Virus record (IMG/VR): IMGVR_UViG_3300032242_000818
Location: 64,001-128,000 of that record
DNA: 64,000 nucleotides
Origin: a virus
Reading direction: 5' to 3' (one strand)
In this document: positions 1 through 64,000 of the stretch, piece by piece
Numbering within the stretch: position 1 is the first letter of the stretch
Layout of the letters: every line of letters begins with the position of its first letter
The notes under the pieces: model-generated
The model's input: only the letters and a program-made list of their open reading frames with translations
The model's database searches: none
What the model was told of the DNA's origin: nothing
Program-made: the position numbers and the translations under genes

Positions 1-864
1 AGTATTACCTGAATCAGAAGCAAGTGCTTGGAGAACTCCAATTGCTTTCTTTTCTTCAGCTGTTGGTGTTTTATACACAGTTTTGATATTTTCAACAATC
101 GCTCCGATAGAAGGAGCAGCACCTGCTTCAAATTTAGCAGATACATCAACAGGAACAATCTTTGTACCTATTTTAATTTTAATAACATAGTCAACTAATG
201 CAGCGTTACTTTCTAGAGAAAAGTAACACTCAGTCCAACCCTTAGAAAAATTTTGCGTTAGATACCAACGTAAAGAAAGAACTTCCCCAAAGTCTTTACC
301 AATGGCTTGTTTGTCTTGTTGCTTTACAATTTTAAACGCTTTCTTTGCAGCAGCATTCATAGGAATGTTATCTCTATGAGTTGTATTTGCTGCAACGCTT
401 TCATATAATGTTTTGATACAATCTTTAACATCATTAGGAACAGATACTGCTTTAATACCAGCATAAACTGCTTTATCAAACTCAGCAAGTGTTTTAAATT
501 TCTTATCTGTCAATAGAAGTTTATCTGGAGCAAGATCTTTAGTTTTAAGACTACCTTTCTCAGTAAAGGTATTTACAATTAAGAATTGTTCTTTTGCTGC
601 GCAAGAAGCAACTGCTGTTTTTATTGTTATTAGTTTTGCTTTGTATTTACCCGAAATTGATTTTTCTTCAGTTGGAGTTAAATCTGAAATAGTCCCAACG
701 ATTTTGGCTTCTTTTAAAAGGGCATCTAAAGATCCAGGGTATGCTACTTCCACTGCATTAATCTGAGTTTGATAACGTGATTTTTTAATTGATGATTTTA
801 TTTGTTTACCCTTTAAGTAAACATCAATCTTTTTGGCAGTTGCCGTAAGTTTAGTATAATCCAT
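1..864 (-). CDS. Partial ORF (runs off the window edge); putative PD-(D/E)xK-like nuclease
   Basis: Manual translation from ATG at 864 (MDYTKLTATAKKIDVYLKG...) is open to position 1 and is not in the ORF track. Motifs IGKDFGEV...SNAALVDY...DVSAKFEAGAAPS resemble a restriction-endonuclease-like core. Confidence 0.5.
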   Translation of the reverse strand, partial: MDYTKLTATAKKIDVYLKGKQIKSSIKKSRYQTQINAVEVAYPGSLDALLKEAKIVGTISDLTPTEEKSISGKYKAKLITIKTAVASCAAKEQFLIVNTFTEKGSLKTKDLAPDKLLLTDKKFKTLAEFDKAVYAGIKAVSVPNDVKDCIKTLYESVAANTTHRDNIPMNAAAKKAFKIVKQQDKQAIGKDFGEVLSLRWYLTQNFSKGWTECYFSLESNAALVDYVIKIKIGTKIVPVDVSAKFEAGAAPSIGAIVENIKTVYKTPTAEEKKAIGVLQALASDSGNT

Positions 865-889
865 AGTAACCTAATAATCTATAATTTGA

Positions 890-896
890 TATTTAG
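890..896 (-). promoter_or_regulatory. T4-type late promoter (CTAAATA)
   Basis: TAAATA core about 25 nt upstream of the ATG at 864; the same motif precedes structural genes. Confidence 0.5.
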
Positions 897-1588
897 GTCA
901 GTCTATTATACTTGCGATCCCATTTACCTATCTGGTCTATGATCTTACGAGTGGCTTGATTGTTTCTTAAATCATAGTTAAATGTTTTTAAGAAATAGTG
1001 AAGTGTAGAAGAATCTCGTTTCTTTAAGTAACGATTCAACAGGATGTTGATATCTACATTTGGTCTGCGCATTTTATAGTCTAGATACACACAATGCGCA
1101 TATGCTTGTATCTCATCAAACTCAGAGAGATATGCTCTCTGTTCATCTTTCTTAGCGTTTCCTACTTTCTTATAGGGAACTACATAATTGCTCCATTCAT
1201 CACCACGTCTATCATATTGCATAAAATGAATCATCTCATGCATCAGAGTTTGTAGTAAACGAAATTTAAATGATGCCCAAGATTTATCGCTGAATGGGAA
1301 TATGTTATATTTTTGTGTATAGATTTGAAGAGTTATCTGGCGTTTTTCTGTGTCATACTCGCCACCGATAGCCACATAGTTTTCAGTCCACTTTGCTTTG
1401 GACTTTTCTTTGCGCCACTCAATTTTAGTGCGCCATTTTCTTACGTAATTTGATAACCCTATTGGATTGTTTTTATAAGAATCTAGATCCACCCATACTT
1501 TTGATGGAATGAGTTTTGCTCTGAATGGACGCTCATAGAAATTGAGTAAGTCCAGCCAGTCGTAAGTTGCGTTCTCTAGGAATTTCAT
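893..1588 (-). CDS. Putative zincin-type metallopeptidase
   Basis: HEMIH (HExxH) motif followed by EIQAYA. Confidence 0.55.
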   Translation of the reverse strand: MKFLENATYDWLDLLNFYERPFRAKLIPSKVWVDLDSYKNNPIGLSNYVRKWRTKIEWRKEKSKAKWTENYVAIGGEYDTEKRQITLQIYTQKYNIFPFSDKSWASFKFRLLQTLMHEMIHFMQYDRRGDEWSNYVVPYKKVGNAKKDEQRAYLSEFDEIQAYAHCVYLDYKMRRPNVDINILLNRYLKKRDSSTLHYFLKTFNYDLRNNQATRKIIDQIGKWDRKYNRLT

Positions 1589-1608
1589 GGTTCCCAGAAG
1601 ATACTTGC

Positions 1609-2217
1609 TTAACTAAATTGCTTCTCCAAAAATGCAAGAACCTTCCCCTGCTCCTCTAAGTTAGTATTTGCAAACTCAGTAATATATGGCATAAGGTCAA
1701 AATTAGACATCAAGTTACTATATTTAGTTTCTCTTCCACGTAGGAATTGCTCGGACTGATCGGATCCACGATCTCGATATCTTTGTTCTAGGATATCCTT
1801 TGGAGCCTTTAAAAATACCACTTCTAGTTGGGTGTTCGGGAGACACATACAGAACTCTAGGAATGATTGGTTAAAAACCCTATCTCCCTCGAAAAGGATA
1901 TTACAGTTGTGGGAAGCGACCCATTCTTGAAGAGGTGGTTGAACAGCCATAGAAAGTCGATCGGTTCCAGCAAAGGTTTCGCCCTCGTCATATTTACCGA
2001 GGATGTATAGATCTCGTTCTGTATTATAAGAGGCATTTACTAATTTAGCAGGAGAAACTTCTAGCCAAGTTTTATCTTCCATAAACTTACGGAACAAAGT
2101 AGTCTTGCCAGTTCCAGGAGAACCACCAACTGCGATAATCTTTCTGGTCTTCATAGGATTAGTTACCCTTTCTACATTAATAGTGTCAACTACACCTACG
2201 TTCTCATTAAATGCCAT
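1609..2217 (-). CDS. P-loop kinase, candidate 5-hydroxymethylpyrimidine-DNA kinase
   Basis: Walker A GGSPGTGKTT, LGKY..GETFAGTDRLS and FEGDR motifs; near an amino acid:DNA transferase. Start placed at ATG 2217 after a GAGG SD. Confidence 0.7.
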   Translation of the reverse strand: MAFNENVGVVDTINVERVTNPMKTRKIIAVGGSPGTGKTTLFRKFMEDKTWLEVSPAKLVNASYNTERDLYILGKYDEGETFAGTDRLSMAVQPPLQEWVASHNCNILFEGDRVFNQSFLEFCMCLPNTQLEVVFLKAPKDILEQRYRDRGSDQSEQFLRGRETKYSNLMSNFDLMPYITEFANTNLEEQGKVLAFLEKQFS

Positions 2218-2623
2218 TTCTAATTTCCTCAATCATTTTAATCAGTTCTTCTTTACTAAAAACCCAAACACGTCCACGAAAAGAATGTGTATCAGTATTC
2301 TGATCAGTTCTCTTTGTAAAGGTCATCTTGTTAGTAACTTCTTCTGAAGCATACTTTGATAGATTACGTTTAATCTCAGTAGCATAATCTACATTACTTT
2401 CACGTAGTTTCATAAGTTCAAACTCTTGAACTCGATGTTCAACAGTCAACTCATTTAGTGAGTAACGATCTAAAATCATTTCAACTGGTGGGCGGACAGC
2501 AATAGTTGCACCAGTGGTATTCATAGTTATAGTATTACCAGTAGTATTTGAAACTGCAATATTATTCATATCTTCCCAGATAGCATTAGTAAGCCCAGTC
2601 ATTTGTCCTTTAGTCACAGCCAT
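2207..2623 (-). CDS. Hypothetical protein
   Basis: 138-aa ORF overlapping both neighbours. Confidence 0.6.
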   Translation of the reverse strand: MAVTKGQMTGLTNAIWEDMNNIAVSNTTGNTITMNTTGATIAVRPPVEMILDRYSLNELTVEHRVQEFELMKLRESNVDYATEIKRNLSKYASEEVTNKMTFTKRTDQNTDTHSFRGRVWVFSKEELIKMIEEIRNGI

Positions 2624-3639
2624 TAAAAATTCTCCAATCCAATTAAAACAGGTTCTTCATCATCAAACATCCACTCCAAGTTTTCTATTTTACCTGAACT
2701 TAGGAAAGAAGAAAACTTTTCTTTATCAATTCCTCTTTTGTGATCAAGACGAAAGTCAATAGTCTCTTCACGTGATTGCCAAAGAACATCCCAATCAATA
2801 CCATACCAACCATCGTTTTCTGCTTTAATAATCTCTTCTGCCTGACGATCTAAGTAGTAACCAAGATAACGACCATGATGTTCTCTAAAGATTTTCTTAA
2901 AAGAACATAAGCAGGTTTCCATTGTAAAGAAGTCTACTTGCGTTTCCAAATCTGGGAATCTATCTTTGGTTTCGGTGAGAATATATCTGGCTTCTGACTC
3001 AAGATTCGTATACTCGCTACTAGTGAGTTTTCTATCCATATCGTCGTGTCTGCCGAGGGCGCAAAGTAATCCATTACGATGAGAACGAGAGCCATCAAAA
3101 TCATCCAGCATGAGACTAGTAGGGCTGATGCGAATACCAGCGGTATGCTTAAGATGCTGAAGGTAAAACCAAGTGGAATAACGACCAAACTTATGCAGCC
3201 CAGACTTAACGCTTTCCCACAGATTATCAAAGTTGACTTCCTCATTATCTCCATAAAATCTTTCCAATCTTTCTCGTTGAGATCTGCCACCAATGAACTG
3301 TTGATATGAAGCAAACATGGCAGGTAGATGCCCCTTGTTCCACTTTGTATCAGTTTGGTAGCGTAATCGTTTATAGTTTGTTGCGTTCCACTGCGTAATG
3401 CGATCAACTGTTGCTAATTCAAAATCAGGAAACTCATTCATCAATACCCATGCAGTTGGTAATTGATAAGTGTTGCCGTATAGCCAAGCGAGCCAAAGAC
3501 GTTGTTCATCATTATGCTCGTAACGCTTATTGAGATAGTTCGTGCACCAAACAGCTGGGTCACAATCATCATACTTTAATGACCATGCATACCAGCGGAT
3601 GAACGCTTCTCTATTATTTTGCGGAAGTCTGTAATCCAT
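2623..3639 (-). CDS. Amino acid:DNA transferase (aGPT-Pplase2/AADT family, HhH-glycosylase-like fold)
   Basis: DCDP, FGRYSTWFYLQ, ETCLCSFKK and YLGYYLDRQ motifs typical of this family. Confidence 0.8.
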   Translation of the reverse strand: MDYRLPQNNREAFIRWYAWSLKYDDCDPAVWCTNYLNKRYEHNDEQRLWLAWLYGNTYQLPTAWVLMNEFPDFELATVDRITQWNATNYKRLRYQTDTKWNKGHLPAMFASYQQFIGGRSQRERLERFYGDNEEVNFDNLWESVKSGLHKFGRYSTWFYLQHLKHTAGIRISPTSLMLDDFDGSRSHRNGLLCALGRHDDMDRKLTSSEYTNLESEARYILTETKDRFPDLETQVDFFTMETCLCSFKKIFREHHGRYLGYYLDRQAEEIIKAENDGWYGIDWDVLWQSREETIDFRLDHKRGIDKEKFSSFLSSGKIENLEWMFDDEEPVLIGLENF

Positions 3640-3952
3640 CTAGATGTTCAAATTCCATTTTTAATTCATTAATTAACATATTTAATTGCTTGATTGCAGT
3701 TTTCTCTTCACGAATTTCTCTTGCTGCTTTATTCTGATCATCAAAACATACGCAACAATATCCACGAACATCGTTTTTGCGTTTCCTTGTGCTTTGAGAT
3801 TTTAAATAAAATGCGCTTAGTGGTTTATATACCCTACAGCATTTACACCAAGATACTGCTCTTGATTTTGTTCCATCAAGATTAGTTACCCATGCATCTT
3901 CAGCAATTTTCCTCGTAACAACTGCTAAATTTTCTTTTCTTAAGTGTGTCAT
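3614..3952 (-). CDS. Small Zn-finger protein resembling the N-terminus of HNH/EndoVII-type homing endonucleases
   Basis: CKCCRVYKPLSAFY...GYCCVC; no nuclease domain follows. Confidence 0.5.
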   Translation of the reverse strand: MTHLRKENLAVVTRKIAEDAWVTNLDGTKSRAVSWCKCCRVYKPLSAFYLKSQSTRKRKNDVRGYCCVCFDDQNKAAREIREEKTAIKQLNMLINELKMEFEHLDGLQTSAK

Positions 3953-3971
3953 AGTGTGTTCCCAAAATTAT

Positions 3972-4000
3972 ATTTTACTATAAAAATGAATGAAAGTCAA
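3972..4000 (-). promoter_or_regulatory. sigma70-type promoter
   Basis: TTGACT-17 bp-TAAAAT upstream of the ATG at 3952. Confidence 0.6.
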
Positions 4001-4532
4001 GTTGTTTTTGATTCTCTGCAAGACTGAATAAGGTTACGCAACCACCCTTACCCTTGCGATTAACAGCCTTATTGATAGTTGTATCAGAGTAATCGTAGTC
4101 AGCATCTGCATAAGTATCTCCACCTATACGAAAGATAGATAACTGACACCCACTCTTTTGAGCACCCCAAAACTTAAATCCAAGTCGTTCATAGAAACCA
4201 ACTGCCGTCTTCTCGGATGATACTCTAAAGTAAAGAGCACCATTAGATCTTGCACGCTTCAATGAATCTTCACATAATAATCTTGCAGAACCTTTGCCTC
4301 TATGTTTTGAAAATGTATGTAAGAGTTGTAAGTTTGCTACGTGAGGTTTGGTCTTTGAGATTGTAGTAATTATGGCAGCAGTTAATTCATTACCATCATA
4401 TACGCCAATACAGCAATTCCATTGATCCTGCATATCTGCTTTGGCAACAAATGTTTTGGCAAAGTTATCTTCTTTGTCTTCAGTAATTGCTGCTATAAAA
4501 TCAGCACGTGAACACTTAGACAACTTCAACAT
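3978..4532 (-). CDS. GNAT-family acyltransferase
   Basis: HRGKGSA acetyl-CoA motif and AVGFYERLGF motif. Confidence 0.85.
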   Translation of the reverse strand: MLKLSKCSRADFIAAITEDKEDNFAKTFVAKADMQDQWNCCIGVYDGNELTAAIITTISKTKPHVANLQLLHTFSKHRGKGSARLLCEDSLKRARSNGALYFRVSSEKTAVGFYERLGFKFWGAQKSGCQLSIFRIGGDTYADADYDYSDTTINKAVNRKGKGGCVTLFSLAENQKQLDFHSFL

Positions 4533-5400
4533 ATGTTCTTACTTTTTCTCCGCGATCTTCTGGATGTTTAGTTTTCTCCCAGCCAATAAACTGAAGTAGA
4601 TCCCACTGCATTGGAGGGAATGTATAATGATTGTTTGAAATTAATTCTAATACACTTTGACCATCATTCAATGCAGCATCAAGGAAGTCTTGAACGAAAC
4701 GAAAACAAGATTCAAGTTCAGTACGATCCATTGTACCACGAAATAATCTAAACTCTACAGTATCAATATGCTTCAGTGCGTACATATTAATAGCGTAGCG
4801 GAATGGGCGACCCATTGATACTCCATCTTTACCAGCAGCGTGCATCTTAATGAATGAATCAAAGTCAGTTGCTTTGTTGATAATGTTATCTGACATATAG
4901 TCAGGCATTGCTCGACCACCATCAAACTTCAAATACATCTTTGCGCCTTTGGCACCTTTCATTTGGTTATGCTCAAAGTAACCATAGACGTGCTCAATAG
5001 TATCTGTTTGGTTTTCTTTAATGTATTTTGTTAATCGTTTCAATGCTTCGATATCGTCCCTAAGACCAGGAACTCTACAATGAATATGAGTGTGAGCGGT
5101 AACACCCACAGTGGGAGGAGTGCCATTATCATCAAACATTTTATAAAGTTCAAAATATCTGTCAACCTGTTCTTCCCAAGTCTTAGTAGGTTTTGTATTA
5201 ATCTCACCACCAACTGGTGGAGTTTCTCCAAGTGGGTCAGCGCAGACATATTTGTATGGTTCTCTTAGGTTAATAATATCTCGTTCTGAGTATTCCCAAG
5301 AACCAAGATGCTCTGGAATGGAAAAAGAGCGAGGAACATCACCCCACTCTATTTCCATACCGTATGTATATTTGTCAGTTGGATATGGTTTCAGTTTCAT
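4516..5400 (-). CDS. Amidoligase (COOH-NH2 ligase, Amidoligase_2-like)
   Basis: YGMEIEW, GEINT, HTHIH, RYAIN and TVEFRLF motifs. Confidence 0.75.
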   Translation of the reverse strand: MKLKPYPTDKYTYGMEIEWGDVPRSFSIPEHLGSWEYSERDIINLREPYKYVCADPLGETPPVGGEINTKPTKTWEEQVDRYFELYKMFDDNGTPPTVGVTAHTHIHCRVPGLRDDIEALKRLTKYIKENQTDTIEHVYGYFEHNQMKGAKGAKMYLKFDGGRAMPDYMSDNIINKATDFDSFIKMHAAGKDGVSMGRPFRYAINMYALKHIDTVEFRLFRGTMDRTELESCFRFVQDFLDAALNDGQSVLELISNNHYTFPPMQWDLLQFIGWEKTKHPEDRGEKVRTYVEVV

Positions 5401-6082
5401 AATCTACTTTCTGTAAATCTGGTTTGTTAGTTTTAACAAGATTAACATTCATTGTCATATTTGAATCAAATGTCAAGTAAGTGTTCATTGGCACTTCAAC
5501 TGCTGGAATTCTAATACCTGCACGTTTAGGAATATCCGCAGTAGAAGTAATTATAACTCCATTCACTAAAGAAGTCAAATATAATGGACGCTTACCATTT
5601 CTGAAAACAACAAGATGTTTATCATTAACTGATAACTCACAAACTGCCATAGATGCATCTGGATATTCACCAAGAGCATTTGCAGAATGTAAAACAAGTT
5701 CTGAATCATTCTTTGTTTCACAAGGGTAATGAAATAACTTACCCCAATTCTCTGGGAGTTCTTGAGTGATAACTCCGTTGTGAACAATAGAATGTGTTTC
5801 GCTTGCTATCGGCTGGTTATACAATAAATCGCTAGTACTATATCTACAGTGACCAATAAGGTAAAGATTACCGTCATCATTAACCATCTCCTCTAAATTA
5901 TCTAGATGAACAAATTTATCCGCAGGAACTGATTCCTTAAATGTAGTAATCCTACCATCTTTGATATAAGATAAACCAGTTGCATGCATTCCTCTAATCT
6001 TGGACTCGAGGAACACTTTACGGATAGATTCAAAATCCTTGGCAGTAGGATTCTGAATCAAAGCACCAATAACACTACACAT
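5375..6082 (-). CDS. Class II (Ntn) glutamine amidotransferase
   Basis: N-terminal Cys2, RGMHATG, GHCRYST, NQP, HNG, NDSE and RPL motifs. Confidence 0.85.
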   Translation of the reverse strand: MCSVIGALIQNPTAKDFESIRKVFLESKIRGMHATGLSYIKDGRITTFKESVPADKFVHLDNLEEMVNDDGNLYLIGHCRYSTSDLLYNQPIASETHSIVHNGVITQELPENWGKLFHYPCETKNDSELVLHSANALGEYPDASMAVCELSVNDKHLVVFRNGKRPLYLTSLVNGVIITSTADIPKRAGIRIPAVEVPMNTYLTFDSNMTMNVNLVKTNKPDLQKVDYETETISN

Positions 6083-6678
6083 TATTTTAACTCCAAAAAT
6101 GACATTGTGTTTTCTATACCAATACTTCCTTTAAAGAATGTATTAAAAGATAATGAAATTCTATTTTCAGAAGATAGATTAGTATCTACCGAATGTGTTA
6201 GATCAGAAGGAAACAAAATTAACATACCTTTTTTTACATTTAAATTAAATTTTTTACAATTGAATTGATTAACTATTTTTGTATTATAAAATAAATTATT
6301 TTCTTTTTTCTTGTACAATTTTATGCTTTCTGGGATGTCAGGACTAATATAATAAACTCCACTGATTATACTATTATCGTGTGTATGCATATGGTGTGAT
6401 GTGTTTGGTTTATTAACATTTATCCATGATTGTGTTACTACTAATGATACATCTGTTTCTGGACATAAAACATTTTGAACATATTCATCTAACTTTTCAG
6501 AAATCTTTTCAGATATCTCAGGCATACTATTTAAAACATATGTGTTTAAACTGTAAGAATTCCCAGAATAATGATTAAACTCAGTTTCTAATGAATTAAC
6601 AAATTCTAATTCATTATCGTTTAATAATCCAACATCTTCAATATAAAGTGGAATTGGAAATAATGGCAAGAGAGTCAT
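6082..6678 (-). CDS. 2OG-Fe(II) oxygenase (TIGR02466-like)
   Basis: SWIN, HTH, SGVYY, LFPSDLTHSV and RISLSFN motifs. Confidence 0.8.
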   Translation of the reverse strand: MTLLPLFPIPLYIEDVGLLNDNELEFVNSLETEFNHYSGNSYSLNTYVLNSMPEISEKISEKLDEYVQNVLCPETDVSLVVTQSWINVNKPNTSHHMHTHDNSIISGVYYISPDIPESIKLYKKKENNLFYNTKIVNQFNCKKFNLNVKKGMLILFPSDLTHSVDTNLSSENRISLSFNTFFKGSIGIENTMSFLELK

Positions 6679-7991
6679 TAAAAGAAACTTTCTAGTGAAG
6701 AAGCATTAGATTCTGGATGATACTTATGAAGTTCTTCAGTACCAAGTTTAGATTCTACGTAATCATACCATTCTTGAGTAGTCCACATACCCTCAGAAAC
6801 ACCATTCCATAGTGGTTTCCATAAAGGATGTTCTTTATTCAATCTACGAGATTCAACAAAGTTATAACGGCATTCTTCATACTCATGAGAACCAAGATCT
6901 AGCATCTTCTCACGGAAATAACATACCAATGATACACGCTCAGAACCTTCGTCACATTTGATTTCAGTATTACCGTGCATAACTTCATGATTATTAATTA
7001 AGAGCAAGTCACCTGGACGAACATTAACTGCAACACGATACTCAGGGGCAATCAAATATCCTCCAGTATACTTACCATCATTAGATAATGTTAGCAAGTT
7101 AGATAGACCTGAATTCAAATCACCTGCATCATAATGAGCAGCAGTTCTAAATGTTTTATTGACAGTGATAGTTGTAAATGGAGTTCCAGGAACAAGGAAT
7201 CTTGGATCTAGTTTTGATGCTGCTTCCATTTGTGCAGCAAATCGTTCTGGTAAAAGATTCTTAAAACCTTCAGAAAGATTTTGAAGGAATGGATATGACA
7301 TTTGAAACTTCTCAAAATTGTCACGGGTATAAGAAGTTGCACGACCATAAGGGATACGTGGGTAACGATCAAACCAACCAGCAATACCTGAGTTAACAGC
7401 ACTACCATAGGTAGTTGTGCTAACCATCTTCATGACTTCTTCAGTAGCCTTTGCTCGTTCTTCGCGTGTAAAAGTTTTAATTGAATCAAGCCATGCTTCA
7501 AAATCAAACTTACCACGGAAACGAGAGATGACCCATACATTATTTTTACCATCACCACCAGCCATCTTCTTATCTACTTCACGTGGATATTTGGCACGAA
7601 CAGTATCGATGACATCTTCATTATCAAGAGCAGAGTTACGATTCTTAATGAGGGCACGCATCATCTCATCTTGATAGTTTGTTACCCATTCTCTTCCTTC
7701 AGTTGTGGCAAGAATGCCATCTTTGATACCAGAAGCAAGTCCTCGATTCTCTGTTCGAATAGCTGCTTCTCTAAGTCCGACATATGCTGCATCTTGCTGC
7801 TCTTTACTAAAATAATTTTTACGAAACTTCAATACGATTCGTTTTTCTGAGATTGGATCTTCACCAAATTGTGGTGGCATATAAACATCAGTATCTTCTT
7901 CAATAAGAAAATCATAATTTGATTCGTCAACAAACTTACCAAGAAGATGTTCACAATTATGTTTTTGTTCAGCTACAATTATCTTAACCAT
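6678..7991 (-). CDS. TET/JBP-family 5-methylpyrimidine dioxygenase
   Basis: GWFDRYPR, TITVN...AAHYD (HxD), MHGNT and RVSLVCYFRE (Rx5-aromatic) motifs. Confidence 0.85.
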   Translation of the reverse strand: MVKIIVAEQKHNCEHLLGKFVDESNYDFLIEEDTDVYMPPQFGEDPISEKRIVLKFRKNYFSKEQQDAAYVGLREAAIRTENRGLASGIKDGILATTEGREWVTNYQDEMMRALIKNRNSALDNEDVIDTVRAKYPREVDKKMAGGDGKNNVWVISRFRGKFDFEAWLDSIKTFTREERAKATEEVMKMVSTTTYGSAVNSGIAGWFDRYPRIPYGRATSYTRDNFEKFQMSYPFLQNLSEGFKNLLPERFAAQMEAASKLDPRFLVPGTPFTTITVNKTFRTAAHYDAGDLNSGLSNLLTLSNDGKYTGGYLIAPEYRVAVNVRPGDLLLINNHEVMHGNTEIKCDEGSERVSLVCYFREKMLDLGSHEYEECRYNFVESRRLNKEHPLWKPLWNGVSEGMWTTQEWYDYVESKLGTEELHKYHPESNASSLESFF

Positions 7992-8000
7992 ATCTTTCTC

Positions 8001-9398
8001 CTAAAACTTAAACCCACTGAAACCTTCTGCTTTCTGTCTCTTTCCAAACTCACTCTTATCAAACATAGGAACATCAACTTCCTTTGTCTGCCCAGAGTCA
8101 GATAAACCTACTTGAGCAGATGCTTCAACATCATATAACTTCATCTTCGCTCGATCAACTCCGATAACAAATCTCTTATAGAAACTAGGATCGTTGTAAC
8201 GATTCTTTAATTGTTTCACAATAATCTGATTCAGTTGTTCAAGTTCTTCATTTGAAACTAACGCAAACATCAAGTCAGCAGTGGCAGGTAATCCAAACGA
8301 TTCAGAAGTATCTTCCAAACCTGGATCGCTATTTGTAAATCCACTTCGAGTAGTTTGTGTGGCTGAAACGATTGGAACATTATATTCAACAGCCAAACCA
8401 CGCAACTCCTCAGCGATGGACTTAATATATGTATAAGAATTAATACTTCCACCTTGCTTCATACGCTGGCTTGCGCAAATGTTTAGATAGTCAATGAAGA
8501 TAATATCAGGTAAGAACTCACGCTTCAACTTCAACTCTTCAAGCAATGCTCTAAAGTGCCCAGCATGCGCACCTGCAGTTGGATATTCTTTAACGATTAA
8601 TTTACCTTGAGTCTTACTTGAGATTTTCTTAATACGATTATCAAAGATATCTTTATCAATAACTTTCAACTCATCCATGGTAAGGTTCAACAAGTTGGCA
8701 TCGATACGTTCAGCGATTCGTTCCTCAGCCATTTCCATAGTAATGTAAAGAACATTCTTACCTTGAACTAAAACACCAGCAGCCACGTGACACATAAACA
8801 AAGATTTACCAACACCAGTGCCAGCCAATACGATGTTAAGGGTTTTCTTCGATAGACCACCCTTAGTGATCTTGTTAAACATATCCAAATCGAAAGGCAA
8901 CTTCTCTTCAACCCTATGATAATATTCATAACGAGCATCACTATCTTCGATATAGTCATGACCAACATGGTTATCAAAAGAAACGGCAAGAGCATCAGAG
9001 AGTATAGAAGGAATTGAGTCCTTGGTGTGGACTTTATCTCCTCCATCGATGATTTTAATAGAGTGTAGAATCGCATTATAAACTGCCTTATCTTTACAAA
9101 ATTTCTCAGTTTGTTCCATCATCCAAGAATCATTAACTTCCTCATGAGTCATTGTTTCTACGTAAGTATTAATGTCAGAAAGTTCTTTGTCATTAATGTC
9201 AGTTCGATTACCAACTTCAATAGAAAGAATTTCTTTTGTTAATGGCTTATTATATTTGGTAAAGAAATCCACAATGATCTTAGCAATGATTGCTTCTTTT
9301 CTTTCAGAGAAATAATCAGTGCGGATAAAAGGGATTACTTTACGACAATATTCTTCATCATATACAAGATTAGTTAAAATCTTTGTTTCAATTCTCAT
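8001..9398 (-). CDS. gp41: Replicative DNA helicase
   Basis: DnaB-like; AGTGVGKS, SATQTTRSG, SESFGLPATAD. Confidence 0.97.
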   Translation of the reverse strand: MRIETKILTNLVYDEEYCRKVIPFIRTDYFSERKEAIIAKIIVDFFTKYNKPLTKEILSIEVGNRTDINDKELSDINTYVETMTHEEVNDSWMMEQTEKFCKDKAVYNAILHSIKIIDGGDKVHTKDSIPSILSDALAVSFDNHVGHDYIEDSDARYEYYHRVEEKLPFDLDMFNKITKGGLSKKTLNIVLAGTGVGKSLFMCHVAAGVLVQGKNVLYITMEMAEERIAERIDANLLNLTMDELKVIDKDIFDNRIKKISSKTQGKLIVKEYPTAGAHAGHFRALLEELKLKREFLPDIIFIDYLNICASQRMKQGGSINSYTYIKSIAEELRGLAVEYNVPIVSATQTTRSGFTNSDPGLEDTSESFGLPATADLMFALVSNEELEQLNQIIVKQLKNRYNDPSFYKRFVIGVDRAKMKLYDVEASAQVGLSDSGQTKEVDVPMFDKSEFGKRQKAEGFSGFKF

Positions 9399-9691
9399 TC
9401 AGTTCCGCCAGTGTAAGTAATGTTGTTTCTTTGTAGTTCTTCTGCCATAATAAACTGAAGAAGTTCACCAATATAGAATTCAAATTCTTCTTTGTTGTAC
9501 TCTATCTGATTGTTATGGACTTCATACTCAAAGTTAAGTTTGCAAGTGTCATCAGGTTGCTCGTCAAACTTAACTTTACCGTAAGAATATATTATACCTT
9601 CAAATGGTCCAGAAGTCAACTTTATCGCATCATGTCCTGTTTTGCGATTCTCAACTAGAATATAAGGTTTCGCAAGATGTTCACTCATCAA
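9395..9691 (-). CDS. gp40: gp40-like head vertex assembly chaperone
   Basis: Position between uvsX and gp41; GIIYSYGKV motif. Confidence 0.6.
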   Translation of the reverse strand: MMSEHLAKPYILVENRKTGHDAIKLTSGPFEGIIYSYGKVKFDEQPDDTCKLNFEYEVHNNQIEYNKEEFEFYIGELLQFIMAEELQRNNITYTGGTE

Positions 9692-10748
9692 ATTCTAGAG
9701 CCTCAAGTGCTTCATCAAGATCATCGCGCATCATTACTTCACCCTGACCAATTGAGTATTTGTTCTTAATGAAATCATAGAAGGTTTTGCTTGTGAGAAT
9801 TGATATCCAAAATTCTTTCGAGTCAGTATCTTTAACACGATATTTTTTATCTTCTACAACCCCATCTTGATCCACCTTACTGTACCAGCCGTTCGATGGC
9901 TTGACCACGTGTCCTGACTCAAGTGCAACGTCAAGTAGACCAGACCACTTAGACAAACCACCATCAAAAGTAACACTAACAGGGATTTTGGATTTTTCTT
10001 TGACATAACGACTTTTCTCCACGTTGATAATAAAGTTATAACCAACAATCTCACTACCTTCTTTCTCTTGCTGACGTCCGAGGATATAGACATTGTCTGC
10101 TGAATACATTGCACCAGTACCACCACCAACGATGGCTTTTGGAAATAAACCGATCTCCATATATGTATGGTTGACAACAACCAGTGGAATATCTTTTAAG
10201 TTCAAGTGTGGTGTTACCATACGGAACAAAGACTTCATTTGTTTTGCTCGAGTCATGTCTGCAGTAGACTTACCTTCTAGTGCGTCATCAACTTCTTTCT
10301 TAGAAGCAAGGTTACCGATTGAGTCAATAACAATAATTAAATGATCACCACGCTCTACGTTTTGTAGTTGTTGCATAATGTCAAACTTTAATTGTTCTAC
10401 ATCGGTAAGTGGAGTATGAACAACTCTGGATGTGTCGATCCCGAAAGTATCAAAGTAAGACTGAGGAGTACCGAACTCGCTATCATAAAAAAGTAAAGCA
10501 GCATCTGGATATTTGTCCAAGTAAGATTTTGCCATCAGTAAACTGAAAGCAGTTTTAAAATGTTTTGATGGACCAGCCCACATAGTAATGCCTGGAGTTA
10601 ATCCACCATCAAGGCGACCTGATAGGGCTACGTTGATAATAGGAACAGAAGTAGGAATCATATCCTTCTTCTTAAAGAACTTTGATTCAGATAGAATCGC
10701 AGAGTCTTTGATAGTTGAATTCTTTTTAATTTTGTCTAAGATGCTCAT
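9681..10748 (-). CDS. uvsX: RecA-like recombinase
   Basis: GPSKHFKT, YDSEFG, DSIGNLASKKE. Confidence 0.97.
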   Translation of the reverse strand: MSILDKIKKNSTIKDSAILSESKFFKKKDMIPTSVPIINVALSGRLDGGLTPGITMWAGPSKHFKTAFSLLMAKSYLDKYPDAALLFYDSEFGTPQSYFDTFGIDTSRVVHTPLTDVEQLKFDIMQQLQNVERGDHLIIVIDSIGNLASKKEVDDALEGKSTADMTRAKQMKSLFRMVTPHLNLKDIPLVVVNHTYMEIGLFPKAIVGGGTGAMYSADNVYILGRQQEKEGSEIVGYNFIINVEKSRYVKEKSKIPVSVTFDGGLSKWSGLLDVALESGHVVKPSNGWYSKVDQDGVVEDKKYRVKDTDSKEFWISILTSKTFYDFIKNKYSIGQGEVMMRDDLDEALEALEFDE

Positions 10749-10749
10749 A

Positions 10750-11001
10750 TTATACCTTTAGAAATTCTAACAATTGTGTTTCATTCATCATACCTGTATG
10801 ACGCTTTATTTCTGTTCCATGTTCATCAAGTAGAATCATAGTAGGAACAGAACGAACCCCATACTCAACTGATGTCATAATTTCATTATCAATATTAATT
10901 TCTTCAATAGGAACAGTAATCTTATCTGCTGCTCCTTTAATAATCATACTTAATCCTTGGCATGGACCGCACCAGTCTGCGTAAAATTTTAATACCTTCA
11001 T
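10750..11001 (-). CDS. Thioredoxin
   Basis: WCGPC active site and cis-Pro motif SVPT. Confidence 0.9.
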   Translation of the reverse strand: MKVLKFYADWCGPCQGLSMIIKGAADKITVPIEEINIDNEIMTSVEYGVRSVPTMILLDEHGTEIKRHTGMMNETQLLEFLKV

Positions 11002-11009
11002 ATAATCTC

Positions 11010-11558
11010 CTATGGGTTGCTCTTTGAATGTGGAACATCAAACACAAATGTGATTCTAGTACAGTCTCCAATGTTTTCTGTTCCGTGTAGTAGTTTATTA
11101 TTGAACCAAAGTAAAGTTCCAGGTTCAACATCATAATGTTCATCACCTACAAAATATCTATATCTTCCTTGGATGGATAGATGATAACGATCTCTTGTAA
11201 GGTAATATTTTCCTTCATCAATATGGCGTCCAACATATCCTCCAACTGGAAGAGATAAGAATCCACAACGACTAAATTTTTTAAAGTTTCTTTTAAGGAA
11301 ACCAACTATCTCTGTGTGATGTTTGATTGCTTCAGTTGGTATACATATCTCACTATCGCCAACAAAGTCTTCTAATTTTTCTACGCCACCAACAACAAGC
11401 TGAAGATTGCCAACTGGTATGTCGTCATATCCTCTATCGATAAGTGATTGAGCACCTTCAATACTTTTCTGAGCCATCCAATCTTCAGGATGTTCTTTTA
11501 GTTGTTTCAATATCTTTGAAACATTAATCCCAGTTTTAATGATACGAATATTATCCAA
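11010..11558 (-). CDS. Aspartyl/asparaginyl beta-hydroxylase-like 2OG-Fe(II) oxygenase
   Basis: HID...RYHL...WFNNKLLHG...RITFVFD. Confidence 0.75.
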   Translation of the reverse strand: MDNIRIIKTGINVSKILKQLKEHPEDWMAQKSIEGAQSLIDRGYDDIPVGNLQLVVGGVEKLEDFVGDSEICIPTEAIKHHTEIVGFLKRNFKKFSRCGFLSLPVGGYVGRHIDEGKYYLTRDRYHLSIQGRYRYFVGDEHYDVEPGTLLWFNNKLLHGTENIGDCTRITFVFDVPHSKSNP

Positions 11559-14037
11559 AGAAATCCTCTAATGAACTTTGTTCTGATGTATTCCAACCCA
11601 GTGGCTCAATAACAATCTGAAGAGCATCGAGAAATACTTTCTCAAATTGTTTATCATAATCTATGTAGGAATGCAATTCAAACTCTGGTGGCAACTCTTG
11701 ACTAAACGCAATGACATCTTCTTGAAATGGATTTGGTTTACGAACATAGACAAACTTAATCTTATCACCATCACGGATTGGTTGATACTTTTTATCAAGA
11801 CCCATCTTCTTGGTGTAGTGATTAAACAATAATGCGCCACGAACATGAATCGGAGTTCCCTTAGAATAGATAGGTGAACCAGCATACTGTTTCATACCAT
11901 TTACGCCACGAGGGAATGCGATATCTTGAACAGGTAGTTTGTCAAACTCTTTACGGAAATCCATAATATAATTCTGAAGATCTGACTGATTACCTTTAAG
12001 AATAACCTCAATCGAGTCACGCAACTTATCACGAATGACTGCAGGTGTTGAAGACTTGACCATCTCAAGACCCATAACTTTAATCTTAGGTTTCGCATAT
12101 TGAACACCTTCAGAGTTATGAACATTAAGAATATATCTTTTCTTGGCAGTCCAGATACCTTTATCAGCAAGAACTTCTCGCTTCATCTGCATCTTTTGAC
12201 TATACGCATTCATATAGTCAGCGAGTTCTTGATAGCCTGTATCAATAAATGGTTGAAAGATACCCTCACAAACCTTATCCATAAACTTAATCTTTTGTTC
12301 ATCAGTTTGGCCAGCACATGCTTGCTCAACTAGAGTTTCAAGAGTAAGATAGATTGAGTCAGTATCAATCGCAACTACATAATCTTTATCCTCAGTCTTG
12401 AGAGTTTTGTTCATGAACGCATTTAACTTGTTAGCCATCCAGCGAATAGATAACTGACCAGAAGTAGTAATACCTTCAGCCATACGGATATCGAAGTATC
12501 GGAAATACTGATTACCCATGGCACCATAAGCAGAGTTCAAAGCAATCTTCATAGCCATCTGAAGATTATTCAAACGAGAAATATCTTTGAGCAAGTGTTT
12601 TTGAGACTTATCTTTCTCATACTCTTGTTGAACTTTCAGCATTTGTTTCTTAAATTTGCTTCGGTCAACATACATCTTTTCCATTAACTCAGGCATGAAC
12701 CCTTTGAACTCTTTTGTATAAGTCCAACCATTTGCAGTCAAAGCAAGATCTCGTTGCTTAACATAAGTTGTATCAATTTCTTGATTCAAAAGTTTGTCAA
12801 CAGTCACGCTAATCTTTTCAGAAGTCAAAGTCTCAGGACTGATATTATACTGCATAATCAAATGCGGATATAATGAGTTCAAATCAAATGAAGCCATCCA
12901 TTTATGAAGACCAATGATTGGATCTTTAACGTACGCACCCTCGAACTGAGCATCTTTACCAGAGTGTGACTTCGCAGGAACAACAATACCCTTCTTGCGT
13001 AAATGGTTATAGATGATTGTATCCCACATACGAACCTGCGAATAAACATCTTCGAAATTAATCTTAGCGTTATATGCCATGGTTAAATGCAGTTCAATCA
13101 AACGCATCTTATCTTCTAGTTTGTCAACCAACTCTACGTCATGAATATTATAATCTACGAATTGTTGCCAGTGATTAGTATAGAAATCCTTGAAAGATTC
13201 TCCTGGATTAACCTTCTTCTTGTCACCAAGTTCTTGTTCAGCGATATAATCAAGGCGATACGATTCTTGTTTAGAATATGTATATTTCTTATACAGTTCA
13301 AGATAATCCAACTGAGCGATACCAATAATGTCATAGTGAATCTCTTCATTACCTTTAATGAAAGTCTTGCGTTCATTGACATAACCCCATGGACTCAATT
13401 TATTAGATTCACCATCACCAAGTTCACGTTCAATCCTACGGATAAGATACGGCATGTCAAAGAAGTCAGTATTCCAACCAGTGATAACATCGGGATGACT
13501 CTTAGTCCAAAACTCTAGAAATTGAATAAGAAGATTATGTTCATCTTTACAGTTAACATAGATTACATCTTCGCGTGGATTGACGTATGCTTTGCTACCA
13601 AAAGTAATAATTCGTTTAGTAGAAAGTTCCTTAACAGTGATTAATAGGATCTCTTCATTGGCAGACTTGATATCAGGGAAACCATTCTCAGTTGAAGTCT
13701 CAATGTCAATGGTAAATACTTTAATCTGCTCCATATCCCAATTGATATCATGGGAATAATTGTCGCTGATGTATTGGTATGCGTAGTTTGAGTTTCCATA
13801 AACATCAAACCCCTGAACACCCTCATATCGTTTAATGAAGTCGCGTGTTTCTTTAATAGTCCCAGGTTGGACTTCATCAACGAATGTTCCCTCCAGTGTC
13901 TTCCACTTGGAGGGTTTCTTTGAAGTTACGTAAAGGGTAGGACTGAAGTCTAGTTTACGTTGGTAGCGTTTACCATTCTCCACACCACGAATGAAAATTC
14001 GATCTCCAATCGGATGCACCGAAGTATAAAATTCCAT
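11551..14037 (-). CDS. gp43: Family B DNA polymerase
   Basis: DIET exonuclease motif, SFDLNSLYP, KIALNSAYG, DTDS; C-terminal clamp tail SLEDFF. Confidence 0.98.
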   Translation of the reverse strand: MEFYTSVHPIGDRIFIRGVENGKRYQRKLDFSPTLYVTSKKPSKWKTLEGTFVDEVQPGTIKETRDFIKRYEGVQGFDVYGNSNYAYQYISDNYSHDINWDMEQIKVFTIDIETSTENGFPDIKSANEEILLITVKELSTKRIITFGSKAYVNPREDVIYVNCKDEHNLLIQFLEFWTKSHPDVITGWNTDFFDMPYLIRRIERELGDGESNKLSPWGYVNERKTFIKGNEEIHYDIIGIAQLDYLELYKKYTYSKQESYRLDYIAEQELGDKKKVNPGESFKDFYTNHWQQFVDYNIHDVELVDKLEDKMRLIELHLTMAYNAKINFEDVYSQVRMWDTIIYNHLRKKGIVVPAKSHSGKDAQFEGAYVKDPIIGLHKWMASFDLNSLYPHLIMQYNISPETLTSEKISVTVDKLLNQEIDTTYVKQRDLALTANGWTYTKEFKGFMPELMEKMYVDRSKFKKQMLKVQQEYEKDKSQKHLLKDISRLNNLQMAMKIALNSAYGAMGNQYFRYFDIRMAEGITTSGQLSIRWMANKLNAFMNKTLKTEDKDYVVAIDTDSIYLTLETLVEQACAGQTDEQKIKFMDKVCEGIFQPFIDTGYQELADYMNAYSQKMQMKREVLADKGIWTAKKRYILNVHNSEGVQYAKPKIKVMGLEMVKSSTPAVIRDKLRDSIEVILKGNQSDLQNYIMDFRKEFDKLPVQDIAFPRGVNGMKQYAGSPIYSKGTPIHVRGALLFNHYTKKMGLDKKYQPIRDGDKIKFVYVRKPNPFQEDVIAFSQELPPEFELHSYIDYDKQFEKVFLDALQIVIEPLGWNTSEQSSLEDFFG

Positions 14038-14438
14038 TATTTTGTTTTCTCAGCTAATTCTTTATACCCTGCCCATGATGGATGGACACCATCTGGTTGC
14101 ATACGATCTGTTCTTAGAATAACATCGTTATATTCGTTTGCCACATGCCAGACTGCTGACTGCGCCTTTGGAAACTTATCACTTGGCATTACCCAGTAAA
14201 CTCTCTGAGCATTTGTTAGTTGACGGATAGTTCGTAATTCTTCTTCAGTGTTCTTTACGTATGCGTCATTTGAACCAAGTGAGATAATAACATGACGTGC
14301 TTGAAGTGGTGTGTTCTTAATATTTGTATTTAACCATTGATGAGAATTAATTCCACCTTTAGAATACGAAACACATTCTTTCCTTACGTTGGCAATTCCA
14401 ACTGCTATTGAATCTCCTGCAATTAAACATTCTAACAT
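14037..14438 (-). CDS. SGNH/GDSL hydrolase
   Basis: GDSI, SLGSND and DGVHP blocks. Confidence 0.8.
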   Translation of the reverse strand: MLECLIAGDSIAVGIANVRKECVSYSKGGINSHQWLNTNIKNTPLQARHVIISLGSNDAYVKNTEEELRTIRQLTNAQRVYWVMPSDKFPKAQSAVWHVANEYNDVILRTDRMQPDGVHPSWAGYKELAEKTK

Positions 14439-15007
14439 TAGTTTTTCCCATACATTAACATCATAGCATCAAGAGCACAGTCATGAACAGGGTGATGCTT
14501 AATGACTTGTGCTCGCTCAAATAAAGGATGGTTCACTTCACAATAACCATTAGTTCCACCACTGAGTAAATCAACAGCAGTTCTAACATCCCTCCACATA
14601 TTATACCCAGTAATAGGTTGCATGTCAAGTTTTTTAGCGAGAGAATCAATAGCCATCTGATCAAGAGAACCTCTTGCCCACATAGTCTGACCATTTGCAT
14701 TAATAAACTTGTTCATATAGTTATGCAATTCTTTAAGTGCATCTTCTGCAAACATATCTACTGAGTTTGCATCAAACGATACGCTGCGAACATATTCATG
14801 CTGGTTCGCCCACCATTCTAGTGTTCCAACATCAACAGTTCGACCAAGACGTTTCGCTTGATCCTTTGCGTTTAACTTAACAAAGCAAGCACTATCTAAC
14901 AAGTCTTGGTAGGTTGGACGTTTCTCTGGATCAAAGTGAATCAATGCTGCTGAAAGAATAACTGCATTAGATTCAACACCCAAAGTTTCTACGTCAAATA
15001 TAAACAT
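14438..15007 (-). CDS. dexA: DexA-like 3'-5' exonuclease
   Basis: FDVETLG, WARG, RDVRT, HDCALD (DEDDh). Confidence 0.85.
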   Translation of the reverse strand: MFIFDVETLGVESNAVILSAALIHFDPEKRPTYQDLLDSACFVKLNAKDQAKRLGRTVDVGTLEWWANQHEYVRSVSFDANSVDMFAEDALKELHNYMNKFINANGQTMWARGSLDQMAIDSLAKKLDMQPITGYNMWRDVRTAVDLLSGGTNGYCEVNHPLFERAQVIKHHPVHDCALDAMMLMYGKN

Positions 15008-15300
15008 TAAAAGTCCCTCGTTTCACCATCTTTAGTAAAGAATGCTTTGATCTTTTGTTCTTCTGTCCAGCCTTGACAATAATCATTATCTACATCACAA
15101 ATATCAAGTGCTTCTAGTTCTGAAACTACTCGATGACTTGTGATTGTTTCACCAAGATATTTCTGAGAGAATTCTTTTGGACGCTCCATTGTTACATCAT
15201 CAAGTGCATATTCTGGATGCGCTTGATCAACTTCAACCATATATCGTTGACGAAACATTCCAATCGTCTCAACCATAACCCATACTTTATCACTCATCAA
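15007..15300 (-). CDS. Hypothetical protein
   Basis: 97-aa ORF tightly packed in the operon. Confidence 0.6.
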   Translation of the reverse strand: MMSDKVWVMVETIGMFRQRYMVEVDQAHPEYALDDVTMERPKEFSQKYLGETITSHRVVSELEALDICDVDNDYCQGWTEEQKIKAFFTKDGETRDF

Positions 15301-15658
15301 TCATCTCCTTAGTTAAAGCCAGCGAGTTTTTCAATGCCTTTTCAGCAACTCGCAATCCATATTCCATCTCATGATTCTTTCGTCTAGCAAGTCTCAAATC
15401 ATTACGAGTTTTTTGATTCTCTTCATACAACTCTGTGGTATCTTTCTTAAGTTTCTCAACCCAATCATTTACTTTATGAATTGTTACCCAAGTACCATCT
15501 GCTAGTTTAGTATGACCATCACGAATACGAAATTCGTCAGTCCATCTTTCAGTATTTTTATAACTTGGCATTGGTTCAAACAAAAACAATTCTTGTTGCT
15601 GTAGTTTCTGTAAAAGAACATCAAAGTTCTTTTCCATATTTTCTTTACCATAAAACAT
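15290..15658 (-). CDS. Hypothetical protein with a coiled-coil C-terminus
   Basis: 122-aa ORF coupled to both neighbours. Confidence 0.6.
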   Translation of the reverse strand: MFYGKENMEKNFDVLLQKLQQQELFLFEPMPSYKNTERWTDEFRIRDGHTKLADGTWVTIHKVNDWVEKLKKDTTELYEENQKTRNDLRLARRKNHEMEYGLRVAEKALKNSLALTKEMIDE

Positions 15659-16194
15659 TATTCATCTCCTTCATCTTCATCAGACTGATATTCTTCAGTA
15701 CGACCAGCCATTGCTGCATGGATATCGCAAAGAGTACGATGCCAACCATCAGTATAAGTTTTACCTGGACTACCGCATTCTTCACAAGTGCGATAACTAA
15801 AATTCTCAGCAACTGAAATATAATTCCAGTGCTTATCGGTTGCTCCATTAACATAGAAACGAAGTCCACCGAACTTTTCTTTTACTTGAGAAGCCACTGG
15901 AACCTTAACAGTTTCTTCATCAAGTTTTGCTTTGGCTTCATCGATTGCTTCTTGTGTTACGAGTTTAGTGCCATAGAGAACACCACCAACACCAACATCA
16001 ACAAGATAATCATAACGACTCTTCGCTTGGCGATAATCACCATACAACATCCCACAAAGAACATCAAGGATATTATACCAACCATCACCATGTGAGAAAC
16101 CCCAGCACATGGCTGTGTGTTGCATATTCTCATTTCGATCTTTAAAGATCAGCGGATATTTTGCACAGAGTGCTTCATCAAGTTCTTTTCTCAT
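15658..16194 (-). CDS. Phage hypothetical protein with a Zn ribbon
   Basis: QVKEKFGGLRFY motif followed by CEECG...TLCDIH. Confidence 0.65.
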   Translation of the reverse strand: MRKELDEALCAKYPLIFKDRNENMQHTAMCWGFSHGDGWYNILDVLCGMLYGDYRQAKSRYDYLVDVGVGGVLYGTKLVTQEAIDEAKAKLDEETVKVPVASQVKEKFGGLRFYVNGATDKHWNYISVAENFSYRTCEECGSPGKTYTDGWHRTLCDIHAAMAGRTEEYQSDEDEGDE

Positions 16195-17711
16195 ACTGCT
16201 CCAATCATTTGTTTATACATCATCAATCTCATATCATTCAATACTGGAATATTATACATTCTCTGCAATTCAACTTCAGTATAGGTGGTAATATGTTCAA
16301 GGGGGATACCCAGAGCAAGATATGATATTACTTGAAAATCTGGAACTAAAGTTTTATTACCCATACTTCTGCTAAAGTTATCTGCAATCTGAGAACACAT
16401 TCTAAAATTTAAACCCTGTTCTTCATGAACCCATCCATCATTATTAAATGTGTAACCATAGATTTCAGGATTCATTGCAAACTCAGAACCATAAAGATTA
16501 ACACCTTTTGTTTTATCTGTTATGTGTAAAGCATTAAATGATGTATGTTGTACTGGGTATTCATCGCTATGGACATATTCCCAAAGTTCTTCAAAATATT
16601 TTTCATCATCATATGGCAATCCGATAATTAAACCTACACCAGTATTAACTTTACCTTTCCATTTTTCACGAACCCATTTTAATCTTTCTTTAACTCTATC
16701 TGGATGAAGTCCTTTACCAATTGCTTTTGCGCTCTTATGATTAAACGATTCAATACCAAAGAAGTTGCCAACTAATCCTGCCTCAAGAAGTAAATCTGCT
16801 TGGTGTGGGAACCTATCAATCAAATCAAGTCTTAAGAATGCAGAAAATTTTGGTTTGAATGGCAATGATGTAAACAACTTATAAAATTCTTCCATCTTAT
16901 CATTATCATCATTGAAGGTATCGTCAGTTATGTAATATGAATCAGTTCCTCTAGTTTCCCAGAGTTTAACTAACTCATCACGAACCTCTTCCATATCTCT
17001 AATGTAAGTGCCTTTCTTTTTACCAAGTAAAGGATAAGAACAAAATTTACATTTGAAAATACAACCACGAGCAAATTCAATAGGCAATCCCTCACCTGGA
17101 AGAAGATGCACATCATCATCATGATAAAATGTTTGTAACTGATCCATTTGTGGTTCTGGATATTTACCTGAGTCTATAATGATAGAAGTCTTACCATCAA
17201 TAACCTTCTCAGTAAAATTTTCTAGTTTATCTTTTTTACCAGCAAGAAAATTAGTAAGATCAACTGAAGACACATCCCCATATCCAGCAACATAATAATC
17301 TACCTGATGATCCGCATGAGCAAGTAAAGCATATGCGCCACCAAAAACAATCTTGGCTGAACTGGTAGCCTTAACATAATCATAGATTTTAGAAATCTTT
17401 TCATATGATGTACTTTGATACATCTTTAAAAGATTATCATTGATCATGGCTACCTTACCATCTCTACGTGCATAGAAGAAGGTAGAAGAGTATCCAACCC
17501 AAAGAGTTTCTGGTGTAAGAACTTTTTCTATTGCATTAATGACTTCTTCAGCAGACATATACTGAGTATAGTCAATAACAACTGCACTATACCCATGCTT
17601 CTTCAATTCTGATGTAATCCTGTAAGGTCCAAGAGACCTTTGAATCCTAGGAAAGATTGGGTCATTATGTTTAGACCCACTCAGAATAATTACATCTGCC
17701 ATCAACCCCAA
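16191..17711 (-). CDS. Cobalamin-binding radical SAM enzyme
   Basis: N-terminal B12-binding-like region, RGCIFKCKFC (CxxxCxxC), DDTFND, FGIES. Confidence 0.8.
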   Translation of the reverse strand: MGLMADVIILSGSKHNDPIFPRIQRSLGPYRITSELKKHGYSAVVIDYTQYMSAEEVINAIEKVLTPETLWVGYSSTFFYARRDGKVAMINDNLLKMYQSTSYEKISKIYDYVKATSSAKIVFGGAYALLAHADHQVDYYVAGYGDVSSVDLTNFLAGKKDKLENFTEKVIDGKTSIIIDSGKYPEPQMDQLQTFYHDDDVHLLPGEGLPIEFARGCIFKCKFCSYPLLGKKKGTYIRDMEEVRDELVKLWETRGTDSYYITDDTFNDDNDKMEEFYKLFTSLPFKPKFSAFLRLDLIDRFPHQADLLLEAGLVGNFFGIESFNHKSAKAIGKGLHPDRVKERLKWVREKWKGKVNTGVGLIIGLPYDDEKYFEELWEYVHSDEYPVQHTSFNALHITDKTKGVNLYGSEFAMNPEIYGYTFNNDGWVHEEQGLNFRMCSQIADNFSRSMGNKTLVPDFQVISYLALGIPLEHITTYTEVELQRMYNIPVLNDMRLMMYKQMIGAV

Positions 17712-18061
17712 GTCCTATGATTTTCTGCTACGTGTTCCATTCCATCATAGTCGTGGATATGCCATTCCACATCGTCAGGAATTTCAACGATAGCAATATC
17801 CGCAGCCCAACTATTTGCTGCAGTGCCCATCTCTTCAATAACTGCGATCAAATCTGGATCAGATCTATTGTTACAGAAGTCATAGTCGCTTAGATAATGA
17901 TCATCGTCGCCAGAATGACCTGCTTCAAAATAAGAGTTACCCAACAGTCTGGATTCATTCTCTACTTTGTCAAAGGCAATACCTTTACGATCAAGTAGTT
18001 TCTCAAATGCTTCATTTGAGATACCAAACCCACCAAAACAACGATTGATTGCTACTTTCAT
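17702..18061 (-). CDS. Phage hypothetical protein
   Basis: KVAINRCFGGFGIS...RSDPDLIAVIEE...YDGMEHV. Confidence 0.65.
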   Translation of the reverse strand: MKVAINRCFGGFGISNEAFEKLLDRKGIAFDKVENESRLLGNSYFEAGHSGDDDHYLSDYDFCNNRSDPDLIAVIEEMGTAANSWAADIAIVEIPDDVEWHIHDYDGMEHVAENHRTWG

Positions 18062-19356
18062 TTTATATCCTTTGAATAATCTGCTTCATCTTTATCATCA
18101 CGAATCTCAACAAAGATTGGCAGGAATAAACTTTCATCACCCAACTTGTTCTTAATTCTACAATTATACTTGATTGAAACAATTTTGTCAACTATTTCTT
18201 GACCATAACTCTTGCGTTGAGCATCAGTCAATCCAGAACCTACACTTACCTTAACTATACCATCAGCTGATTCGCAAATTAAAGAACCAAGCATTCCTGC
18301 ATACTTACCAGTGCCTTCTTCGATTGCAACAATCTTAAGATCGCATTCTAGTTCACCTTTGAATTTAATCTGATGCTTTGCACGCTTATCTTCCCATGGA
18401 CCACTACCATCTTTGAGAATAATGCCTTCATAACCCTCTGAAAGATATTGTTCAAAAATAACAAACGCTTCTCTATATGTTTGCACAATGGTACTGGTCA
18501 CAGTCCAAATCTTTTTACCTTCAGACTTTTGGTTTGATACAATCGCTTCAAGGGTTGAGAATCGTTTTGAGTATGGGGTTAGGCATTTACCATCAGCAAA
18601 GTATGCATAAGGAATTAAATCCCAAACAGAAGCATGAACCATTGCTGCTTCTTCTTCAGAGATAGTTCCTTTGTTGGCTTTGTTTAAGATTCCATTGCCA
18701 GTCTGGCGATCAGCAAACTGATAATCACCATCAAGCATAACCAATAACTCACCATCGAACACACAATCGACAGAGCCAGCAAGAGCAATAAATTCTTGCT
18801 CAAGGTTACCAAGTAATAAAATTTCTTTTCCATTTCTACTCCTAAATTCACATTTACCATCTCTGACGATTGCGTTGAAGCGCATGCCGTCCATTTTCAT
18901 TTGTGCGTACGCTGGGAAATTTATCTTGTCTACGAGTTTCTGCTCGAATGGGCTGCACAACATTACGGGATATTCGCTCACCAAACCAGTCCACACTGCG
19001 TTTGCGGTTGATACTTGAACCCCACATTTTAAATCCTTTTGAATAATTCGCTCAATAACTTTAGCATTACAAGAATCTAAGTCGCTTAGAATCTCAGTCA
19101 ATCGTTGAATTGCTGCATTACCTGTAACTTCTCTACTGGATAAATCATAAAGACTATCAATTGCGTGCTTCAAACAACCCTTGCCGTTGGCAGTATATGC
19201 AGGAATCTTGCGCTGATAGAATTGAGTGAATGGATCAAGAGCCAAACGAATGACTTCTCGAAGCATCTCATTATCTTTATTCTTTTCCAACTGCTCAATT
19301 TTGTAATTACGTGATGCATTTGCAGCAAGATCATTTAAAAAAATATTGATATTCAT
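18058..19356 (-). CDS. gp30: ATP-dependent DNA ligase
   Basis: KMDGMR adenylation motif, DGEL, EGIILK. Confidence 0.95.
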   Translation of the reverse strand: MNINIFLNDLAANASRNYKIEQLEKNKDNEMLREVIRLALDPFTQFYQRKIPAYTANGKGCLKHAIDSLYDLSSREVTGNAAIQRLTEILSDLDSCNAKVIERIIQKDLKCGVQVSTANAVWTGLVSEYPVMLCSPFEQKLVDKINFPAYAQMKMDGMRFNAIVRDGKCEFRSRNGKEILLLGNLEQEFIALAGSVDCVFDGELLVMLDGDYQFADRQTGNGILNKANKGTISEEEAAMVHASVWDLIPYAYFADGKCLTPYSKRFSTLEAIVSNQKSEGKKIWTVTSTIVQTYREAFVIFEQYLSEGYEGIILKDGSGPWEDKRAKHQIKFKGELECDLKIVAIEEGTGKYAGMLGSLICESADGIVKVSVGSGLTDAQRKSYGQEIVDKIVSIKYNCRIKNKLGDESLFLPIFVEIRDDKDEADYSKDIK

Positions 19357-19541
19357 TTATGTTTCAACTCCTTGAATTTTCTATATCTCATATCAAAACG
19401 AATTGGCTTGATAAACTTCTTTACCTCACCAGTGTTCACATTATAGAAAGCAACCATCTTTGACTTATCATCAGTCAAGTAATAGATATGGTTGGTTACG
19501 TTCCCAACCCAATCTGAAGTTATCTCTTGGAAGACCCTCAT
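19353..19541 (-). CDS. Hypothetical protein
   Basis: MRVFQEITSDW...; its ATG overlaps the upstream stop. Confidence 0.55.
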   Translation of the reverse strand: MRVFQEITSDWVGNVTNHIYYLTDDKSKMVAFYNVNTGEVKKFIKPIRFDMRYRKFKELKHK

Positions 19542-19900
19542 GCTACTTCCTTGAGATAACCATAAGGTAAGCCAAACAAGTAGCAAGCATACTCAGCATC
19601 ACCACCTGCGTCAACAGAATCCATGAGCCAAGCGATAACACGAGCACGATTAGTGCCAGTGTGCATAAGGTTGGTGACCTTATCTTCAAATTTGAGGATC
19701 GCTTCTGCCTCATCAATTTTGCGACAAAGTTCTTCGTGCTCAATAGCAGTAGCGAGGACTTCAAATTCTTTCTCGAAGTCTTCCAGCGTCCACTCGCTGG
19801 TATCGATGCCACGTGGTCGAGTGCCGTAAGCATCTTTATACATATCCCAATAAGTGCATTGGGCTTGTTCAAGAGGTGACATTTCATTCCATGATAGCAT
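19538..19900 (-). CDS. Hypothetical early protein
   Basis: DMYKDAYGTRPR motif; GGAG SD. Confidence 0.65.
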   Translation of the reverse strand: MLSWNEMSPLEQAQCTYWDMYKDAYGTRPRGIDTSEWTLEDFEKEFEVLATAIEHEELCRKIDEAEAILKFEDKVTNLMHTGTNRARVIAWLMDSVDAGGDAEYACYLFGLPYGYLKEVA

Positions 19901-19914
19901 AGCGATCTCCTAGA

Positions 19915-20109
19915 TTAAACGAAAGACTTACGTGGAAAACCAACAGCGAAACCCGATGTTCCAGTGGAAGCAACTCGAGTTGTTTTTCCACGCATCAACA
20001 TCTTAGGTGCTTTACGGGATTTTACAACCTCAATAGAACCACCTTGTTTCAAAAACTTCTTCAGTGCTTTTTCAGTCTCAGCACGTAACTCGGTTTTGGA
20101 TTTATACAT
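19915..20109 (-). CDS. Small basic early protein
   Basis: First ORF after an early promoter; AAGGA SD. Confidence 0.55.
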   Translation of the reverse strand: MYKSKTELRAETEKALKKFLKQGGSIEVVKSRKAPKMLMRGKTTRVASTGTSGFAVGFPRKSFV

Positions 20110-20139
20110 AGTCATTTCCTTTTCATCATTTATACAACT

Positions 20140-20168
20140 ATTATACTCCAAGGTTGCATTAAAGTAAA
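20140..20168 (-). promoter_or_regulatory. Early sigma70 promoter
   Basis: TTTACT-17 bp-TATAAT; extended consensus shared with the promoters at 29729 and 32184. Confidence 0.8.
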
Positions 20169-20330
20169 GCGAAATGTTGAAAAACCCTACTAAAAGTAGG
20201 GTTTTGTAAGTTCTTGAAAAGTAAACCTTTTTTATTACTTTTTATAGCCCGAGAGAGCCTCTAGGCAGGTAGGGGTGGGTTATCCCCTGTTAGAAACCGT
20301 AAAACGTCCCTACGGTCGTTTTGGCACGTC

Positions 20331-20633
20331 CTACGAGACGATTTTTAGTCCGCTCAGGGCACTGGCGGAAACGACCTCAATACCCGAGCCAAAGATTCGG
20401 TTATATTCGTTCGCCATATTTGGGGCTGGGATACCCTCAGTGGCGATTGCGGTAGCGTAAAGGGTAATGTCGCTTTCAGCGTATGGCATGTATGGAGCAA
20501 GTCCAACACCAACACCTTTTTCTGTTTGCTGAATTACGATTGCAGCTGGATCGCTTAATGTATAACCAAGTTCAGTTAATTCAGTCTTGGCGATAATCTC
20601 TTCACCATTCAATAGTTTAAAAACTTTAATCAT
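20331..20633 (-). CDS. T4-like phage conserved small protein (Sm-like fold)
   Basis: KLLNGEEIIA...GLAPYMPY...YNRIFGSGI. Confidence 0.6.
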   Translation of the reverse strand: MIKVFKLLNGEEIIAKTELTELGYTLSDPAAIVIQQTEKGVGVGLAPYMPYAESDITLYATAIATEGIPAPNMANEYNRIFGSGIEVVSASALSGLKIVS

Positions 20634-20634
20634 A

Positions 20635-20838
20635 TTATTCCTCTATCATGTATTCAATAAAATCTGCTGCTTGGTTTTGATCATGGAAGTATTGCATAAC
20701 AATTTTATCCATATCATATACATGTTGCATAAAAACTAGAATCTGTTTATTTTTATAAACAGATACCTTGAGCATCCAATTCCCTCTGCGAACCAGAAAG
20801 AAAGAGATTAGGTTTGGTGATAGTTTTGCTTTCATCAT
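20635..20838 (-). CDS. Hypothetical protein
   Basis: 67-aa ORF after a CTAAATA motif (20845-20851). Confidence 0.5.
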   Translation of the reverse strand: MMKAKLSPNLISFFLVRRGNWMLKVSVYKNKQILVFMQHVYDMDKIVMQYFHDQNQAADFIEYMIEE

Positions 20839-20886
20839 AACAAGTATTTAGGGGAACTCGAAAGTCCCCCTACTTGCTACGATTAC

Positions 20887-21021
20887 TTACAAAGTTTCGT
20901 ATTCGTCTTTGCCAACACCACACTCAGGACATTCAAAGTCAGCAGGAAGTTCATCCCACTTACCTTCTAAGTCTTCATCATGAACGTGACCACAGACTAT
21001 ACACATACGTACTAGTTCCAT
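20887..21021 (-). CDS. Rubredoxin
   Basis: Manual translation MELVRMCIVCGHVHDEDLEGKWDELPADFECPECGVGKDEYETL with two CxxCG motifs; too short for the ORF track. Confidence 0.9.
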   Translation of the reverse strand: MELVRMCIVCGHVHDEDLEGKWDELPADFECPECGVGKDEYETL

Positions 21022-21473
21022 CATAAATCCTCCAAGACTTTTTTATAAGCATTAGCATGGCGCTCTTCAACTTTCTTTAAAGCATTGAAACGCTTTTCAG
21101 CTTTTGCTAAAACAGCCTTGAACTCTTGCGCATGTTCAAAAGATTCTTGGATCTGTCCACGCATTTCTTTTTCTGCATGCAGGTCTCCCTCTGAAACTGC
21201 AATCGCTTGGAACTGTGGATACATTTCTGTATACTCATAAGTCTCACCATCAATTGCTTTTTGTAAACATTCCTTAGTGGATGGTTTACCGATTAGCAAT
21301 TCTAGATGACCCCAAGCATGTTTAATCTCTTGATCAGCAGTATGTTCAAAGTGTTTTGCAACATCTTCGAATCCTTCTTCACGAGCGATCTTAGCAAAAT
21401 AACGATACTTGATATGAGCCATTGACTCACCAGCAAGCGCACTTTCAAGATTCTTTAATGTTGCAGAAGTCAT
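21021..21473 (-). CDS. Rubrerythrin (ferritin-like di-iron)
   Basis: NLESALAGESMA, EIKHA, GETYEYTEMYP, EERHA. Confidence 0.9.
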   Translation of the reverse strand: MTSATLKNLESALAGESMAHIKYRYFAKIAREEGFEDVAKHFEHTADQEIKHAWGHLELLIGKPSTKECLQKAIDGETYEYTEMYPQFQAIAVSEGDLHAEKEMRGQIQESFEHAQEFKAVLAKAEKRFNALKKVEERHANAYKKVLEDL

Positions 21474-21622
21474 AGAAACCTCGACTTGTTATCATAAAAG
21501 TAACGAGTCCAATGTTCTACATCTGCAGCACTTGTTGGACGTTTGCTATTAATAAATTGTTCAAGCGCAGATTGCTCTCTTGGAAGGGTAAAGAAACTCT
21601 TTATTAGATCTAGAAAATTCAT
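21470..21622 (-). CDS. Small hypothetical protein (50 aa)
   Basis: Manual translation MNFLDLIKSFF...PTSAADVEHWTRYF; ATGA overlaps at both ends. Confidence 0.6.
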   Translation of the reverse strand: MNFLDLIKSFFTLPREQSALEQFINSKRPTSAADVEHWTRYFYDNKSRFL

Positions 21623-21726
21623 CTTCCGATCCCCCTTGTGATTGCTTCTGCTCTTGCTTTACGTGCCTCAGCGATAGATTCAAACATTGACATAGCAAAT
21701 CTTTTTAAAAATTTTAAAAATGCCAT
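21619..21726 (-). CDS. Small hypothetical peptide (35 aa)
   Basis: Manual translation MAFLKFLKRFAMSMFESIAEARKARAEAITRGIGR; GGAG SD in the end of hsp20. Confidence 0.55.
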   Translation of the reverse strand: MAFLKFLKRFAMSMFESIAEARKARAEAITRGIGR

Positions 21727-21727
21727 A

Positions 21728-22222
21728 TTATTCTCCTTCGTTAAGAACCTGTGGCTTACCAGCAGTTTTAATCTTAACTTTCTTTGGCTTTTGTTCTTCT
21801 GGAACTAAACGCTCCAAAGCAATCTTAAGCATACCATTGAACATTTCTGCGTTCTTTACTTCGATGTGATCATCGATAGCAAATGCGCGAGTAAAGGCAC
21901 GAGTAGCAATACCTTTGAACAAGAAGTTATCTTCTAGTGCATCAGTAGCTGCATCAACATTACCTTTAACAATCAACTTACCACCATCAATCTCAATATC
22001 GATCTCAGACTCACCGAAACCAGCAACTGCGATTTCAATCGTGTATGAGTTCTCATTATTCTTGCGAATGTTGTATGGTGGGTAGTTGGGGATATTTTTA
22101 GTTAGATCAGCATGCAATGTTTGGAATTGCTTTGCAGAATCTTCAAAACCGACAAAGAATTTGTCGAAATCTTTAAATGCATCTTGTGAAAAGAATGCGG
22201 GTACAAAAGTCTTATTGACCAT
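21728..22222 (-). CDS. Small heat shock protein (Hsp20/IbpA-like)
   Basis: YPPYNI, EIAVAGF, KGIATRAF, NGMLKI. Confidence 0.93.
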   Translation of the reverse strand: MVNKTFVPAFFSQDAFKDFDKFFVGFEDSAKQFQTLHADLTKNIPNYPPYNIRKNNENSYTIEIAVAGFGESEIDIEIDGGKLIVKGNVDAATDALEDNFLFKGIATRAFTRAFAIDDHIEVKNAEMFNGMLKIALERLVPEEQKPKKVKIKTAGKPQVLNEGE

Positions 22223-22272
22223 GAGTTTCTCCTATTAAGCGAGTAATAAATTTGACACCCCGAAGGCATGTC
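22223..22272 (-). promoter_or_regulatory. ROSE-like RNA thermometer candidate
   Basis: CUCGCU-UAAU-AGGAG hairpin covering the SD, preceded by a cUUCGg-capped hairpin. Confidence 0.55.
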
Positions 22273-22362
22273 GATTAAATGCTGGTTACTGGTTCCAGCG
22301 ACAGCTTAACGTACTGACAGCTTTACCAACGATTCGTACTTAGCGGTCCTAAGGTGAATACT

Positions 22363-22524
22363 TTACGCAGCTGGTGTTTCAGCAGCTGCAGCAATTGCTT
22401 CTGCTTGTGGGTCGCCTTGGTTTTTAATTTTAACAACCAATGAGGCAACTTCCTCGAAAGGATGCTTACCCAACACTGCAAGAATCATATTTACTTCATT
22501 AATTTCAAGTTCAAGTTTAATCAT
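22363..22524 (-). CDS. Small hypothetical protein (53 aa)
   Basis: Manual translation MIKLELEINEVNMILAVLGKHPFEEVASLVVKIKNQG...; ATGA overlap with regA. Confidence 0.65.
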   Translation of the reverse strand: MIKLELEINEVNMILAVLGKHPFEEVASLVVKIKNQGDPQAEAIAAAAETPAA

Positions 22525-22940
22525 TTTGATTTTTTTCCTATGTTATATTTCGGTACTAGTTCCCATTGATCCTTCTCTTTGAAGGACACAACTTTGATTT
22601 GCGAAAGAGATGCTTTCTGATCCGCTTGAGAATTATTTAGGATCTTTAATAGATCCCAATCCTGAAGCAACCCAGTAATCGCATTTCTACGCTCAATATC
22701 ACCTGCAGTGATATTCGATTCCTTACCGTCCAAAGCAAAGAGTTCTTTGAAATGAACGATAAAATACCTACCTTGCTTATGCAAGATATGGCAGGATTGG
22801 TATAATTTGTTTTCTTTCCTAGACGCGATTCCAATGCGAGTCAAAGTTTCACGAACCTTTAGGAAGTTGTCAGGTTCAGGTAAAACCACTTCAAGCATGG
22901 ACTCAGGGGTCCAGTCGTAATAAATCATTTCAACAGTCAT
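22521..22940 (-). CDS. regA: Translational repressor RegA
   Basis: FLKVRETLTRIG, QSCHILHKQGRY, HFKELF. Confidence 0.97.
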   Translation of the reverse strand: MTVEMIYYDWTPESMLEVVLPEPDNFLKVRETLTRIGIASRKENKLYQSCHILHKQGRYFIVHFKELFALDGKESNITAGDIERRNAITGLLQDWDLLKILNNSQADQKASLSQIKVVSFKEKDQWELVPKYNIGKKSK

Positions 22941-23320
22941 GATTTTCCACCTTTATATAGTTTTTCTTTTATCATAATCAAGTTCTCTTCGGATAGCACT
23001 TTGAGTGCTTCATTCGCTTTCTCACTTGAATACCCATAATACTCTTTAACAAGGTCAAGCGATTCAGTAGTTTCATCCTTTTTGGACCATTTACTAAAAC
23101 GCTTTTTCCTCGAAATAATATTTAGGAAAAAGAAAAACTGCATATCCTTATCCAAACCTGGATGTTGATTCATCTGGTTGGCATAGAATACAGTGTCTGG
23201 AAAATATGATAACCCTCTATTTATAAGGAAAGGTTTATAATCCTTACCTGCTTGTGAATCCTTTTCAAATAAATTTTCTTTGGTAGTGTTTATAGCATTT
23301 AAAAAATCAAAGGGGCTCAT
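22937..23320 (-). CDS. gp62: Clamp loader small subunit
   Basis: PFLINRGLS, RKKRFSKW, YYGYS; synteny. Confidence 0.93.
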   Translation of the reverse strand: MSPFDFLNAINTTKENLFEKDSQAGKDYKPFLINRGLSYFPDTVFYANQMNQHPGLDKDMQFFFFLNIISRKKRFSKWSKKDETTESLDLVKEYYGYSSEKANEALKVLSEENLIMIKEKLYKGGKS

Positions 23321-23639
23321 TGAACACCTTTAGATTTTCTGTAGATGCCGCAAATCTTTTATCAGGAAATCTTTTTGCAAGAGCATCTTCTAACTGTCTA
23401 CGAGTTCCTCCCTGTGCCATAAATTCATGAGTCTCTTTATTGAATACAAGGAAACCACCATTATAATTTTCAATAGTAATAGGAATTACAGAATCTTTAA
23501 CAACTTCTACTTCTTCATCAACAAACTGAGTAATGAAACGATCGATAGTTCTTTTTGCGTGGCGTTCTCTGGCATGCCAACCATAAACTGCACCCATGAT
23601 CCAAAATACAAGCCACAGCAAATAATCATATATGTCCAT
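23307..23639 (-). CDS. Hypothetical protein with an N-terminal membrane anchor
   Basis: Hydrophobic N-terminus; FMAQG motif. Confidence 0.6.
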   Translation of the reverse strand: MDIYDYLLWLVFWIMGAVYGWHARERHAKRTIDRFITQFVDEEVEVVKDSVIPITIENYNGGFLVFNKETHEFMAQGGTRRQLEDALAKRFPDKRFAASTENLKVFNEPL

Positions 23640-23646
23640 ACCAACC

Positions 23647-24600
23647 TCACTTAAACTTACAGTTGGCCATAATCTCAGTCAACGCTGCCATAATATTTAA
23701 TTCATGATCAGCTACGAATGCTGCTTTGTATTGATAGTCAGCAAGAACCAAAACTAAAGATGGGATACTTTCTGGAACCATATATGATACTGAAGTATCA
23801 TAGAGTTCACGGAACAATGCTACTGTGTCTGAATCAGAATTCTTACCGACCCACTTACGAACATTGGTGAAATCTTTTTCTTTCATTAACTTGATTAAGT
23901 CTTTGAAAGACTCTTGACTCATGTTAACTAAAATACCTGAATCGATCTTACCAGAAACACTATAACGCTGAAGTTCATTTAGAACCCTACGATAATCTGG
24001 AAAGTGTTTAGTAATAAGTTCGGCAACTACTTTCTGATCAAACTCAATATTCTCCTGTTTAAGAATTTGAGATGCTCGTTTAAAGAATTGACCAAGAAGA
24101 ACCTGCTTATCTTTAGCATCAATCTTAAAGTCGATACAAGCGCAACGAGAATGAATCGCTTCTAAGATACGATTCTTAAAGTTACAAGTAAAGATAAAAC
24201 GACAGTTAGCTGAAAACTCTTCAATGAAACTACGCAATGCTGGTTGAGTAGAGTTGGCTTGAAGATAATCTGCCTCATCGATAATAATAATCTTTGGGGA
24301 ATCAGTCAAAGATACGGTAGAAGCAAATCCCTTAATCTTAGTTCGGAGAGTATCAATACCTGATTCCTCTGAGCCGTTGATCATAATGTAATCAGCATTA
24401 ATTTCATAACATAGTGCTTTGGCAATAGTAGTTTTACCAATACCTGCAGTTCCCGATAGTAGGAAGTGTGGTAGTTCCCCCTGTGTTACATATTGTTTAA
24501 AAGTTTCCTTCAACGCATCAGGAAGAACACAGTCATCAATTTTCTGTGGGCGATATTTCTCTACCCAAAGAAATTGGTCATCACGAAAATCAATCATCAC
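23647..24600 (-). CDS. gp44: Clamp loader ATPase subunit
   Basis: WVEKYRP, GTAGIGKTT, DEAD, SRC. Confidence 0.96.
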   Translation of the reverse strand: MMIDFRDDQFLWVEKYRPQKIDDCVLPDALKETFKQYVTQGELPHFLLSGTAGIGKTTIAKALCYEINADYIMINGSEESGIDTLRTKIKGFASTVSLTDSPKIIIIDEADYLQANSTQPALRSFIEEFSANCRFIFTCNFKNRILEAIHSRCACIDFKIDAKDKQVLLGQFFKRASQILKQENIEFDQKVVAELITKHFPDYRRVLNELQRYSVSGKIDSGILVNMSQESFKDLIKLMKEKDFTNVRKWVGKNSDSDTVALFRELYDTSVSYMVPESIPSLVLVLADYQYKAAFVADHELNIMAALTEIMANCKFK

Positions 24601-24608
24601 TTACTCCA

Positions 24609-26099
24609 TTATTTAATATAATCAAATTTAACAACAATGTTATTTTGTTCGAGCAATACCTTATGATCAATATAACTCGCTACTTGGATATCTTCCAAGT
24701 AACTATTATACTTCATTAATTCTTGCTCCACAAGTTTTTCACCATAGGTTTTTGTTAAGTTCTGCAGGATATATTCACGATCAAACATATCCATACCTGC
24801 CATAACCTGAGCATAACTATACGCATTAAACAAATTGTATTCATTCAAGAAATATGTCTTTGATGGTAAAGTCTTTTTCCAAATATCTAAATGCTCTTTA
24901 TTAAAATCAGTAACAGTCATAATCTCTGGAATTGTTTTCCAGAAATCGCTATCTTTTCTTTTACCAAGATAATGTATCTGAATGAAATCAACAATGTTAT
25001 CAAAACATTCAGTAAATCTTTTATTATATTGTTTAGTAATTTTATCTCGTTCAACTTCCCAAACTGGTAACATTCTAACGAAACCAAATGCTTGCATAAT
25101 CGAGTTTCCGATACTAGATGCTTCTAAAGGCTCAACAAATGAAGCAGATAATCCAATACTTACGCAATTGTTTATCCAAAATTGGTCAACTCTTCCAGCA
25201 TCAAACTTAATATCCTTTGCGACATTAACTTTCTCAGAATAGTGAGATTGAATCTCATCGTGGGCTTGAGTTGCGTTAATAAAATCATCACAGAAAACAT
25301 ACCCATTACCATATCTTCCCTGAGTTGGAATTCTCCAATTCCATCCAGAGGATAATGCTTTAGATAATGTATATGGTTTAAGTTCAGTAATATTTTCAGT
25401 AGGAAATGCCAAAGCATGATTCATTGGTAGGTACTTTTTGTATGATACCCACTTAGAACCTAATTTTGTTGATATGATCCTTTTGAATCCACTACTATCA
25501 ATAAAGAAATCTGCGTTATGCAAAGTTCCGCTTTCACCAACTAGAGCAGAAACATCTCCATTATCAGAAACCATAACATCAGTTACAGTTGTCTTTACAA
25601 AATTAATACTTGCTTCTTCACAAACTTTGTGTAGAAACTCGTTCAACTTGAATGTATTAAATTGATATTGATTAACTGAATTAAGACCAAATGATGTATT
25701 AATTAAATTGGTTTCATTAAGAACATCTTCAGTCTTAATGTTATTTCCAATTAAGGTTTTAATAAAAGTTAATTTCTCTGATAAATCATCAGCAGAAGTA
25801 TATTCACTATAAAATGGATCAACGATTGCATGGAAATAACTTTTTCCATCACCATTCCAATTTTCAAACTTGATACCTTTCTTTAAGGTACCATGAGTTT
25901 CTCTAACTAATCGTTGCATTGAAATGCCACAATATTCTGCGAATATTCTCCAATGCTCAGTTGAGCCTTCACCAACTCCAATAATACCGATTGAATCTGA
26001 TTCAATTACAGTAACATTACAAAGAGGAAATGACTTTTTAATTATAAGTGCTGAAACTAACCCAGCAGTTCCAGCACCGAGAACAATAATGTTTTCCAT
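24609..26099 (-). CDS. Flavin-dependent (tryptophan) halogenase family protein
   Basis: GAGTAG, GVGEGS, LKKGIKFENW, WNWRIP (WxWxIP), FVEPLEASSI. Confidence 0.85.
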   Translation of the reverse strand: MENIIVLGAGTAGLVSALIIKKSFPLCNVTVIESDSIGIIGVGEGSTEHWRIFAEYCGISMQRLVRETHGTLKKGIKFENWNGDGKSYFHAIVDPFYSEYTSADDLSEKLTFIKTLIGNNIKTEDVLNETNLINTSFGLNSVNQYQFNTFKLNEFLHKVCEEASINFVKTTVTDVMVSDNGDVSALVGESGTLHNADFFIDSSGFKRIISTKLGSKWVSYKKYLPMNHALAFPTENITELKPYTLSKALSSGWNWRIPTQGRYGNGYVFCDDFINATQAHDEIQSHYSEKVNVAKDIKFDAGRVDQFWINNCVSIGLSASFVEPLEASSIGNSIMQAFGFVRMLPVWEVERDKITKQYNKRFTECFDNIVDFIQIHYLGKRKDSDFWKTIPEIMTVTDFNKEHLDIWKKTLPSKTYFLNEYNLFNAYSYAQVMAGMDMFDREYILQNLTKTYGEKLVEQELMKYNSYLEDIQVASYIDHKVLLEQNNIVVKFDYIK

Positions 26100-26755
26100 T
26101 AAAACTCGAAAGAAGAATCTGCCTCAACTGCTACATAATAAACCAAATCACCTGCGCCTTTAAAACGAGAGATCTTCTTGCTCGAAACACTAACAGCATA
26201 ATCACCTGGGATCATCTTTAGATTTTCTACTTTCAAATTAACTTTGAATTTCTTATCGCTCGCGCCAACAGTAGAGTTATAAGAGTTACCAGTGGCGTTC
26301 TTTTTGTCGCCAACCACAACAGTCATAGTTGAACCATCACCAACGATTGATACATCAGAAGCACGCAATACTGAAGCAGTACGTTGGATCATACTGAGCA
26401 TATTTGCGCTCATGTTAAATTCAATTTCTGGATCAGGGAATGTAATTGCTTTCTGTGGTGCAGTTAGTACGCTTGCATCTGCTGCAAAGTATTTGATGCT
26501 GTTGCCACCTTGCTCGATAGTAACCCATTTGTCATTGAATGTCAATTCTGGATCTTCAAACAAAGACATCGCACCCAAGAACTCATTGAGGTCGTAGATA
26601 CCAAAGTCTGGGAAAGTTTCAGTAACAACTGCATCAGCCATTACATTCTTTTGAGCCGAGATAGTGGCTAGTTTATTGCCAGACTTCAAAAGTAAATTGC
26701 TATTAATACCAGCAAAGTTCTTGATCAAGCCTACAGTTTCTTTACTTAATTTCAT
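26099..26755 (-). CDS. gp45: Sliding clamp
   Basis: MKLSKET..KNFAGIN, FGIYDLNEFL, ENLKMIPGDY. Confidence 0.96.
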   Translation of the reverse strand: MKLSKETVGLIKNFAGINSNLLLKSGNKLATISAQKNVMADAVVTETFPDFGIYDLNEFLGAMSLFEDPELTFNDKWVTIEQGGNSIKYFAADASVLTAPQKAITFPDPEIEFNMSANMLSMIQRTASVLRASDVSIVGDGSTMTVVVGDKKNATGNSYNSTVGASDKKFKVNLKVENLKMIPGDYAVSVSSKKISRFKGAGDLVYYVAVEADSSFEF

Positions 26756-26786
26756 AGTTTCTCCAAGTTATAATATATGTATAAAA

Positions 26787-26815
26787 ATTATACATCAAAA
26801 TTGACATTTTTTCAA
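26787..26815 (-). promoter_or_regulatory. sigma70-type promoter for gp45
   Basis: TTGAAA-17 bp-TATAAT. Confidence 0.65.
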
Positions 26816-26817
26816 AT

Positions 26818-27171
26818 TTATTTGATTAAATGTTGAGCCAAAACCATGCAGCTGATCCAAGTCCAAAGGGTATTGAATGCTACAAGAGTAGGTAGAAGTT
26901 TCTTATTGCTTGCCCAAATTAATGATACGCTTGTTGCTAGAGTCAAGAAATATAACCACCAAATCTGAATACCAAAGATAAGTCCAGGAACAATAATCAT
27001 TGCTTTAGTAAACCAACTGGCAAATTCAACTCGATTATAGTCAGTCCAATACTCTTTAGTGAACCACATCTTATAGCAATCAAGAATTGCTGACCAGTTA
27101 CTGTGTGTGTAAGAAACACCAATCAATACTGCCCATACTACTGTTGCTACTAAGATCTGTTCTATTGTCAT
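26818..27171 (-). CDS. Membrane protein
   Basis: Several hydrophobic segments. Confidence 0.6.
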   Translation of the reverse strand: MTIEQILVATVVWAVLIGVSYTHSNWSAILDCYKMWFTKEYWTDYNRVEFASWFTKAMIIVPGLIFGIQIWWLYFLTLATSVSLIWASNKKLLPTLVAFNTLWTWISCMVLAQHLIK

Positions 27172-27509
27172 TTCTTTTCCTCGACAGAATAGTATACATC
27201 ATGTTCATACAAGAACATTAAGCAACACATTGCATGCGCCAAATGATTCTTTCCAGTTTCGGGATCGTTTTGCTCTCCCTCTTTCCATGCCCAAAGATGT
27301 CTTTGCATTGCGTCAAAGTATCTGCGTTTTGAGTCAGGAACATTCTTCCAATTATTTGGCTCGTATTTCTCTGCACCAAATGTTAAAATTTCCACAGTTG
27401 CTTTTAATGCAAGTGGAGGTAGTAAACCATATTGTAGTTTACCACCATCAAATTTGCGTCCACCAGTAGTGGCAGTTTGAGATTTCTTTACGTCTTCTTT
27501 AGTCGCCAT
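27168..27509 (-). CDS. DUF5664 / dATP-dGTP diphosphohydrolase-like protein
   Basis: GRKFDGGK..YGLLP, FGAEKY..NNW, DPETGKNHLAHA. Confidence 0.75.
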   Translation of the reverse strand: MATKEDVKKSQTATTGGRKFDGGKLQYGLLPPLALKATVEILTFGAEKYEPNNWKNVPDSKRRYFDAMQRHLWAWKEGEQNDPETGKNHLAHAMCCLMFLYEHDVYYSVEEKK

Positions 27510-27610
27510 TAATCCTCCGATGTCTCACTATGATTTTTCATACAAGAAATTCCCTTGTATACAATATAGATAACGGCAAGAAATGCAATACTAAAAATAA
27601 TTTCAATCAT
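27509..27610 (-). CDS. Small membrane peptide (33 aa)
   Basis: Manual translation MIEIIFSIAFLAVIYIVYKGISCMKNHSETSED; AGGA SD. Confidence 0.5.
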   Translation of the reverse strand: MIEIIFSIAFLAVIYIVYKGISCMKNHSETSED

Positions 27611-27656
27611 AACCATCCTAAAATAATTTGGGGTTGGACCGCAACCCCAATCTCAT

Positions 27657-27920
27657 TTACTTCTGTGCAGTAAAGATGCTTGCGCCAAATACGGCATTAG
27701 CAATACGAACCATGCGCTTGCTTGGTTGACCAAGGCGATACTTAGTTACTGGCGTACCATCAGCGAGTTTGCTGGCGTTGCTATAAATTGCGTAACCTTG
27801 CTCACGTAAATTACGAACAGCGGATGCTGGATGAGCGATACGGAAAGAGCCTTTGATCTGCGCAGCAGTCAACTCTTTACCAGCCTGAAAGTTCTTCAAC
27901 AACTGATCTTGTTTTGACAT
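27657..27920 (-). CDS. Small winged-helix/HTH DNA-binding protein
   Basis: LTAAQI...SAVRNLREQGYAIY...KYRLG. Confidence 0.6.
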   Translation of the reverse strand: MSKQDQLLKNFQAGKELTAAQIKGSFRIAHPASAVRNLREQGYAIYSNASKLADGTPVTKYRLGQPSKRMVRIANAVFGASIFTAQK

Positions 27921-27954
27921 TAAAAATATCTCCATAATTAAACCATCATAAATG

Positions 27955-27991
27955 AAAAAACCAGAGGGGAGATGGCAGTAACCCCTCTGGT
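27955..27991 (-). terminator. Rho-independent terminator
   Basis: CCAGAGGGG...CCCCTCTGG stem followed by a U tract on the minus strand. Confidence 0.7.
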
Positions 27992-28004
27992 GAAAAGACG
28001 TGAG

Positions 28005-28463
28005 TTAGACTTCGATGCCGTTCTCACGTAGAATCTGATTGAAGTCTTCGACATCAGCGTCAACTTCAACAGAGTCATTAATAATCTTTTCAAGACGACT
28101 AGTCTCGGAAAGATCCGTAGTTGAGGTAACTGGCTTGGCAGTCTTAACCTTAACTAATTTTTTATTCTTAACAATCTTGCTACTAGCAGGTTTGCTTGTT
28201 AGATCTTTTGTGTACTGAGAAAGTTCAGCAGCAGTTGGAACTGGTAGTTGATACATACCACGCTCAACTTTATTAGTCTTGAACAACCAGTTAGGATATC
28301 CAATCTTTGGCGCACCTGCACTACGCTTCGCAGCCAAATCTTGAGTAATACTAACAACTTCTTTCAAAGAGATCTTACTATTTTTCTTAAGAGATGGTTG
28401 CGCTTCAATCAAAGCAACAACGCATTTCTTTTGAGCCATGCTCAGGTCAGCGAATTTCAACAT
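28005..28463 (-). CDS. Hypothetical early protein
   Basis: Follows the promoter at 28493; KIGYPNWL...ERGMYQLP. Confidence 0.6.
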   Translation of the reverse strand: MLKFADLSMAQKKCVVALIEAQPSLKKNSKISLKEVVSITQDLAAKRSAGAPKIGYPNWLFKTNKVERGMYQLPVPTAAELSQYTKDLTSKPASSKIVKNKKLVKVKTAKPVTSTTDLSETSRLEKIINDSVEVDADVEDFNQILRENGIEV

Positions 28464-28492
28464 AATCAATTTCCTTTTCAGTTTCAAATAAT

Positions 28493-28521
28493 ATTATACT
28501 ACAAATTTACCTGCAAAGCAA
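28493..28521 (-). promoter_or_regulatory. sigma70-type promoter
   Basis: TTGCTT-17 bp-TATAAT. Confidence 0.7.
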
Positions 28522-28523
28522 AT

Positions 28524-29681
28524 TTAAAATGGAACTTCATCACTTGCAGGGGCTACAACCTCAGGTGTTACTACCTCAGGTGCAGGGTTTGCAACTTTTT
28601 CATAGAGATCGATGAACGCAGACTTGGTTGCAGAGTCGAAACGATTGCAACAAAGTTCAACAGCCTTCTCACGCTTCTTGAAAATTGCATAAGCACGGAC
28701 GATATGAATCATACGACGAGTCGTAATAGTTTCGTCCACACCACCATCAGCAAACGTGCGACGGATTGCGTCAGCCCATTTGACTAATGTCTCAGCAAAC
28801 TCTTTATCGGGACAACCAAAAGAGTCCATAAGATTCTCGATGATCTTCAGCTCGATCTTTGCATTAGGATAATCCTGTTCAAAGGTTACAGCAAATCGTT
28901 CCAAGAATGCTTCATTCAGTACGTTGGTACCGATATAACGACCATCATCTGAACCCTTACCCTTGGTATTCGCAGTCGCAAAGACATTGAATCCAGGAGC
29001 AGGAACGATCATCTCGTTTTTAAGTTTGAAGTAATAAGGTTTACCCTCAAGGATCGGTTGCAAGCAAAGCAAAGTATTTGCTGAGCCAGCGTCAATCTCA
29101 TCAAGAAGCAAAGTGCAACCAGTTCGCATAGCGATAAGAACTGGACCTTCAACAATTTCCACGTTACCATCTTCAAGAGTTTTGGTACCGATGAGTTGTT
29201 CTTCGTCAGTCATCATGTTCAGATTAACACGAATCAGCGGACGTTTGTGTTTGGCACAAATCTGTTCGATCATAGTTGACTTGCCATTCCCAGTTGGACC
29301 AGAGATATAAGCAGGATAGAAGATCTTTGCTTTGATAATATTCTCAAGATCAGCATAGTTGCCAAATGGAACAAAGTTTTCATCCTTGGAAGGAATCAAT
29401 GAAGTTACATCAGTATAATCCACAGTGAATGACTCAGGTTGTGGCTGAGGTTTCAACGCAGTGTTACCAACAACCATAGGTTTCGAACCATCGATGGCAT
29501 ACAAGCCACGACTTACTTTATTTACCATCAACCACTTGGGTGATGTTTTGGTGTTAAGAACACGCATGGTTTCTAGCAGTTGCGCATTTTGAACAACACC
29601 CTCTGTCTTAACATCGGGAAATAATTCAAAAAGTTTTGATTCAAACTCAGCCTGAAACACGGGATCAATTTTAGCCATCAT
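28524..29681 (-). CDS. MoxR/CobS-like AAA+ ATPase
   Basis: GPTGNGKS, LLDEID, TANTKGKG, NEAFLERF. Confidence 0.9.
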   Translation of the reverse strand: MMAKIDPVFQAEFESKLFELFPDVKTEGVVQNAQLLETMRVLNTKTSPKWLMVNKVSRGLYAIDGSKPMVVGNTALKPQPQPESFTVDYTDVTSLIPSKDENFVPFGNYADLENIIKAKIFYPAYISGPTGNGKSTMIEQICAKHKRPLIRVNLNMMTDEEQLIGTKTLEDGNVEIVEGPVLIAMRTGCTLLLDEIDAGSANTLLCLQPILEGKPYYFKLKNEMIVPAPGFNVFATANTKGKGSDDGRYIGTNVLNEAFLERFAVTFEQDYPNAKIELKIIENLMDSFGCPDKEFAETLVKWADAIRRTFADGGVDETITTRRMIHIVRAYAIFKKREKAVELCCNRFDSATKSAFIDLYEKVANPAPEVVTPEVVAPASDEVPF

Positions 29682-29728
29682 ATATCTCACTTTCAAAAAA
29701 ACATAATAATTAACGAACTAATACAATA

Positions 29729-29757
29729 ATTATACGCCAACTTTGCATTAAAGTAAA
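29729..29757 (-). promoter_or_regulatory. Early sigma70 promoter
   Basis: TTTACT-17 bp-TATAAT. Confidence 0.8.
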
Positions 29758-29783
29758 GCGATATTTTGTATAACCCTACAGGG

Positions 29784-29823
29784 TTGAGGGGATTAAAATC
29801 CCCTCATAAATCAACAACTTACG
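29784..29823. repeat. Left copy of a ~40 bp inverted repeat (IHF consensus plus GC hairpin)
   Basis: Reverse complement matches 32230-32267; contains AATCAACAACTTA. Confidence 0.7.
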
Positions 29824-31993
29824 CAACGTAGCCAACGAATTGGTTCAAGAGGACACGAGAGGTCTTCTTTACGTTGAGAAATTTGCTGAAATCACGAGCA
29901 ATAACCTTTGCATTCGCATCGGCTTTCACATCTAATTCACCCTCAACAATCTTCGTTGCAGTTTGAGGAATTAGGAACAAGTCATCACGACCAGTATTCT
30001 TGATTGAAGCAAACCCTTGGTCGCGGAATGATTTTCTCCAAGAATCAATTTGCGCTTCAACCTGACCTTTGAACTCAGGAAGATTAGCATTCAAAGCAGA
30101 GTGCAAATCACGACGAGCATTGCGGCAGATATAGAAACCAACAATATTAATATTGTGACGATCTTTAATCATACGCAAGTATGTGTTTGTCTGTGGACCA
30201 GAATATCGGCTCAACTGATAAGTCTTTTGAGTAACTTCATCACGGATAAAATGTTTCTGTTTGACTTTCTTAGGAAGACCATTGTTATCATAAGAATATC
30301 TTTGATCAGATAAGTCGCCATTGCTAGAGTATAAAGATCCACCCTCACCATCGGTCAAAGTAATCAGAGTCAATTTCTCAATTGAATTTTGTTTGATATA
30401 CTTGTCGATGTTAAGATACATCCAAACCAATGCTTCATTCAGCGGAGTACCACCAGTGTTGTAACCATCATTCCATTGGAAGCGACGATCGATAACACGT
30501 TTTGCCATAGAATGGAATTCGCTGGTAGTCATCTTGCTAGAGAACAACTCAAGCAAATTAAAACAGGTACTAGCATTTGTAAGAATACTTTTACCTTCGT
30601 TACGAGCATTCTTGGCAACAGTAAAATCACGATGTGCAATACGCTCAGACTCAGATGGATAACGACGATCGTTATATTGTGAAGTAAAAGCCATAACACG
30701 ATATGGAATTTGGATACGATTACAGAACATAGCCAAATTGATAACTTGTTTCAGGGTATCTTCCAACACGTGATCCATAGAACCAGACCAGTCAAGCAAG
30801 AATAACATGCCGTGGTTTTTACCTTGAGGTAAAACAGTAACACGTTTGAACAAATCGTCTTGCAACTTATAAGACCAGATACGCTTCATATCCAATGTGC
30901 CAGACTTTGAGATCGCAGCACGTTTGTATAGGGCTGCAGATTTACGCATCTCAAATTCTTTGACCAAATAGTTTACAGCACTAGTAGTCTCAGATTTGAA
31001 CTTCTCGTATTCAGCAGCACGCAATGCGGCATACTTACGATCTTCTTCAGTGTTCTCGCTAGAAACCCATACTGGACGTGTTTCACTGAGCACTGTACGA
31101 TAGTCAATAACTGGATCTTTGAAGAAGTCCTTGTCAAACTCATGGTACAAATATTCAGTGCTTTCGTCAGCGAGATCTTCTAATTTATCAGCAAATGCTT
31201 TATCGGTTTTTGACTCTAGTTCTTGATCACCAGCAGAAGGCGATTCCTGCTCTTCATTCTTTTCTTCTTCAGAAGAAGATTTTTGTTTCGCTGGTTTCAA
31301 TTCTTGATCTTGTTCTTCATCAGTTTCTTCGAAATTGTCAAAGTCAATATCGTCATCATCAAACTCGCCTTTGGTATCTTCTTCTAAGTCTTCAAGATCT
31401 TCAGGTGTTGCATTTTGCAATGCTTGTTTCTTCTTTTCTTCGAGTTGTTGTTTTGAGTAAGCCCAAATTTCTTCAGCCAATGAAATTACTTCGTCAACAG
31501 TCTCGGTACGTTCAGCACGATTAGCAAAATCTTTTTCATCGGAGTTGAACTTAACACCACAAGAAAATCCTGCTTTGAAGTATAGATTGATTTTGTCGAT
31601 CAACAATAGATCATCAAGATTCTGAACTTGTTTAACACCAAAGAAGTCGCGATCGTTCAGTTGTTTATATCCTTCATTCATACGCTTACGCAGACCTGGA
31701 TATTTGCGTTTGATGAGTTTCTCAATACGCACATCTTCTAGTACGTTGAGGTATGACATCATTTTAGGGTTTTCCTGAATAGGAATAAAATAATCATCGG
31801 TCGTGTATAAGGCATGACCAACTTCATGACCCACGAGCATGTCTTCAATCTCGGGTGTCATATCTTTCCATAGGGGTAAAGTTAGAACACGATTCTTAAC
31901 ATCGAAAGATGCAGTACGAGTTGGAGCACGTTGGACTGAAAGGTTTTCAGTAGCAAGTAATCGTGCGGATAGATCTGATGCTTTGATATCCAT
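29819..31993 (-). CDS. VWA (MIDAS) protein with an N-terminal HExxH domain (CobT-like MoxR partner)
   Basis: GHEVGH, acidic linker, DWSGSM, GGTPL, LTDGEG. Confidence 0.85.
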   Translation of the reverse strand: MDIKASDLSARLLATENLSVQRAPTRTASFDVKNRVLTLPLWKDMTPEIEDMLVGHEVGHALYTTDDYFIPIQENPKMMSYLNVLEDVRIEKLIKRKYPGLRKRMNEGYKQLNDRDFFGVKQVQNLDDLLLIDKINLYFKAGFSCGVKFNSDEKDFANRAERTETVDEVISLAEEIWAYSKQQLEEKKKQALQNATPEDLEDLEEDTKGEFDDDDIDFDNFEETDEEQDQELKPAKQKSSSEEEKNEEQESPSAGDQELESKTDKAFADKLEDLADESTEYLYHEFDKDFFKDPVIDYRTVLSETRPVWVSSENTEEDRKYAALRAAEYEKFKSETTSAVNYLVKEFEMRKSAALYKRAAISKSGTLDMKRIWSYKLQDDLFKRVTVLPQGKNHGMLFLLDWSGSMDHVLEDTLKQVINLAMFCNRIQIPYRVMAFTSQYNDRRYPSESERIAHRDFTVAKNARNEGKSILTNASTCFNLLELFSSKMTTSEFHSMAKRVIDRRFQWNDGYNTGGTPLNEALVWMYLNIDKYIKQNSIEKLTLITLTDGEGGSLYSSNGDLSDQRYSYDNNGLPKKVKQKHFIRDEVTQKTYQLSRYSGPQTNTYLRMIKDRHNINIVGFYICRNARRDLHSALNANLPEFKGQVEAQIDSWRKSFRDQGFASIKNTGRDDLFLIPQTATKIVEGELDVKADANAKVIARDFSKFLNVKKTSRVLLNQFVGYVA

Positions 31994-31994
31994 A

Positions 31995-32153
31995 TTATTC
32001 TCCGAATGCTTCTTCTAACTCATACTCAGTCAAGAACTTCTCAACTTCATCACGATTAGCCAATGAAAGATCGCCTGAAAAAACCAACAGGTCTTCTAGA
32101 CCATAACGACCAGCCAACTCGGCTAGTTCGAAGTCACTAAAATCATTCCACAT
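31995..32153 (-). CDS. Small acidic early protein (52 aa)
   Basis: Manual translation MWNDFSDFELAELAGRYGLED...; AAGG SD. Confidence 0.6.
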   Translation of the reverse strand: MWNDFSDFELAELAGRYGLEDLLVFSGDLSLANRDEVEKFLTEYELEEAFGE

Positions 32154-32183
32154 AATATAACCTTTCACTCAATTTATACAATA

Positions 32184-32212
32184 ATTATACTACAACATTG
32201 CATGAAAGTAAA
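32184..32212 (-). promoter_or_regulatory. Early sigma70 promoter
   Basis: TTTACT-17 bp-TATAAT. Confidence 0.8.
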
Positions 32213-32229
32213 GCGAAACTTGACGAGCA

Positions 32230-32267
32230 CGTAAGTTGTTGATTTATAAGGGGATAATTCCCCTCAA
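32230..32267. repeat. Right copy of the inverted repeat
   Basis: CGTAAGTTGTTGATTTATAAGGGGATAATTCCCCTCAA. Confidence 0.7.
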
Positions 32268-32270
32268 GTT

Positions 32271-32420
32271 TCAAAGGTAATCTTCGATATCCGCCATTTT
32301 TATAGAAATTTTAGCGTCGTCCGCCCCTTCGCCGAAAACGACCTCGCTAAAAAATTCTTCTATTTCAGAAAATTTTTGGAAAACGAAAGTATTATCGTCG
32401 TTAAGAGTGACTTCAAACAT
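32271..32420 (-). CDS. Small acidic early protein (49 aa)
   Basis: Manual translation MFEVTLNDDNTFVFQKFSEIEEFFSEVVFGEGADDAKISIKMADIEDYL; AGGAG SD and its own promoter. Confidence 0.6.
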   Translation of the reverse strand: MFEVTLNDDNTFVFQKFSEIEEFFSEVVFGEGADDAKISIKMADIEDYL

Positions 32421-32442
32421 AGGTTTCTCCTGTTAAAAGATA

Positions 32443-32471
32443 ATTATACTATGTAAGATATTTAAAGTAAA
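32443..32471 (-). promoter_or_regulatory. Early sigma70 promoter
   Basis: TTTACT-17 bp-TATAAT. Confidence 0.75.
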
Positions 32472-32495
32472 CCCATTCCCCTCAGCAGTGTAGGG

Positions 32496-34208
32496 TTATA
32501 CTATGACTGAAAAGTCATTTCGTTTCTCAAATTTAATCACTGATCTAAACTTATCAAACAACTGATCGCCTTTGTGACTGATGACAAAGATATTTGATTG
32601 CTCACCGAGAGTGTTCATAAGATTCAAGAAGTAATCAGTTCCCGCTGTATCTAAACTTGAATCAAAGATTTCATCAAGTAGAAGTAGGTTAGTATTGACT
32701 GAGTTCTTCATCTTAGCAATTGAACGCCAAGTAAAAAGAATAGCCAAATCGATACGCATCTTCTCACCTTCAGAGAAACTTGCATAAGTAAACTCATCAC
32801 GGAAACGAGACTTAATCTTTTCGTTGAATGCTTCATCAAGTTCAAAGTGAATGTAAGTATCCATTGCGTTTAAATACTTATTGATTAACTTATTCATAGA
32901 TGGTAGATACTCGCGAATAATCGCAGTCTTGATACCAGTATCTTTTAATAAGACAGCAGAAACTTCTTCAATGTTACGATGCTCAAGCAAATGACTTTTT
33001 TGACTAATCTTAGCAAGGGCATCGGTGGCAAGTTCTTTTAACTTCCCCTTCTCCTCATCGATGTTAGTTGTGTCAGATTTAACTCTTTGGGTCTCAGCTT
33101 CAAGTTCTTTGTTTTGTTTGTTGAGTAAGGTGATAGTAGAGTTCCTTGTAGATAACTCAATGTTCTTATCGGTAATTTGCCCAACCACTTCGTTAATTTG
33201 CGTGAGTTTCGCGTTGAGATTGGTGAGTACGCTTTCAAGTTCTGCGATCTTTGAGTTATTATCCAACATTTTCTCATTAAGATCTTTGACAATGTTCTCT
33301 TTGTATTCCTCTGCGATATCTTGGTTACACGACGGACAAACATCGTGTTCGCTAAAAAACTCTGTGTGGTGCTCGCAAGTTTCGATCTTCTGGAGCAACT
33401 TACTTCTGATTGACTTTGCTTTGTCGATGTCTTCAGTAACATTGTCTTTATCATTGATGCTTCCTTTAAGAGTATCGATCTCCGAAACGATAAGTTCGAT
33501 CTCGCCCTCTGTCTGTAAAATTTCAGCATTGTTAGCAGATATCTTTGATAAGATATTGTTGATGCTTTCAGTCTTGGCTTCGGTGATCGTTTTGATAATA
33601 GTCTGTTGGCTTTCAACCTTATCCTTTGCGCTTTTAATCTCATTCTCGGTGCGTAGTATGGCATCTTTAGTCTCCTGCGCTTTTTCTTTCAAAAGCGAAT
33701 TCATTGTAGAGAAAATTCTAATATCTAAAATATCTTCAATCACTTCTCTACGTTGCGCTGAAGATAGTTGCATAAATGGAACAAAAGAAGCAGAACCAAG
33801 AATAACAACTTGAGTAAATGTTTTATAGTTTAGTCGGAGGATTTGTTGTTCAAGGATCTTTTGATAGTCACGAGAAGCAGCATCCTGATTAATCATTTCA
33901 TTATCGCACCAAATCTCAAATACGTTTGGTTTGATACCACGAATAATTTTATACTCTTTGCCATTAACTTCAAACTCAACCTCAACCAAACAACCCTTAC
34001 CATTGATAGAGTTAATCAGCTGACCTTTGTTAACATTACGAAAGGGTTTACCAAACAATGAAAAGCACAATGCATCTAAGATTGTGCTTTTACCTTCACC
34101 ATTCTTGCCGATGATTAAAGTAGTTTGCGATTTGTTTAAGAGAACCTTATTAGGTGAGTTGCCAGTAGAAAGAAAGTTCTTCCAGCTTACACTTTTAAAT
34201 ACAATCAT
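32496..34208 (-). CDS. gp46: Rad50/SbcC-like recombination endonuclease subunit
   Basis: GKNGEGKS, CPSC hook, FSEGEK, LLDEIFD. Confidence 0.96.
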   Translation of the reverse strand: MIVFKSVSWKNFLSTGNSPNKVLLNKSQTTLIIGKNGEGKSTILDALCFSLFGKPFRNVNKGQLINSINGKGCLVEVEFEVNGKEYKIIRGIKPNVFEIWCDNEMINQDAASRDYQKILEQQILRLNYKTFTQVVILGSASFVPFMQLSSAQRREVIEDILDIRIFSTMNSLLKEKAQETKDAILRTENEIKSAKDKVESQQTIIKTITEAKTESINNILSKISANNAEILQTEGEIELIVSEIDTLKGSINDKDNVTEDIDKAKSIRSKLLQKIETCEHHTEFFSEHDVCPSCNQDIAEEYKENIVKDLNEKMLDNNSKIAELESVLTNLNAKLTQINEVVGQITDKNIELSTRNSTITLLNKQNKELEAETQRVKSDTTNIDEEKGKLKELATDALAKISQKSHLLEHRNIEEVSAVLLKDTGIKTAIIREYLPSMNKLINKYLNAMDTYIHFELDEAFNEKIKSRFRDEFTYASFSEGEKMRIDLAILFTWRSIAKMKNSVNTNLLLLDEIFDSSLDTAGTDYFLNLMNTLGEQSNIFVISHKGDQLFDKFRSVIKFEKRNDFSVIV

Positions 34209-34258
34209 TCAAATAATTCCCTTTGCATCCATTGTCCAAAATCAAGTTCTAATTGCAT
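34205..34258 (-). CDS. 17-aa micropeptide MQLELDFGQWMQRELFE
   Basis: Fills the gp47-gp46 gap exactly, with TAATG and ATGA overlaps and a GAGGT SD. Confidence 0.6.
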   Translation of the reverse strand: MQLELDFGQWMQRELFE

Positions 34259-35313
34259 TAGATTACCTCTATGTTAATCGCCTCAGTATATAAGCCACGC
34301 ATATATGACTTAACTTTTTCTTTATCAACATCGGTTTCAATTGATTCAATATAATTAGAAAGAACAGAAACTGTATCTTCTAAGTTAATCTCTTCATTGA
34401 TTTCACCTTCTTGAAATTCAGAGAAGTCTTCCACAATTTTAATTTCGTGGCATCCTTTATTATATAACTTCTGAATGAACTTGTCAAATTTATAAAAGTC
34501 AGTTTTTTCCAAAACAACTAACTTTACATATTTGTCTTTTAAGTCTAACTGATCAAGGTCGATCGGCTCGATTTCTTTATCGGAGTACTCGAGTCTTTCG
34601 AACATTCGATAAGGATTTTCAATGAAGTCGAGTTGTCTTGTAGCGAAGTCGAACAAGTGGAATCCTCTGGGATCGTTATAATCCTGCCAAGTAAGTTCGT
34701 ACGGATTTCCCAAATAGTAAATATTGCGGTCGTTACTACGATGATGATAATGACCACTAAAGACCAAATCAAATTTGCTGAAAGTTTCTGCAGAAAATCC
34801 TTCATGACTTTCCATTCCTCTGTACATTGAGAATCCAGCAATCTCAAGATGCCCCATGCATAATGTAGAAGTGGTATTCTTTATTTCATTAATACTAGCA
34901 TCGTAGTTTTCAGGACAAATCCAAGGCAACATACAAACCTCGAAACCATTTACATTGATTGTTTTTGGTTCATCAATAACTTCGATGTTACCATATTCAG
35001 CCAATAGTAAATCAGGGGAGTTTACTTCATTAGTGTTTTTATAGTAAGTGTCGTGATTGCCAGCCAGCATATAAACACTAATACCCATACTCTCCAATTT
35101 ATCGAAGAACATTTCTTTGGCTCTTTGGAGCGAGTAGAAGTTGACATATTTGCGTCTATCAAAGGTGTCACCAAGAATAAGAACAGTATCAATCCTATGA
35201 AGTTCAAGAGCAGGAAAGAAAGTATTGTCATAAAACTTTTGGTAAAAATCTAAAAATGCAATACTATCATTACGAGCACCAAAATGCTGATCAGTGATAA
35301 TTGCTACTTTCAA
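34258..35313 (-). CDS. gp47: Mre11/SbcD-like nuclease subunit
   Basis: TDQHFG, GDTFD, GNHD, SGHYH. Confidence 0.96.
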   Translation of the reverse strand: MKVAIITDQHFGARNDSIAFLDFYQKFYDNTFFPALELHRIDTVLILGDTFDRRKYVNFYSLQRAKEMFFDKLESMGISVYMLAGNHDTYYKNTNEVNSPDLLLAEYGNIEVIDEPKTINVNGFEVCMLPWICPENYDASINEIKNTTSTLCMGHLEIAGFSMYRGMESHEGFSAETFSKFDLVFSGHYHHRSNDRNIYYLGNPYELTWQDYNDPRGFHLFDFATRQLDFIENPYRMFERLEYSDKEIEPIDLDQLDLKDKYVKLVVLEKTDFYKFDKFIQKLYNKGCHEIKIVEDFSEFQEGEINEEINLEDTVSVLSNYIESIETDVDKEKVKSYMRGLYTEAINIEVI

Positions 35314-36500
35314 ATGAAACCTACCTTTCTTTCTGTTGGTTTATTTGTTTGCGTATTAAAGATTTCGGCAATTGAAAATTCCAAAGAACCACTAGTGCGT
35401 TCAGGAACATTACCACCAAGTTTCTTTGCGAGTTTATCTGCATCAAGTGCTGATAGTGGTTTGAATTCAACGATGTCAAAACAACGACCTGGACGAGTTA
35501 GTGCTGAATCAATATCACGGATAGATGGCAGATTGGTAGAGAAAATCATTTTCTTACCTTTAGTTGTAACAAGACCATCACCCACATTAAGGAAACGATG
35601 CATCATTGTGTTACCATCACTTCGTGGTTTAAGGAATGCGTCACTATCTTCAAGAACCATGATACTTTCATCGCCTTCAATAAAGCGAGCAAAGAATCCA
35701 TCTTTATCTAAGATGCCTGAATCATAAGAAACAATTGCTGATGAATTTGTGTGCGCAAGTAGACCACGGATAAATGTAGTCTTACCAGTTCCAGGTGGAC
35801 CAATCAACAGCAGAATATTTGCTGACGATTCCATATAACGATCGTAGTAGTCTCCAAGAGGTTCACCATTAAGGAAAGGATACATCTCATCAACAGGAAG
35901 GCGATCACGATTCAACGGCACATTAACTGATTCACCATTGCTACCATAAACCCATTCGATATGACAAGTAACAAGATCAAATTTTGATTCAACCAACGCA
36001 ACAATTGAATCAGCAAAATCAACGTCACCATAAGCACGAACTGACGTTGTGTTACTATTAACATCGAACTTGATATAGTTATTAGTATCACGCTCAATGA
36101 TAAAACCATTAGAAGAATTGCCTTGGACGTGTAGGTCGTTCTTAAAAGTTTCTTCAGCCCATTCAGCCCAGTGTTCACGATTGCATAGAACATTAGTATC
36201 ACGATGAACAGTGCGTTCTCCTGCTTCAACACGACGCTTCAGGATCTCTGAAGTAATCAAGTCATCAAAGTCAGTAACACCTAAAAAGATTTTTTCGTTT
36301 GTTGTTTCGTTCATAATTTTATTCAAAGGTAAAACATTATCAGGAGCAAGCCAAGCGTGACTCTTAATAGTTCTAGCGATTCTTCTATTTCTTTTCCTGC
36401 GACTCGGGCGTATCGAAGGGTAACTCCGAATCGCTACTGATGACTTGTTCAAACTCGCTATGAATTGTTGTAGTGATTGACTCATTTGGATTCTCATCAT
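35310..36500 (-). CDS. AAA+ ATPase (start uncertain: 36500, 36485 or 36314)
   Basis: GPPGTGKTT, VLEDSD, STN, ALTRPGRCFD. Confidence 0.8.
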   Translation of the reverse strand: MMRIQMSQSLQQFIASLNKSSVAIRSYPSIRPSRRKRNRRIARTIKSHAWLAPDNVLPLNKIMNETTNEKIFLGVTDFDDLITSEILKRRVEAGERTVHRDTNVLCNREHWAEWAEETFKNDLHVQGNSSNGFIIERDTNNYIKFDVNSNTTSVRAYGDVDFADSIVALVESKFDLVTCHIEWVYGSNGESVNVPLNRDRLPVDEMYPFLNGEPLGDYYDRYMESSANILLLIGPPGTGKTTFIRGLLAHTNSSAIVSYDSGILDKDGFFARFIEGDESIMVLEDSDAFLKPRSDGNTMMHRFLNVGDGLVTTKGKKMIFSTNLPSIRDIDSALTRPGRCFDIVEFKPLSALDADKLAKKLGGNVPERTSGSLEFSIAEIFNTQTNKPTERKVGFI

Positions 36501-37023
36501 CTATAAATGCATTCAATGTATTTTCCATTTTCTTCTTGGCTGCTTTTTCTTTCTTGCGACCAATAAAATCATCGAATGTATTATTCTGTTGCATAAACTC
36601 AAGATAAGCATTATGGAATTCACCAGTCTCATCTTGCTCTTGTAACTCAAACATTTCAAAGGGCATGTTCTGAATCAACTTACCTTTAATATAAGATTGT
36701 TTCTTTTCTTTGGCAATGCGTCTTAGAAATGCATAGTAAATAATTTGTGTAAAATAAGCAAAAGGATTACTAGACTTTGCTGGATCAAAGTTATCAATAT
36801 ACTGAATGCAGTTTTCAATTCCATCTAAAATCATATCATCACGATACGAGTAATTAATGAAGTTGGGTTTGTATGATAAGTGCGTTGCTATCTTTAAAAT
36901 ACATTCACCAATATAATTACTAATAACTGGCTTTGGTAAACCATTCTCTTCAGCATGTTTAACTTTTTCTTTCATCTCAACGATTGCTGCGAGAAAGTCT
37001 TTATTGTTTACGTAATGAGCCAT
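36385..37023 (-). CDS. gp55: Late-transcription sigma factor
   Basis: HYVNNKDF, NFINYSY, NPFAYFTQI..AFLRRI.KEKKQ. Confidence 0.96.
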   Translation of the reverse strand: MAHYVNNKDFLAAIVEMKEKVKHAEENGLPKPVISNYIGECILKIATHLSYKPNFINYSYRDDMILDGIENCIQYIDNFDPAKSSNPFAYFTQIIYYAFLRRIAKEKKQSYIKGKLIQNMPFEMFELQEQDETGEFHNAYLEFMQQNNTFDDFIGRKKEKAAKKKMENTLNAFIDDENPNESITTTIHSEFEQVISSDSELPFDTPESQEKK

Positions 37024-37061
37024 AGCATTATTTGCTTCCTTAAAATTATCAACATATCCAT

Positions 37062-37090
37062 AGTATACCTTATGTAATGATGAAAAGCAA
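37062..37090 (-). promoter_or_regulatory. sigma70-type promoter for gp55
   Basis: TTGCTT-17 bp-TATACT. Confidence 0.65.
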
Positions 37091-37125
37091 ACTCATTTGA
37101 CTACGCATCTTGCAGTCATTTAAAT

Positions 37126-37154
37126 TTGCCTTGTGTGCCGAACAGTTGTATAAT
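37126..37154 (+). promoter_or_regulatory. Plus-strand (antisense) sigma70-type promoter
   Basis: TTGCCT-17 bp-TATAAT, divergent from the gp55 promoter. Confidence 0.55.
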
Positions 37155-37178
37155 AACCATGTCGGGTTTGATATTGAG

Positions 37179-37628
37179 TTAATGTTTAGTATCGTTTCCT
37201 TCAATGAACCAACCTTCTGGTTCTGCTTTCTCTTCTCCAAGAACTTCCTCTAGTTCTTCTCCAAAGATATTCGCCAGCATCTTAATTCTCTTTCTGGCTT
37301 CTTCTGCAGTAATTCTTTCTGCTTCTTGGACTTCCCCCTCTGCATTATGTTGCATAACAATTTTTTGATAGTGGGGAATCATAATCTCTTTCATTCGCTT
37401 AACAAAGATTATATTCTTTTTATCTATATCAAAAACATTATCATCAGTAAATTGGCAATAAGGGTGGGCAGTTATATGCTCTTTACCTTCATTTATTATA
37501 GGAATCGTTTTGATTATCATTGGATCTAAGATTTGCATGTGAGTTGCGTCTTCTTGCTCCAACACACACATAAGTTGTTCACCAGTAGTAAGTTTCATAA
37601 TAATATAAGATTCGTTACCAGTTAACAT
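37179..37628 (-). CDS. Conserved T4-like hypothetical protein (Sm-like)
   Basis: KLTTGEQL motif; position between uvsW and gp55. Confidence 0.6.
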   Translation of the reverse strand: MLTGNESYIIMKLTTGEQLMCVLEQEDATHMQILDPMIIKTIPIINEGKEHITAHPYCQFTDDNVFDIDKKNIIFVKRMKEIMIPHYQKIVMQHNAEGEVQEAERITAEEARKRIKMLANIFGEELEEVLGEEKAEPEGWFIEGNDTKH

Positions 37629-39097
37629 AAGTCTACCTCAACCAGTTTAATTTTAAATTCTTCTTCAGCATAAGTTTTATATCGCTCAGCTGCATGATTT
37701 AAAGTATGATTCTTCCATGATTTCCAATGCAGGTCATCAGCGAGGTCAAATAGATTACAAGTAGTTTTACCATCTTTCAAACGCAACCCACGACCAATAC
37801 TTTGTAAGTTACGAATTTTACTTTTAGATGGCGACGCAAAAATAACATTCTCTAAAGAAGGTATATTAATACCAGTAGAGAAAGTTCCGAAAGAAGCAAT
37901 AATAATAGCATCTGATTCGCCTTCAGTTATATGACGAATTGCTTCTCTATCTGTAGTCTCAGTTCCACCATAAACAAAGAAAACTTTTCTTTTATCATGG
38001 ACTTTATTTTTAATAAGTTCGTAAAGAACTTTACCGTGCTTTTCAACGTATTGAAAAAGGACTAGCGTATTACCTTTAGAATTTACTGCCAAGTTTCGGA
38101 TAAATTTATTTCTTGGTTCACAAGAAACTAGCCAATCCATTTCTTCTTGGTACGTTTTATTTTTACGCTCTTTACGAATTTCTTCATTATACTTTAATAG
38201 TACACACATTATATTTAGTTCAGCAAGTTTCCCACTATCCATTAACTTCTTGGTAGTAGTAACTCTATGCACTGGACCAAACATACCTTCAAGCACTAAT
38301 TTATGGATCTTCTTATTATCTAATGTTCCCGTGGTGCCAATGCGGTAGCGGATCTTATCCATCTTTTCCATAACTGTGGTAAGAGACTTTGCTTTAAATT
38401 GATGCGCTTCATCACCAAAAACAACATTGAATTGAGCAAACCAAGATTTAGGTTGTAGATAAACCGATTGCCAAGTTGTAATTAAAACTTCTTTGGTAAA
38501 GTCTTTAGAGAATCCTGCATATAATTTTTGACAGTGTTCCTGTGTTGACCAACCATTTACCTTTGAGTAATCTTCAAAGTCAGTATATAATTGTTCAACC
38601 AGTGAAGTTGTTGGCACTATAATAATACATTTACGTCCTTCGCTTAAATGCCAACGCATAATAGAATAAATGATAAATGACTTACCAGAAGCAGTTGGTG
38701 ATAATAAAAGTGTGCGTTCTTTAGATAAAGCAGTTGTCATTGCTTCTATTTGATAATCGCGAATCTCAATTTTTTCTGGTAACTCTAATACCTTTACAAA
38801 CTCTTCTAAATCAGAAGTTGTTAAAACATTAATATTTGATACAGTATTTACATATTCAACAGCATAACCATTAGTTGTTGCAAAATGTTCAACGTAAGAA
38901 ACTAAACCAAGATAAAGTGTTTTACGTATACCATCGTATAAGCGAACCTTACCATCCCAAAGACGTGCTCTAAACTGAGGTGTAAACCTAGCACCTGGAT
39001 ATTCATATGTAAAGAAGTCTGCTAGTTCTTTCTCAACGCTTGGGTCAGAAAATACACGAACATAAACTTCATCAAGTTTTTCAATTTTTAAAATCAT
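37622..39097 (-). CDS. uvsW: SF2 RNA-DNA/DNA helicase
   Basis: PTASGKS, DEAH, TGT, QSIGRGLR. Confidence 0.96.
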   Translation of the reverse strand: MILKIEKLDEVYVRVFSDPSVEKELADFFTYEYPGARFTPQFRARLWDGKVRLYDGIRKTLYLGLVSYVEHFATTNGYAVEYVNTVSNINVLTTSDLEEFVKVLELPEKIEIRDYQIEAMTTALSKERTLLLSPTASGKSFIIYSIMRWHLSEGRKCIIIVPTTSLVEQLYTDFEDYSKVNGWSTQEHCQKLYAGFSKDFTKEVLITTWQSVYLQPKSWFAQFNVVFGDEAHQFKAKSLTTVMEKMDKIRYRIGTTGTLDNKKIHKLVLEGMFGPVHRVTTTKKLMDSGKLAELNIMCVLLKYNEEIRKERKNKTYQEEMDWLVSCEPRNKFIRNLAVNSKGNTLVLFQYVEKHGKVLYELIKNKVHDKRKVFFVYGGTETTDREAIRHITEGESDAIIIASFGTFSTGINIPSLENVIFASPSKSKIRNLQSIGRGLRLKDGKTTCNLFDLADDLHWKSWKNHTLNHAAERYKTYAEEEFKIKLVEVDLC

Positions 39098-39534
39098 CAC
39101 ATTCCAGCGAGGAACTTCTTCCATTCAACAGCAGTTTTAATCTGCCAGTCTCTTGCTTTAATTTGACCAAGAACTGACTCAAGGAAATATATCATTGTTT
39201 CTAGATAATCAATTTTTATCTTTAAGGTATTTAGTTCAGTATCTCCCTGTAGAAATTCATCCATTTCATTCTTTAATGGCTTAACACCTTGCCATTGTTC
39301 CCATCCAAGTGTTGTTAATTCTTCTCGTGATAATTCACCACGATACAAACGAAATTTATTTTTACGAAGGATGTTACAGTCAGAACTCAACTTAGTATGT
39401 TTGAGTTTGACATTGACAAGTAGTTTTAAATACTTAGCGTGGAGTTTGGGGGTTGCTGTGGTTGTTTCACCAAGATAGTTATCATCTATCTGGCAATCAA
39501 CATCCCACATATCTTGCAATTGTTCTATATTCAT
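39097..39534 (-). CDS. uvsY: Recombination mediator
   Basis: PKLHAKYL...IKTAVEWKKFLAG; synteny. Confidence 0.92.
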   Translation of the reverse strand: MNIEQLQDMWDVDCQIDDNYLGETTTATPKLHAKYLKLLVNVKLKHTKLSSDCNILRKNKFRLYRGELSREELTTLGWEQWQGVKPLKNEMDEFLQGDTELNTLKIKIDYLETMIYFLESVLGQIKARDWQIKTAVEWKKFLAGM

Positions 39535-39551
39535 AATAACCTCAAAATAAC

Positions 39552-39580
39552 ATTATACTACGAATCTGCAAAAAAGTCAA
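39552..39580 (-). promoter_or_regulatory. sigma70-type promoter for uvsY
   Basis: TTGACT-17 bp-TATAAT. Confidence 0.75.
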
Positions 39581-39585
39581 ATTAA

Positions 39586-40104
39586 TTATGCAAACTTGTA
39601 GTGTCCAAATTTAAATGTAGCACTACCAACCATGTAAGAAACATCATTGTTAGTAGAAGCAAATGTAAGAGTCTCTAGAGATGTTGGGAATAAATCATAA
39701 AATGTAACACTTCTAATAGGATTATTATTAGAATCAAGAATTTGCAAAATACCATCAGAATAGTTTTTTGCCAATTCATCATATTGAACATTGTCACCAG
39801 AAAGTAATGTTGTATACTGTTGATATGATTCAGGGAAACCTAAAGCAACAATCCAGTTATAGATGATGTTATAATTCAACATTTGTTCATCAATTAAGAA
39901 TTGAACTTGCAATGGTTCATACGAAAGCGTATCTCCAGGCAATGGTTGCGTAGAGAATGGGGTTGAAAAACTTGGATCACCTAATGTAAGCCCAGGAAGA
40001 CTTGCTTGCTGACAAAAGAATGTAACATTCGGAACCTTAGATATACTAAAGTTAAACCCATTAGGCGATAATGGGTTTAATCCAGCTGGAATAGAAATTG
40101 TCAT
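39586..40104 (-). CDS. gp3: Tail completion / tube terminator protein
   Basis: NPLSPNGF, FFCQ.ASLPG, FLIDE..NY, FPTSL. Confidence 0.85.
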   Translation of the reverse strand: MTISIPAGLNPLSPNGFNFSISKVPNVTFFCQQASLPGLTLGDPSFSTPFSTQPLPGDTLSYEPLQVQFLIDEQMLNYNIIYNWIVALGFPESYQQYTTLLSGDNVQYDELAKNYSDGILQILDSNNNPIRSVTFYDLFPTSLETLTFASTNNDVSYMVGSATFKFGHYKFA

Positions 40105-40244
40105 TATTTTTGTTGCGCAGAAGCTGCAATATCAGAATCAGGATTATTTTGATTGTGCTCTTCAGTATCAACAGTATGGTGCTCATCCCCTTCTGGTGGG
40201 GTTAATGGTGTTAATTCTGCTGCAGGTTTTGTTGAAATTGGCAT
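40104..40244 (-). CDS. Small acidic late peptide (46 aa)
   Basis: Manual translation MPISTKPAAELTPLTPPEGDEHH...; AGGAG SD, TAATG overlap with gp3, CTAAATA at 40274-40280. Confidence 0.55.
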   Translation of the reverse strand: MPISTKPAAELTPLTPPEGDEHHTVDTEEHNQNNPDSDIAASAQQK

Positions 40245-40284
40245 TTTAAACTCCTTTGAGTAGGTTATTTTATTATTTAGGAAG

Positions 40285-40313
40285 AAAAAAAGGGGAACCG
40301 AAGTCCCCCTTTT
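40285..40313 (-). terminator. Rho-independent terminator after gp23
   Basis: GGGGGAC-UUCG-GUUCCCC stem followed by a U7 tract. Confidence 0.85.
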
Positions 40314-40353
40314 AAATACCGCTTCTATGTCGGCTTAGTAGCCAACTCGATGA

Positions 40354-41634
40354 TTACATCAAGTTAGTAACTTTTACGCGACGGTAGTAGTAGTTCTCGT
40401 TAGCAGTTAGACCGCCAGTACCATCCAATGAAACGAATGGGTTAGCAACCATGCCATAACGAGTCTTGAAACCAATCTTTGGTTGGAAGCTGTTAGGATC
40501 AACAGCACGAACCATTTGTAGAGGTACGTATGGGCAGTAGAACAAACCAGCGTCAAAAGCTGATTGACCTTTGTAACCAACTACGAAGAATTGGTTAGCA
40601 GACACGTTTGCAGAATATGGATCAACATAAACTTTATACTTGCCATTTAGAACACCAGCGAAAGTAGTGCTTGTATCATCAACAGTTAGATTGTTCTTTC
40701 CAGATAGACCAGATTGATAATCCAACACACCAGCCATTGCTAGAGCAGAAGCAACGTCAGCTGAAGTGATGATAAAGTTACCACGACCACGACGAGTTTG
40801 TTGACCGATAGCATTGGCTTCACGTTCGATTTGGAACATTAGACCTTTGAATTTCTCAACAGACCAACGACCATTAGAGTCAACGTCTAGGTCAAAAGTA
40901 CCAGCAGTAGCAGTACCAACTTGAGCACCTGGCTTAGCAGTAGTGTAAACTGTACGAACAACTTCACGGTTGATCTCAGCAAGAATCTCAGTAGAAAGAA
41001 TGTTGCTTAGTTCGCCTTCAGCGTCAAGACCATGAACAGCCTTCAAGTCTTGTGCTAGTTCAACTGAGTATTCAGCTTTCAAAGCACGAGTCTTAGCAGT
41101 TACAGAAGTCTTTTCGATTGAGAAAGCCATTTGACCGAAAGAACCGTCACCAGTTCCGCCTTGGCCAAGACGTTCAGCTGCAGCAGTAGTAATACCAGTA
41201 CCAGTAGTTACGTCACCACCAGCAACAGTACCACCTTGAGTACCAGTACCAGCCTTAGTAGTATCGGCTTCGTTGAACAATGCCTCAGTACCACCTTGTG
41301 TAGAGTAGCGTGACTTCATTGCGAAAATCAAGCCAGTTGGCTGAGTCATTGGTTGTACACCAGCGATATCATAAGCGATAAGTTGTGGCATTGCACGACG
41401 TACCAATGAGATCAATACTGGGTCAAACTTAGCGATACCGCCAGTGTCACCATAAGAGCCAACAGCGTTAGTAGGAGCAGCTTCGAAAAGTGCTTCTTGT
41501 TGTTTGCCCATTTCGCGTTCTTGGTTTTCTAGAAGAACGGCAGTTACTTCACGCTTGTATGCGCTGTCGATTGGAGCAGAGCCTTCGTGATTTAACACTG
41601 GTGCCCATTTTTCCATTAATTGTTTGCGATCCAT
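40354..41634 (-). CDS. gp23: Major capsid protein
   Basis: LENQE, GVQPM..PTGLIFAM, ELAQDLKAVHG, FQPKIGFKTRY. Confidence 0.98.
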   Translation of the reverse strand: MDRKQLMEKWAPVLNHEGSAPIDSAYKREVTAVLLENQEREMGKQQEALFEAAPTNAVGSYGDTGGIAKFDPVLISLVRRAMPQLIAYDIAGVQPMTQPTGLIFAMKSRYSTQGGTEALFNEADTTKAGTGTQGGTVAGGDVTTGTGITTAAAERLGQGGTGDGSFGQMAFSIEKTSVTAKTRALKAEYSVELAQDLKAVHGLDAEGELSNILSTEILAEINREVVRTVYTTAKPGAQVGTATAGTFDLDVDSNGRWSVEKFKGLMFQIEREANAIGQQTRRGRGNFIITSADVASALAMAGVLDYQSGLSGKNNLTVDDTSTTFAGVLNGKYKVYVDPYSANVSANQFFVVGYKGQSAFDAGLFYCPYVPLQMVRAVDPNSFQPKIGFKTRYGMVANPFVSLDGTGGLTANENYYYRRVKVTNLM

Positions 41635-41655
41635 TTTGGATTTCCTTTTAAAAAT

Positions 41656-42675
41656 TTATTTGTTGTTGAGTACTGATAGGTATGCAGACATTTTAGCATC
41701 TACAACTTTTGATCCAGCTTCAGTGATAACTTCAACTGGAGTATCAGTTACAACAGATGTTACACCTGATGTAGTTTTAGTAGTGAAATAAGATTCACGT
41801 AAAGTCTTGACTTTAGTTTCATAAGTTTCAGCGTCTTCGAAAGCAACTTCAGCAACTAGACCAGCAAACTTTTCAGCTTCTGTATCAGTCAAACCTTCGC
41901 TAACTGTCTTAACAACTTCGCTTCGTTTTGCTTCATTGATAGATTTTGTCAATTCAATGTTAGCAGCAACTTGTTCATCAATCTTAGATTTAAGTGCACT
42001 GATCTGGTCTTCCATGTCGCCAAGTAGGTCATACTTTTCTTCAGGAACATCAATATAGTGTTCTTCGAATAGTCCTTTCAGACCATCAACGAAACTTTCT
42101 AAAATGTCAGACTTAATACCACGCTCAAGGGCAATTTCATTCTGTGTCATCCACTGCTCAGCAATATAGCCGAGGTATCCATCAACTTGCTCAACAATAC
42201 CCTCAATTTCTTCAGCAACAGTAGTAGCTACTTTTGCTTCGAACTCTTCTTCTAAACGTGCAACTTCAGCAGTTACACGGGACATAACTGCAGATTCAAA
42301 AATCGTAGCAGCTTTAGTCTTGAATTCTTCTGAAAGTTCATCAGTGCCAAACATAGCATCTAGATCTTCTTTCATACCTTTAACAGCATTACCATTACGC
42401 ACTGGCTTTTGATCACCATTGTGTGGGTTCATAGAACCAGTAGGTGCATCTTCTGCATCCTTTTCGTCAGTAACATTGTTACGTGCATTATCTGGGTTTG
42501 GTGTTTCGCCACCATTTGGTACAGCGTTACCTTGGCGAATTGGTTCTTTATCGCCACCTGCAGAATTTGCAGTAACGTCTTTTTTACCTGTTTCAGCGCC
42601 AGCCAATTTGGCTTCGTCTAATTGCTTTGCTTTAGACTCTGCTAAAATTTCAGCGATTTTTTGTTCGATTGACAT
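41656..42675 (-). CDS. gp22: Prohead core scaffold protein
   Basis: LSEEFKTKAATIFESAV, acidic coiled coil; synteny. Confidence 0.9.
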   Translation of the reverse strand: MSIEQKIAEILAESKAKQLDEAKLAGAETGKKDVTANSAGGDKEPIRQGNAVPNGGETPNPDNARNNVTDEKDAEDAPTGSMNPHNGDQKPVRNGNAVKGMKEDLDAMFGTDELSEEFKTKAATIFESAVMSRVTAEVARLEEEFEAKVATTVAEEIEGIVEQVDGYLGYIAEQWMTQNEIALERGIKSDILESFVDGLKGLFEEHYIDVPEEKYDLLGDMEDQISALKSKIDEQVAANIELTKSINEAKRSEVVKTVSEGLTDTEAEKFAGLVAEVAFEDAETYETKVKTLRESYFTTKTTSGVTSVVTDTPVEVITEAGSKVVDAKMSAYLSVLNNK

Positions 42676-42703
42676 CTTTGTTCTCCTAACTGGATAGTTC
42701 TGT

Positions 42704-42710
42704 TATTTAT
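42704..42710 (-). promoter_or_regulatory. Late promoter (ATAAATA)
   Basis: Intergenic, upstream of gp22. Confidence 0.55.
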
Positions 42711-42717
42711 TTATTAA

Positions 42718-43371
42718 TTATCTGATTTTACTCAGAAAGTGTTGGAAAGCCTTAATCTTTGCTTCCTCTAGATTTCTAGAAGAAGTTTTCTTAATGAAAG
42801 ATTTTACCTCTTCAATGTTTTGTTCCACAAACTTTCCATCAACAAATGTCCATTCCTTACCTTCCATAATGCCACGTACGTAAGCATCAGGGGCTGAAGG
42901 ATCAGCAACGATATCAGCTGCAGTAGACAGCATGAAGTCGTCTTGAACAACTTGTACACCTTCGTTATTAGTCTTAAGTGAACCCATTGCTCTTGAAGAA
43001 ACACCAAGGTTTGCGCCACCTTCTAAAAGACCTCTAGCGATTTGACCCATTGGAGTTTCTAAAATCTTGGCACGACCAATATAGTTCGTACCTTCTTTGC
43101 GTAAAGAAGTAATCATATGTGATACACGATCAAGATTAATACCTGGACCTTCTGGGTGACCAAGTTCACCATATGCGCGATTATTCTCTACAGCTTCTTT
43201 AATGTAACGACCAACTTCACGATCCATTGTACTTTCTTTATACATGCGACCATTGCGGTTAGTAATTTCTGATTGAAGGAAAACACCTTCAATAAAATAT
43301 TGCTTTGGCTTACCTAATTTCTCTTCAACGATTATATTAGTAGTATCAAAGACTTCTCTAATTAGTTTCAT
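42718..43371 (-). CDS. gp21: Prohead protease
   Basis: NRNGRMY, GELGHP, GVSSRAMGS, DIVADPSAP. Confidence 0.96.
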   Translation of the reverse strand: MKLIREVFDTTNIIVEEKLGKPKQYFIEGVFLQSEITNRNGRMYKESTMDREVGRYIKEAVENNRAYGELGHPEGPGINLDRVSHMITSLRKEGTNYIGRAKILETPMGQIARGLLEGGANLGVSSRAMGSLKTNNEGVQVVQDDFMLSTAADIVADPSAPDAYVRGIMEGKEWTFVDGKFVEQNIEEVKSFIKKTSSRNLEEAKIKAFQHFLSKIR

Positions 43372-43373
43372 AG

Positions 43374-43838
43374 TTAGACCTTATCTGGAGAACCACTAAC
43401 AGTGGTAGAAGCACCAACACGAGTAACGTCGTCGTAAGCACCATAAGTAGCAGGCTCAACTTTAGTATCCCAACCAGCTAATTTACGTAGAACTAGATAA
43501 CCAGTTGACGCAGCACCTGTTGTAGTGATAACGATATTTTGAGTATTCTGAATGCCATCACTAATACCATTTTGAGTTAAATCTAATACTGGAGCATTTT
43601 CAGGCGCAGCTGCTAGAATAGAAACACCATTTCTTACAATTTGTACGCCAGAAGTTAATAAACCCATTGAAATAAACTTAACAATGTTTACTGTTGGAGT
43701 ATCAGAATTTCTTGCTTGAGTAGTAGCAGCTAGTGTAGAGATATCAATAGTTGCAGCAGTATCAGTTGAACTACCTTCATACTTAATGATAGTCTCTTGG
43801 TTAGTATTTCTAATTATTGTGGTTCTAGTAGCAGCCAT
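43374..43838 (-). CDS. Hypothetical virion protein
   Basis: Thr-rich ORF in the head gene cluster. Confidence 0.55.
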   Translation of the reverse strand: MAATRTTIIRNTNQETIIKYEGSSTDTAATIDISTLAATTQARNSDTPTVNIVKFISMGLLTSGVQIVRNGVSILAAAPENAPVLDLTQNGISDGIQNTQNIVITTTGAASTGYLVLRKLAGWDTKVEPATYGAYDDVTRVGASTTVSGSPDKV

Positions 43839-43840
43839 CT

Positions 43841-44386
43841 TTATTCCTCTATTTGTTCAAGCACATGAAAGAAGTTCTCTTTTGACTCTCTCATATACTC
43901 GACTATTTCTTTTTGATTATTCAATAACTTATTTAGGATATCTTGCGTATCTTCATTTATTGCAACAGTAGAGTTGTCTGCAAGAATATAATGTAATTTA
44001 CCTTCAACGATTCTATCAAGTTTATTCAAAGAACGAATTTTATGAACGACTGGATCAACACTAAACATATTTGAAGAAGCAAGTTCTACGTATGATTCTA
44101 TTAATGTATCAGTAACTTTAATATCGTGATGTTCTTTAATAATACTAGCCACTGTATGTTCTGAAATTTCTTGATAAGTGTCTTTTGCTATTTTATCAGC
44201 CAGTTGATGTGTATCGTAATTTTCTTTAATATATTTTCTTGCTTCTTCAATCGTTTTAAATTTAGCGTCTAAACCATTAATTAAAATCTTACCTTCGTCA
44301 GTTTTTTCAATTAACTGGCGATAAGATCTAACACTTTCAACAATGTTAGATTTTTTAAGAAAAGATTTTAATTCGTAGTATTTCAT
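43841..44386 (-). CDS. Hypothetical prohead-region protein
   Basis: Located between gp20 and gp21. Confidence 0.55.
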   Translation of the reverse strand: MKYYELKSFLKKSNIVESVRSYRQLIEKTDEGKILINGLDAKFKTIEEARKYIKENYDTHQLADKIAKDTYQEISEHTVASIIKEHHDIKVTDTLIESYVELASSNMFSVDPVVHKIRSLNKLDRIVEGKLHYILADNSTVAINEDTQDILNKLLNNQKEIVEYMRESKENFFHVLEQIEE

Positions 44387-44574
44387 TCTTCTGAATTATT
44401 TGGCTCTTCAACTGTTATATCTGGTTGTTTAAACATGCTTTGTGCAACAGCAGTATGCATGTCTTCTAAACGTGCTGCAATTTTTTCAGCCATAGCTGCA
44501 TTAAAAGCATCTTCAATTCCAGTAGCATCTTTATTGACAATTGCTGAAACTAAATCTAAAGTATGTTCACTCAT
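44383..44574 (-). CDS. gp67-like prohead core protein
   Basis: Small acidic ORF right after portal; FNAAMAEKIAARLE. Confidence 0.6.
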   Translation of the reverse strand: MSEHTLDLVSAIVNKDATGIEDAFNAAMAEKIAARLEDMHTAVAQSMFKQPDITVEEPNNSEE

Positions 44575-44583
44575 AATATCTCC

Positions 44584-46173
44584 TTATTGACCAGCAGGTT
44601 TTGGTGCATCAGCAGTTGGTGCTTCAACAGCCTGTGGCGCATTTGCTTGTAAAAAATTCTGTTGGGCAGCTTGGGTAACACCAGCAAGTTGTCCAGTACG
44701 TTCTGCATCGCTTACATGGTATTCTTCATCTTGATCCATCTGACTTTGCATTTCTTCAATTTCATCCTCAGTCTGCATAAGAACATTTTTCTTAACCCAG
44801 TCCATTGAATAAAATTTACCAAGATATGGTTCAATTAATTGTAAAGCATTTAAACGACCCATCAACACTTCATTATCTTTTAACTCAGCGTAATGATTAT
44901 CGATTACGTAGTTATAACGAATGTCTTGTTTAATTAATTCCCAGTCCTCTGGGCGCATAATATTTTTAGCGATTAACTGAACACGCAATGCGTCAGTAAA
45001 TATATGACTAAACTTTTGACGGAGTCTTACAATAAACTTATTAAACTTAACCTCATCACGACTAATTTCTTGTGCACGACCAATACTAAAACCACCTTCT
45101 TGCTGAAGACGACCAATTGGTACATTTAGAGCACGATATAATTTTTGCTGGAAGTATTCAATATCTTGGATCTCACCAAGATTTTGACCACCTGGAAGAG
45201 TAGTAATTTCAGTACCCTTACCACCTTCACGACGTGGCATCCAGAAGTCTTCCATCATTGACAAGTGGCGACGATCATCTCTGACCTCGCCTGTCGTTGC
45301 ATCATAAACAATCTTATTACGGAACTTGTTCATGATATCGTTTACGTATTGTTCTGCCTTAACCTTTGGCAAGTTACCTACGTCAACATAAAATATTCTA
45401 CGCTCAGGTGCACGACTAATACGATAGATAACTAAACTATCTTCAATCATCTTCAACTGGTTTGTTGGCTTAATTGCTTTGTGCAAATAAGACATCATCA
45501 TACCAGAGTTAGCATCTAGGAAACCAGATGGAACATAAACAACAGAATCAAGGGAGAGTTTAACACCTTGAGTTGTTTGTTCAGTAATACCTTTGTCATT
45601 GTAAAGATAGTATTCTTGTACTTCTTTAACAACCTCAACACCTTGAGGAGTTCTTGACTTAATTACATTTTTAATCCTACGAATCTTACGTGGATCAATG
45701 TAACGTAACTCAACAATTCCTTGTTTTAAATTTTTTTCATCTAATAGAATATGAAAATATAAACGACCATCAACATACCAAGTTCTAAAGATCTCATGAC
45801 CACGTTCTTGGAATTTTAATAGTTTAACTATCTCATCAAATTCAACACGAATTTTTTTCTTAATTGTTTCAGAAACATCAACATCATCTAAGTTAATAGT
45901 AACTGTTTGATCTTCTTCATCATAAACAATTGCTTCACTAACAATATCTTCAATTGCACCATCACAGTCACTGTAAGTAGCAACTTCACGATAACGACGG
46001 ATTAGGTCGTTTTCGTTTTTAATTACACCATCTAAATCCATGACCATACCGTAGTAACCACCAGCATTTACGCCAGTGTTTACTACAGTCGATCCATCTT
46101 GAGGATTAGGCGCAACAATACTGTCAATCGCACTATCCTTTTTTCTTAGGATTTCAAATCCAAATAATTGCAT
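44584..46173 (-). CDS. gp20: Portal protein
   Basis: RAPERRIFYVDVGNLP, EDFWMPRREGGKGTEI. Confidence 0.98.
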   Translation of the reverse strand: MQLFGFEILRKKDSAIDSIVAPNPQDGSTVVNTGVNAGGYYGMVMDLDGVIKNENDLIRRYREVATYSDCDGAIEDIVSEAIVYDEEDQTVTINLDDVDVSETIKKKIRVEFDEIVKLLKFQERGHEIFRTWYVDGRLYFHILLDEKNLKQGIVELRYIDPRKIRRIKNVIKSRTPQGVEVVKEVQEYYLYNDKGITEQTTQGVKLSLDSVVYVPSGFLDANSGMMMSYLHKAIKPTNQLKMIEDSLVIYRISRAPERRIFYVDVGNLPKVKAEQYVNDIMNKFRNKIVYDATTGEVRDDRRHLSMMEDFWMPRREGGKGTEITTLPGGQNLGEIQDIEYFQQKLYRALNVPIGRLQQEGGFSIGRAQEISRDEVKFNKFIVRLRQKFSHIFTDALRVQLIAKNIMRPEDWELIKQDIRYNYVIDNHYAELKDNEVLMGRLNALQLIEPYLGKFYSMDWVKKNVLMQTEDEIEEMQSQMDQDEEYHVSDAERTGQLAGVTQAAQQNFLQANAPQAVEAPTADAPKPAGQ

Positions 46174-46200
46174 TATATAATACCTTCAGGTAAATTAATA

Positions 46201-46788
46201 TTATAGTGGGAAACTACCAACTGGAGTATCAACAGAAACATTAACACCAAAGCCAGCAGCTGCGCCAGTAGCAGATGTAAAGAAGTTGTATTGGAACTCT
46301 ACATCAAACTGTTCGATAGCATTTTGTTGTTCGTAATCTAAACCGATTGCAGAAACAGTAGTTGGATAAGCATCAACAAACTTATAAGTCTTGATAATTG
46401 AACCACTACGATCTAATTGGTGTACTTGTAAGTCAACTTGGTAATCTTCAGGATTAACACGACCAGAAGTAGTATCATAGTTCTGAATACCAGATTGCCA
46501 TTGCTCTAGTGCATTACGGATACCAAAAGTAGTATCGTTGTAAATTGTCACAGTCCATGGTTGGAATGTACGCTCACCAGCAAAGTTAACTGGGCGACCA
46601 CGATAGAGAACACCGATGTTCTCAATAGTAGAAGCAGGTAACTGAGCAGCTTTACACAAGAACTGTGCACGCTGACCAGCTACTGGACCAAGAGTAACGA
46701 AACTTGGAAAGGTTAGTTCAACACGGAATTGGTTTGGGCGAGCACCGCCACCCAACATCTGCGCTTTAAAATCAGCAATATTTGCCAT
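46201..46788 (-). CDS. gp19: Tail tube protein
   Basis: GGARPNQF, AGERTFQPWTVT; late promoter at 46809-46815. Confidence 0.95.
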   Translation of the reverse strand: MANIADFKAQMLGGGARPNQFRVELTFPSFVTLGPVAGQRAQFLCKAAQLPASTIENIGVLYRGRPVNFAGERTFQPWTVTIYNDTTFGIRNALEQWQSGIQNYDTTSGRVNPEDYQVDLQVHQLDRSGSIIKTYKFVDAYPTTVSAIGLDYEQQNAIEQFDVEFQYNFFTSATGAAAGFGVNVSVDTPVGSFPL

Positions 46789-46821
46789 TTATTTCTCCTT
46801 AGTTCTTTTATTTATCTACTA

Positions 46822-48996
46822 TTAAGCACCGACTTCAGTAAAGCTGATAGAAGAACGAGCAGCAATAAAGTTCAGAGTAATGTAGTTGATAGAACGATTT
46901 GGCTTAACATAGATGTCAGCAACAAAGTTATTAGAATCAATAACTTCACCAGTGTTGTTAGATCCATCGCATACTACTTTAAAATCAGTAATACCACGAC
47001 GACCTTGTACACCACGTAAGAATGGTTCTACTAGGTTACGGAATTGTGCTTGAGTAAAGCTGTCGTTGAATTCAAACAACTGGAACTTAGCAGCAGTAGC
47101 AATTGATTTTTCCATAACGATGAATAGACGACGTACGTTAATACGATCGAAAGCAGATGGTTTAGCAAGCAATGTCTTGTCACCGAATAGAACAGTACCT
47201 TCACCTGGGAAAGTAACAACTGGGTTAACACCAGCAGCGTAAAGAACATCACGATCTGCTTTAGTTGGATTAACTGCCAATTTAACTACGTTCTTAATCT
47301 GACCACGATTTAAACCACCTGGAGAGAACCATGGGTCATTAGTGTTGTCAGTACGAGCGCATAGACCAGCAACGTCGCCATTCAAAGGAACAAAACGATA
47401 TACGTCATTGTAACGATCGTATTGGTATTTGTAACCAGAATCCATAACAGCATATGAAGTGCTAGAGATTGCATTACGGAAAGCAACTAGAGGAGTTGTG
47501 GCAGTAGAGCCATTTCCAGTAATCGGAGCACCAGTAGACAAGTTTTGTGGAGATACGAATGCTACGCAGTCAAGACGTGTTTCACAGATATTAGAAATAA
47601 TATACTGAGCAACAGTAGCAGTAACACCACCGCATGGAACTAAAGAGATGTCATAAGTGGCATCATCAGCATATAATGACCATGCAGTTTGTAGTTGACC
47701 ATCAGTAGCTGCAAGATCATCAACACCACCAGATAGTGAACGATCAATAGGAGCAGATAAGTTTACAAAAGTTTTGGCAGTTGAAGACGTACCCCAATTT
47801 GTACCAGAAGTAGGGTGATCCATCCAGTAGATATATTTAGAATCACCATTAATTACGTTAGCGTAATAGTTGCTAGTACCATTTGGTAATTTACCATCAG
47901 ATGATTTAGAAACATAAGCAAATTTTTCTAAAATAGATCCTGGAACACCAGTCCATAAACCATCTTCATCGATAACGATTACGTGTAATTCGTCTTGTGA
48001 ACCACCAACACTAGTAGCCCAAGTAGATGTACCTGGAGCAGTATTAAAGTTAGAAGCGTATGTCCAAGTAGAGAAACCTACTGAATCACACATAGAAACT
48101 TTTAATGAGTTACCTAATGTTCCTGGATACTTAGCAGCCCACTCACCAACAGTACCTGCGCCTGTTGAGTATGTGTTTAGATAATCTGTGGTATTATTAA
48201 TTTTTACGCCACCAGTAGTTACAGCAGCAGTAAATGTAGCACCAGTACCGCCACCACCAGAAATAGTAACTGTAGGAGTAAGAGTATAACCTGTACCTGG
48301 ATTAGTAATAGTAATAGAAGCAACAGTAGAAGAAGAGATTGTAACAGTTCCAAGGGTAGCATTAATACCAGAGCCTACGTTACCAAGAGTAGCAGTAGGC
48401 GCAGAAGTATATCCTGACCCACCAGAAATAACTACGATACCAGTAATTGCGCCACCAGAAACAGTAACAGTACCTGTAGCAGTAGTACCACCAACAACTT
48501 GAGGAGCACTAAATGTTACGATAACACCAGAAACATATCCTGAACCACCAGCAGAAACAGTTACAGCAGTAACAGCGCCACCAGAAAGAACAGCAGTACC
48601 AGTTGCTTGAACACCACCAGAAACATCTGGAGTATTAAACGTAACTGTAGGGACAGAAGTATATCCTGATCCAGGAGCAGTTCTAGTTACAGAAGTTACA
48701 GTGCCAGATAGAGTAGCAACAGCATTACGTGCATTAGTTGTATCCGCACGAGTTACTAATAAAGCATTAGTATAAGATAGGAAGTTTGCTGCAGTAAAGA
48801 AAGATTTATAATTAACATCATTTGGTTTACCAAAGAGAGAAACTAGTTCGTTCTCTGAAGTAACCTGAGTTGGGGACATAACTGGACCCCATTGGAAAGC
48901 ACCAGCAAAAGCACCACGGCTTGTAGATACTGCTGGAACGATCGCTGAAAAATCTTTTTCTACGACTGCAACGCCTGGAGATAATTGGAAAGGCAT
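46822..48996 (-). CDS. gp18: Tail sheath protein with a G/S/T-rich insertion
   Basis: SPGVAVVEKD, WFSPGG.NRG, FDRINVRRLF; late promoter at 49052-49058. Confidence 0.96.
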   Translation of the reverse strand: MPFQLSPGVAVVEKDFSAIVPAVSTSRGAFAGAFQWGPVMSPTQVTSENELVSLFGKPNDVNYKSFFTAANFLSYTNALLVTRADTTNARNAVATLSGTVTSVTRTAPGSGYTSVPTVTFNTPDVSGGVQATGTAVLSGGAVTAVTVSAGGSGYVSGVIVTFSAPQVVGGTTATGTVTVSGGAITGIVVISGGSGYTSAPTATLGNVGSGINATLGTVTISSSTVASITITNPGTGYTLTPTVTISGGGGTGATFTAAVTTGGVKINNTTDYLNTYSTGAGTVGEWAAKYPGTLGNSLKVSMCDSVGFSTWTYASNFNTAPGTSTWATSVGGSQDELHVIVIDEDGLWTGVPGSILEKFAYVSKSSDGKLPNGTSNYYANVINGDSKYIYWMDHPTSGTNWGTSSTAKTFVNLSAPIDRSLSGGVDDLAATDGQLQTAWSLYADDATYDISLVPCGGVTATVAQYIISNICETRLDCVAFVSPQNLSTGAPITGNGSTATTPLVAFRNAISSTSYAVMDSGYKYQYDRYNDVYRFVPLNGDVAGLCARTDNTNDPWFSPGGLNRGQIKNVVKLAVNPTKADRDVLYAAGVNPVVTFPGEGTVLFGDKTLLAKPSAFDRINVRRLFIVMEKSIATAAKFQLFEFNDSFTQAQFRNLVEPFLRGVQGRRGITDFKVVCDGSNNTGEVIDSNNFVADIYVKPNRSINYITLNFIAARSSISFTEVGA

Positions 48997-49073
48997 TGTA
49001 ATTCTCCTTGTTAATAAGTTTTACTTTTAGACAGAAATCTTGTCTACCATTTATTTAGTTTTTATTGGTTTTC

Positions 49074-50651
49074 TCAAAAATTCAATGGATCTTTTTCGCC
49101 ATTTCCATCATCATAGAACCCAAAGGGAGTAAGTTCATCCTCAATCGCTTGAATCTGTTTCTCGTACATAATAGTTCTTAGGTTTATGTTATTTAGGTCT
49201 TTAAAATATGGCTGAGTTGTAAGCCATCCGAAAAGAACTAAAGGCATAACCAAGTCATCATGGTATCCCTCATCTGCCTCATACGAACCTTTTTTCTCAA
49301 TAAAAGTAGAGATTTCAGAGATCGTATCCGCATCAGTGATTAATAATTTATTTTCTTCGACTAAAGACTTGAAGTTATGACACCCAATTCGTTTAATCTT
49401 TTTATCAGTGTTAACTCCAAGTTGTGTTTTACCACCACCGAAACCAGCACCAACATATTGCCCATTAGTATGTCTATTAACAAACAGGATATTCTCATAT
49501 TCTAATTCATTGTATATGATATGGGCAACCTGTTCGCTAACATTTATCTCAATTAAGAGATATGCTTCATTATATTCTTTACCTATTTTGTATAAAATGT
49601 TTGGATATAGTAGAGGACTAATGTCATTCTTTCTATACTTTGCAACAATTCTATATGGTGATTCAGTAATATCAATAACCTGAAATGCTGAGTAGTCGCC
49701 ACCAACACCTTTTGCGACGTCAGCCACTAAACAATATGTATGACCTTTTTGTGGTCTTACATAAACATCCAATCCATCTTTTTCGTAGATCTTTGGATCA
49801 ATAGGCATTCTAGCAATAACATCGGCATTGATCAATGTTAAACTAGAACCTAAGAATTTACAAGTAACCTCTTGGTTATATTTAAGTTCACCAAGCATTG
49901 CCTTTTGTTCAGCTGCCCATTTTTCATCACGACCTGGAATTTCCCAATAAGGAATAAACAATGGAGTAAAACCATTACGACCATTCTCAGCATCATTCCA
50001 GAATTTCCAGAAGTGATTATAACCAAGTGGTGTTGAACTCAGCAGAATCTTAGTTGTTTCACCAGCAGAAATAGTTGGGTAAACAGAAGTAAAGAATTCT
50101 TCAGCTACGTTATTAGGAATAATCGCAGCCTCATCAACGTAAAGCATGTTAACAGACTTACCACGGATACCAGAAGTAGAAGTTGCAGCAGTAAATACTT
50201 TGCTACCATTTTCTAATTCAATATCACCTTTGTTCCAAGTAGTAACACCTTGTTGCATCCAAATAGGCAGCATCTCATACATAGTTTGATAACGATCTAG
50301 TACTTCTCTTGCAGATGGTGCTTTATTAGCCAATATGGCAACAGTTTTATTTGCTTGGAATAAAGTATACCATAAGATATATGCGGCAGAAGTAGTAGTC
50401 TTACCTTGTTGACGACCTTCCATAAGAATGATGCGTCGGTTATTATGAATAACATCCAACTTTTTCTTTTGACACTCATATAACTTAAACAGCTGAAGAC
50501 CATGGTCAAGCGTAACAATATAGCAATAATTTTCTACAAAGTAAATATAATCCTGAGCACATTTCATATACTCACGAATATTATCTGGTGTAAAATCAAC
50601 AGTAACACCAGCAGCTTTTAAGTTCGAATTCGAATTATATATTTCTGCCAT
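49074..50651 (-). CDS. gp17: Terminase large subunit
   Basis: RQQGKTT, YVDEAA, DVAKGVGGDYS, HDDLVM. Confidence 0.97.
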   Translation of the reverse strand: MAEIYNSNSNLKAAGVTVDFTPDNIREYMKCAQDYIYFVENYCYIVTLDHGLQLFKLYECQKKKLDVIHNNRRIILMEGRQQGKTTTSAAYILWYTLFQANKTVAILANKAPSAREVLDRYQTMYEMLPIWMQQGVTTWNKGDIELENGSKVFTAATSTSGIRGKSVNMLYVDEAAIIPNNVAEEFFTSVYPTISAGETTKILLSSTPLGYNHFWKFWNDAENGRNGFTPLFIPYWEIPGRDEKWAAEQKAMLGELKYNQEVTCKFLGSSLTLINADVIARMPIDPKIYEKDGLDVYVRPQKGHTYCLVADVAKGVGGDYSAFQVIDITESPYRIVAKYRKNDISPLLYPNILYKIGKEYNEAYLLIEINVSEQVAHIIYNELEYENILFVNRHTNGQYVGAGFGGGKTQLGVNTDKKIKRIGCHNFKSLVEENKLLITDADTISEISTFIEKKGSYEADEGYHDDLVMPLVLFGWLTTQPYFKDLNNINLRTIMYEKQIQAIEDELTPFGFYDDGNGEKDPLNF

Positions 50652-51401
50652 TTATAAACCTTGGCCAGTCCACTGCTCCGAAGTAACTGTTGCACTAGTC
50701 AAATCGCCTTGCGCAACATAAACTCTATGAGCACCAGCAACTTCATTCTCTCCAATATTAGCATTAACCTGAGTAATAATATTTTGACCAGAAACTGGAC
50801 CGTATAGATTAAGTTTCATTTCAAAGTTAAGTGTATGAGTAACAAATCTTCTATCTGTAAATGAACCATCATACTCATCAACAACTGATACACTATTTAA
50901 AATAACTGGAACATCCATGGTAATCCCCATCTCAGGAACCATGTTAATTGTTAAATTATATTCAGGTGTAAAAGTAGGAAGGATCTGTTCAATAATTTGC
51001 ATACCATCTTCTTGTGTTTTTGTTAACACATAAAGGGACAAATCTAAATTATATGGAACAGGGGTATATACAGTTGGCTTAGTTGAAGCAGATGCATCTG
51101 ATTGAATCTGCTGCATACGATTTAGTTTACGAGAAGAATCATAAGTATAACCCATAATCTCAAAAGACATTCTTGGTAAAGAAATCATAGTTGTGTTATT
51201 TTCTAAATCAGACTGCTGATCTAAACGAACTAACCATTTTTCTTTTGGTGCATATGAAAGAGGAACTTGTAAACGCTGAATAGTATCACCATTAACAGAG
51301 TCGCCTTGTTTGCGATCAATATAAACATCGCTGAATAAACGACCGAATGCTACGATCGCCTTTCTTATAGAACCATGATAGTAAACATTTCCATTAAGCA
51401 T
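50652..51401 (-). CDS. gp15: Tail sheath stabilizer / terminator
   Basis: VPLSYAPKEK, LPRMSFE, QIIEQILPTF. Confidence 0.93.
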   Translation of the reverse strand: MLNGNVYYHGSIRKAIVAFGRLFSDVYIDRKQGDSVNGDTIQRLQVPLSYAPKEKWLVRLDQQSDLENNTTMISLPRMSFEIMGYTYDSSRKLNRMQQIQSDASASTKPTVYTPVPYNLDLSLYVLTKTQEDGMQIIEQILPTFTPEYNLTINMVPEMGITMDVPVILNSVSVVDEYDGSFTDRRFVTHTLNFEMKLNLYGPVSGQNIITQVNANIGENEVAGAHRVYVAQGDLTSATVTSEQWTGQGL

Positions 51402-52323
51402 TGTTTATTTCTCCGAATGGATTATGTTCGTCAAAGTTTATTACACCAGTTGCTGCAGTTTTAAATGTATCATTCTCACCAAAACCATCAGAAGATTTAT
51501 TGATATCAATATCAATGGTTGTCGTTGCAGCAGCACCACTTCCACCGCCACCAATAAAACTTACAGTTGGAGCAATAGAATAACCAGTACCTGCGTTTGT
51601 GATAGTTATCCCAGTAATCTTATTTAAAGTTGCACCAGTTGTTCCTCTAATTGCAGTAGCCGCAGCACCGATTCCAGAAGAACTAGTAAATACAACAGTT
51701 GGAACAGAAGTATATCCTGAACCACTATTTGTTAATGTAATAGTATGCACACGACCATGAATGTTTCTAGTAGTATTAGTACTGAATGTTTTAAGAGATT
51801 CAAATGCATCAACCTCAGCAATACCAGTATCAATTCTTTCTGAAGAGTACTGGAATAATTCAACTTGAAGTTTATAAACATATAGTTTACCGAGTTGATA
51901 AAATGGATCTAGATGTTGAACAAATTTAAGTTCAAACAAACCACCAGTAAGCGGGAAGTAAATTAAATCACCTTCATTTGGGCGAGAAGGAATTGTAGTT
52001 GCACCATAACGACCAACCAATTGATTCCAACGTCTACGAGCAACTACTAAAGTTGCAGACTGTTCAATCATTAAACCAAACTTCTGAATGAAAGCACCCT
52101 GACCACCAAATGAGTCTACGTTCTCAAAATACATTTCGATAGGAAATGCAGTTTTAAATTGAGAAAGGCGATCTTCACCTAGAACATTATCCTTAGATAC
52201 TAAGGATCTTGGAATGTAGAATACCTCATTACCATAAATCTTTAATGATTCAATGATAATATCTTCAATCAGGTACTGTTCGTTTTTAGTTCCCTGAGAA
52301 AAATATACATTTACTGTAGACAT
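51394..52323 (-). CDS. gp14: Neck protein
   Basis: ESLKIYG..FYIPR, PNEGDLIYFP, PFYQLGK; GSGYT insertion. Confidence 0.93.
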   Translation of the reverse strand: MSTVNVYFSQGTKNEQYLIEDIIIESLKIYGNEVFYIPRSLVSKDNVLGEDRLSQFKTAFPIEMYFENVDSFGGQGAFIQKFGLMIEQSATLVVARRRWNQLVGRYGATTIPSRPNEGDLIYFPLTGGLFELKFVQHLDPFYQLGKLYVYKLQVELFQYSSERIDTGIAEVDAFESLKTFSTNTTRNIHGRVHTITLTNSGSGYTSVPTVVFTSSSGIGAAATAIRGTTGATLNKITGITITNAGTGYSIAPTVSFIGGGGSGAAATTTIDIDINKSSDGFGENDTFKTAATGVINFDEHNPFGEINNA

Positions 52324-52324
52324 T

Positions 52325-53290
52325 TTATCCTAAGAAGAATTCTAGCGGAGCTGATTTATTTTGTAATTCGTCTTCTAAGGTTTGAATTTCATTCATGGCT
52401 TCAGCATATAACTTATCGCCATCTAATGTTACGCCACCTGGAAGTTGAAGACCTGTAAATTTCTTTAGGTTAGTACCCCATTGACGTTTGAATTGAGCAG
52501 TAGTATAACGCTTGATCCAGTTTTCATTCCAAACCTTTGAGAACTCAGCTGGGTCAAGAGCACGATATGCTTGAACAATAATATAGTCCCCAAACTGAAC
52601 ATCAGTTGCCCAGTTAATATCTAAGTAAAGACGATTTTGTAAACGATTAAAGCGATATAGCGTATGTCCATTCAACTCTAAATCTAACAGAGCCAAATGA
52701 GACATAACAGTTTTAAAGTAAATGATAGATGTAGATGTTAAATCATACAAGTCATTTAAACGTAATTGATATTGCAAATCAAAGATATTCTTAGAAGAAG
52801 ATGCTTGACCAATGGATAGCACTTTTTGTACACCGTAAACAGCATCGGGAATATCTATGTATTTCTTATCGTACTCACCAAGCGTACAAGGAGTACCTGA
52901 ACCAAGAGTAGCAGTAACACCGCCACCAGTAATAGTTTCACCAGCAATAAAAGTACCAACTACGTTTTTAACAAGTAGTGTATTACCAGTAGAAGCAACT
53001 GAGTTTTCTCTAGTTACTGTTGCCTTTGCGCCAGAAGTCCCACCAACGATTGGTTGTTCTAAACCAAACGATGCAGCATTACCTGTAGTAAGAGTAATAG
53101 TTGAAGCGTGGATTTGACACTTAAGATATATTTGTTCTATACCCTCATAGTGATATAGACGCCAGTAATCTAGCACCTGATCAATACGATCTTCTAACTG
53201 ATCATCGTCTACGTTAATCTCCAAAACTGGAGCACCTAGATCTCTGAGGCAGTATTGCTTTAGATCTTCTCTACTTGTTGGGATTGCCAT
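52325..53290 (-). CDS. gp13: Neck protein
   Basis: LGAPVLEINV, KRQWGTNLKKF..QLPGGVTLDG. Confidence 0.94.
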   Translation of the reverse strand: MAIPTSREDLKQYCLRDLGAPVLEINVDDDQLEDRIDQVLDYWRLYHYEGIEQIYLKCQIHASTITLTTGNAASFGLEQPIVGGTSGAKATVTRENSVASTGNTLLVKNVVGTFIAGETITGGGVTATLGSGTPCTLGEYDKKYIDIPDAVYGVQKVLSIGQASSSKNIFDLQYQLRLNDLYDLTSTSIIYFKTVMSHLALLDLELNGHTLYRFNRLQNRLYLDINWATDVQFGDYIIVQAYRALDPAEFSKVWNENWIKRYTTAQFKRQWGTNLKKFTGLQLPGGVTLDGDKLYAEAMNEIQTLEDELQNKSAPLEFFLG

Positions 53291-53301
53291 TTAATTATAC
53301 C

Positions 53302-54888
53302 TTAGATCTTAAATGCGAGTGCTTCACCTTTAATTACTGCTGTTCCAGAAGAACAAGTAGCATAAATGGTTAGAGTATTGGAAGAAATAGTTGCAGTAAA
53401 CGTAGTATTAGTTGCACCAGTTTGAATTTCAACTGCAGTTAAGTAGTTGTCAGACAAAGTTACGGTAGTACCATCATGAACAAACATTAAACGCAAAACT
53501 CTATATGCAGTACCATTGGTAACTAACATTTCAATAGTGCCACCACGATGAACTGTTTTATCAAAAGTAGTAATAGCAGTTGCACCAGTTCCAGAAGTAG
53601 TACCTGTAAATGTTTTTAAACTTCTAATACTATCTTCAATATCAGAAGTATTAATTTGTGTAATAACTGTTTCAGTATTAACAGTACTAGTTGTACCTTG
53701 AACTGTTAAGTTACCAGCGATAGTAACGCCAGAATTGGTAATACCCATTGCTTTCTGCGCAGCATTACCAGCTACGTTCTGAACAAAGAATTCCAATTCA
53801 CCGTTGGCAGCACCAGCAGAAGTTTCTGCTCTGATGTAAGTATATTTGTTAACAGAAGAAACACCACCAAGTGAAGACCAAGCACCAGAAGAATATCCCT
53901 CGAAAGAAACTTGATCGCTATTGTAGCGGATCATACCAGTTGCTGGAGTCCAAGAACGCTGAGCAGTTGTGCCGACTGGAACTTGTAAATAACCAAGAAC
54001 AGTAATACCAGTAATACTACCAGCAGTTGGAGTTGTGCCACCAGTAACTGTAACAGTAATACTTGTTGAAGAAACAATACTTGCAATTACTACGCTAGTA
54101 GGTGAATTATATAAAGTCCCAGTTCCTCCAGTTACTTTAATTTCTTGACCAACAGAAAGACCAGTTGTTGATGACATACCAGTAACTGTTACTGTCCATG
54201 GACCAGAACCAGTAATATTTGGAGAAGTAATTGTACCATTACCAAAACTACCATTACCCATTATTAGGTTGGTTAAACCAGAGAACGTAGTTACTGTTCC
54301 ACCAAGAGGAACAGCAGTAGATCCAAGAATAACTTGACCAGCTGCCCAAGTAGGAGAATAACCAGCACCAGCTGATTGTAAGAACGTACCAGATGCGCCA
54401 GCAGTAATGAATGTAGTTAAAGATGTATCAGACTGAATCAATAACTGACCAGCAGAACCACCAGTAATGTTAGAAGCAGAAGTAGCAGTAGTAGCATTAC
54501 CAGCAGTAACAGAGGAAGCGTTAACCCAAACTGGAGAACCTGTACCACCAGAAACTAAAATTTGTCCAGAAGTACCTGCAGCAGAAAGAGCTAAACCAGA
54601 AGCACCAGAATAAGCAATCGCACCAGCAACACCACTCAATGAAGATCCTGTACCACCATATGCTAACCCAACAGCTGTACCAGTCCAAACAGAACCAGTA
54701 CTAAAAGTTTTATTGAGAGCAGTCTGGGCAGTAGTAGTGTTCAGCATAATCGCTGCGCCACCACCAGTCACACCATCGTGAAGTCGGATTGTTTTTACAT
54801 CGGTATCGATCGAGATCTCACCATTCGCCCCAGTGAACGCATTGTTCTGGGTAGTAGTTCCTCGTCTAAATTGTACTTGTGTTGACAT
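53302..54888 (-). CDS. Fibre-like protein with an Mtd-like N-terminal module
   Basis: QVQFRRGTT..FTGANGEI..DT...HDG; G/S/T-rich body; late promoter at 54909-54915. Confidence 0.7.
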   Translation of the reverse strand: MSTQVQFRRGTTTQNNAFTGANGEISIDTDVKTIRLHDGVTGGGAAIMLNTTTAQTALNKTFSTGSVWTGTAVGLAYGGTGSSLSGVAGAIAYSGASGLALSAAGTSGQILVSGGTGSPVWVNASSVTAGNATTATSASNITGGSAGQLLIQSDTSLTTFITAGASGTFLQSAGAGYSPTWAAGQVILGSTAVPLGGTVTTFSGLTNLIMGNGSFGNGTITSPNITGSGPWTVTVTGMSSTTGLSVGQEIKVTGGTGTLYNSPTSVVIASIVSSTSITVTVTGGTTPTAGSITGITVLGYLQVPVGTTAQRSWTPATGMIRYNSDQVSFEGYSSGAWSSLGGVSSVNKYTYIRAETSAGAANGELEFFVQNVAGNAAQKAMGITNSGVTIAGNLTVQGTTSTVNTETVITQINTSDIEDSIRSLKTFTGTTSGTGATAITTFDKTVHRGGTIEMLVTNGTAYRVLRLMFVHDGTTVTLSDNYLTAVEIQTGATNTTFTATISSNTLTIYATCSSGTAVIKGEALAFKI

Positions 54889-54911
54889 AGTCTTCCTCTA
54901 TTTTTGTATAT

Positions 54912-57788
54912 TTATGCCTGTGCTTCAGACCAGAATAAGTTAATATTAGTGTTAGAAGTAGTTGTTGAAAGATTCTTAACAACTACCGCAAGAACGTCTG
55001 GACCATCTGGGTAATTTGAATAACCACCAATGGCAGAGTTTGTTAATTCTTTTAGGTTTGACAAGTCAATCTGCGCAAACCCTCCAGGTTGACCCAATGT
55101 ACTAAAGTTTTGTTCACCTGGAGTCGCAGCAGTAGTAGTACTTGTAGAAACCTGAGCAAACGAAGGTTGAGAACCTAAAGCAATAGTATTAACCGCATTC
55201 CAAGTTAATGATGAAGCATCAATATTACCTGGATTTAAAATACCATATACCTGAATAGACTGATCGCCTTGAACTTGTAACTGTTGAAGTAGTAACTGCG
55301 CACGATTAATAAGGTCGCGATCACCGAACTGACCAGCAATTGAGTTTGATACAGATGGTGCTAATCTTAAGAAGAATGCAGTCTTAGATTGTCCTGATGT
55401 TAATGAAATACCAGTTGCAGCGTAGTTAAAGTAGTAACCACGATCTGAATCAAATCCGCCATCCATAATATAAGAAGAACCCCAGTGGTTAACAATTGGT
55501 GAACAAGTACAAGTAATTAAAGTTACCGCAGTGTATCCATTACCAACAGCATGACTCGCTGCAGCGCCACCAGAGAATGTCTTATTAGAACCACCAACGA
55601 ACATTGAGAATGATGCACCACGAGTACATCCAGTTAATGTATTACCTGCTTTACCAGTATAATTAATATATTCATTTTCAATAAGAATAGTACCACCAGT
55701 AGCTGGGAAACGAGAAGCATCATATAATACAACTGAAGTAACAGAAGTATTCATGGCAGTTGCTAAACGATCGCGAGCTGATTCATTAATCGCTTGATAG
55801 CGAACTGCACTGTTACCAGTACGCATATATGCTTCATCGTTCACGTTGTTTTGTTTCATACGATGAACAGGAATCATATTACCATCTGGACCACGTAGCA
55901 TAAAGTCAATAAAACCAGCACCATACCAAGAGAATGAAACCCCAAGCATTTGCATTTTGTTTAGGTTAACTGCATAACCAGAAATACCAGTACCATCAAT
56001 CTTATCAAAGTTAAACTGAGATTGTGGAACACGTGTATCAATAATTTGAGCAATCTTGATACCTGAAGAGGCATTAACACCACGATACTCTGGGTTAATA
56101 GACATAGTAGTATCATCAGTAATAGAACCAACACGATATGTCATACCACGAATAACAATACTATCGCCTTGTTTTAACTGTTGAGTAAAACGAGTTGATG
56201 TGCCAGTAATTGCCTGAGACCCTGGAGTAACAGAAATAAATCCTGATAACTGATATGTTGCAGAACGCTTAACAACTGCTAATTCTTGCCCATCAAATTC
56301 CCAGAATAATCCATTTTGATCATCGAATGGACCGCATCGAGTACTTGCACCAATCCAATTCTTAACTGTAACACGTGGTAAGTTAGTAATAACAGCAGAA
56401 GTGCTACCAAGAACTGCTTGGGCATTAACTGTGAACGTAGATTCGTTAATAATAGAAACTACACCATATGTACCATTGTAACCAGAAGTAACAACACCTG
56501 CAATCTCAACAGTACAACCAGATTGTAAACCATGGTCAACTTCAGTTGAAACTGTAATTGCTGAACCAACAGTTGTAGCAGCTGCAGAGATTTGGTCAAG
56601 GTTTAAAACTGGATTGAATAAAACACCAGAAGTCCAAAGAATACCTTTACCTGATTGGTAACGCATATACTTTTTAGTTTGACGAGCAACAGATGCGCCA
56701 TGTGAAGGTAAGAATGTACCAATGTTAACACCACCATCGAATGGTCTATGTTGAACATAAGCATCAGAACGAGTGAATGTATTTGCAACAATACTAGAGT
56801 TTTGTACTGCGCCACCAACTCGAGCAGTAAATGTAAACGTAGTTGCAGAAGGTACTGTTTCAACGAAAAAGTTACCATTCATTAAACTGTGATAAGTTCC
56901 AGTAGAAGTAACTACGTTAACAATAGGCGCACCAGCAATTAAACCATGGTTTGCTGATAAAGTTACTGTAATTTTTGAAGGAGAGTTACCATCAGAAGTA
57001 TAACCAGTAACTGGTAAATTTGCACCAGCATAGAAACCACCACGACGTGCGTAAGTAGATTGGTTAAAAACAGAAGTTCCGCTAGTTCCTACAATACCTT
57101 TAGCAAAGTAAGTAAACGAATTATTATCAGGAACAGAGGTAATAACGAACGCACCTTCAGCACGAGCAGCAGCAGAAGTTCCTGCGCAACCGAATACAAT
57201 AACTGGAGTAGCAATTGAGAGACCGTGAGCCTGTGAAGTGGTAACAGTCATAACAGATGGGTTACCACCATCTGATGTAATATTAGTTACGAACAAGTCA
57301 AGACCTGGTTTTTCGTAGATACCTGGAATACCACGGATATCTGAATAGTTCTGCCACTTAGTAGGCTGTAAACCATATTCAAAGTCAGCGTCAATTAATG
57401 ATTGTGGATTAGCAACACGTTGGCGTTCAATAGCATCAACACCAAAAGCATATGGGCGAGTAATGTTACCAACATATTTTGGAGCATCAGAGTAAATAGC
57501 CAACTTATCAGTTGACAACATTGTTGAAGTATCAGCTGCAAAAGTTACAGTAGTTACACCAACCTGTTCAGAATATTGAGCAGTACCACCCATAAAAGTA
57601 GTATCAGTAGCATCATATGCAATCGTACCATTCTTTGTTGGGTCACCAATAGCGTAGATGTTTGTTTGCTGAGTTTTATTCGCAATAATCAAAAGCTGAG
57701 TTAAATCAACTTTACCAGGGAACTTAACAGTTCCTGATCCCGCTATGTTTGGTGAGAAAATATATTTTTCAACTAACTGACGTGCCAT
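54912..57788 (-). CDS. Large virion structural protein
   Basis: PQSLIDADFEYGLQPTKW, repeated HGL beta modules, RQTKKYMRYQSGKG. Confidence 0.65.
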   Translation of the reverse strand: MARQLVEKYIFSPNIAGSGTVKFPGKVDLTQLLIIANKTQQTNIYAIGDPTKNGTIAYDATDTTFMGGTAQYSEQVGVTTVTFAADTSTMLSTDKLAIYSDAPKYVGNITRPYAFGVDAIERQRVANPQSLIDADFEYGLQPTKWQNYSDIRGIPGIYEKPGLDLFVTNITSDGGNPSVMTVTTSQAHGLSIATPVIVFGCAGTSAAARAEGAFVITSVPDNNSFTYFAKGIVGTSGTSVFNQSTYARRGGFYAGANLPVTGYTSDGNSPSKITVTLSANHGLIAGAPIVNVVTSTGTYHSLMNGNFFVETVPSATTFTFTARVGGAVQNSSIVANTFTRSDAYVQHRPFDGGVNIGTFLPSHGASVARQTKKYMRYQSGKGILWTSGVLFNPVLNLDQISAAATTVGSAITVSTEVDHGLQSGCTVEIAGVVTSGYNGTYGVVSIINESTFTVNAQAVLGSTSAVITNLPRVTVKNWIGASTRCGPFDDQNGLFWEFDGQELAVVKRSATYQLSGFISVTPGSQAITGTSTRFTQQLKQGDSIVIRGMTYRVGSITDDTTMSINPEYRGVNASSGIKIAQIIDTRVPQSQFNFDKIDGTGISGYAVNLNKMQMLGVSFSWYGAGFIDFMLRGPDGNMIPVHRMKQNNVNDEAYMRTGNSAVRYQAINESARDRLATAMNTSVTSVVLYDASRFPATGGTILIENEYINYTGKAGNTLTGCTRGASFSMFVGGSNKTFSGGAAASHAVGNGYTAVTLITCTCSPIVNHWGSSYIMDGGFDSDRGYYFNYAATGISLTSGQSKTAFFLRLAPSVSNSIAGQFGDRDLINRAQLLLQQLQVQGDQSIQVYGILNPGNIDASSLTWNAVNTIALGSQPSFAQVSTSTTTAATPGEQNFSTLGQPGGFAQIDLSNLKELTNSAIGGYSNYPDGPDVLAVVVKNLSTTTSNTNINLFWSEAQA

Positions 57789-57797
57789 GTTATATCC

Positions 57798-58949
57798 TTA
57801 GAATCCGAAAATAATTGAGTAACCAAGATAATCTGACTTCACAGATTGATCAAGGTTGTTAATAGAAACAATACCGTCTAATCGCAATACACCGCAATCA
57901 TACGAAAGTGGAACTGAACCACCGACTGAGCCTAGATCTTCTGTTGCAATAATATTGGAATCATATACATAACCAAGATCTGAAGTTGCTTGAGCTGCGA
58001 AGGTTGCCGAAGAACCAGAAGTACCAGTGTATCCAATTTGAATACCACCACTGGTATTAGTAATTTGAATATATGAACCAGCACTAATACGGTTCAGAGT
58101 AAATCCATTTGAGGAATTACCGATTAAAATTTGACCAACTTCAGGTAGAGTTGTTTGGCCAGTACCACCCTGCGCAATACCCAATTGAGTAGTCAGAGTT
58201 AAAGAATTAAGAGTTGTATCACCAGCATTAAGTGTACTACTTAAAGTAGTTGCACCAGTAACACCCAGTGTGCCACCGATAGTAGTATTACCAGTAATCC
58301 CCATAGTTGATGAGAACGTACCAGTTGTGCCAGTAATACCAGCTGCAACAATATTAGCAAGAGTTCCAGTAATTACTTCAGAACTATTGGTTGTATTTAA
58401 TAGGAAACGAATATCACCAGTTGCTTGTTTATAACCGATAAAACCGTATCTGTTAGCACCAGAATAATAATTGAATTCTAGACCACGATCTTTACTATCA
58501 TTAGAAGATAGTGTGCCACCACCAACAGCAGTACCAATTCTAATAATTGGATCAACAATAGTAGTTACTGTTGAGTTAATTGTTTCAGTAGTACCATTAA
58601 GTGTAATATTTCCAGTTACAGTTAATGATCCACTGATGGTAGTATTACCAGTAACACCAAGAGTGCCACCAATAGTAGTATTACCAGTAACACCTAATGT
58701 TCCACCAACTGTGGCATTACCACTTAACCCTAATGTTGCTCCAGTGAAACCACCTGCACCAAGTGCAAGATTAGAACCTGAGATTACGTTTGTTAGATTC
58801 GCACGAGCAGTTTCATGACCACCAGCAGAAGAACCATCATGGATATGCAATGACTGGTTAGTAGTATCAAGCGTGAGTTCTCCCGCAGCACCAGTAAATG
58901 TGGTGTGTTGGGCAGCAGTACCTCTTCTAACTTGTAATTGAATGGCCAT
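57798..58949 (-). CDS. Fibre-like protein with an Mtd-like N-terminal module
   Basis: IQLQVRRGT..FTGAAGELTLDT...HDG; GGTLGVTGNTT repeats. Confidence 0.7.
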   Translation of the reverse strand: MAIQLQVRRGTAAQHTTFTGAAGELTLDTTNQSLHIHDGSSAGGHETARANLTNVISGSNLALGAGGFTGATLGLSGNATVGGTLGVTGNTTIGGTLGVTGNTTISGSLTVTGNITLNGTTETINSTVTTIVDPIIRIGTAVGGGTLSSNDSKDRGLEFNYYSGANRYGFIGYKQATGDIRFLLNTTNSSEVITGTLANIVAAGITGTTGTFSSTMGITGNTTIGGTLGVTGATTLSSTLNAGDTTLNSLTLTTQLGIAQGGTGQTTLPEVGQILIGNSSNGFTLNRISAGSYIQITNTSGGIQIGYTGTSGSSATFAAQATSDLGYVYDSNIIATEDLGSVGGSVPLSYDCGVLRLDGIVSINNLDQSVKSDYLGYSIIFGF

Positions 58950-58960
58950 ATATTATTCTC

Positions 58961-61522
58961 TTATACTATTGAACCATGGTCTTGCATGGTCATAACTGTT
59001 TCCGTGATATATCCAAAATCGTAGGGAACAACCCCTGAGGCAGTTGATCCACTTGCTCCAGTAACAGCAACAGTGCCATCACCTGCGATTTGTAAACCAC
59101 TACCAATTTTAATACCACCAAGTACCGAACTGGAAGCGATTGGAAGAGTATAACTTCCACCACCACCTCCAGAAGACGCAGCCCACTGAACACCAGATCC
59201 AGTAGATGTTAAAACATAACCGCTTGTACCAGTACTACCGTCAGCAGTTAATGAACCAGTAATTATTGGACTATTTAGTGTTTTATTAGTTAGTGTTTGA
59301 GAACCAGTATTTGTAGTTACAACTGAGGTATCTACAGAAATAGTTCCAGTTGTAGTAATTGCGCTACCAGTAGAACTTGTTAAACCAGTTCCAGCTGTAA
59401 TAGAAGTTACTGTTCCAGAACCACCACTAGAAGCAGTTGAACTAATAACACCACTACCATCGATAGTAATTGTAGTACCATCAACTTTAACAGCACCAAA
59501 TGCACTTGTTGTTGCAACAGGTAATCTAGCAGCAGCGATAGTACCAGTAAGATTACTTGCAGCTAAAGAACCAGAAAGAGTAGTTGCGCTGAAAGTTCCA
59601 CTTAATGCTAAAGTAGTTGTGCCAGAAGTCCAAGATAACGCAGTAAGTGGACTAACAGCAGTTGTTGAACTTGCATAATATGCTAGTTGGCCAGCAGTAC
59701 CTGCGTTAACAGTACCTGAACCAGTACCACCACTACCTGACGAACTAATAATACCATTGGCATCAATAGTAATAGAAGATCCATCAACACGAACCGCACC
59801 TAATGCACCAGTAGTTGCTTTAGGCAATGATGATGATTGGATAGTTCCAACGATATTTGCAGCAGTAACAGAACCAGCAGATCCAGAAACTGAACCAGTA
59901 ATTGTATTAGTAACTGTTAAGTTTGTAAGCGTACCAACAGAAGTTAAACTTGAGTTGACTACGTTGGCTGCTAATGTTGTTCCTGTTAATTGACCAGCTG
60001 CTGCAGCACCAACTGGAGCAGAAGCAGTAATAACACCATTGGTAATTGTAATAGAAGTACCATCAATCTTAACCGCACCAAGTGTAGTTGTTGTTGCGAC
60101 TGGTAATCTAGCAGCAGGTAATGTTCCGCTAGTTATATTTGAAGCATCAGTTGTATCAGTGGTTGCTGACGTAGCAAGACCAGTGATTTTACTTCCTGCT
60201 AAACTTGTAATCCAAGTAGGGTTAGCGTATGATACTGTTGTATAAACACCATTAGTAACAGAACCAGCATTTCCAGTAACACTACCAGAAATTGGGTTAG
60301 TAACAGTAAGGTTTGCTAATGTACCAACAGAAGTTAAACTTGACGAAACTACGTTTGAAGCAAGAGTAGTTCCTGTTAATGCTGAAGCTGGGGCAGTAAT
60401 ACCAGATTGAGTAACAGAAATAATACCACTGGAAATACCGATAGTAGTTCCATCAACTTTAACACCACCAAGTTGTGTTGCTGAAGCAGTCGCTAAACCA
60501 ATAGTTCCACTAGTATTTGTAATTCCACTAGTACCAACTACTGGAATAATTACGCCACCAAGCGTTGTGGTAGTTGCAGCACCAAGCGTATATGAACTTG
60601 TGCCAGTAATTGTTAATGTTTTGGTTGAACTATTTGTTGTTAAAGTAATACCAGTGCCAGCTGCTACTGTTAGCGTATCAGTTGCAGAACCAGCAGTAAT
60701 ATTTGTTTGACCTGAAACTGCAACTGTAGAAAATATTGCAGAGGGTATAGTTGGTTTATTTGTTAGATCAGTATATGAGCCACTAAACAAAGTAGGTTTG
60801 TTTATAAGGTCAGTATAAGATCCAGATGTAGCAACAGTTGCTAATGAAGGCGCACCAGATAAACTAGAATATGCACCATCAAAAACTGTGGAAATAGTAC
60901 CAGCTGTTACTGATAAACCACTACCAACAATTACACCACCAAGTGTAGTTATCGTTGCAGCTGGAAGAGTATATGATGCAGGAAGTGCTGCCCAAGCAAC
61001 ACCAGTTCCAGTAGATTTTAAATAATATCCATTAGTACCTACTGAACCACCAGCAGATAATGTGCCTGTTAAAACTGCGTTACCAATAGATGGTGCAGTT
61101 AAAGTTTTATTTGTTAGGGTTTGTGAAGAAGTAAGTTCAACTAAAGTTTTGCGACCACTACCAGTACCTATTGTAAGAGTACCAATAGAAGAATCATAAA
61201 CTGCTGATGCAACATCAGTCTGACTAGCAGAAGTTGATGTTGGTAGGATTAATATACCTTGATCAAGCGTGACAGTACCTTGACTAATACTTGGTGTATT
61301 AAGTACTGGACTTGTAAGGGTTTTATTTGTTAGAGTTTGTGTTGCTGTTAGTGTAACTATACCAGAGTTATACGCAGCAAAGGATTGGATAATGTTATTA
61401 GCATTTTTGAAATACAGTAAGCCATCAGCATAGTTTAATGCCAATTCACCGTAGTCCAAGTCAGTCGTTGCTGGGGCTTTGCCCACTACAGACGACTTCT
61501 TGAGTAAAACTTTATTACTCAT
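58961..61522 (-). CDS. Repetitive tail/head fibre protein
   Basis: LKKSSVVGKAP...GELALNYADG, QTLTNKTL repeats, LPxATTTTLGxVKVDG repeats. Confidence 0.7.
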   Translation of the reverse strand: MSNKVLLKKSSVVGKAPATTDLDYGELALNYADGLLYFKNANNIIQSFAAYNSGIVTLTATQTLTNKTLTSPVLNTPSISQGTVTLDQGILILPTSTSASQTDVASAVYDSSIGTLTIGTGSGRKTLVELTSSQTLTNKTLTAPSIGNAVLTGTLSAGGSVGTNGYYLKSTGTGVAWAALPASYTLPAATITTLGGVIVGSGLSVTAGTISTVFDGAYSSLSGAPSLATVATSGSYTDLINKPTLFSGSYTDLTNKPTIPSAIFSTVAVSGQTNITAGSATDTLTVAAGTGITLTTNSSTKTLTITGTSSYTLGAATTTTLGGVIIPVVGTSGITNTSGTIGLATASATQLGGVKVDGTTIGISSGIISVTQSGITAPASALTGTTLASNVVSSSLTSVGTLANLTVTNPISGSVTGNAGSVTNGVYTTVSYANPTWITSLAGSKITGLATSATTDTTDASNITSGTLPAARLPVATTTTLGAVKIDGTSITITNGVITASAPVGAAAAGQLTGTTLAANVVNSSLTSVGTLTNLTVTNTITGSVSGSAGSVTAANIVGTIQSSSLPKATTGALGAVRVDGSSITIDANGIISSSGSGGTGSGTVNAGTAGQLAYYASSTTAVSPLTALSWTSGTTTLALSGTFSATTLSGSLAASNLTGTIAAARLPVATTSAFGAVKVDGTTITIDGSGVISSTASSGGSGTVTSITAGTGLTSSTGSAITTTGTISVDTSVVTTNTGSQTLTNKTLNSPIITGSLTADGSTGTSGYVLTSTGSGVQWAASSGGGGGSYTLPIASSSVLGGIKIGSGLQIAGDGTVAVTGASGSTASGVVPYDFGYITETVMTMQDHGSIV

Positions 61523-61573
61523 CCATATCCCTAAAAAGGTTAGCTGGGGATAAAAATCCCCAGTGTTATACTA

Positions 61574-61580
61574 TATTTAG
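61574..61580 (-). promoter_or_regulatory. Late promoter (CTAAATA) followed by a hairpin
   Basis: Intergenic; CTGGGGAT..ATCCCCAG stem just downstream. Confidence 0.5.
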
Positions 61581-63998
61581 TTAGTACGTACCACCATCAA
61601 TTTGGAAACCATCCAAAGTTGATGTCGTTGCGCCAGCACCAGTAATGTTGGTACCAACGTAGATTGCTTTAGTTACTGCCAAACCACCAGACATAACAAC
61701 ACCAGCAGTTGTTAAGTTAGTAGCATCAGTACTATTTGTTAGAGTAACTAGACCAGAAGCAGCAAGAGTTGTACCACTAAAACTAGAAGCAGTAATTGTT
61801 TTATTGCTTAATGCTTCAGTTCCTGCTAAAGTAGCAAGAGTACCACTTGTTGGTAGAGTTACTGAAGTATTACCAGTAACAGCGATTGCAGTGCTAAATG
61901 CACCTGTTAAAGATAATGAACCAGCAGTAGAAACATTACCACCTAGAGTAATAGTATATGATCCATTATTAACACCAGTACCACCATAAGTTGGTCCAAT
62001 AATAGTACCTTGCCAAGTACCAGTACCAATAGTACCTAATGTAGTAATTGAAGTCTGACCAACATATGATGCAGAGATATCAATATTATCAGCGTTAGCA
62101 ATAATTCTATTTGTAGTACCAACTACGTTTAAAGTATTACCAGATTTAGTTAAACCATCACCAGCGATAACAGAACCAGCACCAGAGAACTGAACGAATG
62201 TTAAAACAGTTGTATCAATTGTTACACTGCCGTCTGTTGTAAGAACATAACCATTGTCTGCACCAATAGTACCTTCTTCAACAAAAGTAAACATTCCTGG
62301 AGTAACTTCACCACTTGGAGAGTTATCAGCATCAGTGGCACGAGTCAATACCCAGTTAGTAGAAGCAGAACCAACAGTAGTAACAGTATAGATACCGTTA
62401 TTTTGACCAAGTGTTTGATCTTTAACTAAAACACGATCGCCAGAAACTAGGACGATACTATCAATAGTAAGAGCAGCTTGGGTTCCAGAGTTAGTAAGTG
62501 TTTTACCAGCACCTGTACCAGAAGCAGTAGCAGTTAAGTTGGCAGTAGTAGCAACACGAACTGAATCTTTAATATCCAGTGCTTGTTTAACAGCATCAAC
62601 ATAACCTTTATTGGCAGCATCAGTTGCTTGAGTAGGAGTTGCGACTGAAGTAATACGGAAACTACCAACGTCAACAGTACCAGAACCAGTTGGTGTAAGA
62701 TTAACACTTTGGTTAGAGCCACCAGCTGCGAATGTTAACGAACCAGTACCAGTGATAGAACCAGTTGTAGAACCAGTACCACCATAAGCAACACCGATAG
62801 TATTACCATTCCAAGTAGAACCAGAACCAATAGTCTTATTTTGTAATGTTTCAGTACCAGTTAAAGTAGCAAGAGTACCACTTGTTGGTAGTGTTAATGA
62901 TGTGGTATTAGTAGCAGTTAATGTTACACCATATGCTCCAGCAGTAGTTAAAGTGCTACCATCTGCTAACGCTAAAGTTGCACTAGTTGCAGGAGCAGTA
63001 AACGCTACTTTGTTTATAGATGTAGCAGTGGCAACACCAAGAACTGGAGTAACTAATGTTGGACTAGTAGCAAGAACAACTGAACCAGTACCAGTTACAG
63101 CTGTAATACCTGTTCCATTAATCTGGAACACATTACCTGTTGCAGCAGTATTAAATGTCTTGTTAGTAAATGTATCAGTAGTGGCACGACCAACTAAAGT
63201 ATCTGTAGAAGTTGGTAGAGTTAATGTACCACTGTTAACAATAGTTGCAATTACTGGAGAAGTAAGAGTTTTATTTGTTAGAGTATCAGTTGTTGCTTTA
63301 CCAACTAAAGTATCAGTTGTAGCTGGTAGTGTTAGAGTACCAGAAGCAGTTGCTGAAGCAGCAAGAGTAGTAGTGCCTGAAGAAGAACCAGAGAATAATG
63401 CACCACCAGAACCAATAGTTGGAGTTGTAAGAGATGGGCTTACTGCAAATACATTAGCACCAGTACCAGTATAAGAGTTGAAACCAGTAATCTCTTGTAC
63501 CCATGTTTCTGCGCCAGTCGATGCAACAGTGAATGTTACTTGTGTACCAGCCTGAATAGTAGCAAGAGCACCAGAAGTAGAAGTCTGAATAGTCAGAGCA
63601 CCAGTACTATTGTTAGTAAGAATAAATTCTTGACCAACAGTAAGAGTAGCGGTAGAAGGTAACTTAATAGTCTGACTAGTTGAACCAGTAAAATATTGGT
63701 TTGCTGAACTAGATGCTGTTAGAGTAGTAGTTGTTCCACCAGTAGCAGTTGAAGTATAACCACCTGCGCCGATAGAAGAAATTGTAACTGTTTGACCAGA
63801 TACAGAAGTGGTAATACCATTACCACCAGTAAAGGTTAATGTTTGGGATAGTAGAGCAACAGAACCAGTAGTAGCACCACCAGCTGCTAAACTTAAAGTA
63901 GCAGCAGAAGCAGCCCAAGTAGATGTACCACTACCATCAGTAGTTAAAACATAACCATTAGTACCAGCTGATCTTGGTAATGTCCAAGTACCAGCAAT
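61581..63998 (-). CDS. Long fibre protein, 5' end outside the window
   Basis: Manual reading shows the frame of the 61581-63131 ORF stays open to the window edge. TLPxxxGTLAT repeats (a 30 bp exact repeat at 61827-61856 and 62862-62891), DAANKGYVD, DRVLVKDQ..QNNGIY, C-terminal IDGGTY. Confidence 0.75.
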   Translation of the reverse strand: MAGTWTLPRSAGTNGYVLTTDGSGTSTWAASAATLSLAAGGATTGSVALLSQTLTFTGGNGITTSVSGQTVTISSIGAGGYTSTATGGTTTTLTASSSANQYFTGSTSQTIKLPSTATLTVGQEFILTNNSTGALTIQTSTSGALATIQAGTQVTFTVASTGAETWVQEITGFNSYTGTGANVFAVSPSLTTPTIGSGGALFSGSSSGTTTLAASATASGTLTLPATTDTLVGKATTDTLTNKTLTSPVIATIVNSGTLTLPTSTDTLVGRATTDTFTNKTFNTAATGNVFQINGTGITAVTGTGSVVLATSPTLVTPVLGVATATSINKVAFTAPATSATLALADGSTLTTAGAYGVTLTATNTTSLTLPTSGTLATLTGTETLQNKTIGSGSTWNGNTIGVAYGGTGSTTGSITGTGSLTFAAGGSNQSVNLTPTGSGTVDVGSFRITSVATPTQATDAANKGYVDAVKQALDIKDSVRVATTANLTATASGTGAGKTLTNSGTQAALTIDSIVLVSGDRVLVKDQTLGQNNGIYTVTTVGSASTNWVLTRATDADNSPSGEVTPGMFTFVEEGTIGADNGYVLTTDGSVTIDTTVLTFVQFSGAGSVIAGDGLTKSGNTLNVVGTTNRIIANADNIDISASYVGQTSITTLGTIGTGTWQGTIIGPTYGGTGVNNGSYTITLGGNVSTAGSLSLTGAFSTAIAVTGNTSVTLPTSGTLATLAGTEALSNKTITASSFSGTTLAASGLVTLTNSTDATNLTTAGVVMSGGLAVTKAIYVGTNITGAGATTSTLDGFQIDGGTY

Positions 63999-64000
63999 CT

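Follow-up and report, generated by a model that had tools for sequence, protein, structure and literature searches.

The window analysed here is a stretch of 64,000 nucleotides (positions 64,001 to 128,000 of IMG/VR record IMGVR_UViG_3300032242_000818) from an uncultured freshwater phage of T4-like (Kyanoviridae-like) type, whose genome is complete at 164,717 bp with direct terminal repeats. Directly after the helicase gene gp41, nucleotides 1609 to 7991 carry a cassette of co-directional, mostly overlapping genes; neighbours overlap by 1–26 nt or are otherwise separated by 9–25 nt, and these ORF coordinates bear out the tight packing described in an earlier note made from the sequence alone. 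From gp41 to the downstream flank the genes are:

8001..9398, minus strand: gp41, DnaB-type replicative helicase (PF03796, E 6e-21; phrog_19, E 4e-124)
6678..7991, minus strand: TET/JBP-type 5-methylpyrimidine dioxygenase (5mYOX), 437 aa (PF12851, 87.1 bits against a cut-off of 34.9)
6082..6678, minus strand: 2OG-FeII_Oxy_5 oxygenase (PF13759, 78.4 bits against 27)
5375..6082, minus strand: class II (Ntn) glutamine amidotransferase (GATase), a stand-alone domain, 235 aa (PF13522, 37.4 bits against 27)
4516..5400, minus strand: Amidoligase_2/glutamine-synthetase-fold carboxylate-amine ligase, 294 aa (PF12224, 16.7 bits, below the cut-off of 22)
3978..4532, minus strand: GNAT acyltransferase, 184 aa, tail LDFHSFL (PF13673, 44.5 bits against 23.6)
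3614..3952, minus strand: orf112, a small Cys-rich protein with weak endonuclease VII/HNH-like matches (PHROG endonuclease VII, E 1e-4)
2623..3639, minus strand: amino acid:DNA transferase (AADT, aGPT-Pplase clade 2), 338 aa, tail GLENF (PF18724, 86.2 bits against 26.2)
2207..2623, minus strand: orf138, of no known family, with a variable Thr/Gly-rich N-terminus and a conserved C-terminal region of about 90 aa
1609..2232, minus strand: P-loop kinase, probable ATG start at 2217, tail FLEKQFS (PF18751, 28.5 bits against 27; phrog_800, E 7e-14)
893..1588, minus strand: HExxH (SprT-like) protein, 231 aa (weak PF10263 match)

The seven enzyme families that the earlier note had named in this interval are all confirmed, by Pfam matches and, for the amidoligase, through its relatives and a fold match. 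Both flanks are conserved. In almost all related loci that reach that far, the TET gene comes immediately after the helicase gene, and the HExxH gene follows all six cassette types found among relatives, forming the downstream boundary of a variable island and lying outside the cassette itself.

The TET/JBP protein at the head of the cassette is a predicted thymine-to-5-hydroxymethyluracil (5-hmU) oxidase acting on DNA. Its Fe/2OG residues H286, D288, H339 and R352 are invariant among 30 homologues and align with the HxD and distal His/Arg segments of TET2, and in its catalytic half it shares 46% identity with a TET that adjoins ParB in Pelagibacter phage HTVC112P; the predicted structure is poor (pLDDT 61). 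The earlier note had seen no hydroxymethylase, C5-methyltransferase or glycosyltransferase in the window, and had named a whole-genome search for a dUMP hydroxymethylase or C5-methyltransferase as a check, with a hydroxymethylase elsewhere that supplies 5-hmdU refuting a TET-first order. Its observation is correct and extends to the complete genome, which has no ThyA-family hydroxymethylase (no thymidylate-synthase-family gene at E <= 1), no match to PF00145 and no GT1 or GT2 glycosyltransferase, while ThyX, which makes dTMP, is encoded. A ThyA-family enzyme and a C5-methyltransferase are likewise absent from three complete related genomes. These absences, the presence of ThyX and the invariant Fe/2OG residues make it the best reading that TET acts first, on thymine already in DNA. 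The note's further remark that the phage TETs characterised so far work with C5-methyltransferases or glycosyltransferases is now outdated, since phage 5mYOX enzymes with the same gene partners have been shown experimentally to oxidise T to 5hmU, and phage T-dioxygenases have been associated with genes for GATase, kinase and AADT (O'Toole et al. 2026, PNAS, PMC13229309). Among the points that count against our reading, some ParB-less clade C1 5mYOX enzymes showed no activity when assayed in E. coli (PMC13229309), and the source genome has no ParB-like gene, which is present in 6 of 15 sister cassettes.

The kinase is predicted to be a 5-hmdU DNA kinase (5-HMUDK). Over 166 aa it shares 23% identity (E 7e-6) with gp49 of phage PaMx11, a proven enzyme of this kind, and its Walker A motif, G37-K43-T44, is invariant; “terminase small subunit” is a frequent annotation in phrog_800, and PaMx11 gp49 carries it too. 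The AADT is 27–29% identical over 93–100% of its length to genes of ViI-like phages and mycobacteriophages, one of which carries a clade 2 pyrophosphorylase annotation, and the enzyme of that clade with proven serine:DNA transferase activity is ViI gp247 (Lee et al. 2021, PMC8989533). The motif E241-T242-x-x-C245 is invariant and can be matched, weakly, to Glu243-Thr244-x-x-Cys247 of PaMx11 gp46 (residues from PMC11472151). Kinase-then-AADT chemistry is experimentally established (PMC8989533), and these homologies lend support to the proposal that the two enzymes would act in this order downstream of 5-hmU.

The GATase, amidoligase and GNAT are candidate tailoring enzymes. The GATase begins Met-Cys, and 33 homologues all share its C2, R80, N102, G103 and D126. 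Despite its sub-threshold Pfam score, the amidoligase is assigned because 10 of 16 relatives match PF12224 (best E 4.5e-5) and because its AF2 model (pLDDT 76) matches the folds of YbdK (1tt4, 1r8g), glutamine synthetase, GCL and PafA, with Z 9.7–11 overall and 10–11 for YbdK and glutamine synthetase; E16, E18, H105, H107, E216 and R218 are invariant. The GNAT shows a weak local match to the acetyltransferase gp48 of PaMx11. The earlier note had placed amide and acyl tailoring after AADT, and while the families are indeed present, their order is provisional: some cassettes keep the GATase but have no amidoligase, so the GATase step may coincide with that of the AADT or precede it.

Comparison with 292 IMG/VR relatives reveals that TET is fixed behind gp41 and, alone among the genes, heads each cassette type without variation. 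Mapped on the TET tree, the cassette downstream of it has been exchanged at least 10 times between six types, which comprise kinase/AADT sets and a lone GT1 glycosyltransferase. These repeated swaps, including that for a lone GT1 as in base J synthesis, fit a TET that would supply a common hydroxymethyl handle. The GATase occurs in types i, ii and iii, which are all three types with a standard AADT, and always adjoins TET; type iv contains neither GATase nor amidoligase. The 2OG-FeII_Oxy_5 gene was correctly placed in the cluster by the earlier note but is an optional insert and probably no core pathway step, as homologues (27–55% identity) occupy the same slot in only a minority of cassettes and three further paralogues lie elsewhere in the genome, making four in total.

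A further feature of the cassette is a set of C-terminal tails that resemble that of the phage DNA polymerase, for which the relevant features are:

6678..6701, minus strand: TET C-terminal tail SSLESFF, at the end of the TET gene, resembling SSLEDFFG of gp43
11551..14037, minus strand: gp43, family B DNA polymerase ending SSLEDFFG (PF00136, PF03104), the tail reference
26099..26755, minus strand: gp45 sliding clamp, 218 aa (PF09116, 42.6 bits), the proposed docking partner

Across 601 six-frame ORFs of the genome, the strict motif is C-terminal in gp43 and TET only. Polymerase-like tails are carried by TET, kinase, AADT and GNAT, and by the glycosyltransferase of sister cassettes; all 37 distinct TET tails and all 18 distinct tails of GNAT homologues retain them. 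The GATase and both forms of the amidoligase have none, and these two enzymes may therefore not act on DNA. A point against the tail reading is that gp55 of this phage lacks a clamp tail, which leaves gp43 alone as a reference within the genome. Binding of T4 C-termini to gp45 is established biology (PMC2988020), and T4 alpha-GT also binds gp45 (PMC13216743). This suggests, from sequence resemblance, that the tails tether TET, kinase, AADT and GNAT to the sliding clamp. We found no description of such tails in the papers that we consulted. If the docking is real, modification would follow the replication fork, with the clamp taking the DNA-tethering role proposed elsewhere for ParB.

Taken together, the cassette is probably a post-replicative thymidine hypermodification set in which TET acts first on thymine in DNA, a reading as firm as sequence alone can make it. 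Reading each chemical step from the family of its enzyme, the phage would replicate with ordinary dTTP, TET would convert thymine in the polymer to 5-hydroxymethyluracil, the kinase would phosphorylate the new hydroxyl, and the clade-2 AADT would swap the phosphate for an amine or hydroxyl nucleophile, for which an amino acid, or ammonia from the stand-alone GATase, are candidates. The GNAT could then acylate a free amine of the DNA-bound group, and the amidoligase could add one more ATP-dependent amide bond, either to the appended group or to the donor prior to transfer. The predicted product is a neutral or amide-bearing 5-substituted uracil with an amine- or amide-type side chain, which may shield the DNA from host nucleases.

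An alternative that we regard as unlikely is that only TET, kinase and AADT modify DNA, with the GATase and amidoligase, perhaps together with the GNAT, forming a small-molecule module that makes a donor such as an amino acid amide, or an unrelated metabolic module. Adjacent GATase-like and Amidoligase_2 genes also occur in settings other than DNA modification, and both the missing tails of these enzymes and the type iv cassettes, which work without them, are consistent with this view. It does not readily explain why the GATase accompanies every standard-AADT cassette type beside TET, why all 18 distinct GNAT sequences are tailed, or why amidoligase and glutaminotransferase genes recur with 5-HMUDK and AADT (Lee et al., PMC8989533).

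Two further alternatives concern the origin of the hydroxymethyl group. TET could oxidise 5-methylcytosine produced by a methyltransferase of the host or by one that has gone unrecognised, so that the cassette would hypermodify cytosine via 5hmC. Oxidation of 5-methylcytosine is what clade A and clade B phage TETs carry out, and in the related T4-like phage Melnitz a C5-methyltransferase, a Tet_JBP protein and a homologous kinase adjoin; we nevertheless consider this highly improbable, given the lack of PF00145 matches in this genome and its three complete relatives, the finding that all AADT and 5-HMUDK enzymes characterised to date act on 5-hmU (PMC8989533), and the co-occurrence of C5-MT with only 6% of 5mYOX pathways (O'Toole et al., PMC13229309). 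The least probable explanation is that an unrecognised hydroxymethylase supplies 5-hmdU before replication and TET has another role, such as placing sparse, sequence-specific regulatory marks. Partial, sequence-selective oxidation has been found and an epigenetic-like role raised (O'Toole et al., PMC13229309), whereas the presence of ThyX as opposed to any thymidylate-synthase-family gene, and the unvarying presence of TET as the first gene in all cassette types, argue for thymine oxidation in DNA.

Cassettes of this kind are already published. As the earlier note stated, similar neighbourhoods had been predicted computationally: Lee et al. (2021, NAR, PMC8989533, Fig. 2 sequences 22–25) described metavirome clusters in which 5mYOX (TET_JBP) genes accompany 5-HMUDK, AADT, GATase and amidoligase, and drew the same inference that TET makes 5-hmU in situ, to be used by the neighbouring hypermodification enzymes. 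These clusters (clade C1 in PMC13229309) share enzyme families and IMG/VR source type with ours, and also lack a dUMP hydroxymethylase and C5-methyltransferase. Clade C1 is, however, defined by a neighbouring ParB-like activator that the source genome lacks, though sister cassettes have it, and the present cassette lies in a T4-like replication module, with polymerase-like tails on its DNA-acting enzymes. To the known kind we add a fixed TET with a swapped cassette, optional inserts, a ParB-like gene confined to sisters, and the tails themselves.

Among characterised systems, the 5-AcNmdU pathway of Pseudomonas phage PaMx11 (gp46 AADT, gp47 FAD lyase, gp48 acetyltransferase, gp49 5-HMUDK) likewise unites kinase, AADT and GNAT-type acetyltransferase in one operon, with homologous kinases and a retained AADT metal/base-clamp motif, ETxxC. 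Its 5-hmdU comes from a ThyA-family gene beside the operon, gp51, annotated “thymidylate synthase”, where TET serves here; such neighbours have been described as dUMP hydroxymethylases (Lee 2021, PMC8989533). An FAD lyase unmasks the amine in PaMx11, whereas our cassette has no FAD lyase and instead a GATase and amidoligase. In the 5-NeOmdU pathway of Salmonella phage ViI (gp67 and gp243 kinases, gp247 serine:DNA transferase, gp226 PLP decarboxylase), the phage provides 5-hmdU ahead of replication and the decarboxylase does the tailoring, unlike here; AADT genes of ViI-like (Ackermannviridae-type) phages and mycobacteriophages are the closest cultured relatives of our AADT, at an identity (27%) too low to read amino acid specificity. 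The logic of trypanosome base J (JBP1/2 plus glucosyltransferase) is matched by sister phages with TET followed by one GT1, while the source window has the kinase/AADT branch. T4 alpha-GT offers a precedent for a clamp-binding DNA-modifying enzyme, acting on 5hmC incorporated before replication; clamp binding in our phage is suggested by the tails.

Two small ORFs inside the cluster, orf112 and orf138, were not named in the earlier note. The former is an optional insert, found among relatives only in L017 and L019, and its slot holds the ParB-like gene in sister cassettes. The latter, with no Pfam, PHROG, PDB or Atlas match, is an optional companion of many type i and iii cassettes and of some glycosyltransferase cassettes.

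The source record, of which the window covers bases 64001–128000, is 164,717 bp long, carries direct terminal repeats and is rated 100% complete, and on the sequences of gp41, UvsX, gp43 and gp45 the phage is placed among the T4-like, Kyanoviridae-like myoviruses. Its gp41 is 63–65% identical to gp41 of cyanomyoviruses and of the Methylophilales phage Melnitz. From gp41 (8001–9398) down to position 1609 the minus strand holds eleven co-directional genes, which overlap by 1–26 nt or are separated by gaps of 9–25 nt, and a megablast comparison of the cluster with cultured phages gave no nucleotide-level match. The enzyme families that the earlier note had named here were all confirmed by Pfam and PHROGs, the amidoligase being the sole weak assignment. 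Judged by its genes, this cluster is a real and clearly bounded cassette for predicted thymidine hypermodification, of a type already in the literature, composed as follows.

6678–7991, minus strand: TET/JBP dioxygenase (TET)
6082–6678, minus strand: 2OG-FeII_Oxy_5 oxygenase
5375–6082, minus strand: class II GATase
4516–5400, minus strand: amidoligase
3978–4532, minus strand: GNAT
3614–3952, minus strand: orf112
2623–3639, minus strand: amino acid:DNA transferase (AADT)
2207–2623, minus strand: orf138
1609–2232, minus strand: P-loop kinase

Shuffled controls contain promoter-like sites just as often as the sequence itself, and for the T4 late-promoter motif TATAAATA the window has a single copy, below chance. 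Downstream of these genes and just before the window, positions 54001–64864 of the complete genome (locus L088) encode 455-aa and 294-aa proteins without family, a ferritin/Dps-like protein, DUF6267, DUF6321 and a 1141-aa protein, and the genes of this stretch have no visible link to the modification genes.

The TET scores 87.1 bits against PF12851 (cut-off 34.9), was also recovered by the whole-genome search, and has the HxD...H iron triad and 2OG-binding arginine (H286, D288, H339 and R352) that are invariant in 30 homologues and align with TET2 segments. An AlphaFold2 model built from a 30-sequence alignment (62–90% identity, too shallow) had a pLDDT of 61 and did not resolve the core. In an ESM Atlas search with residues 1–215 all hits were clusters bearing Tet_JBP, and none scored as high as 0.9; as a lead, the N-terminal half may be an oxygenase fold and not a fused ParB domain.

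In the classical pathway of phages ViI, M6 and PaMx11 a dUMP hydroxymethylase supplies 5-hmdUTP before replication, whereas this genome is without one: a search of all its sequence with PF00303 (the ThyA family) gives nothing at E ≤ 1, and consequently it has no dUMP or dCMP hydroxymethylase. ThyA is likewise absent from three complete related genomes. PF00145 also gives nothing at E ≤ 1 in the whole genome and has no match in the three complete relatives, and the absence of a cognate C5-methyltransferase is a published criterion for thymine, rather than 5mC, as substrate. Searches of the complete genome found no GT1 or GT2 glycosyltransferase. As ThyX is encoded and neither a hydroxymethylase nor a C5-methyltransferase is, thymine is the available 5-methylpyrimidine and the TET the sole candidate source of 5-hmU. 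The earlier note had the TET act first, on thymine in DNA, a proposal that a hydroxymethylase elsewhere in the genome supplying 5-hmdU would have refuted; none was found. This TET-first scheme is exactly that of Lee et al. 2021 (PMC8989533), who reconstituted the kinase-then-AADT chemistry and described metavirome contigs that lack a hydroxymethylase, carry TET_JBP beside a 5-hmdU DNA kinase (5-HMUDK) and an AADT, and bear amidoligase and glutaminotransferase genes without assigned role. Experiments in vitro and in vivo by O'Toole et al. 2026 (PMC13229309) show that phage TET/JBP-type 5-methylpyrimidine dioxygenases (5mYOX) oxidize T to 5hmU. The pathway class is already published, and its first step has been demonstrated in relatives.

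The kinase scores 28.5 bits against PF18751 (cut-off 27), has an invariant Walker A motif and matches PaMx11 gp49, a proven 5-hmdU DNA kinase, in BLASTP (E 7e-6, 23% identity over 166 aa). Both belong to a PHROG whose members, gp49 included, are often annotated “terminase small subunit”. The AADT (PF18724, 86.2 bits against 26.2) is 27–29% identical over 93–100% of its length to genes of ViI-like and mycobacteriophage genomes, one of which is annotated as a clade 2 pyrophosphorylase; the clade includes a characterized member. Its invariant E241-T242-x-x-C245 aligns, at low hhalign probability, to ETILC of PaMx11 gp46, where Glu243-Thr244-x-x-Cys247 are metal-binding and base-clamping residues (PMC11472151). 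When the amidoligase, orf138 and the AADT were searched against the PDB, by sequence and by profile, nothing meaningful came up, with PaMx11 gp46 not among the AADT matches, and an ESM Atlas search with orf138 gave no match. The GATase starts with Met-Cys; its glutaminase domain is complete, and no synthase domain is attached. Across 33 sequences C2, R80, N102, G103 and D126 do not vary, and we take these Cys, Arg, Asn-Gly and Asp residues to be those of the GlmS/PurF glutamine site.

The amidoligase gene, which overlaps the GATase gene by 26 nt, reaches 16.7 bits against PF12224, under the cut-off of 22; 10 of 16 relatives match this family at E ≤ 0.01, and the relative in locus L050 (29% identical) scores 23.9 bits. 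An AlphaFold2 model (pLDDT 76, pTM 0.80) aligned in VIA-align to 1tt4 with Z 11.0 (213 residues aligned, rmsd 4.4) and to YbdK (1r8g) with Z 10.6, the structural top rows all being GS, GCL, GmaS or PafA. Residues E16, E18, H105, H107, E216 and R218 are conserved. The assignment is thereby rescued both by the matches of the relatives and by the model, which predicts a carboxylate-amine ligase of the glutamine synthetase/GCS2 fold.

The island, by which we mean the genes between gp41 and a 231-aa HExxH protein that closes it, was compared across 80 fetched loci. The TET directly follows gp41 in all of those extending far enough upstream, and the content between the TET and the HExxH gene varies between six types. 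The island's own interest lies in the lack of ParB, the hot-swapped content behind a fixed TET and the polymerase-like tails, and its comparative anatomy is new in this analysis.

Cassette types behind the TET, counted in the 42 loci that reach both boundaries of the island.
Type i (this window): GATase, amidoligase, GNAT, variable slot, AADT, sometimes orf138, kinase; 15 complete loci
Type ii: GATase, 323-aa amidoligase, u182, AADT, kinase; 6 loci
Type iii: GATase, different GNAT, AADT, orf138-like protein, kinase, no amidoligase; 2 loci
Type iv: 343-aa protein of no Pfam family, divergent AADT, kinase; 1 locus
Type v: one GT1 glycosyltransferase; 13 loci
Type vi: 335-aa and 150-aa proteins of no Pfam family; 5 loci

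Mapped onto a maximum-likelihood tree of the TETs, the cassette types require no fewer than 10 changes, the minimum possible being 5, and the well-supported nestings include glycosyltransferase loci L025 and L029 within the type i clade, both of which retain orf138 and a 114-aa kinase remnant. A fixed TET before swappable kinase/AADT or glycosyltransferase modules is the arrangement to be expected of a TET whose hydroxymethyl product serves all of them as a shared handle. The 449-aa GT1 replaces the whole kinase/AADT cassette at L032:9320–10669, L029:10091–11440 and in 11 further complete loci, with TETs 72–80% identical, and this pairing of TET and lone GT1 in sister phages recalls how base J is made. 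The 343-aa type iv protein (L053:2875–3906) ends in SSLEESF and is followed by the divergent AADT and kinase, and type vi cassettes are found at L056:7777–8784 and L076:9314–10770.

The comparison lowers the standing of two genes of the cassette. The 2OG-FeII_Oxy_5 gene in the slot adjacent to the TET occurs in a minority of loci only (27–55% identity), three paralogues of it lie at other places in the genome, and it was judged unlikely to provide a pathway step. The other is orf112, which among relatives is confined to L017 and L019. As for orf138, it was rejected as a required TET activator because it is missing from many cassettes of each type. The three 2OG-FeII_Oxy_5 paralogues and one 2OG-FeII_Oxy_3 gene lie at 9285–9563, 24052–24315, 31951–32289 and 13570–14151 of the complete genome, the 2OG-FeII_Oxy_3 gene being 46% identical to one inside type ii cassettes.

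Homology to characterized enzymes and gene content suggest that the TET would convert T to 5-hmU in DNA, that the kinase would phosphorylate 5-hmU and that the AADT would then displace the phosphate. We infer that the GATase, amidoligase and GNAT may tailor the product by one or more routes. The GATase is retained in type iii cassettes that have no amidoligase, so ammonia may enter at the AADT step and yield 5-aminomethyl-dU, which the GNAT could then acylate, compare PaMx11 gp48 making 5-AcNmdU. Published nucleoside masses are 257 u for 5-NmdU, 299 u for 5-AcNmdU and 315 u for N-alpha-GlyT (PMC8989533). The amidoligase could use ammonia released by the GATase to turn a carboxylate into an amide, and that carboxylate could belong to the amino acid once attached or to the donor while still free. 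Amidation of 5-carboxyuracil is a further possibility, since phage 5mYOX enzymes are reported to oxidize iteratively in some cases (PMC13229309).

O'Toole et al. 2026 (PMC13229309) define a ParB-dependent 5mYOX subclass (clade C1) that is “consistently linked” to three partners, namely GATases, P-loop kinases and AADTs, and the present TET is linked to one of each. Clade C1 has a neighboring ParB-like activator gene, however, while this genome has none: there is no PF02195 match, and tblastn with three sister-cassette ParB-like proteins gives E > 0.1. Of the 15 complete type i cassettes, 6 encode a fast-evolving ParB-like protein of 343–457 aa, with a DGNHR motif and a sub-threshold match to PF02195 (ParB_N, E 0.0014), in the slot that separates GNAT from AADT; the slot is occupied here by orf112. 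ParB-like genes lie at L013:6179–7552, L021:11538–12824 and L061:9803–10834, and likewise in L026, L027, L064 and L084. In its catalytic half the TET shares 46% identity with that of Pelagibacter phage HTVC112P, whose TET gene directly follows a ParB-like gene, and given that there is no ParB gene here this enzyme seems to be related to the ParB-associated group but to have no ParB itself. TETs 82–87% identical to it co-occur with ParB-like genes (L013 and L021). An extended C-terminus is another feature of clade C1 that the TET shares: it has ~75 residues beyond R352–F359, compared with ~25 after the equivalent segment of the 302-aa HTVC112P TET. In HTVC112P, a cultured 32-kb pelagiphage, a ParB-like nuclease-domain gene, the TET without C-terminal extension and an FkbM methyltransferase stand in a row (L173:536–2758). 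The lineage provides natural experiments, in the near-identical TETs with and without a ParB-like gene and in the six swappable downstream cassettes behind a single fixed TET.

The TET ends in SSLESFF and gp43 in SSLEDFFG, and these are the only 2 of 601 six-frame ORFs with [ST]L[DE]xFF at the extreme C-terminus. A looser form of the motif is found in seven of 206 likely genes (0.53 expected), three of which belong to the cassette (TET, AADT and kinase), the others being gp43, RNase H and two of no known function. Polymerase-like tails are seen on a 321-aa protein without Pfam family (window 52325–53290, minus strand; PLEFFLG) and on the T4-type RNase H (36010–36978 of the complete genome, L171:211–1179, minus strand; LLDELEDF). 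Among the distinct C-termini of relatives the tail is present in TETs (37/37), glycosyltransferases (9/9, as (D/N)(L/M)ES(L/F)FG), AADTs (15/15, as GL[ED]xF) and GNATs (18/18), as well as in the second GNAT type and the 343-aa type iv protein, with kinases having the looser form. No tail is found at the relatives' C-termini of the GATase, both amidoligase forms, ParB-like proteins, orf138, oxygenases, gp41 or UvsX. The cultured T4-like phages DLP_6, C48C1 and Melnitz have a similar TET tail, and Cr30 weakly so; none is seen in S-CBWM1 or in the small, non-T4-like HTVC112P and P12024L genomes (32–36 kb).

Unlike T4 gp55, the gp55 late sigma factor of this phage (window 36385–37023, minus strand) has no acidic-hydrophobic clamp-binding tail, leaving gp43 as the sole internal reference for the motif. 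In T4, C-termini that bind gp45 are established biology (PMC2988020), and alpha-glucosyltransferase also binds gp45 (PMC13216743). From this and the polymerase-like tails we predict, with moderate confidence, that the DNA-acting enzymes of the island ride on gp45 (window 26099–26755). A fuller scheme is offered tentatively, as possible rather than probable: the DNA-touching enzymes (TET, kinase, AADT, GNAT and the sister-cassette glycosyltransferase) might be gp45 clients through their tails, forming a tool-belt assembly line behind the fork in which the clamp replaces the DNA-tethering role that the ParB-like CTPase clamp has for other phage T-dioxygenases, with the untailed GATase and amidoligase preparing the donor off DNA. 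Such a conserved tail might account for the ability of a pathway acting after replication to keep up with the fork. Directly downstream of gp45 lies a gene for a 496-aa FAD-dependent protein of the tryptophan halogenase family (PF04820, E 1e-96; window 24609–26099, minus strand).

The TET family is abundant, since the protein collection has 2,586 homologues and IMG/VR 292 loci. The base that the set of TET, kinase, AADT, GATase, amidoligase and GNAT would make is therefore probably widespread in the DNA of freshwater viruses, with consequences for how viromes are sequenced, cut by restriction enzymes and read by nanopore. The features of the lineage also make the pathway convenient to reconstitute and to develop into enzymatic tools for DNA labelling. 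Among cultured phages, Methylophilales phage Melnitz-3 (L089:3957–8037) carries a C5-methyltransferase, a 328-aa Tet_JBP protein ending in NLNDFLGE, a 427-aa protein without known function and a kinase 33% identical to that described here, a set that looks like the cytosine counterpart of this cassette. In Caulobacter phage Cr30 (L004, record 51794–60681) a TET, an AADT-like protein and a kinase, respectively 42%, 28% and 36% identical, are spread over ~9 kb, with an inositol-1-phosphate synthase among the modification genes and the TET annotated as “SNF2 DNA repair protein”.

Follow-up and report, generated by a model that had tools for sequence, protein, structure and literature searches.

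Three overlapping minus-strand genes, coding for a glutamine amidotransferase (GATase), an amidoligase and a GNAT acetyltransferase, probably do not form a single functional unit: the GATase most likely supplies nitrogen to a DNA transferase, the amino acid:DNA transferase (AADT), and the amidoligase and GNAT are probably a swappable pair decorating the resulting amine. The three genes are located in a cassette with TET/JBP, AADT and P-loop kinase genes, in a stretch of 64,000 nucleotides (“the window”) from the complete 164.7-kb genome of an uncultured freshwater T4-like phage. Post-replicative thymidine hypermodification is the best explanation for this cassette. The initial annotation had read the GATase, amidoligase and GNAT as one functional triad, which did not hold up: across 116 loci, GATase identity co-varies with that of the AADT (Spearman 0.88) and not with that of the amidoligase (0.25), and the GATase is found both fused to AADT and in loci without an amidoligase.

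Gene content of the cassette

The presence of the three genes was confirmed by an ORF check, with overlaps of 26 nt (GATase/amidoligase) and 17 nt (amidoligase/GNAT), and chance reading frames could be excluded because 60–90% amino-acid identity is kept across 80 viral contigs. At the DNA level, the comparison of the window stretch with phages returned only a chance 66-nt match. The genes of the locus are as follows:

1609..2232, minus strand: P-loop nucleotide kinase 3, a candidate 5-hmdU DNA kinase (PF18751, Walker A)
2207..2623, minus strand: 138-aa conserved protein in the AADT-kinase interval, present in 45 loci
2623..3639, minus strand: AADT, amino acid:DNA transferase, aGPT-Pplase2 (PF18724, 86.2 bits)
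3614..3952, minus strand: variable 112-aa ORF whose weak PHROG matches are endonuclease VII-like
3978..4532, minus strand: GNAT N-acetyltransferase, 184 aa (Pfam, acetyl-CoA loop)
4516..5400, minus strand: GS-fold carboxylate-amine ligase, a divergent Amidoligase_2 of clade AMDL-I, 294 aa (family, fold, tree, fusions)
5375..6082, minus strand: class II (Ntn) GATase, stand-alone, 235 aa (GATase_6, M-C start, catalytic residues)
6082..6678, minus strand: 2OG-FeII_Oxy_5 oxygenase (PF13759), a variable insert outside the core
6678..7991, minus strand: TET/JBP 5-methylpyrimidine dioxygenase (PF12851, 87.1 bits)

Pfam matches, fold and residue conservation all bear out the earlier description of three overlapping genes with intact catalytic motifs. 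Their placement “between TET/JBP and AADT” is right as to the cassette but not as to direct flanking, given that the inserts at 6082–6678 and 3614–3952, absent from most relatives, intervene. A 2OG-FeII_Oxy_5 homologue occupies the TET-GATase slot in 5 of 80 relatives, and the 112-aa ORF, found in few relatives, is probably a mobile insert. For the 138-aa protein, Pfam, PHROG and Atlas gave no lead.

The GATase matches Pfam GATase_6 with 37.4 bits (cut-off 27), and its N-terminus (MCSV) places a cysteine directly after the initiator methionine, an MC start shared by 132 of 132 relatives. Residues C2, R30-G31, H78-x-R80-Y81, N102-G103 and D126 are invariant among 48 relatives and in the alignment fall on catalytic positions of PurF and GlmS, whose glutaminase domains are also nearest to the GATase profile; more specifically, R80, N102-G103 and D126 align with the PurF motifs HxRYxT, HNG and SDSE.

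The amidoligase scores 16.7 bits against Pfam Amidoligase_2 (PF12224), below the 22-bit gathering cut-off, and 45 of its 65 relatives match this family (best E 3.7e-13): it is a divergent Amidoligase_2 subclade, not a canonical member. When its AF2 model (pLDDT 97.5) was compared with solved structures (VIA), the 19 best matches (Z 10.2 to 6.3) came from one superfamily and were YbdK, glutamate-cysteine ligase, glutamine synthetase, PafA or Dop, with no others, the top match being YbdK (Z 10.2, rmsd 5.0, 223 aligned). Foldseek matches against the PDB were weak (E about 2e-3) and all GS-like, and BFVD returned 43 phage proteins, many of which carry the name amidoligase. By sequence, no solved relative was detectable, the amidoligase profile having no usable match among PDB sequences; nor did the AADT have one. 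The ExE, GGE, HxH, R and ExR motifs are invariant or near-invariant in the family alignment, and the conserved residues E16, E18, E66, H105, H107, R201, E216 and R218 are predicted to act as metal/ATP ligands, which would correspond to ATP-dependent amide formation.

The GNAT matches PF13673 (Acetyltransf_10) with 44.5 bits (cut-off 23.6) and has an acetyl-CoA loop (R78-G79-K-G81-S-A83) conserved in 59 sequences, a pI of 9.0, a conserved KGKGGC motif and a C-terminal LDFxxFL tail. Such polymerase-like C-terminal tails are common on GNATs (58%), TETs (88%) and polymerases (93%) and rare on other ORFs (0.5%); in the cassette, a clamp-type tail is carried by the TET, AADT and GNAT and is absent from the amidoligase, GATase and kinase. 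Some contigs show the order kinase>AADT>GATase~GNAT fusion with no amidoligase in between. We counted this order, the tail and the basic character of the GNAT in favor of its acting at DNA, on the AADT/GATase product. Its nearest solved homologs by sequence are small-molecule and polyamine acetyltransferases.

The other cassette enzymes likewise retain their key residues. In the AADT, E241 and C245 are at least 95% conserved, and the Cys and neighboring Glu of this family are essential (PMC8989533). The kinase (PF18751, 28.5 bits vs. 27; Walker A GSPGTGKT) is conserved at the cassette end among relatives. Isoelectric point was tried as an indicator of DNA binding and rejected, since two proteins from DNA-acting families, the kinase and the AADT, are acidic as well. 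The TET/JBP protein conserves H286-x-D288, H339 and R352 and has an extra N-terminal domain and a polymerase-like C-terminal tail; since neither a C5-methyltransferase nor a ThyA-like gene was found in the complete genome, thymine is its likely substrate. The genome also lacks a ParB_N gene, and a search for a PaMx11 gp47-like FAD lyase found only a tryptophan-halogenase-family gene.

Distribution, fusions and module exchange

More than 150 viral contigs carry this cassette. The order TET-GATase-amidoligase-GNAT-AADT-kinase is kept in 80 of 80 close viral loci wherever the contig reaches, and 80 further, more distant loci keep the amidoligase, AADT and kinase. Members of the amidoligase family come almost exclusively from viruses and nearly always have an AADT and a 5-hmdU DNA kinase as neighbors; 185,579 prokaryote genomes yielded eight loci, the best again with AADT or kinases. 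A search with A4 found no relative in genome contigs, and related-locus searches with the single distant amidoligases P0194 and P0165 returned nothing. Across lineages, amidoligases are fused to HMUD1/HMUD2 kinases, GNAT, GATase, low-molecular-weight phosphatase (LMWPc), TAGT and Nmad1, the fusions to 5-hmdU DNA kinases being found in at least four lineages. A role in DNA base tailoring, as initially proposed, is thus supported by fusions to DNA-modification domains and by the neighborhood of the GATase, amidoligase and GNAT, which lie with TET, AADT and kinase wherever a relative has sufficient flanking sequence; checks for a triad occurring mostly without AADT/TET, or acting on cell-wall or protein substrates, did not refute it.

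Within this frame, the amidoligase tree resolves two clades with fixed partners, AMDL-I with the GNAT, which invariably comes after it in related loci, and AMDL-II with LMWPc. Sister T4-like phages are 61–68% (GATase), 74–80% (AADT), 55–79% (TET) and 71–80% (kinase) identical to the window, and their amidoligases just 29–32%, with the partner GNAT replaced by the phosphatase. The AMDL-II–LMWPc module is found both in GATase-type frames and in frames with AADT and an FAD oxidoreductase (e.g., phage Simon), and about half of the 50%-identity amidoligase clusters have no GATase. Amidoligases also occur in TET-less loci with a thymidylate-synthase-like (ThyA-like) hydroxymethylase and kinases.

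The link between GATase and AADT is seen most directly in seven GATase(N)-AADT(C) fusion proteins, all with an MCG start (7/7), whose AADT halves are 36–40% identical to the window AADT. Three of these fusion loci are TET-less, with two kinases and a ThyA-like gene, and have no amidoligase, GNAT or phosphatase within about 10 kb; five divergent loci have the gene order GATase>AADT. The window GATase is a separate protein, its gene translationally coupled to that of the amidoligase and not to the AADT. Beyond the seven fusions to AADT, GATase relatives are fused to amidoligase (two, P0209 and P0280) and to GNAT (two), and since cassette fusions are this promiscuous, domain fusion may partly mirror adjacency, not ammonia channeling.

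Other observations count against a GATase-AADT partnership. In the widespread LUZ24-type clusters, a homologous GATase accompanies amidoligases where no AADT is present, and there are loci that lack both a GATase and an FAD oxidoreductase. Ammonia users do not form a separate group in the AADT tree, and this tree was rejected as an indicator of the nucleophile because a long branch of ViI-type serine transferases falls within the GATase-coupled clade.

A candidate pathway and its alternatives

By homology to tested enzymes, TET/JBP would convert T in DNA to 5-hmdU, the P-loop kinase would convert 5-hmdU to 5-phosphomethyl-dU, and the AADT would displace the phosphate. We infer that the GATase is the AADT's glutaminase partner, the two corresponding to the GATase(N)-AADT(C) fusion enzymes in split form, so that the nucleophile would be ammonia from glutamine and the product 5-aminomethyl-dU. 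The amidoligase and GNAT would then act as a separate, exchangeable two-gene tailoring module, the ligase joining a free carboxylic acid to the base-borne amine at the expense of ATP. By analogy with the GS/GCL/GmaS/PafA superfamily, our best guess for this acid is an amino acid such as glutamate; the GNAT would N-acetylate the appended residue, the acetylated atom again being a guess. This would yield a neutral or capped thymine of the amide type, undescribed so far. That the amidoligase acts on an amine is suggested by the occurrence of the AMDL-II–LMWPc module in FAD-oxidoreductase frames as well, because the AADT and FAD-oxidoreductase frame of PaMx11 yields 5-aminomethyl-dU (PMC8989533). 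We put the whole sequence (amination of 5-phosphomethyl-dU with glutamine nitrogen by GATase and AADT, acylation of the amine by the amidoligase, capping by the GNAT) at a little under an even chance. Of the three options initially raised for these genes, the synthesis of an amine donor for the AADT stands in so far as it fits the GATase best, the likely donor being simply glutamine-derived ammonia.

The main rival, which survives from those options, is the amidation and N-acylation of a base-linked amino acid: the AADT would append glycine or serine, the amidoligase would activate its carboxylate, ammonia from the GATase would turn it into a carboxamide and remove the negative charge, and the GNAT would acetylate the remaining amine. 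We consider it unlikely, although a serious contender. If glycine is the residue used, its end product and that of the favored reading would be isomers. The overlap of GATase and amidoligase and their adjacency in nearly all T4-like loci argue for it, as do the two GATase(N)-amidoligase(C) fusions (one then followed by a GNAT), the co-travel of homologous GATase-amidoligase pairs in LUZ24-type phages, and the removal, in all known pathways, of the appended carboxylate by decarboxylation or oxidative cleavage (PMC8989533). Glutamine-dependent amidation by the GATase-amidoligase pair was in fact favored at first, and was demoted on the co-variation and fusion-locus evidence: GATase identity stays while the amidoligase is swapped, and in the GATase-AADT fusion loci the GATase would function without any amidoligase. 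The amidoligase in turn has no GATase in about half of the clusters, and the AMDL-II–LMWPc module also occurs in FAD-oxidoreductase frames, in which a carboxylate would not be expected to remain.

Alternatively, the amidoligase, with or without the GNAT, could make an amine off DNA (an amino-acid amide or N-acyl diamine) that the AADT then moves to DNA. The variety of AADT nucleophiles, which include glycine, serine and putrescine (PMC8989533) and 1,3-diaminopropane (PMC13458397), would suit such a donor, as would the small-molecule and polyamine substrates of the closest solved GNATs and the lack of a clamp-type tail on amidoligase and GATase. However, the kinase, from a family known to act on DNA, is also tail-less, the GNAT is basic and has a polymerase-like tail, and amidoligases are fused to DNA-acting 5-hmdU kinases in at least four lineages, leaving this reading improbable. 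We give very little credence to a cassette position that is incidental, with the three enzymes modifying cell wall or protein and not DNA. Cell-wall roles have been suggested in the literature (PMC10580990), and in LUZ24-type phages homologous GATase and amidoligase genes adjoin RimK-like and gamma-glutamyl cyclotransferase genes with no AADT, but the position is strictly conserved in more than 150 contigs, the fusion partners are DNA-modification domains only, and the family is nearly absent from cellular genomes. TET enzymes can oxidize stepwise up to the carboxyl level, as established for 5mC, and a GS-like ligase with ammonia would suit a thymine over-oxidized to 5-carboxy-uracil, to give 5-carboxamido-uracil. 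This last reading, close to the 5-carboxy-pyrimidine amidation of the initial annotation, is disfavored and in our view hardly credible: amidoligases of this family occur equally in loci that lack TET and have a ThyA-like hydroxymethylase and kinases, the GATase is fused to AADT in TET-less loci, and the kinase and AADT would be left without a role.

Comparison with known systems

Hypermodified phage DNA is protected from restriction and CRISPR nucleases, and the pathways behind it provide enzymes for labeling DNA. Those kinase/AADT pathways that have been solved rely on decarboxylases, radical-SAM isomerases, FAD lyases and acetyltransferases. The division of labor proposed here, GATase with AADT and the ligase with GNAT or phosphatase as an exchangeable module, would, if true, mean that 5-aminomethyl-dU is reached in a single glutamine-dependent step and that at least two new amide-type base families exist; no GS-superfamily enzyme and no glutamine amidotransferase would have been shown to act on DNA before. 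The cassette type itself is already published: metavirome contigs with TET_JBP, 5-HMUDK and aGPT-Pplase2 carry amidoligase and glutaminotransferase genes (Lee et al. 2021, Fig. 2 sequences 22–25), and ParB-linked 5mYOX neighborhoods have been described (PNAS 2026, PMC13229309). The window cassette is of the same kind, the GATase and amidoligase alongside AADT, kinase and TET having been noted there but left without function, and its genome differs in being ParB_N-free. What is added is the proposed pairing of GATase with AADT, the division of the amidoligases into two clades, each with its fixed partner, and the module swap, which bear on an acknowledged gap, the roles of amidotransferases and amidoligases recurring in hundreds of uncultured phages (Lee 2021).

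The closest solved parallel is the 5-acetylaminomethyl-dU pathway of PaMx11, with its gp46 glycine:DNA transferase, gp47 FAD lyase, gp48 GNAT and gp49 kinase (PMC8989533, PMC11472151). The nominal nucleoside masses are 257 u for 5-aminomethyl-dU and 299 u once it is acetylated (PMC8989533). Both would proceed from kinase to AADT, then to an unmasked 5-aminomethyl amine and N-acylation by a GNAT. In the window, however, 5-hmdU would come from TET/JBP on DNA instead of a dUMP hydroxymethylase, a GATase appears to take the place of the FAD lyase, and a predicted ATP-dependent amidoligase is added. The parallel drawn earlier with the PaMx11 GNAT is retained only as an analogy: tblastn of the window GNAT against 50,697 phage records gave no match, leaving it without detectable relation to any cultured-phage GNAT and linked to gp48 by fold only.

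Iyer et al. in 2009 reportedly described clusters of amidoligases with a GAT-II protein in LUZ24/phiEco32-type phages. The LUZ24-type clusters share with the window a homologous Ntn GATase (24–30% identity) and amidoligase-fold proteins, and add a RimK-like ATP-grasp and a gamma-glutamyl cyclotransferase without AADT, kinase or TET, whereas the window has neither of these two additional genes and places its pair among TET, AADT and kinase. In PurF, ammonia from the N-terminal Ntn glutaminase displaces a pyrophosphate leaving group, and the window GATase resembles PurF and GlmS in its N-terminal Cys1 Ntn glutaminase with Arg, Asn-Gly and Asp at the same positions, the GATase(N)-AADT(C) fusions copying their domain order; unlike in these enzymes, the proposed acceptor is a phosphomethyl group on a base in DNA, and the window halves are separate proteins. 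The ligase in turn shares its fold (Z 8.4–10.2) and conserved acidic, His and Arg residues with glutamine synthetase, glutamate-cysteine ligase, GmaS and PafA, from which it differs in its minimal length (294 aa), in its identity of less than 13% and in its presumed substrate, a modified base in DNA. It is a fair possibility, somewhat less likely than not, that a split PurF-like amidotransferase works on DNA, that a GS-fold ligase builds a base amide (e.g., gamma-glutamyl or aminoacyl) within the polymer, and that a GNAT with a clamp-binding-like tail caps it, giving an undescribed hypermodified thymine.

Layout and conservation of the modification cassette

The window comes from the complete 164,717-bp genome (direct terminal repeats) of an uncultured T4-like phage and has a GC content of ~37%. 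Its modification cassette is tightly packed on the minus strand, with overlaps of 26 nt and 17 nt among the genes of the GATase-amidoligase-GNAT triad, and DnaB, UvsX and DNA polymerase genes follow beyond the TET/JBP gene:

[quoted passage not shown]
2207-2623, minus strand: 138-aa conserved protein
2623-3639, minus strand: amino acid:DNA transferase (AADT)
3614-3952, minus strand: 112-aa variable ORF
3978-4532, minus strand: GNAT
4516-5400, minus strand: amidoligase
5375-6082, minus strand: class II GATase
6082-6678, minus strand: 2OG-FeII_Oxy_5 gene
6678-7991, minus strand: TET/JBP dioxygenase

The order TET-GATase-amidoligase-GNAT-AADT-kinase is kept in 80 viral contigs with amidoligases 61-91% identical, the 2OG-FeII_Oxy_5 gene and the 112-aa ORF being occasional inserts, which upholds the base-tailoring setting proposed for the triad in the initial annotation. 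A distant amidoligase clade used as query yielded 80 further contigs, likewise with AADT and kinase, and with either TET or a thymidylate-synthase-like hydroxymethylase. Co-occurrence with AADT, suggested there as a check, was also recovered: after dereplication at 50% identity, AADT lay within 7 kb in 8 of 10 evaluable amidoligase clusters, as did the kinase (8/10). The amidoligase family is small (only 300 representatives among 1.84 billion proteins), with just 8 loci in 185,579 prokaryote genomes, the best of which carry AADT or kinases, and the only cultured examples found were phage Simon and one Vibrio phage. Across lineages, its fusion partners are 5-hmdU DNA kinases, GNAT, GATase, LMW phosphatase, a TET-associated glycosyltransferase and Nmad1. 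Overall, the triad genes very probably serve thymidine hypermodification.

In 45 loci the 138-aa protein keeps its place between the AADT and kinase genes, and it gave no family, PHROG or Atlas lead. After the kinase, in 55 loci, comes a 231-aa basic protein (893-1588, minus strand, pI 9.6) that matches the SprT-like Pfam family weakly and has an HExxH motif (M116-H117-E118-x-x-H121) conserved in full; in other cassettes a clearer SprT-like gene adjoins TET. As the covalent Cys-C6 mechanism of AADT could leave DNA-protein crosslinks, this protein may be a protease for such crosslinks. Elsewhere on the minus strand, an Asp/Asn beta-hydroxylase-like cupin (11010-11558; PF05118, E 1.9e-7), kept in 23 loci, lies between DNA polymerase and thioredoxin, and a 496-aa flavin-dependent tryptophan-halogenase-family gene (24609-26099; PF04820, E 1.3e-96) adjoins the gp45 clamp gene.

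Protein features and exchangeable modules

Catalytic motifs previously described as intact in the GATase and GNAT were confirmed. The GATase starts with Met-Cys (as do 132/132 relatives), scores above the Pfam threshold, and has Cys, Arg, Asn-Gly and Asp positions that align with PurF and are invariant in 48 relatives, while the GNAT has its acetyl-CoA loop and is the sole basic protein of the set (pI 9.0). The amidoligase falls below the Pfam threshold (16.7 bits vs. 22), so that its relatives are all listed as hypothetical, without Pfam domains; 45 of 65 relatives do match Amidoligase_2. Its very confident structure model (pLDDT 97.5) has as its best 19 solved-structure matches (Z 10.2-6.3) exclusively YbdK, glutamate-cysteine ligases, glutamine synthetases, GmaS, PafA or Dop, and matched 43 phage proteins in BFVD, many named amidoligase.

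The amidoligase tree has two deep clades, AMDL-I (that of the window), with a GNAT always next downstream, and AMDL-II, with an LMW phosphatase always next downstream or fused to it, whose CX5RS motif is intact in 70/72; at some loci both occur in tandem. Sister T4-like phages are close to the window in GATase (61-68% identity), AADT (74-80%), TET (55-79%) and kinase (71-80%), but their amidoligase is only 29-32% identical and has a phosphatase instead of GNAT. Among related loci in other genomes (L089-L168), L105, L128 and L165 exemplify this swap of AMDL-I and GNAT for AMDL-II and LMW phosphatase within cassettes otherwise orthologous to that of the window; some of these loci also have glycosyltransferases (TAGT or GT1-like), an additional amidoligase, an R2K ATP-grasp or ParB. 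The strict pairing of ligase clade and partner fits a partner that processes what the ligase attached.

The C-termini of TET (SSLESFF, 6678-6701) and AADT (GLENF, 2623-2643) resemble that of the polymerase (SSLEDFFG, 11551-11574), with a looser match in the GNAT (QLDFHSFL, 3978-4001). The strict tail pattern is most frequent in polymerases (93%) and full-length TETs (88%), less so in GNATs (58%) and AADTs (36%), and nearly absent from amidoligases, GATases and kinases (0-1%) and from 854 other ORFs (0.5%). The T4-family polymerase tail binds the gp45 clamp, and a gp45 gene is present. At its N-terminus, TET also has a conserved domain (residues 1-190, about 190 aa), and ParB_N is absent from the genome. 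In published assays, ParB-less members of the TET clade linked to GATase and AADT were inactive (PMC13229309).

GATase partnership and proposed chemistry

Beyond homology, our proposals draw on gene order, fusions and co-variation. The initial annotation had treated the triad as one unit, which is not what we find: over 116 loci, pairwise identity of GATase tracks that of AADT (Spearman 0.88) and not that of the amidoligase (0.25). A search for longer forms returned seven GATase(N)-AADT(C) fusions, all with an MCG start, and two each of GATase-amidoligase and GATase-GNAT. Three GATase-AADT fusion loci, in which two kinases accompany a ThyA-like gene, had no amidoligase, GNAT or phosphatase detectable by six-frame search of about 10 kb, again at odds with a single unit, and two contigs have the order kinase>AADT>GATase~GNAT. 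We thus favor, with some reserve, AADT as the partner of the GATase.

By homology to tested enzymes (PMC8989533, PMC13229309), TET would make 5-hmdU in DNA, the kinase would phosphorylate it, and AADT would displace the phosphate. Since the complete genome lacks both a C5-methyltransferase and a ThyA-like gene, thymine is the likely TET substrate. We infer that the GATase passes glutamine-derived ammonia to AADT, giving 5-aminomethyl-dU in one step in place of the glycine-then-FAD-lyase route of Pseudomonas phage PaMx11 (5-acetylaminomethyl-dU pathway), whose FAD lyase has no counterpart in the genome. The amidoligase may then acylate the 5-aminomethyl-dU amine, and GNAT would acetylate the appended residue. 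The AMDL-II-phosphatase module occurs in both GATase-type and AADT-FAD-oxidoreductase frames, the latter kind ending in 5-aminomethyl-dU in PaMx11 (PMC8989533); if the module shares one substrate across them, both frames would deliver this amine. Parsimony is the main argument for amine acylation, and the whole scheme (GATase-AADT amination, ligase acylation, GNAT capping) is tentative, nearly as apt to be right as wrong.

Glutamine-dependent amidation of a carboxylate on the appended amino acid would instead join GATase to amidoligase, in line with their adjacency, their two fusions and a LUZ24-type precedent; we judge it rather unlikely. Less likely again are off-DNA synthesis of a donor, which seems improbable, action on substrates other than DNA, which is very doubtful, and amidation of 5-carboxy-uracil, which is hardly credible.

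Comparison with known systems

In a 2026 PNAS paper, GATases, kinases and AADTs appear among the listed neighbors of phage T-dioxygenases (PMC13229309). Lee 2021 is the sole paper we found that pairs an amidoligase with thymidine hypermodification, or an amidotransferase with 5-NmdU, and assigns these genes no function; the cassette is thus already published, its chemistry is not. In phage Simon, the amidoligase is accompanied by AADT, FAD oxidoreductase, phosphatase and kinase genes and by a ThyA-like gene. In Vibrio phage 2.275.O (MG592671; L002), an amidoligase homologue (6896-8008, 27.5% identity) adjoins QueF-like, QueC, Ntn amidohydrolase and GTP cyclohydrolase I genes, a cluster for 7-deazaguanine DNA modification whose preQ1 product likewise bears an aminomethyl group.

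Follow-up and report, generated by a model that had tools for sequence, protein, structure and literature searches.

A polymerase-like C-terminal tail probably docks a phage TET/JBP dioxygenase on the sliding clamp

Introduction

Post-replicative hypermodification of phage DNA poses a targeting problem that is still unsolved: enzymes that act on plain thymine must find phage DNA, keep up the necessary speed and take their turns in the proper sequence. The question is raised by a 64,000-nucleotide stretch of the genome of an uncultured T4-like phage (hereafter the window; positions 64,001 to 128,000 of IMG/VR record IMGVR_UViG_3300032242_000818), where a TET/JBP dioxygenase lies in a cluster with other putative DNA-modifying enzymes (Table 1). 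A sequence-only reading of the window proposed that this enzyme ends in the clamp-binding tail of the phage's own DNA polymerase, gp43. The acidic-hydrophobic C-termini of T4 gp43 and gp55 are interchangeable epitopes for binding the sliding clamp gp45 (PMC2988020). Here we ask whether the dioxygenase carries such a peptide, which other enzymes share it, and what else could account for it.

Table 1. Coordinates of the features discussed, as positions in the window
Feature	Position	Strand	Assignment and tail
P-loop nucleotide kinase 3, candidate 5-hmdU DNA kinase	1609..2232	-	Pfam Ploopntkinase3 (1.3e-6)
aaDT (amino acid:DNA transferase)	2623..3639	-	Pfam ADDT (3.5e-24); ends IGLENF, tail GLENF at 2626-2640
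GNAT acetyltransferase with clade-specific C-terminal extension	3978..4532	-	Pfam Acetyltransf_10/1; QLDFHSFL at 3981-4004
Amidoligase-like protein	4516-5400	-	Cluster member, no tail
Ntn glutamine amidotransferase (GATase)	5375-6082	-	Cluster member, no tail
2OG-Fe(II) oxygenase	6082-6678	-	Cluster member, no tail
TET/JBP (5mYOX) Fe(II)/2OG DNA dioxygenase	6678..7991	-	437 aa; Pfam Tet_JBP (9.6e-25)
SSLESFF peptide, C-terminus of TET/JBP, proposed gp45-docking motif	6681..6701	-	Stop codon TAA at 6678-6680
gp43 family-B DNA polymerase	11551..14037	-	DNA_pol_B, PHROG 262; tail SSLEDFFG at 11554-11577
gp62 clamp-loader small subunit	22937..23320	-	PHROG 225 (6e-43)
gp44 clamp-loader large subunit	23647..24600	-	PHROG 168 (5e-124)
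gp45 sliding clamp, proposed tail receptor	26099..26755	-	PHROG 223 (8e-70); Pfam gp45-slide_C
gp55 late sigma factor (ORF)	36385-37023	-	PHROG 234 (2e-60)
TLNAFI then DDEN, inside the gp55 C-terminal region	36502..36519	-	Resembles T4 gp55 clamp epitope SLDFLYEAND

Results

The TET/JBP enzyme

The TET/JBP ORF scores 87.1 bits against Pfam PF12851 (cut-off 34.9). Its AF2 model (pLDDT 89.5) has the double-stranded β-helix fold of TET2 and NgTet1, and a Foldseek search with this model retrieves CcTet, TET2 and NgTet1 at E values of 4e-11 to 2e-10. In an alignment of 52 sequences the HxD...H iron triad (H286, D288 and H339) is invariant and conservation at R352 and S354 reaches 90 % or more, with the 2OG-binding arginine in place. 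The enzyme is probably a thymine hydroxylase. Thymine is indirectly favoured as its substrate because the complete genome of this phage encodes no C5-methyltransferase, and because the neighbouring kinase, aaDT and GATase genes match known T-hypermodification clusters (PMC13229309). A search of the 100 %-complete genome for ParB_N (PF02195) gave zero matches, and since a co-located ParB-like gene is absent the enzyme falls outside the ParB-dependent 5mYOX group.

The tails of TET/JBP and gp43

The translated ORFs end as the sequence-only reading had stated, TET/JBP in ASSLESFF and gp43 in QSSLEDFFG. The C-terminus of gp43 (EQSSLEDFFG) occupies the same position as ASLDFLFG in T4 gp43. The TET tail is encoded by TCT TCA CTA GAA AGT TTC TTT; its Ser, Leu and Glu codons differ from those of the gp43 tail, and a recent DNA duplication is therefore excluded. 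Of 215 other C-termini, that of TET resembles the gp43 tail most closely (BLOSUM62 score 32; next 21), and the pair ranks third of all 23,220 tail pairs, below two that look like paralogues. A scoring matrix (PSSM) trained on gp43 tails alone was scanned over the proteome of the 164.7-kb genome and gave 23.9 bits for gp43, 22.1 bits for TET and 6.6 for the next C-terminus. Scores of at least 12 bits were reached at 2 of 50,717 proteome positions, the C-termini of gp43 and TET.

The TET tail has the form of the T4-type gp45-binding motif, [ST]-L-[DE]-x-Φ-[FY] within about four residues of the C-terminus. gp45 is a PCNA-like trimer, distinct from PCNA; when the two tails are read against the PIP box (Qxx[LIM]xx[FY][FY]), QSSLEDFF of gp43 fits in full, and ASSLESFF of TET has the L..FF core and no Gln. 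Other L..FF-like C-termini were considered as clamp tails and set aside, namely MQSFF of the baseplate hub, PLEFFLG of a head-tail adaptor-like protein, LLEFLKV of a thioredoxin and LLDKFFK of a coiled-coil protein. Their PSSM scores are low, and judged by function these proteins are unlikely clamp clients.

Conservation and structure of the TET tail

The pattern L-x-x-Φ-F, after a variable linker, is present in 174 of 185 TET homologues. [LI]xxF[FL] ends all close homologues (120/120); at the 50 % identity level it is found in 21 of the 28 best representatives, against 2 of the next 122, which are domain-only proteins of about 300 aa. It recurs in lineages that share only 40-57 % identity. 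Entropy in the TET alignment is 0.6 bits at L433, 0.3 at F436 and 0.16 at F437, against 2.2-3.2 bits in the linker (residues 427-432). Beneath this constancy the codons turn over synonymously, with all six Leu codons in use and Phe written as TTC or TTT at 60/54. One reservation is that the ribosome-binding region of the translationally coupled downstream gene extends over the codons of the tail, an overlap that could add constraint on the E/D codons.

In the AF2 model of TET, pLDDT drops below 50 only at residues 433-437, and the rest is confident. The tail thus has the character of a free peptide after a divergent linker, albeit a short linker of about 4 residues. As a point against the proposal, only some 3-4 residues separate the last confident helix (426-429) from the motif; the T4 gp55 linker is much longer, at 17 residues. 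A further counter-point is that the tail is degenerate or missing in some phages that encode gp43: the Cr30 TET ends in GATLF, the proteins of loci L054-L058 in SLDEPF, and those of L184, L185 and L200 in VSLWS.

Other carriers of the motif

An unbiased motif census of ORFs of at least 100 aa in about 200 loci found the motif in gp43 (44/44), TET (174/185), aaDT (49/100) and TAGT (8/9), and also in a GT1 glycosyltransferase family (32 loci), Dam D12 methylases, a GNAT and an HNH protein; there were 2 matches among about 1,300 ORFs of other labelled families. Nearly all its occurrences in these loci fall on gp43, TET, aaDT, glycosyltransferases of the GT1 and TET-associated kinds, a Dam methylase and a subset of GNATs, and the motif is kept on enzymes whose downstream genes differ.

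Within the cluster, the C-termini of the aaDT and the GNAT had been listed as weaker matches. The aaDT tail is real. Its GLENF is the family tail GLExΦΦ minus one residue; the entropies of G334, L335 and E336 are 0.5-0.6 bits, against 2.2-3.2 bits in the linker before them, and 30 of the 38 distinct aaDT tails carry the relaxed motif GLExΦ(Φ), compared with 10 of 628 in other families. The AF2 model renders this tail as coil with a pLDDT of about 77. The GNAT tail holds up only within its own clade, as an added extension: relatives in that clade end in V-x-L-[DE]-G-F or VDLNSFL, and sister-clade GNATs stop about 15 residues earlier, with the motif absent. The motif was found in none of 20 distinct tails of the amidoligase and none of 41 of the GATase. 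The kinase tail, FLEKQFS, was considered as a fourth clamp tail and rejected, as its register differs and the relaxed motif fits only 3 of 36 distinct tails. A putative DNA kinase of the same pathway without a clamp-type tail speaks against the general proposal.

The clamp and its co-occurrence with the tail

gp45, gp44 and gp62 are all encoded within the window. The gp45 of this phage aligns end to end with that of T4 (1CZD, 3e-24) and of RB69 (1B77/1B8H, 7e-22). No gp33 was identified in this genome.

The TET tail is carried in Stenotrophomonas phage DLP_6, C48C1, Caulobacter phage Cr30 (where it is degenerate) and four metagenomic genomes, all of which encode gp43, and gp45 accompanies it in DLP_6, Cr30 and C48C1. 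Both the tail and gp45 are absent in three complete phages, S-CBWM1, HTVC112P and P12024L. A comparison of gp45-encoding with other phages had been suggested as a check on the tail, and its outcome agrees with the proposal, the tail being kept with gp43/gp45 and absent in the three phages that lack gp45. Whether the TET tail varies strictly in step with the gp43 tail was also considered; the co-variation is only partial and is not among our main arguments. Both have LF in Cr30, where gp43 ends in DLSSLFD and a TAGT-like enzyme in DLSKLF, and in genome G001, where gp43 ends in TLESLFGE and TET in SLEHLFG; in G002, G004 and G005 the TET tail has LF or MF against FF in gp43. For the LF/MF-tailed representatives P0134 and P0132, no gp43 lies on their 2-3.5 kb contigs, and a scan of relatives of P0134 found nothing.

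Discussion

Comparative sequence analysis lends strong support to the identification of the TET/JBP tail with the clamp-binding peptide of the polymerase. The tail is conserved beyond a variable linker and its codons turn over synonymously; it is disordered in the AF2 model, is present only in phages that encode gp43/gp45, and recurs on several unrelated DNA-modifying enzymes. We consider it likely that this tail docks on gp45 and thereby tethers thymine hypermodification to the clamp. TET, together with one or more later enzymes of the pathway, ends in the peptide by which gp43 holds the clamp, so that the masking of DNA is probably done from the clamp, on newly copied phage DNA. Binding to gp45, thymine as the substrate, fork coupling and whatever part the tail may play in sparing host DNA are our inferences.

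Other readings of the tail have to be weighed. It could dock to a different replisome partner that recognises the gp43 C-terminus, such as the clamp loader, gp32 or a phage-specific scaffold. T4 gp43 contacts several replisome proteins, and as the motif is common to gp43, the comparative data show that TET has the same partner as gp43, not which partner that is. We nevertheless think this improbable, since exactly this peptide is the gp45 epitope of gp43 in T4 and RB69, crystallised on the clamp (PMC2988020; 1B8H), and since gp55 here has a related motif and shares only gp45 with gp43 among the replication proteins. About equally improbable is a tail that serves the enzyme itself, by aiding its folding or solubility, by plugging it in an autoinhibited state, by holding oligomers together or by signalling degradation from the C-terminus, with a convergent likeness to gp43. 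Such a role would suit the short linker, and ParB-dependent 5mYOX enzymes require their C-terminal extension for activity, as does even a chimera that is independent of ParB (PMC13229309), but six or more unrelated folds (TET, aaDT, TAGT, GT1, Dam and GNAT) carry the peptide, only in gp43/gp45 phages, and it is the sole low-confidence stretch of the TET model.

A constraint at the nucleotide level, with the last codons holding the Shine-Dalgarno sequence of the translationally coupled downstream gene and the peptide as its by-product, seems very unlikely. Although TTA GAG GAT of gp43 includes GAGGA shortly before the TTG at which the next, overlapping gene starts, and the TET stop overlaps the next ATG (TAATG), the invariant L, F and F vary synonymously (six Leu codons; TTC/TTT 60/54), the motif is retained despite different downstream genes, and a homologous peptide is found in T4 gp43. 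Chance resemblance of the TET and gp43 tails, conceivable for a peptide as short as seven residues, is effectively refuted by the match at 2 of 50,717 positions, both C-terminal, and by its repetition in lineages 40-57 % identical.

In our literature search, no paper was found that describes a gp43-type clamp tail on a phage TET dioxygenase. The gp43, gp55 and gp33 epitopes of T4 and RB69 resemble the TET tail as extreme C-terminal acidic-hydrophobic peptides after a variable linker (ASLDFLFG in T4 gp43 and SLDFLYEAND in T4 gp55; SSLEDFFG and SSLESFF here), and homologous gp45, gp44 and gp62 are encoded here too. In contrast to those epitopes, the carriers here are DNA base-modifying enzymes instead of a polymerase and transcription factors, binding is predicted from sequence, and FF stands as the second aromatic pair, which gives the motif a likeness to the PIP box (QSSLEDFF in gp43). 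PCNA clients such as DNMT1 are recruited to newly replicated DNA by a Qxx[LIM]xx[FY][FY] peptide on the clamp. That system is eukaryotic, its motif is usually internal and it serves maintenance methylation, whereas the phage motif is strictly C-terminal and the chemistry is de novo hypermodification.

The closest precedents in the literature are T4 α-glucosyltransferase, which binds and co-purifies with gp45 (Sommer 2004, as cited in PMC13216743 and PMC6024577), and the ParB-dependent phage T-dioxygenases. Like the TET enzyme, α-glucosyltransferase is a post-replicative DNA modifier of a T4-type phage, for which modification right behind the fork is the proposed purpose. It ends in KEQFDIITK, without a gp43-like peptide, whereas here the polymerase's own motif is found on several enzymes of one pathway. 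A point against the proposal is that, in promoter swaps, clamp binding has little effect on, and is not the main determinant of, the share of modification by α-glucosyltransferase (PMC13216743). The ParB-dependent T-dioxygenases (5mYOX clade C1; PMC13229309) belong to the same family and have the same partner genes (P-loop kinase, GATase and aaDT), and we liken them to the TET enzyme in their C-terminal extension and their need for a DNA-riding partner protein. They differ in being about 300 aa long and often ending in RxxG[DTE]PL[YFW], against 437 aa, an extra N-terminal region and a gp43 motif at the end here; their loci have ParB, and the genome here has no ParB_N gene.

In the sequence-only reading, the enzymes would ride gp45 at the fork, which would confine modification to phage DNA and solve self/non-self targeting. 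gp45 can load wherever there is a primer end or a nick. During replication of phage DNA, gp44/62 loads it at primer ends, and it slides on the duplex. In the mechanism that we propose, the TET C-terminus, [ST]-L-[ED]-x-F-F, would dock onto the phage's own gp45 with the site and peptide type of gp43, and the tethered dioxygenase would scan new phage DNA and convert thymine to 5-hmU. The aaDT, and the GNAT in its own clade, with their weaker versions of the peptide, may occupy pockets left free on the trimer, or clamps loaded later; if so, one 'tool-belt' would serve several steps of thymine hypermodification.

ParB proteins are CTP-gated DNA clamps. A more tentative idea, which we hold to be possible though doubtful, is that gp45 might be the required activator or processivity factor of the ParB-less phage thymine dioxygenases and replace a ParB-type partner. 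The tail would then be an exchangeable plug that chooses the DNA-riding partner, and whole pathways (TET, aaDT or glycosyltransferases, GNAT, Dam) might be assembled on the clamp trimer behind the fork. ParB-less 5mYOX enzymes of clades C1/D are inactive if expressed alone in E. coli (PMC8256090, PMC13229309), which this idea, if true, would explain.

A clamp tail on the first and several later enzymes would be a concrete and cheaply testable answer to the targeting problem. It also suggests why some phage T-dioxygenases are silent in heterologous assays, with co-expression of gp45/44/62 as a possible remedy, a matter of relevance to their use as tools. The idea of the phage clamp as a 'tool-belt' would thereby be extended from replication and late transcription to DNA chemistry.

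The TET/JBP gene and its tail

The window belongs to the complete genome (164.7 kb, direct terminal repeats, 37 % G+C) of an uncultured T4-like myovirus whose minus strand carries nearly all genes. Its TET/JBP gene opens a co-oriented cluster with translational coupling, and genes for DNA replication are encoded elsewhere in the window.

Features of the window discussed in the text
Feature	Positions	Strand	Remarks
P-loop kinase 3	1609-2232	-	TET/JBP cluster
Amino acid:DNA transferase (aaDT)	2623-3639	-	TET/JBP cluster
GNAT	3978-4532	-	TET/JBP cluster
Amidoligase-like protein	4516-5400	-	TET/JBP cluster
Ntn glutamine amidotransferase	5375-6082	-	TET/JBP cluster
2OG oxygenase	6082-6678	-	TET/JBP cluster
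TET/JBP dioxygenase	6678-7991	-	437 aa; Pfam Tet_JBP 9.6e-25
gp41 helicase	8001-9398	-	
UvsX	9681-10748		
Cupin / Asp-Arg β-hydroxylase-like protein	11010-11558	-	PHROG 32420; translational coupling to gp43
gp43	11551-14037	-	
Tryptophan-halogenase-like flavoenzyme	24609-26099	-	496 aa; PHROG 2928, 5.5e-104; between gp44 and gp45
gp45	26099-26755	-	
396-aa ORF	35310-36500	-	
gp55	36385-37023	-	
regA, gp62, gp44			in window

In the homologue alignment, H286, D288 and H339 of the dioxygenase are invariant and R352 and S354 nearly so. The AF2 model (mean pLDDT 89.5) has CcTet, human TET2 and Naegleria Tet as its top structural matches. The complete genome contains neither a C5-cytosine methyltransferase nor a ParB_N gene; therefore, thymine is the likely substrate, and the enzyme falls into the group of phage T-dioxygenases without ParB that PMC13229309 describes. 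Phage T-dioxygenases accompanied by a kinase, GATase and aaDT have already been published (PMC13229309, PMC8989533). The TET/JBP genes of DLP_6, Cr30, S-CBWM1 and HTVC112P (loci L001, L002, L004, L209) are labelled 'SNF2 DNA repair protein' or 'DnaJ chaperone' in GenBank, which look like misannotations.

The sequence-only reading held that the TET/JBP enzyme ends in a polymerase-type tail, and this was confirmed. The protein terminates in ...HPESNASSLESFF, positions 6678-6701 being exactly its stop codon and seven last codons, and gp43 terminates in ...SEQSSLEDFFG. Among 215 other C-termini, the TET tail is the best BLOSUM62 match to the gp43 tail (32 vs 21 for the next), and the pair ranks third of 23,220 tail pairs. 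With a PSSM built from the gp43 tails of related phages alone, gp43 scores 23.9 bits, TET 22.1 bits and the next C-terminus 6.6; apart from these two tails, 0 of 50,717 proteome positions score at least 12 bits. The S, L and E codons differ (gp43 AGT TCA TTA GAG vs TET TCT TCA CTA GAA), and a copied piece of DNA is therefore ruled out as the origin of the likeness.

Tail codons also double in translational coupling (window 11551-11577 and 6678-6682, minus strand). In gp43, GAGGA lies within the codons TTA GAG GAT, shortly before the TTG with which the overlapping cupin / Asp-Arg-hydroxylase-like gene starts. The TET stop codon and the ATG of the following 2OG oxygenase share bases in TAATG.

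Conservation of the tail and presence of gp45

Conservation of the tail among TET homologues was borne out. The motif [LI]-x-x-F-[FL], at most 2 residues from the end, is present in 120/120 of the closest database homologues (67-100 % identity) and in 21/28 of the best-matching representatives of 50 %-identity clusters, which are full-length (~440 aa) with identity down to ~39 %. Only 2 of the next 122 such representatives, mostly 300-aa domain-only proteins, have it. In a 52-sequence alignment, entropy is 2.2-3.2 bits across the linker (427-432) vs 0.60 at L433, 0.32 at F436 and 0.16 bits at F437. Among 114 distinct 3' ends, all six Leu codons are used and the terminal Phe is TTC in 60 and TTT in 54. 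In the AF2 model, pLDDT is below 50 only at residues 433-437.

The acidic-hydrophobic C-termini of T4 gp43 (ASLDFLFG) and gp55 (SLDFLYEAND) are experimentally defined, interchangeable gp45-binding epitopes (PMC2988020). The gp45 of the window can be aligned over its full length with the clamps of T4 and RB69, whose structures are solved, and the gp55 of the window phage has TLNAFI-DDEN close to the C-terminus. The gp55 ORF extends ~38 residues beyond this clamp-type motif (TLNAFIDDEN) and overlaps the annotated start of the 396-aa ORF by 115 nt; therefore, the true start of the latter is probably further downstream. The gp41 helicase ends in F-x-G-F-K-F, nearly invariant in 77 related loci after variable residues, and this pattern suggests another conserved C-terminal docking peptide.

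The expected difference between gp45-encoding and other phages was also found: the TET tail occurs in 8/8 gp43-encoding phages (gp45 presence checked for three isolates, DLP_6, C48C1 and Cr30) vs 0/3 without gp45. The latter are the complete phages S-CBWM1, HTVC112P and P12024L, all with TET/JBP; S-CBWM1 also lacks gp43. Judged from these C-termini, the TET tail co-varies with the polymerase tail partially, not strictly.

Polymerase and TET tails in gp43-encoding phages (G001, G002, G004 and G005, metagenomic genomes)
Phage	gp43 tail	TET tail
DLP_6	TLDSFFA	TLGDFFV
C48C1	TLEDFFG	SLEEFFV
Cr30	DLSSLFD	GATLF (degenerate)
G001	TLESLFGE	SLEHLFG
G005	EKISTLEDFFG	EKISTLEDLFE
G002, G004	FF type	MF or LF type

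Other carriers of the tail

An unbiased census covered ORFs of at least 100 aa in ~200 fetched loci, using the terminal motif [LI][EDNSAGQ]x[FLMI][FWY]x0-2. It recovered gp43 (44/44), TET (174/185), aaDT (49/100) and TET-associated glycosyltransferases (TAGT, 8/9), with only 2 matches in ~1,300 ORFs of other families having a homologue in the window genome. Motif-bearing ORFs without a homologue here were GT1 glycosyltransferases and Dam-type D12 methylases, plus one GNAT, one HNH protein and two unknowns. When distinct tails only were counted with a relaxed motif, the proportions were 22/22 for gp43, 66/71 for TET, 30/38 for aaDT, 11/23 for GNAT and 10/628 for all other families. So the aaDT match, which the sequence-only reading had ranked as weaker, is a genuine conserved tail: GLExΦΦ (Φ, hydrophobic) after a variable linker, one residue shorter in the window phage. 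The GNAT match, ranked likewise, holds in part, as the tail extension is present but confined to the window phage's clade.

The DLP_6 TAGT ends in DLSSFFN, and a Cr30 TAGT-like protein in DLSKLF, which agrees with Cr30's unusual gp43 tail. A GT1 glycosyltransferase family has the tail VDLESLFG in 32 loci; this 449-aa protein (L026:12124-13470 and 31 further loci) stands beside TET instead of the aaDT branch in one marine subclade. Dam-type D12 N6-adenine DNA methyltransferases with a polymerase-type tail are encoded in C48C1 directly after gp43 (L005:3995-4876, ESTLDAFFG) and at L054:7197-7982 (SSNLDDFF).

A different conserved tail, ...EELERAKxRxxG[DTE]PL[YFW], is common in TET/JBP proteins of ~300 aa, and its last part, RxxG[DTE]PL[YFW], in the short ParB-linked enzymes. 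A ParB_N gene adjoins both looked-up proteins with the RxxG[DTE]PL[YFW] tail (database representatives P0170 and P0235; L207, L208). The HTVC112P TET (L209:1162-2070), ~300 aa and ParB-adjacent, ends in ...EEELNRIKHAR without this motif. The ParB-dependent subclass of 5mYOX (TET/JBP Fe(II)/2OG DNA dioxygenases) needs a C-terminal extension for activity (PMC13229309); the RxxG[DTE]PL[YFW] tail is probably that extension and may be the subclass's partner-docking peptide. Together, the ParB-linked enzymes' own tail and the required extension suggest, speculatively, a C-terminal plug matched to a DNA-riding partner.

Probable docking on the gp45 clamp

Both C-terminal clamp-binding peptides and the clamp as a 'tool-belt' are firmly established. 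T4 α-glucosyltransferase (α-GT) is a known gp45-binding DNA-modifying enzyme (PMC13216743), but its C-terminus is unrelated to the polymerase-type tail. Across the literature covered, neither gp45 nor any clamp motif is mentioned in connection with TET/JBP, aaDT and TAGT.

Several points call for caution. The TET linker before the tail is short, the tail is degenerate in a few TET homologues and missing from the putative DNA kinase of the pathway, and tail codons overlap the ribosome-binding region of the downstream gene. In addition, the glucosylation share of T4 α-GT is set by promoter strength, not clamp binding (PMC13216743).

Based on the comparison of homologues and C-termini, we consider it quite probable that the TET tail docks on gp45. 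The properties of the motif described above are shown, whereas its binding to gp45, the substrate, coupling to the fork and any sparing of host DNA are inferred. The tail would fit the dioxygenase into gp45, a receptor also used by gp43. Once loaded onto replicating phage DNA by gp44/62, the clamp would take the enzyme with it over newly made duplex DNA. The same handle would serve the aaDT and the GNAT, and in other phages glycosyltransferases and Dam. Such clamp docking is readily testable.
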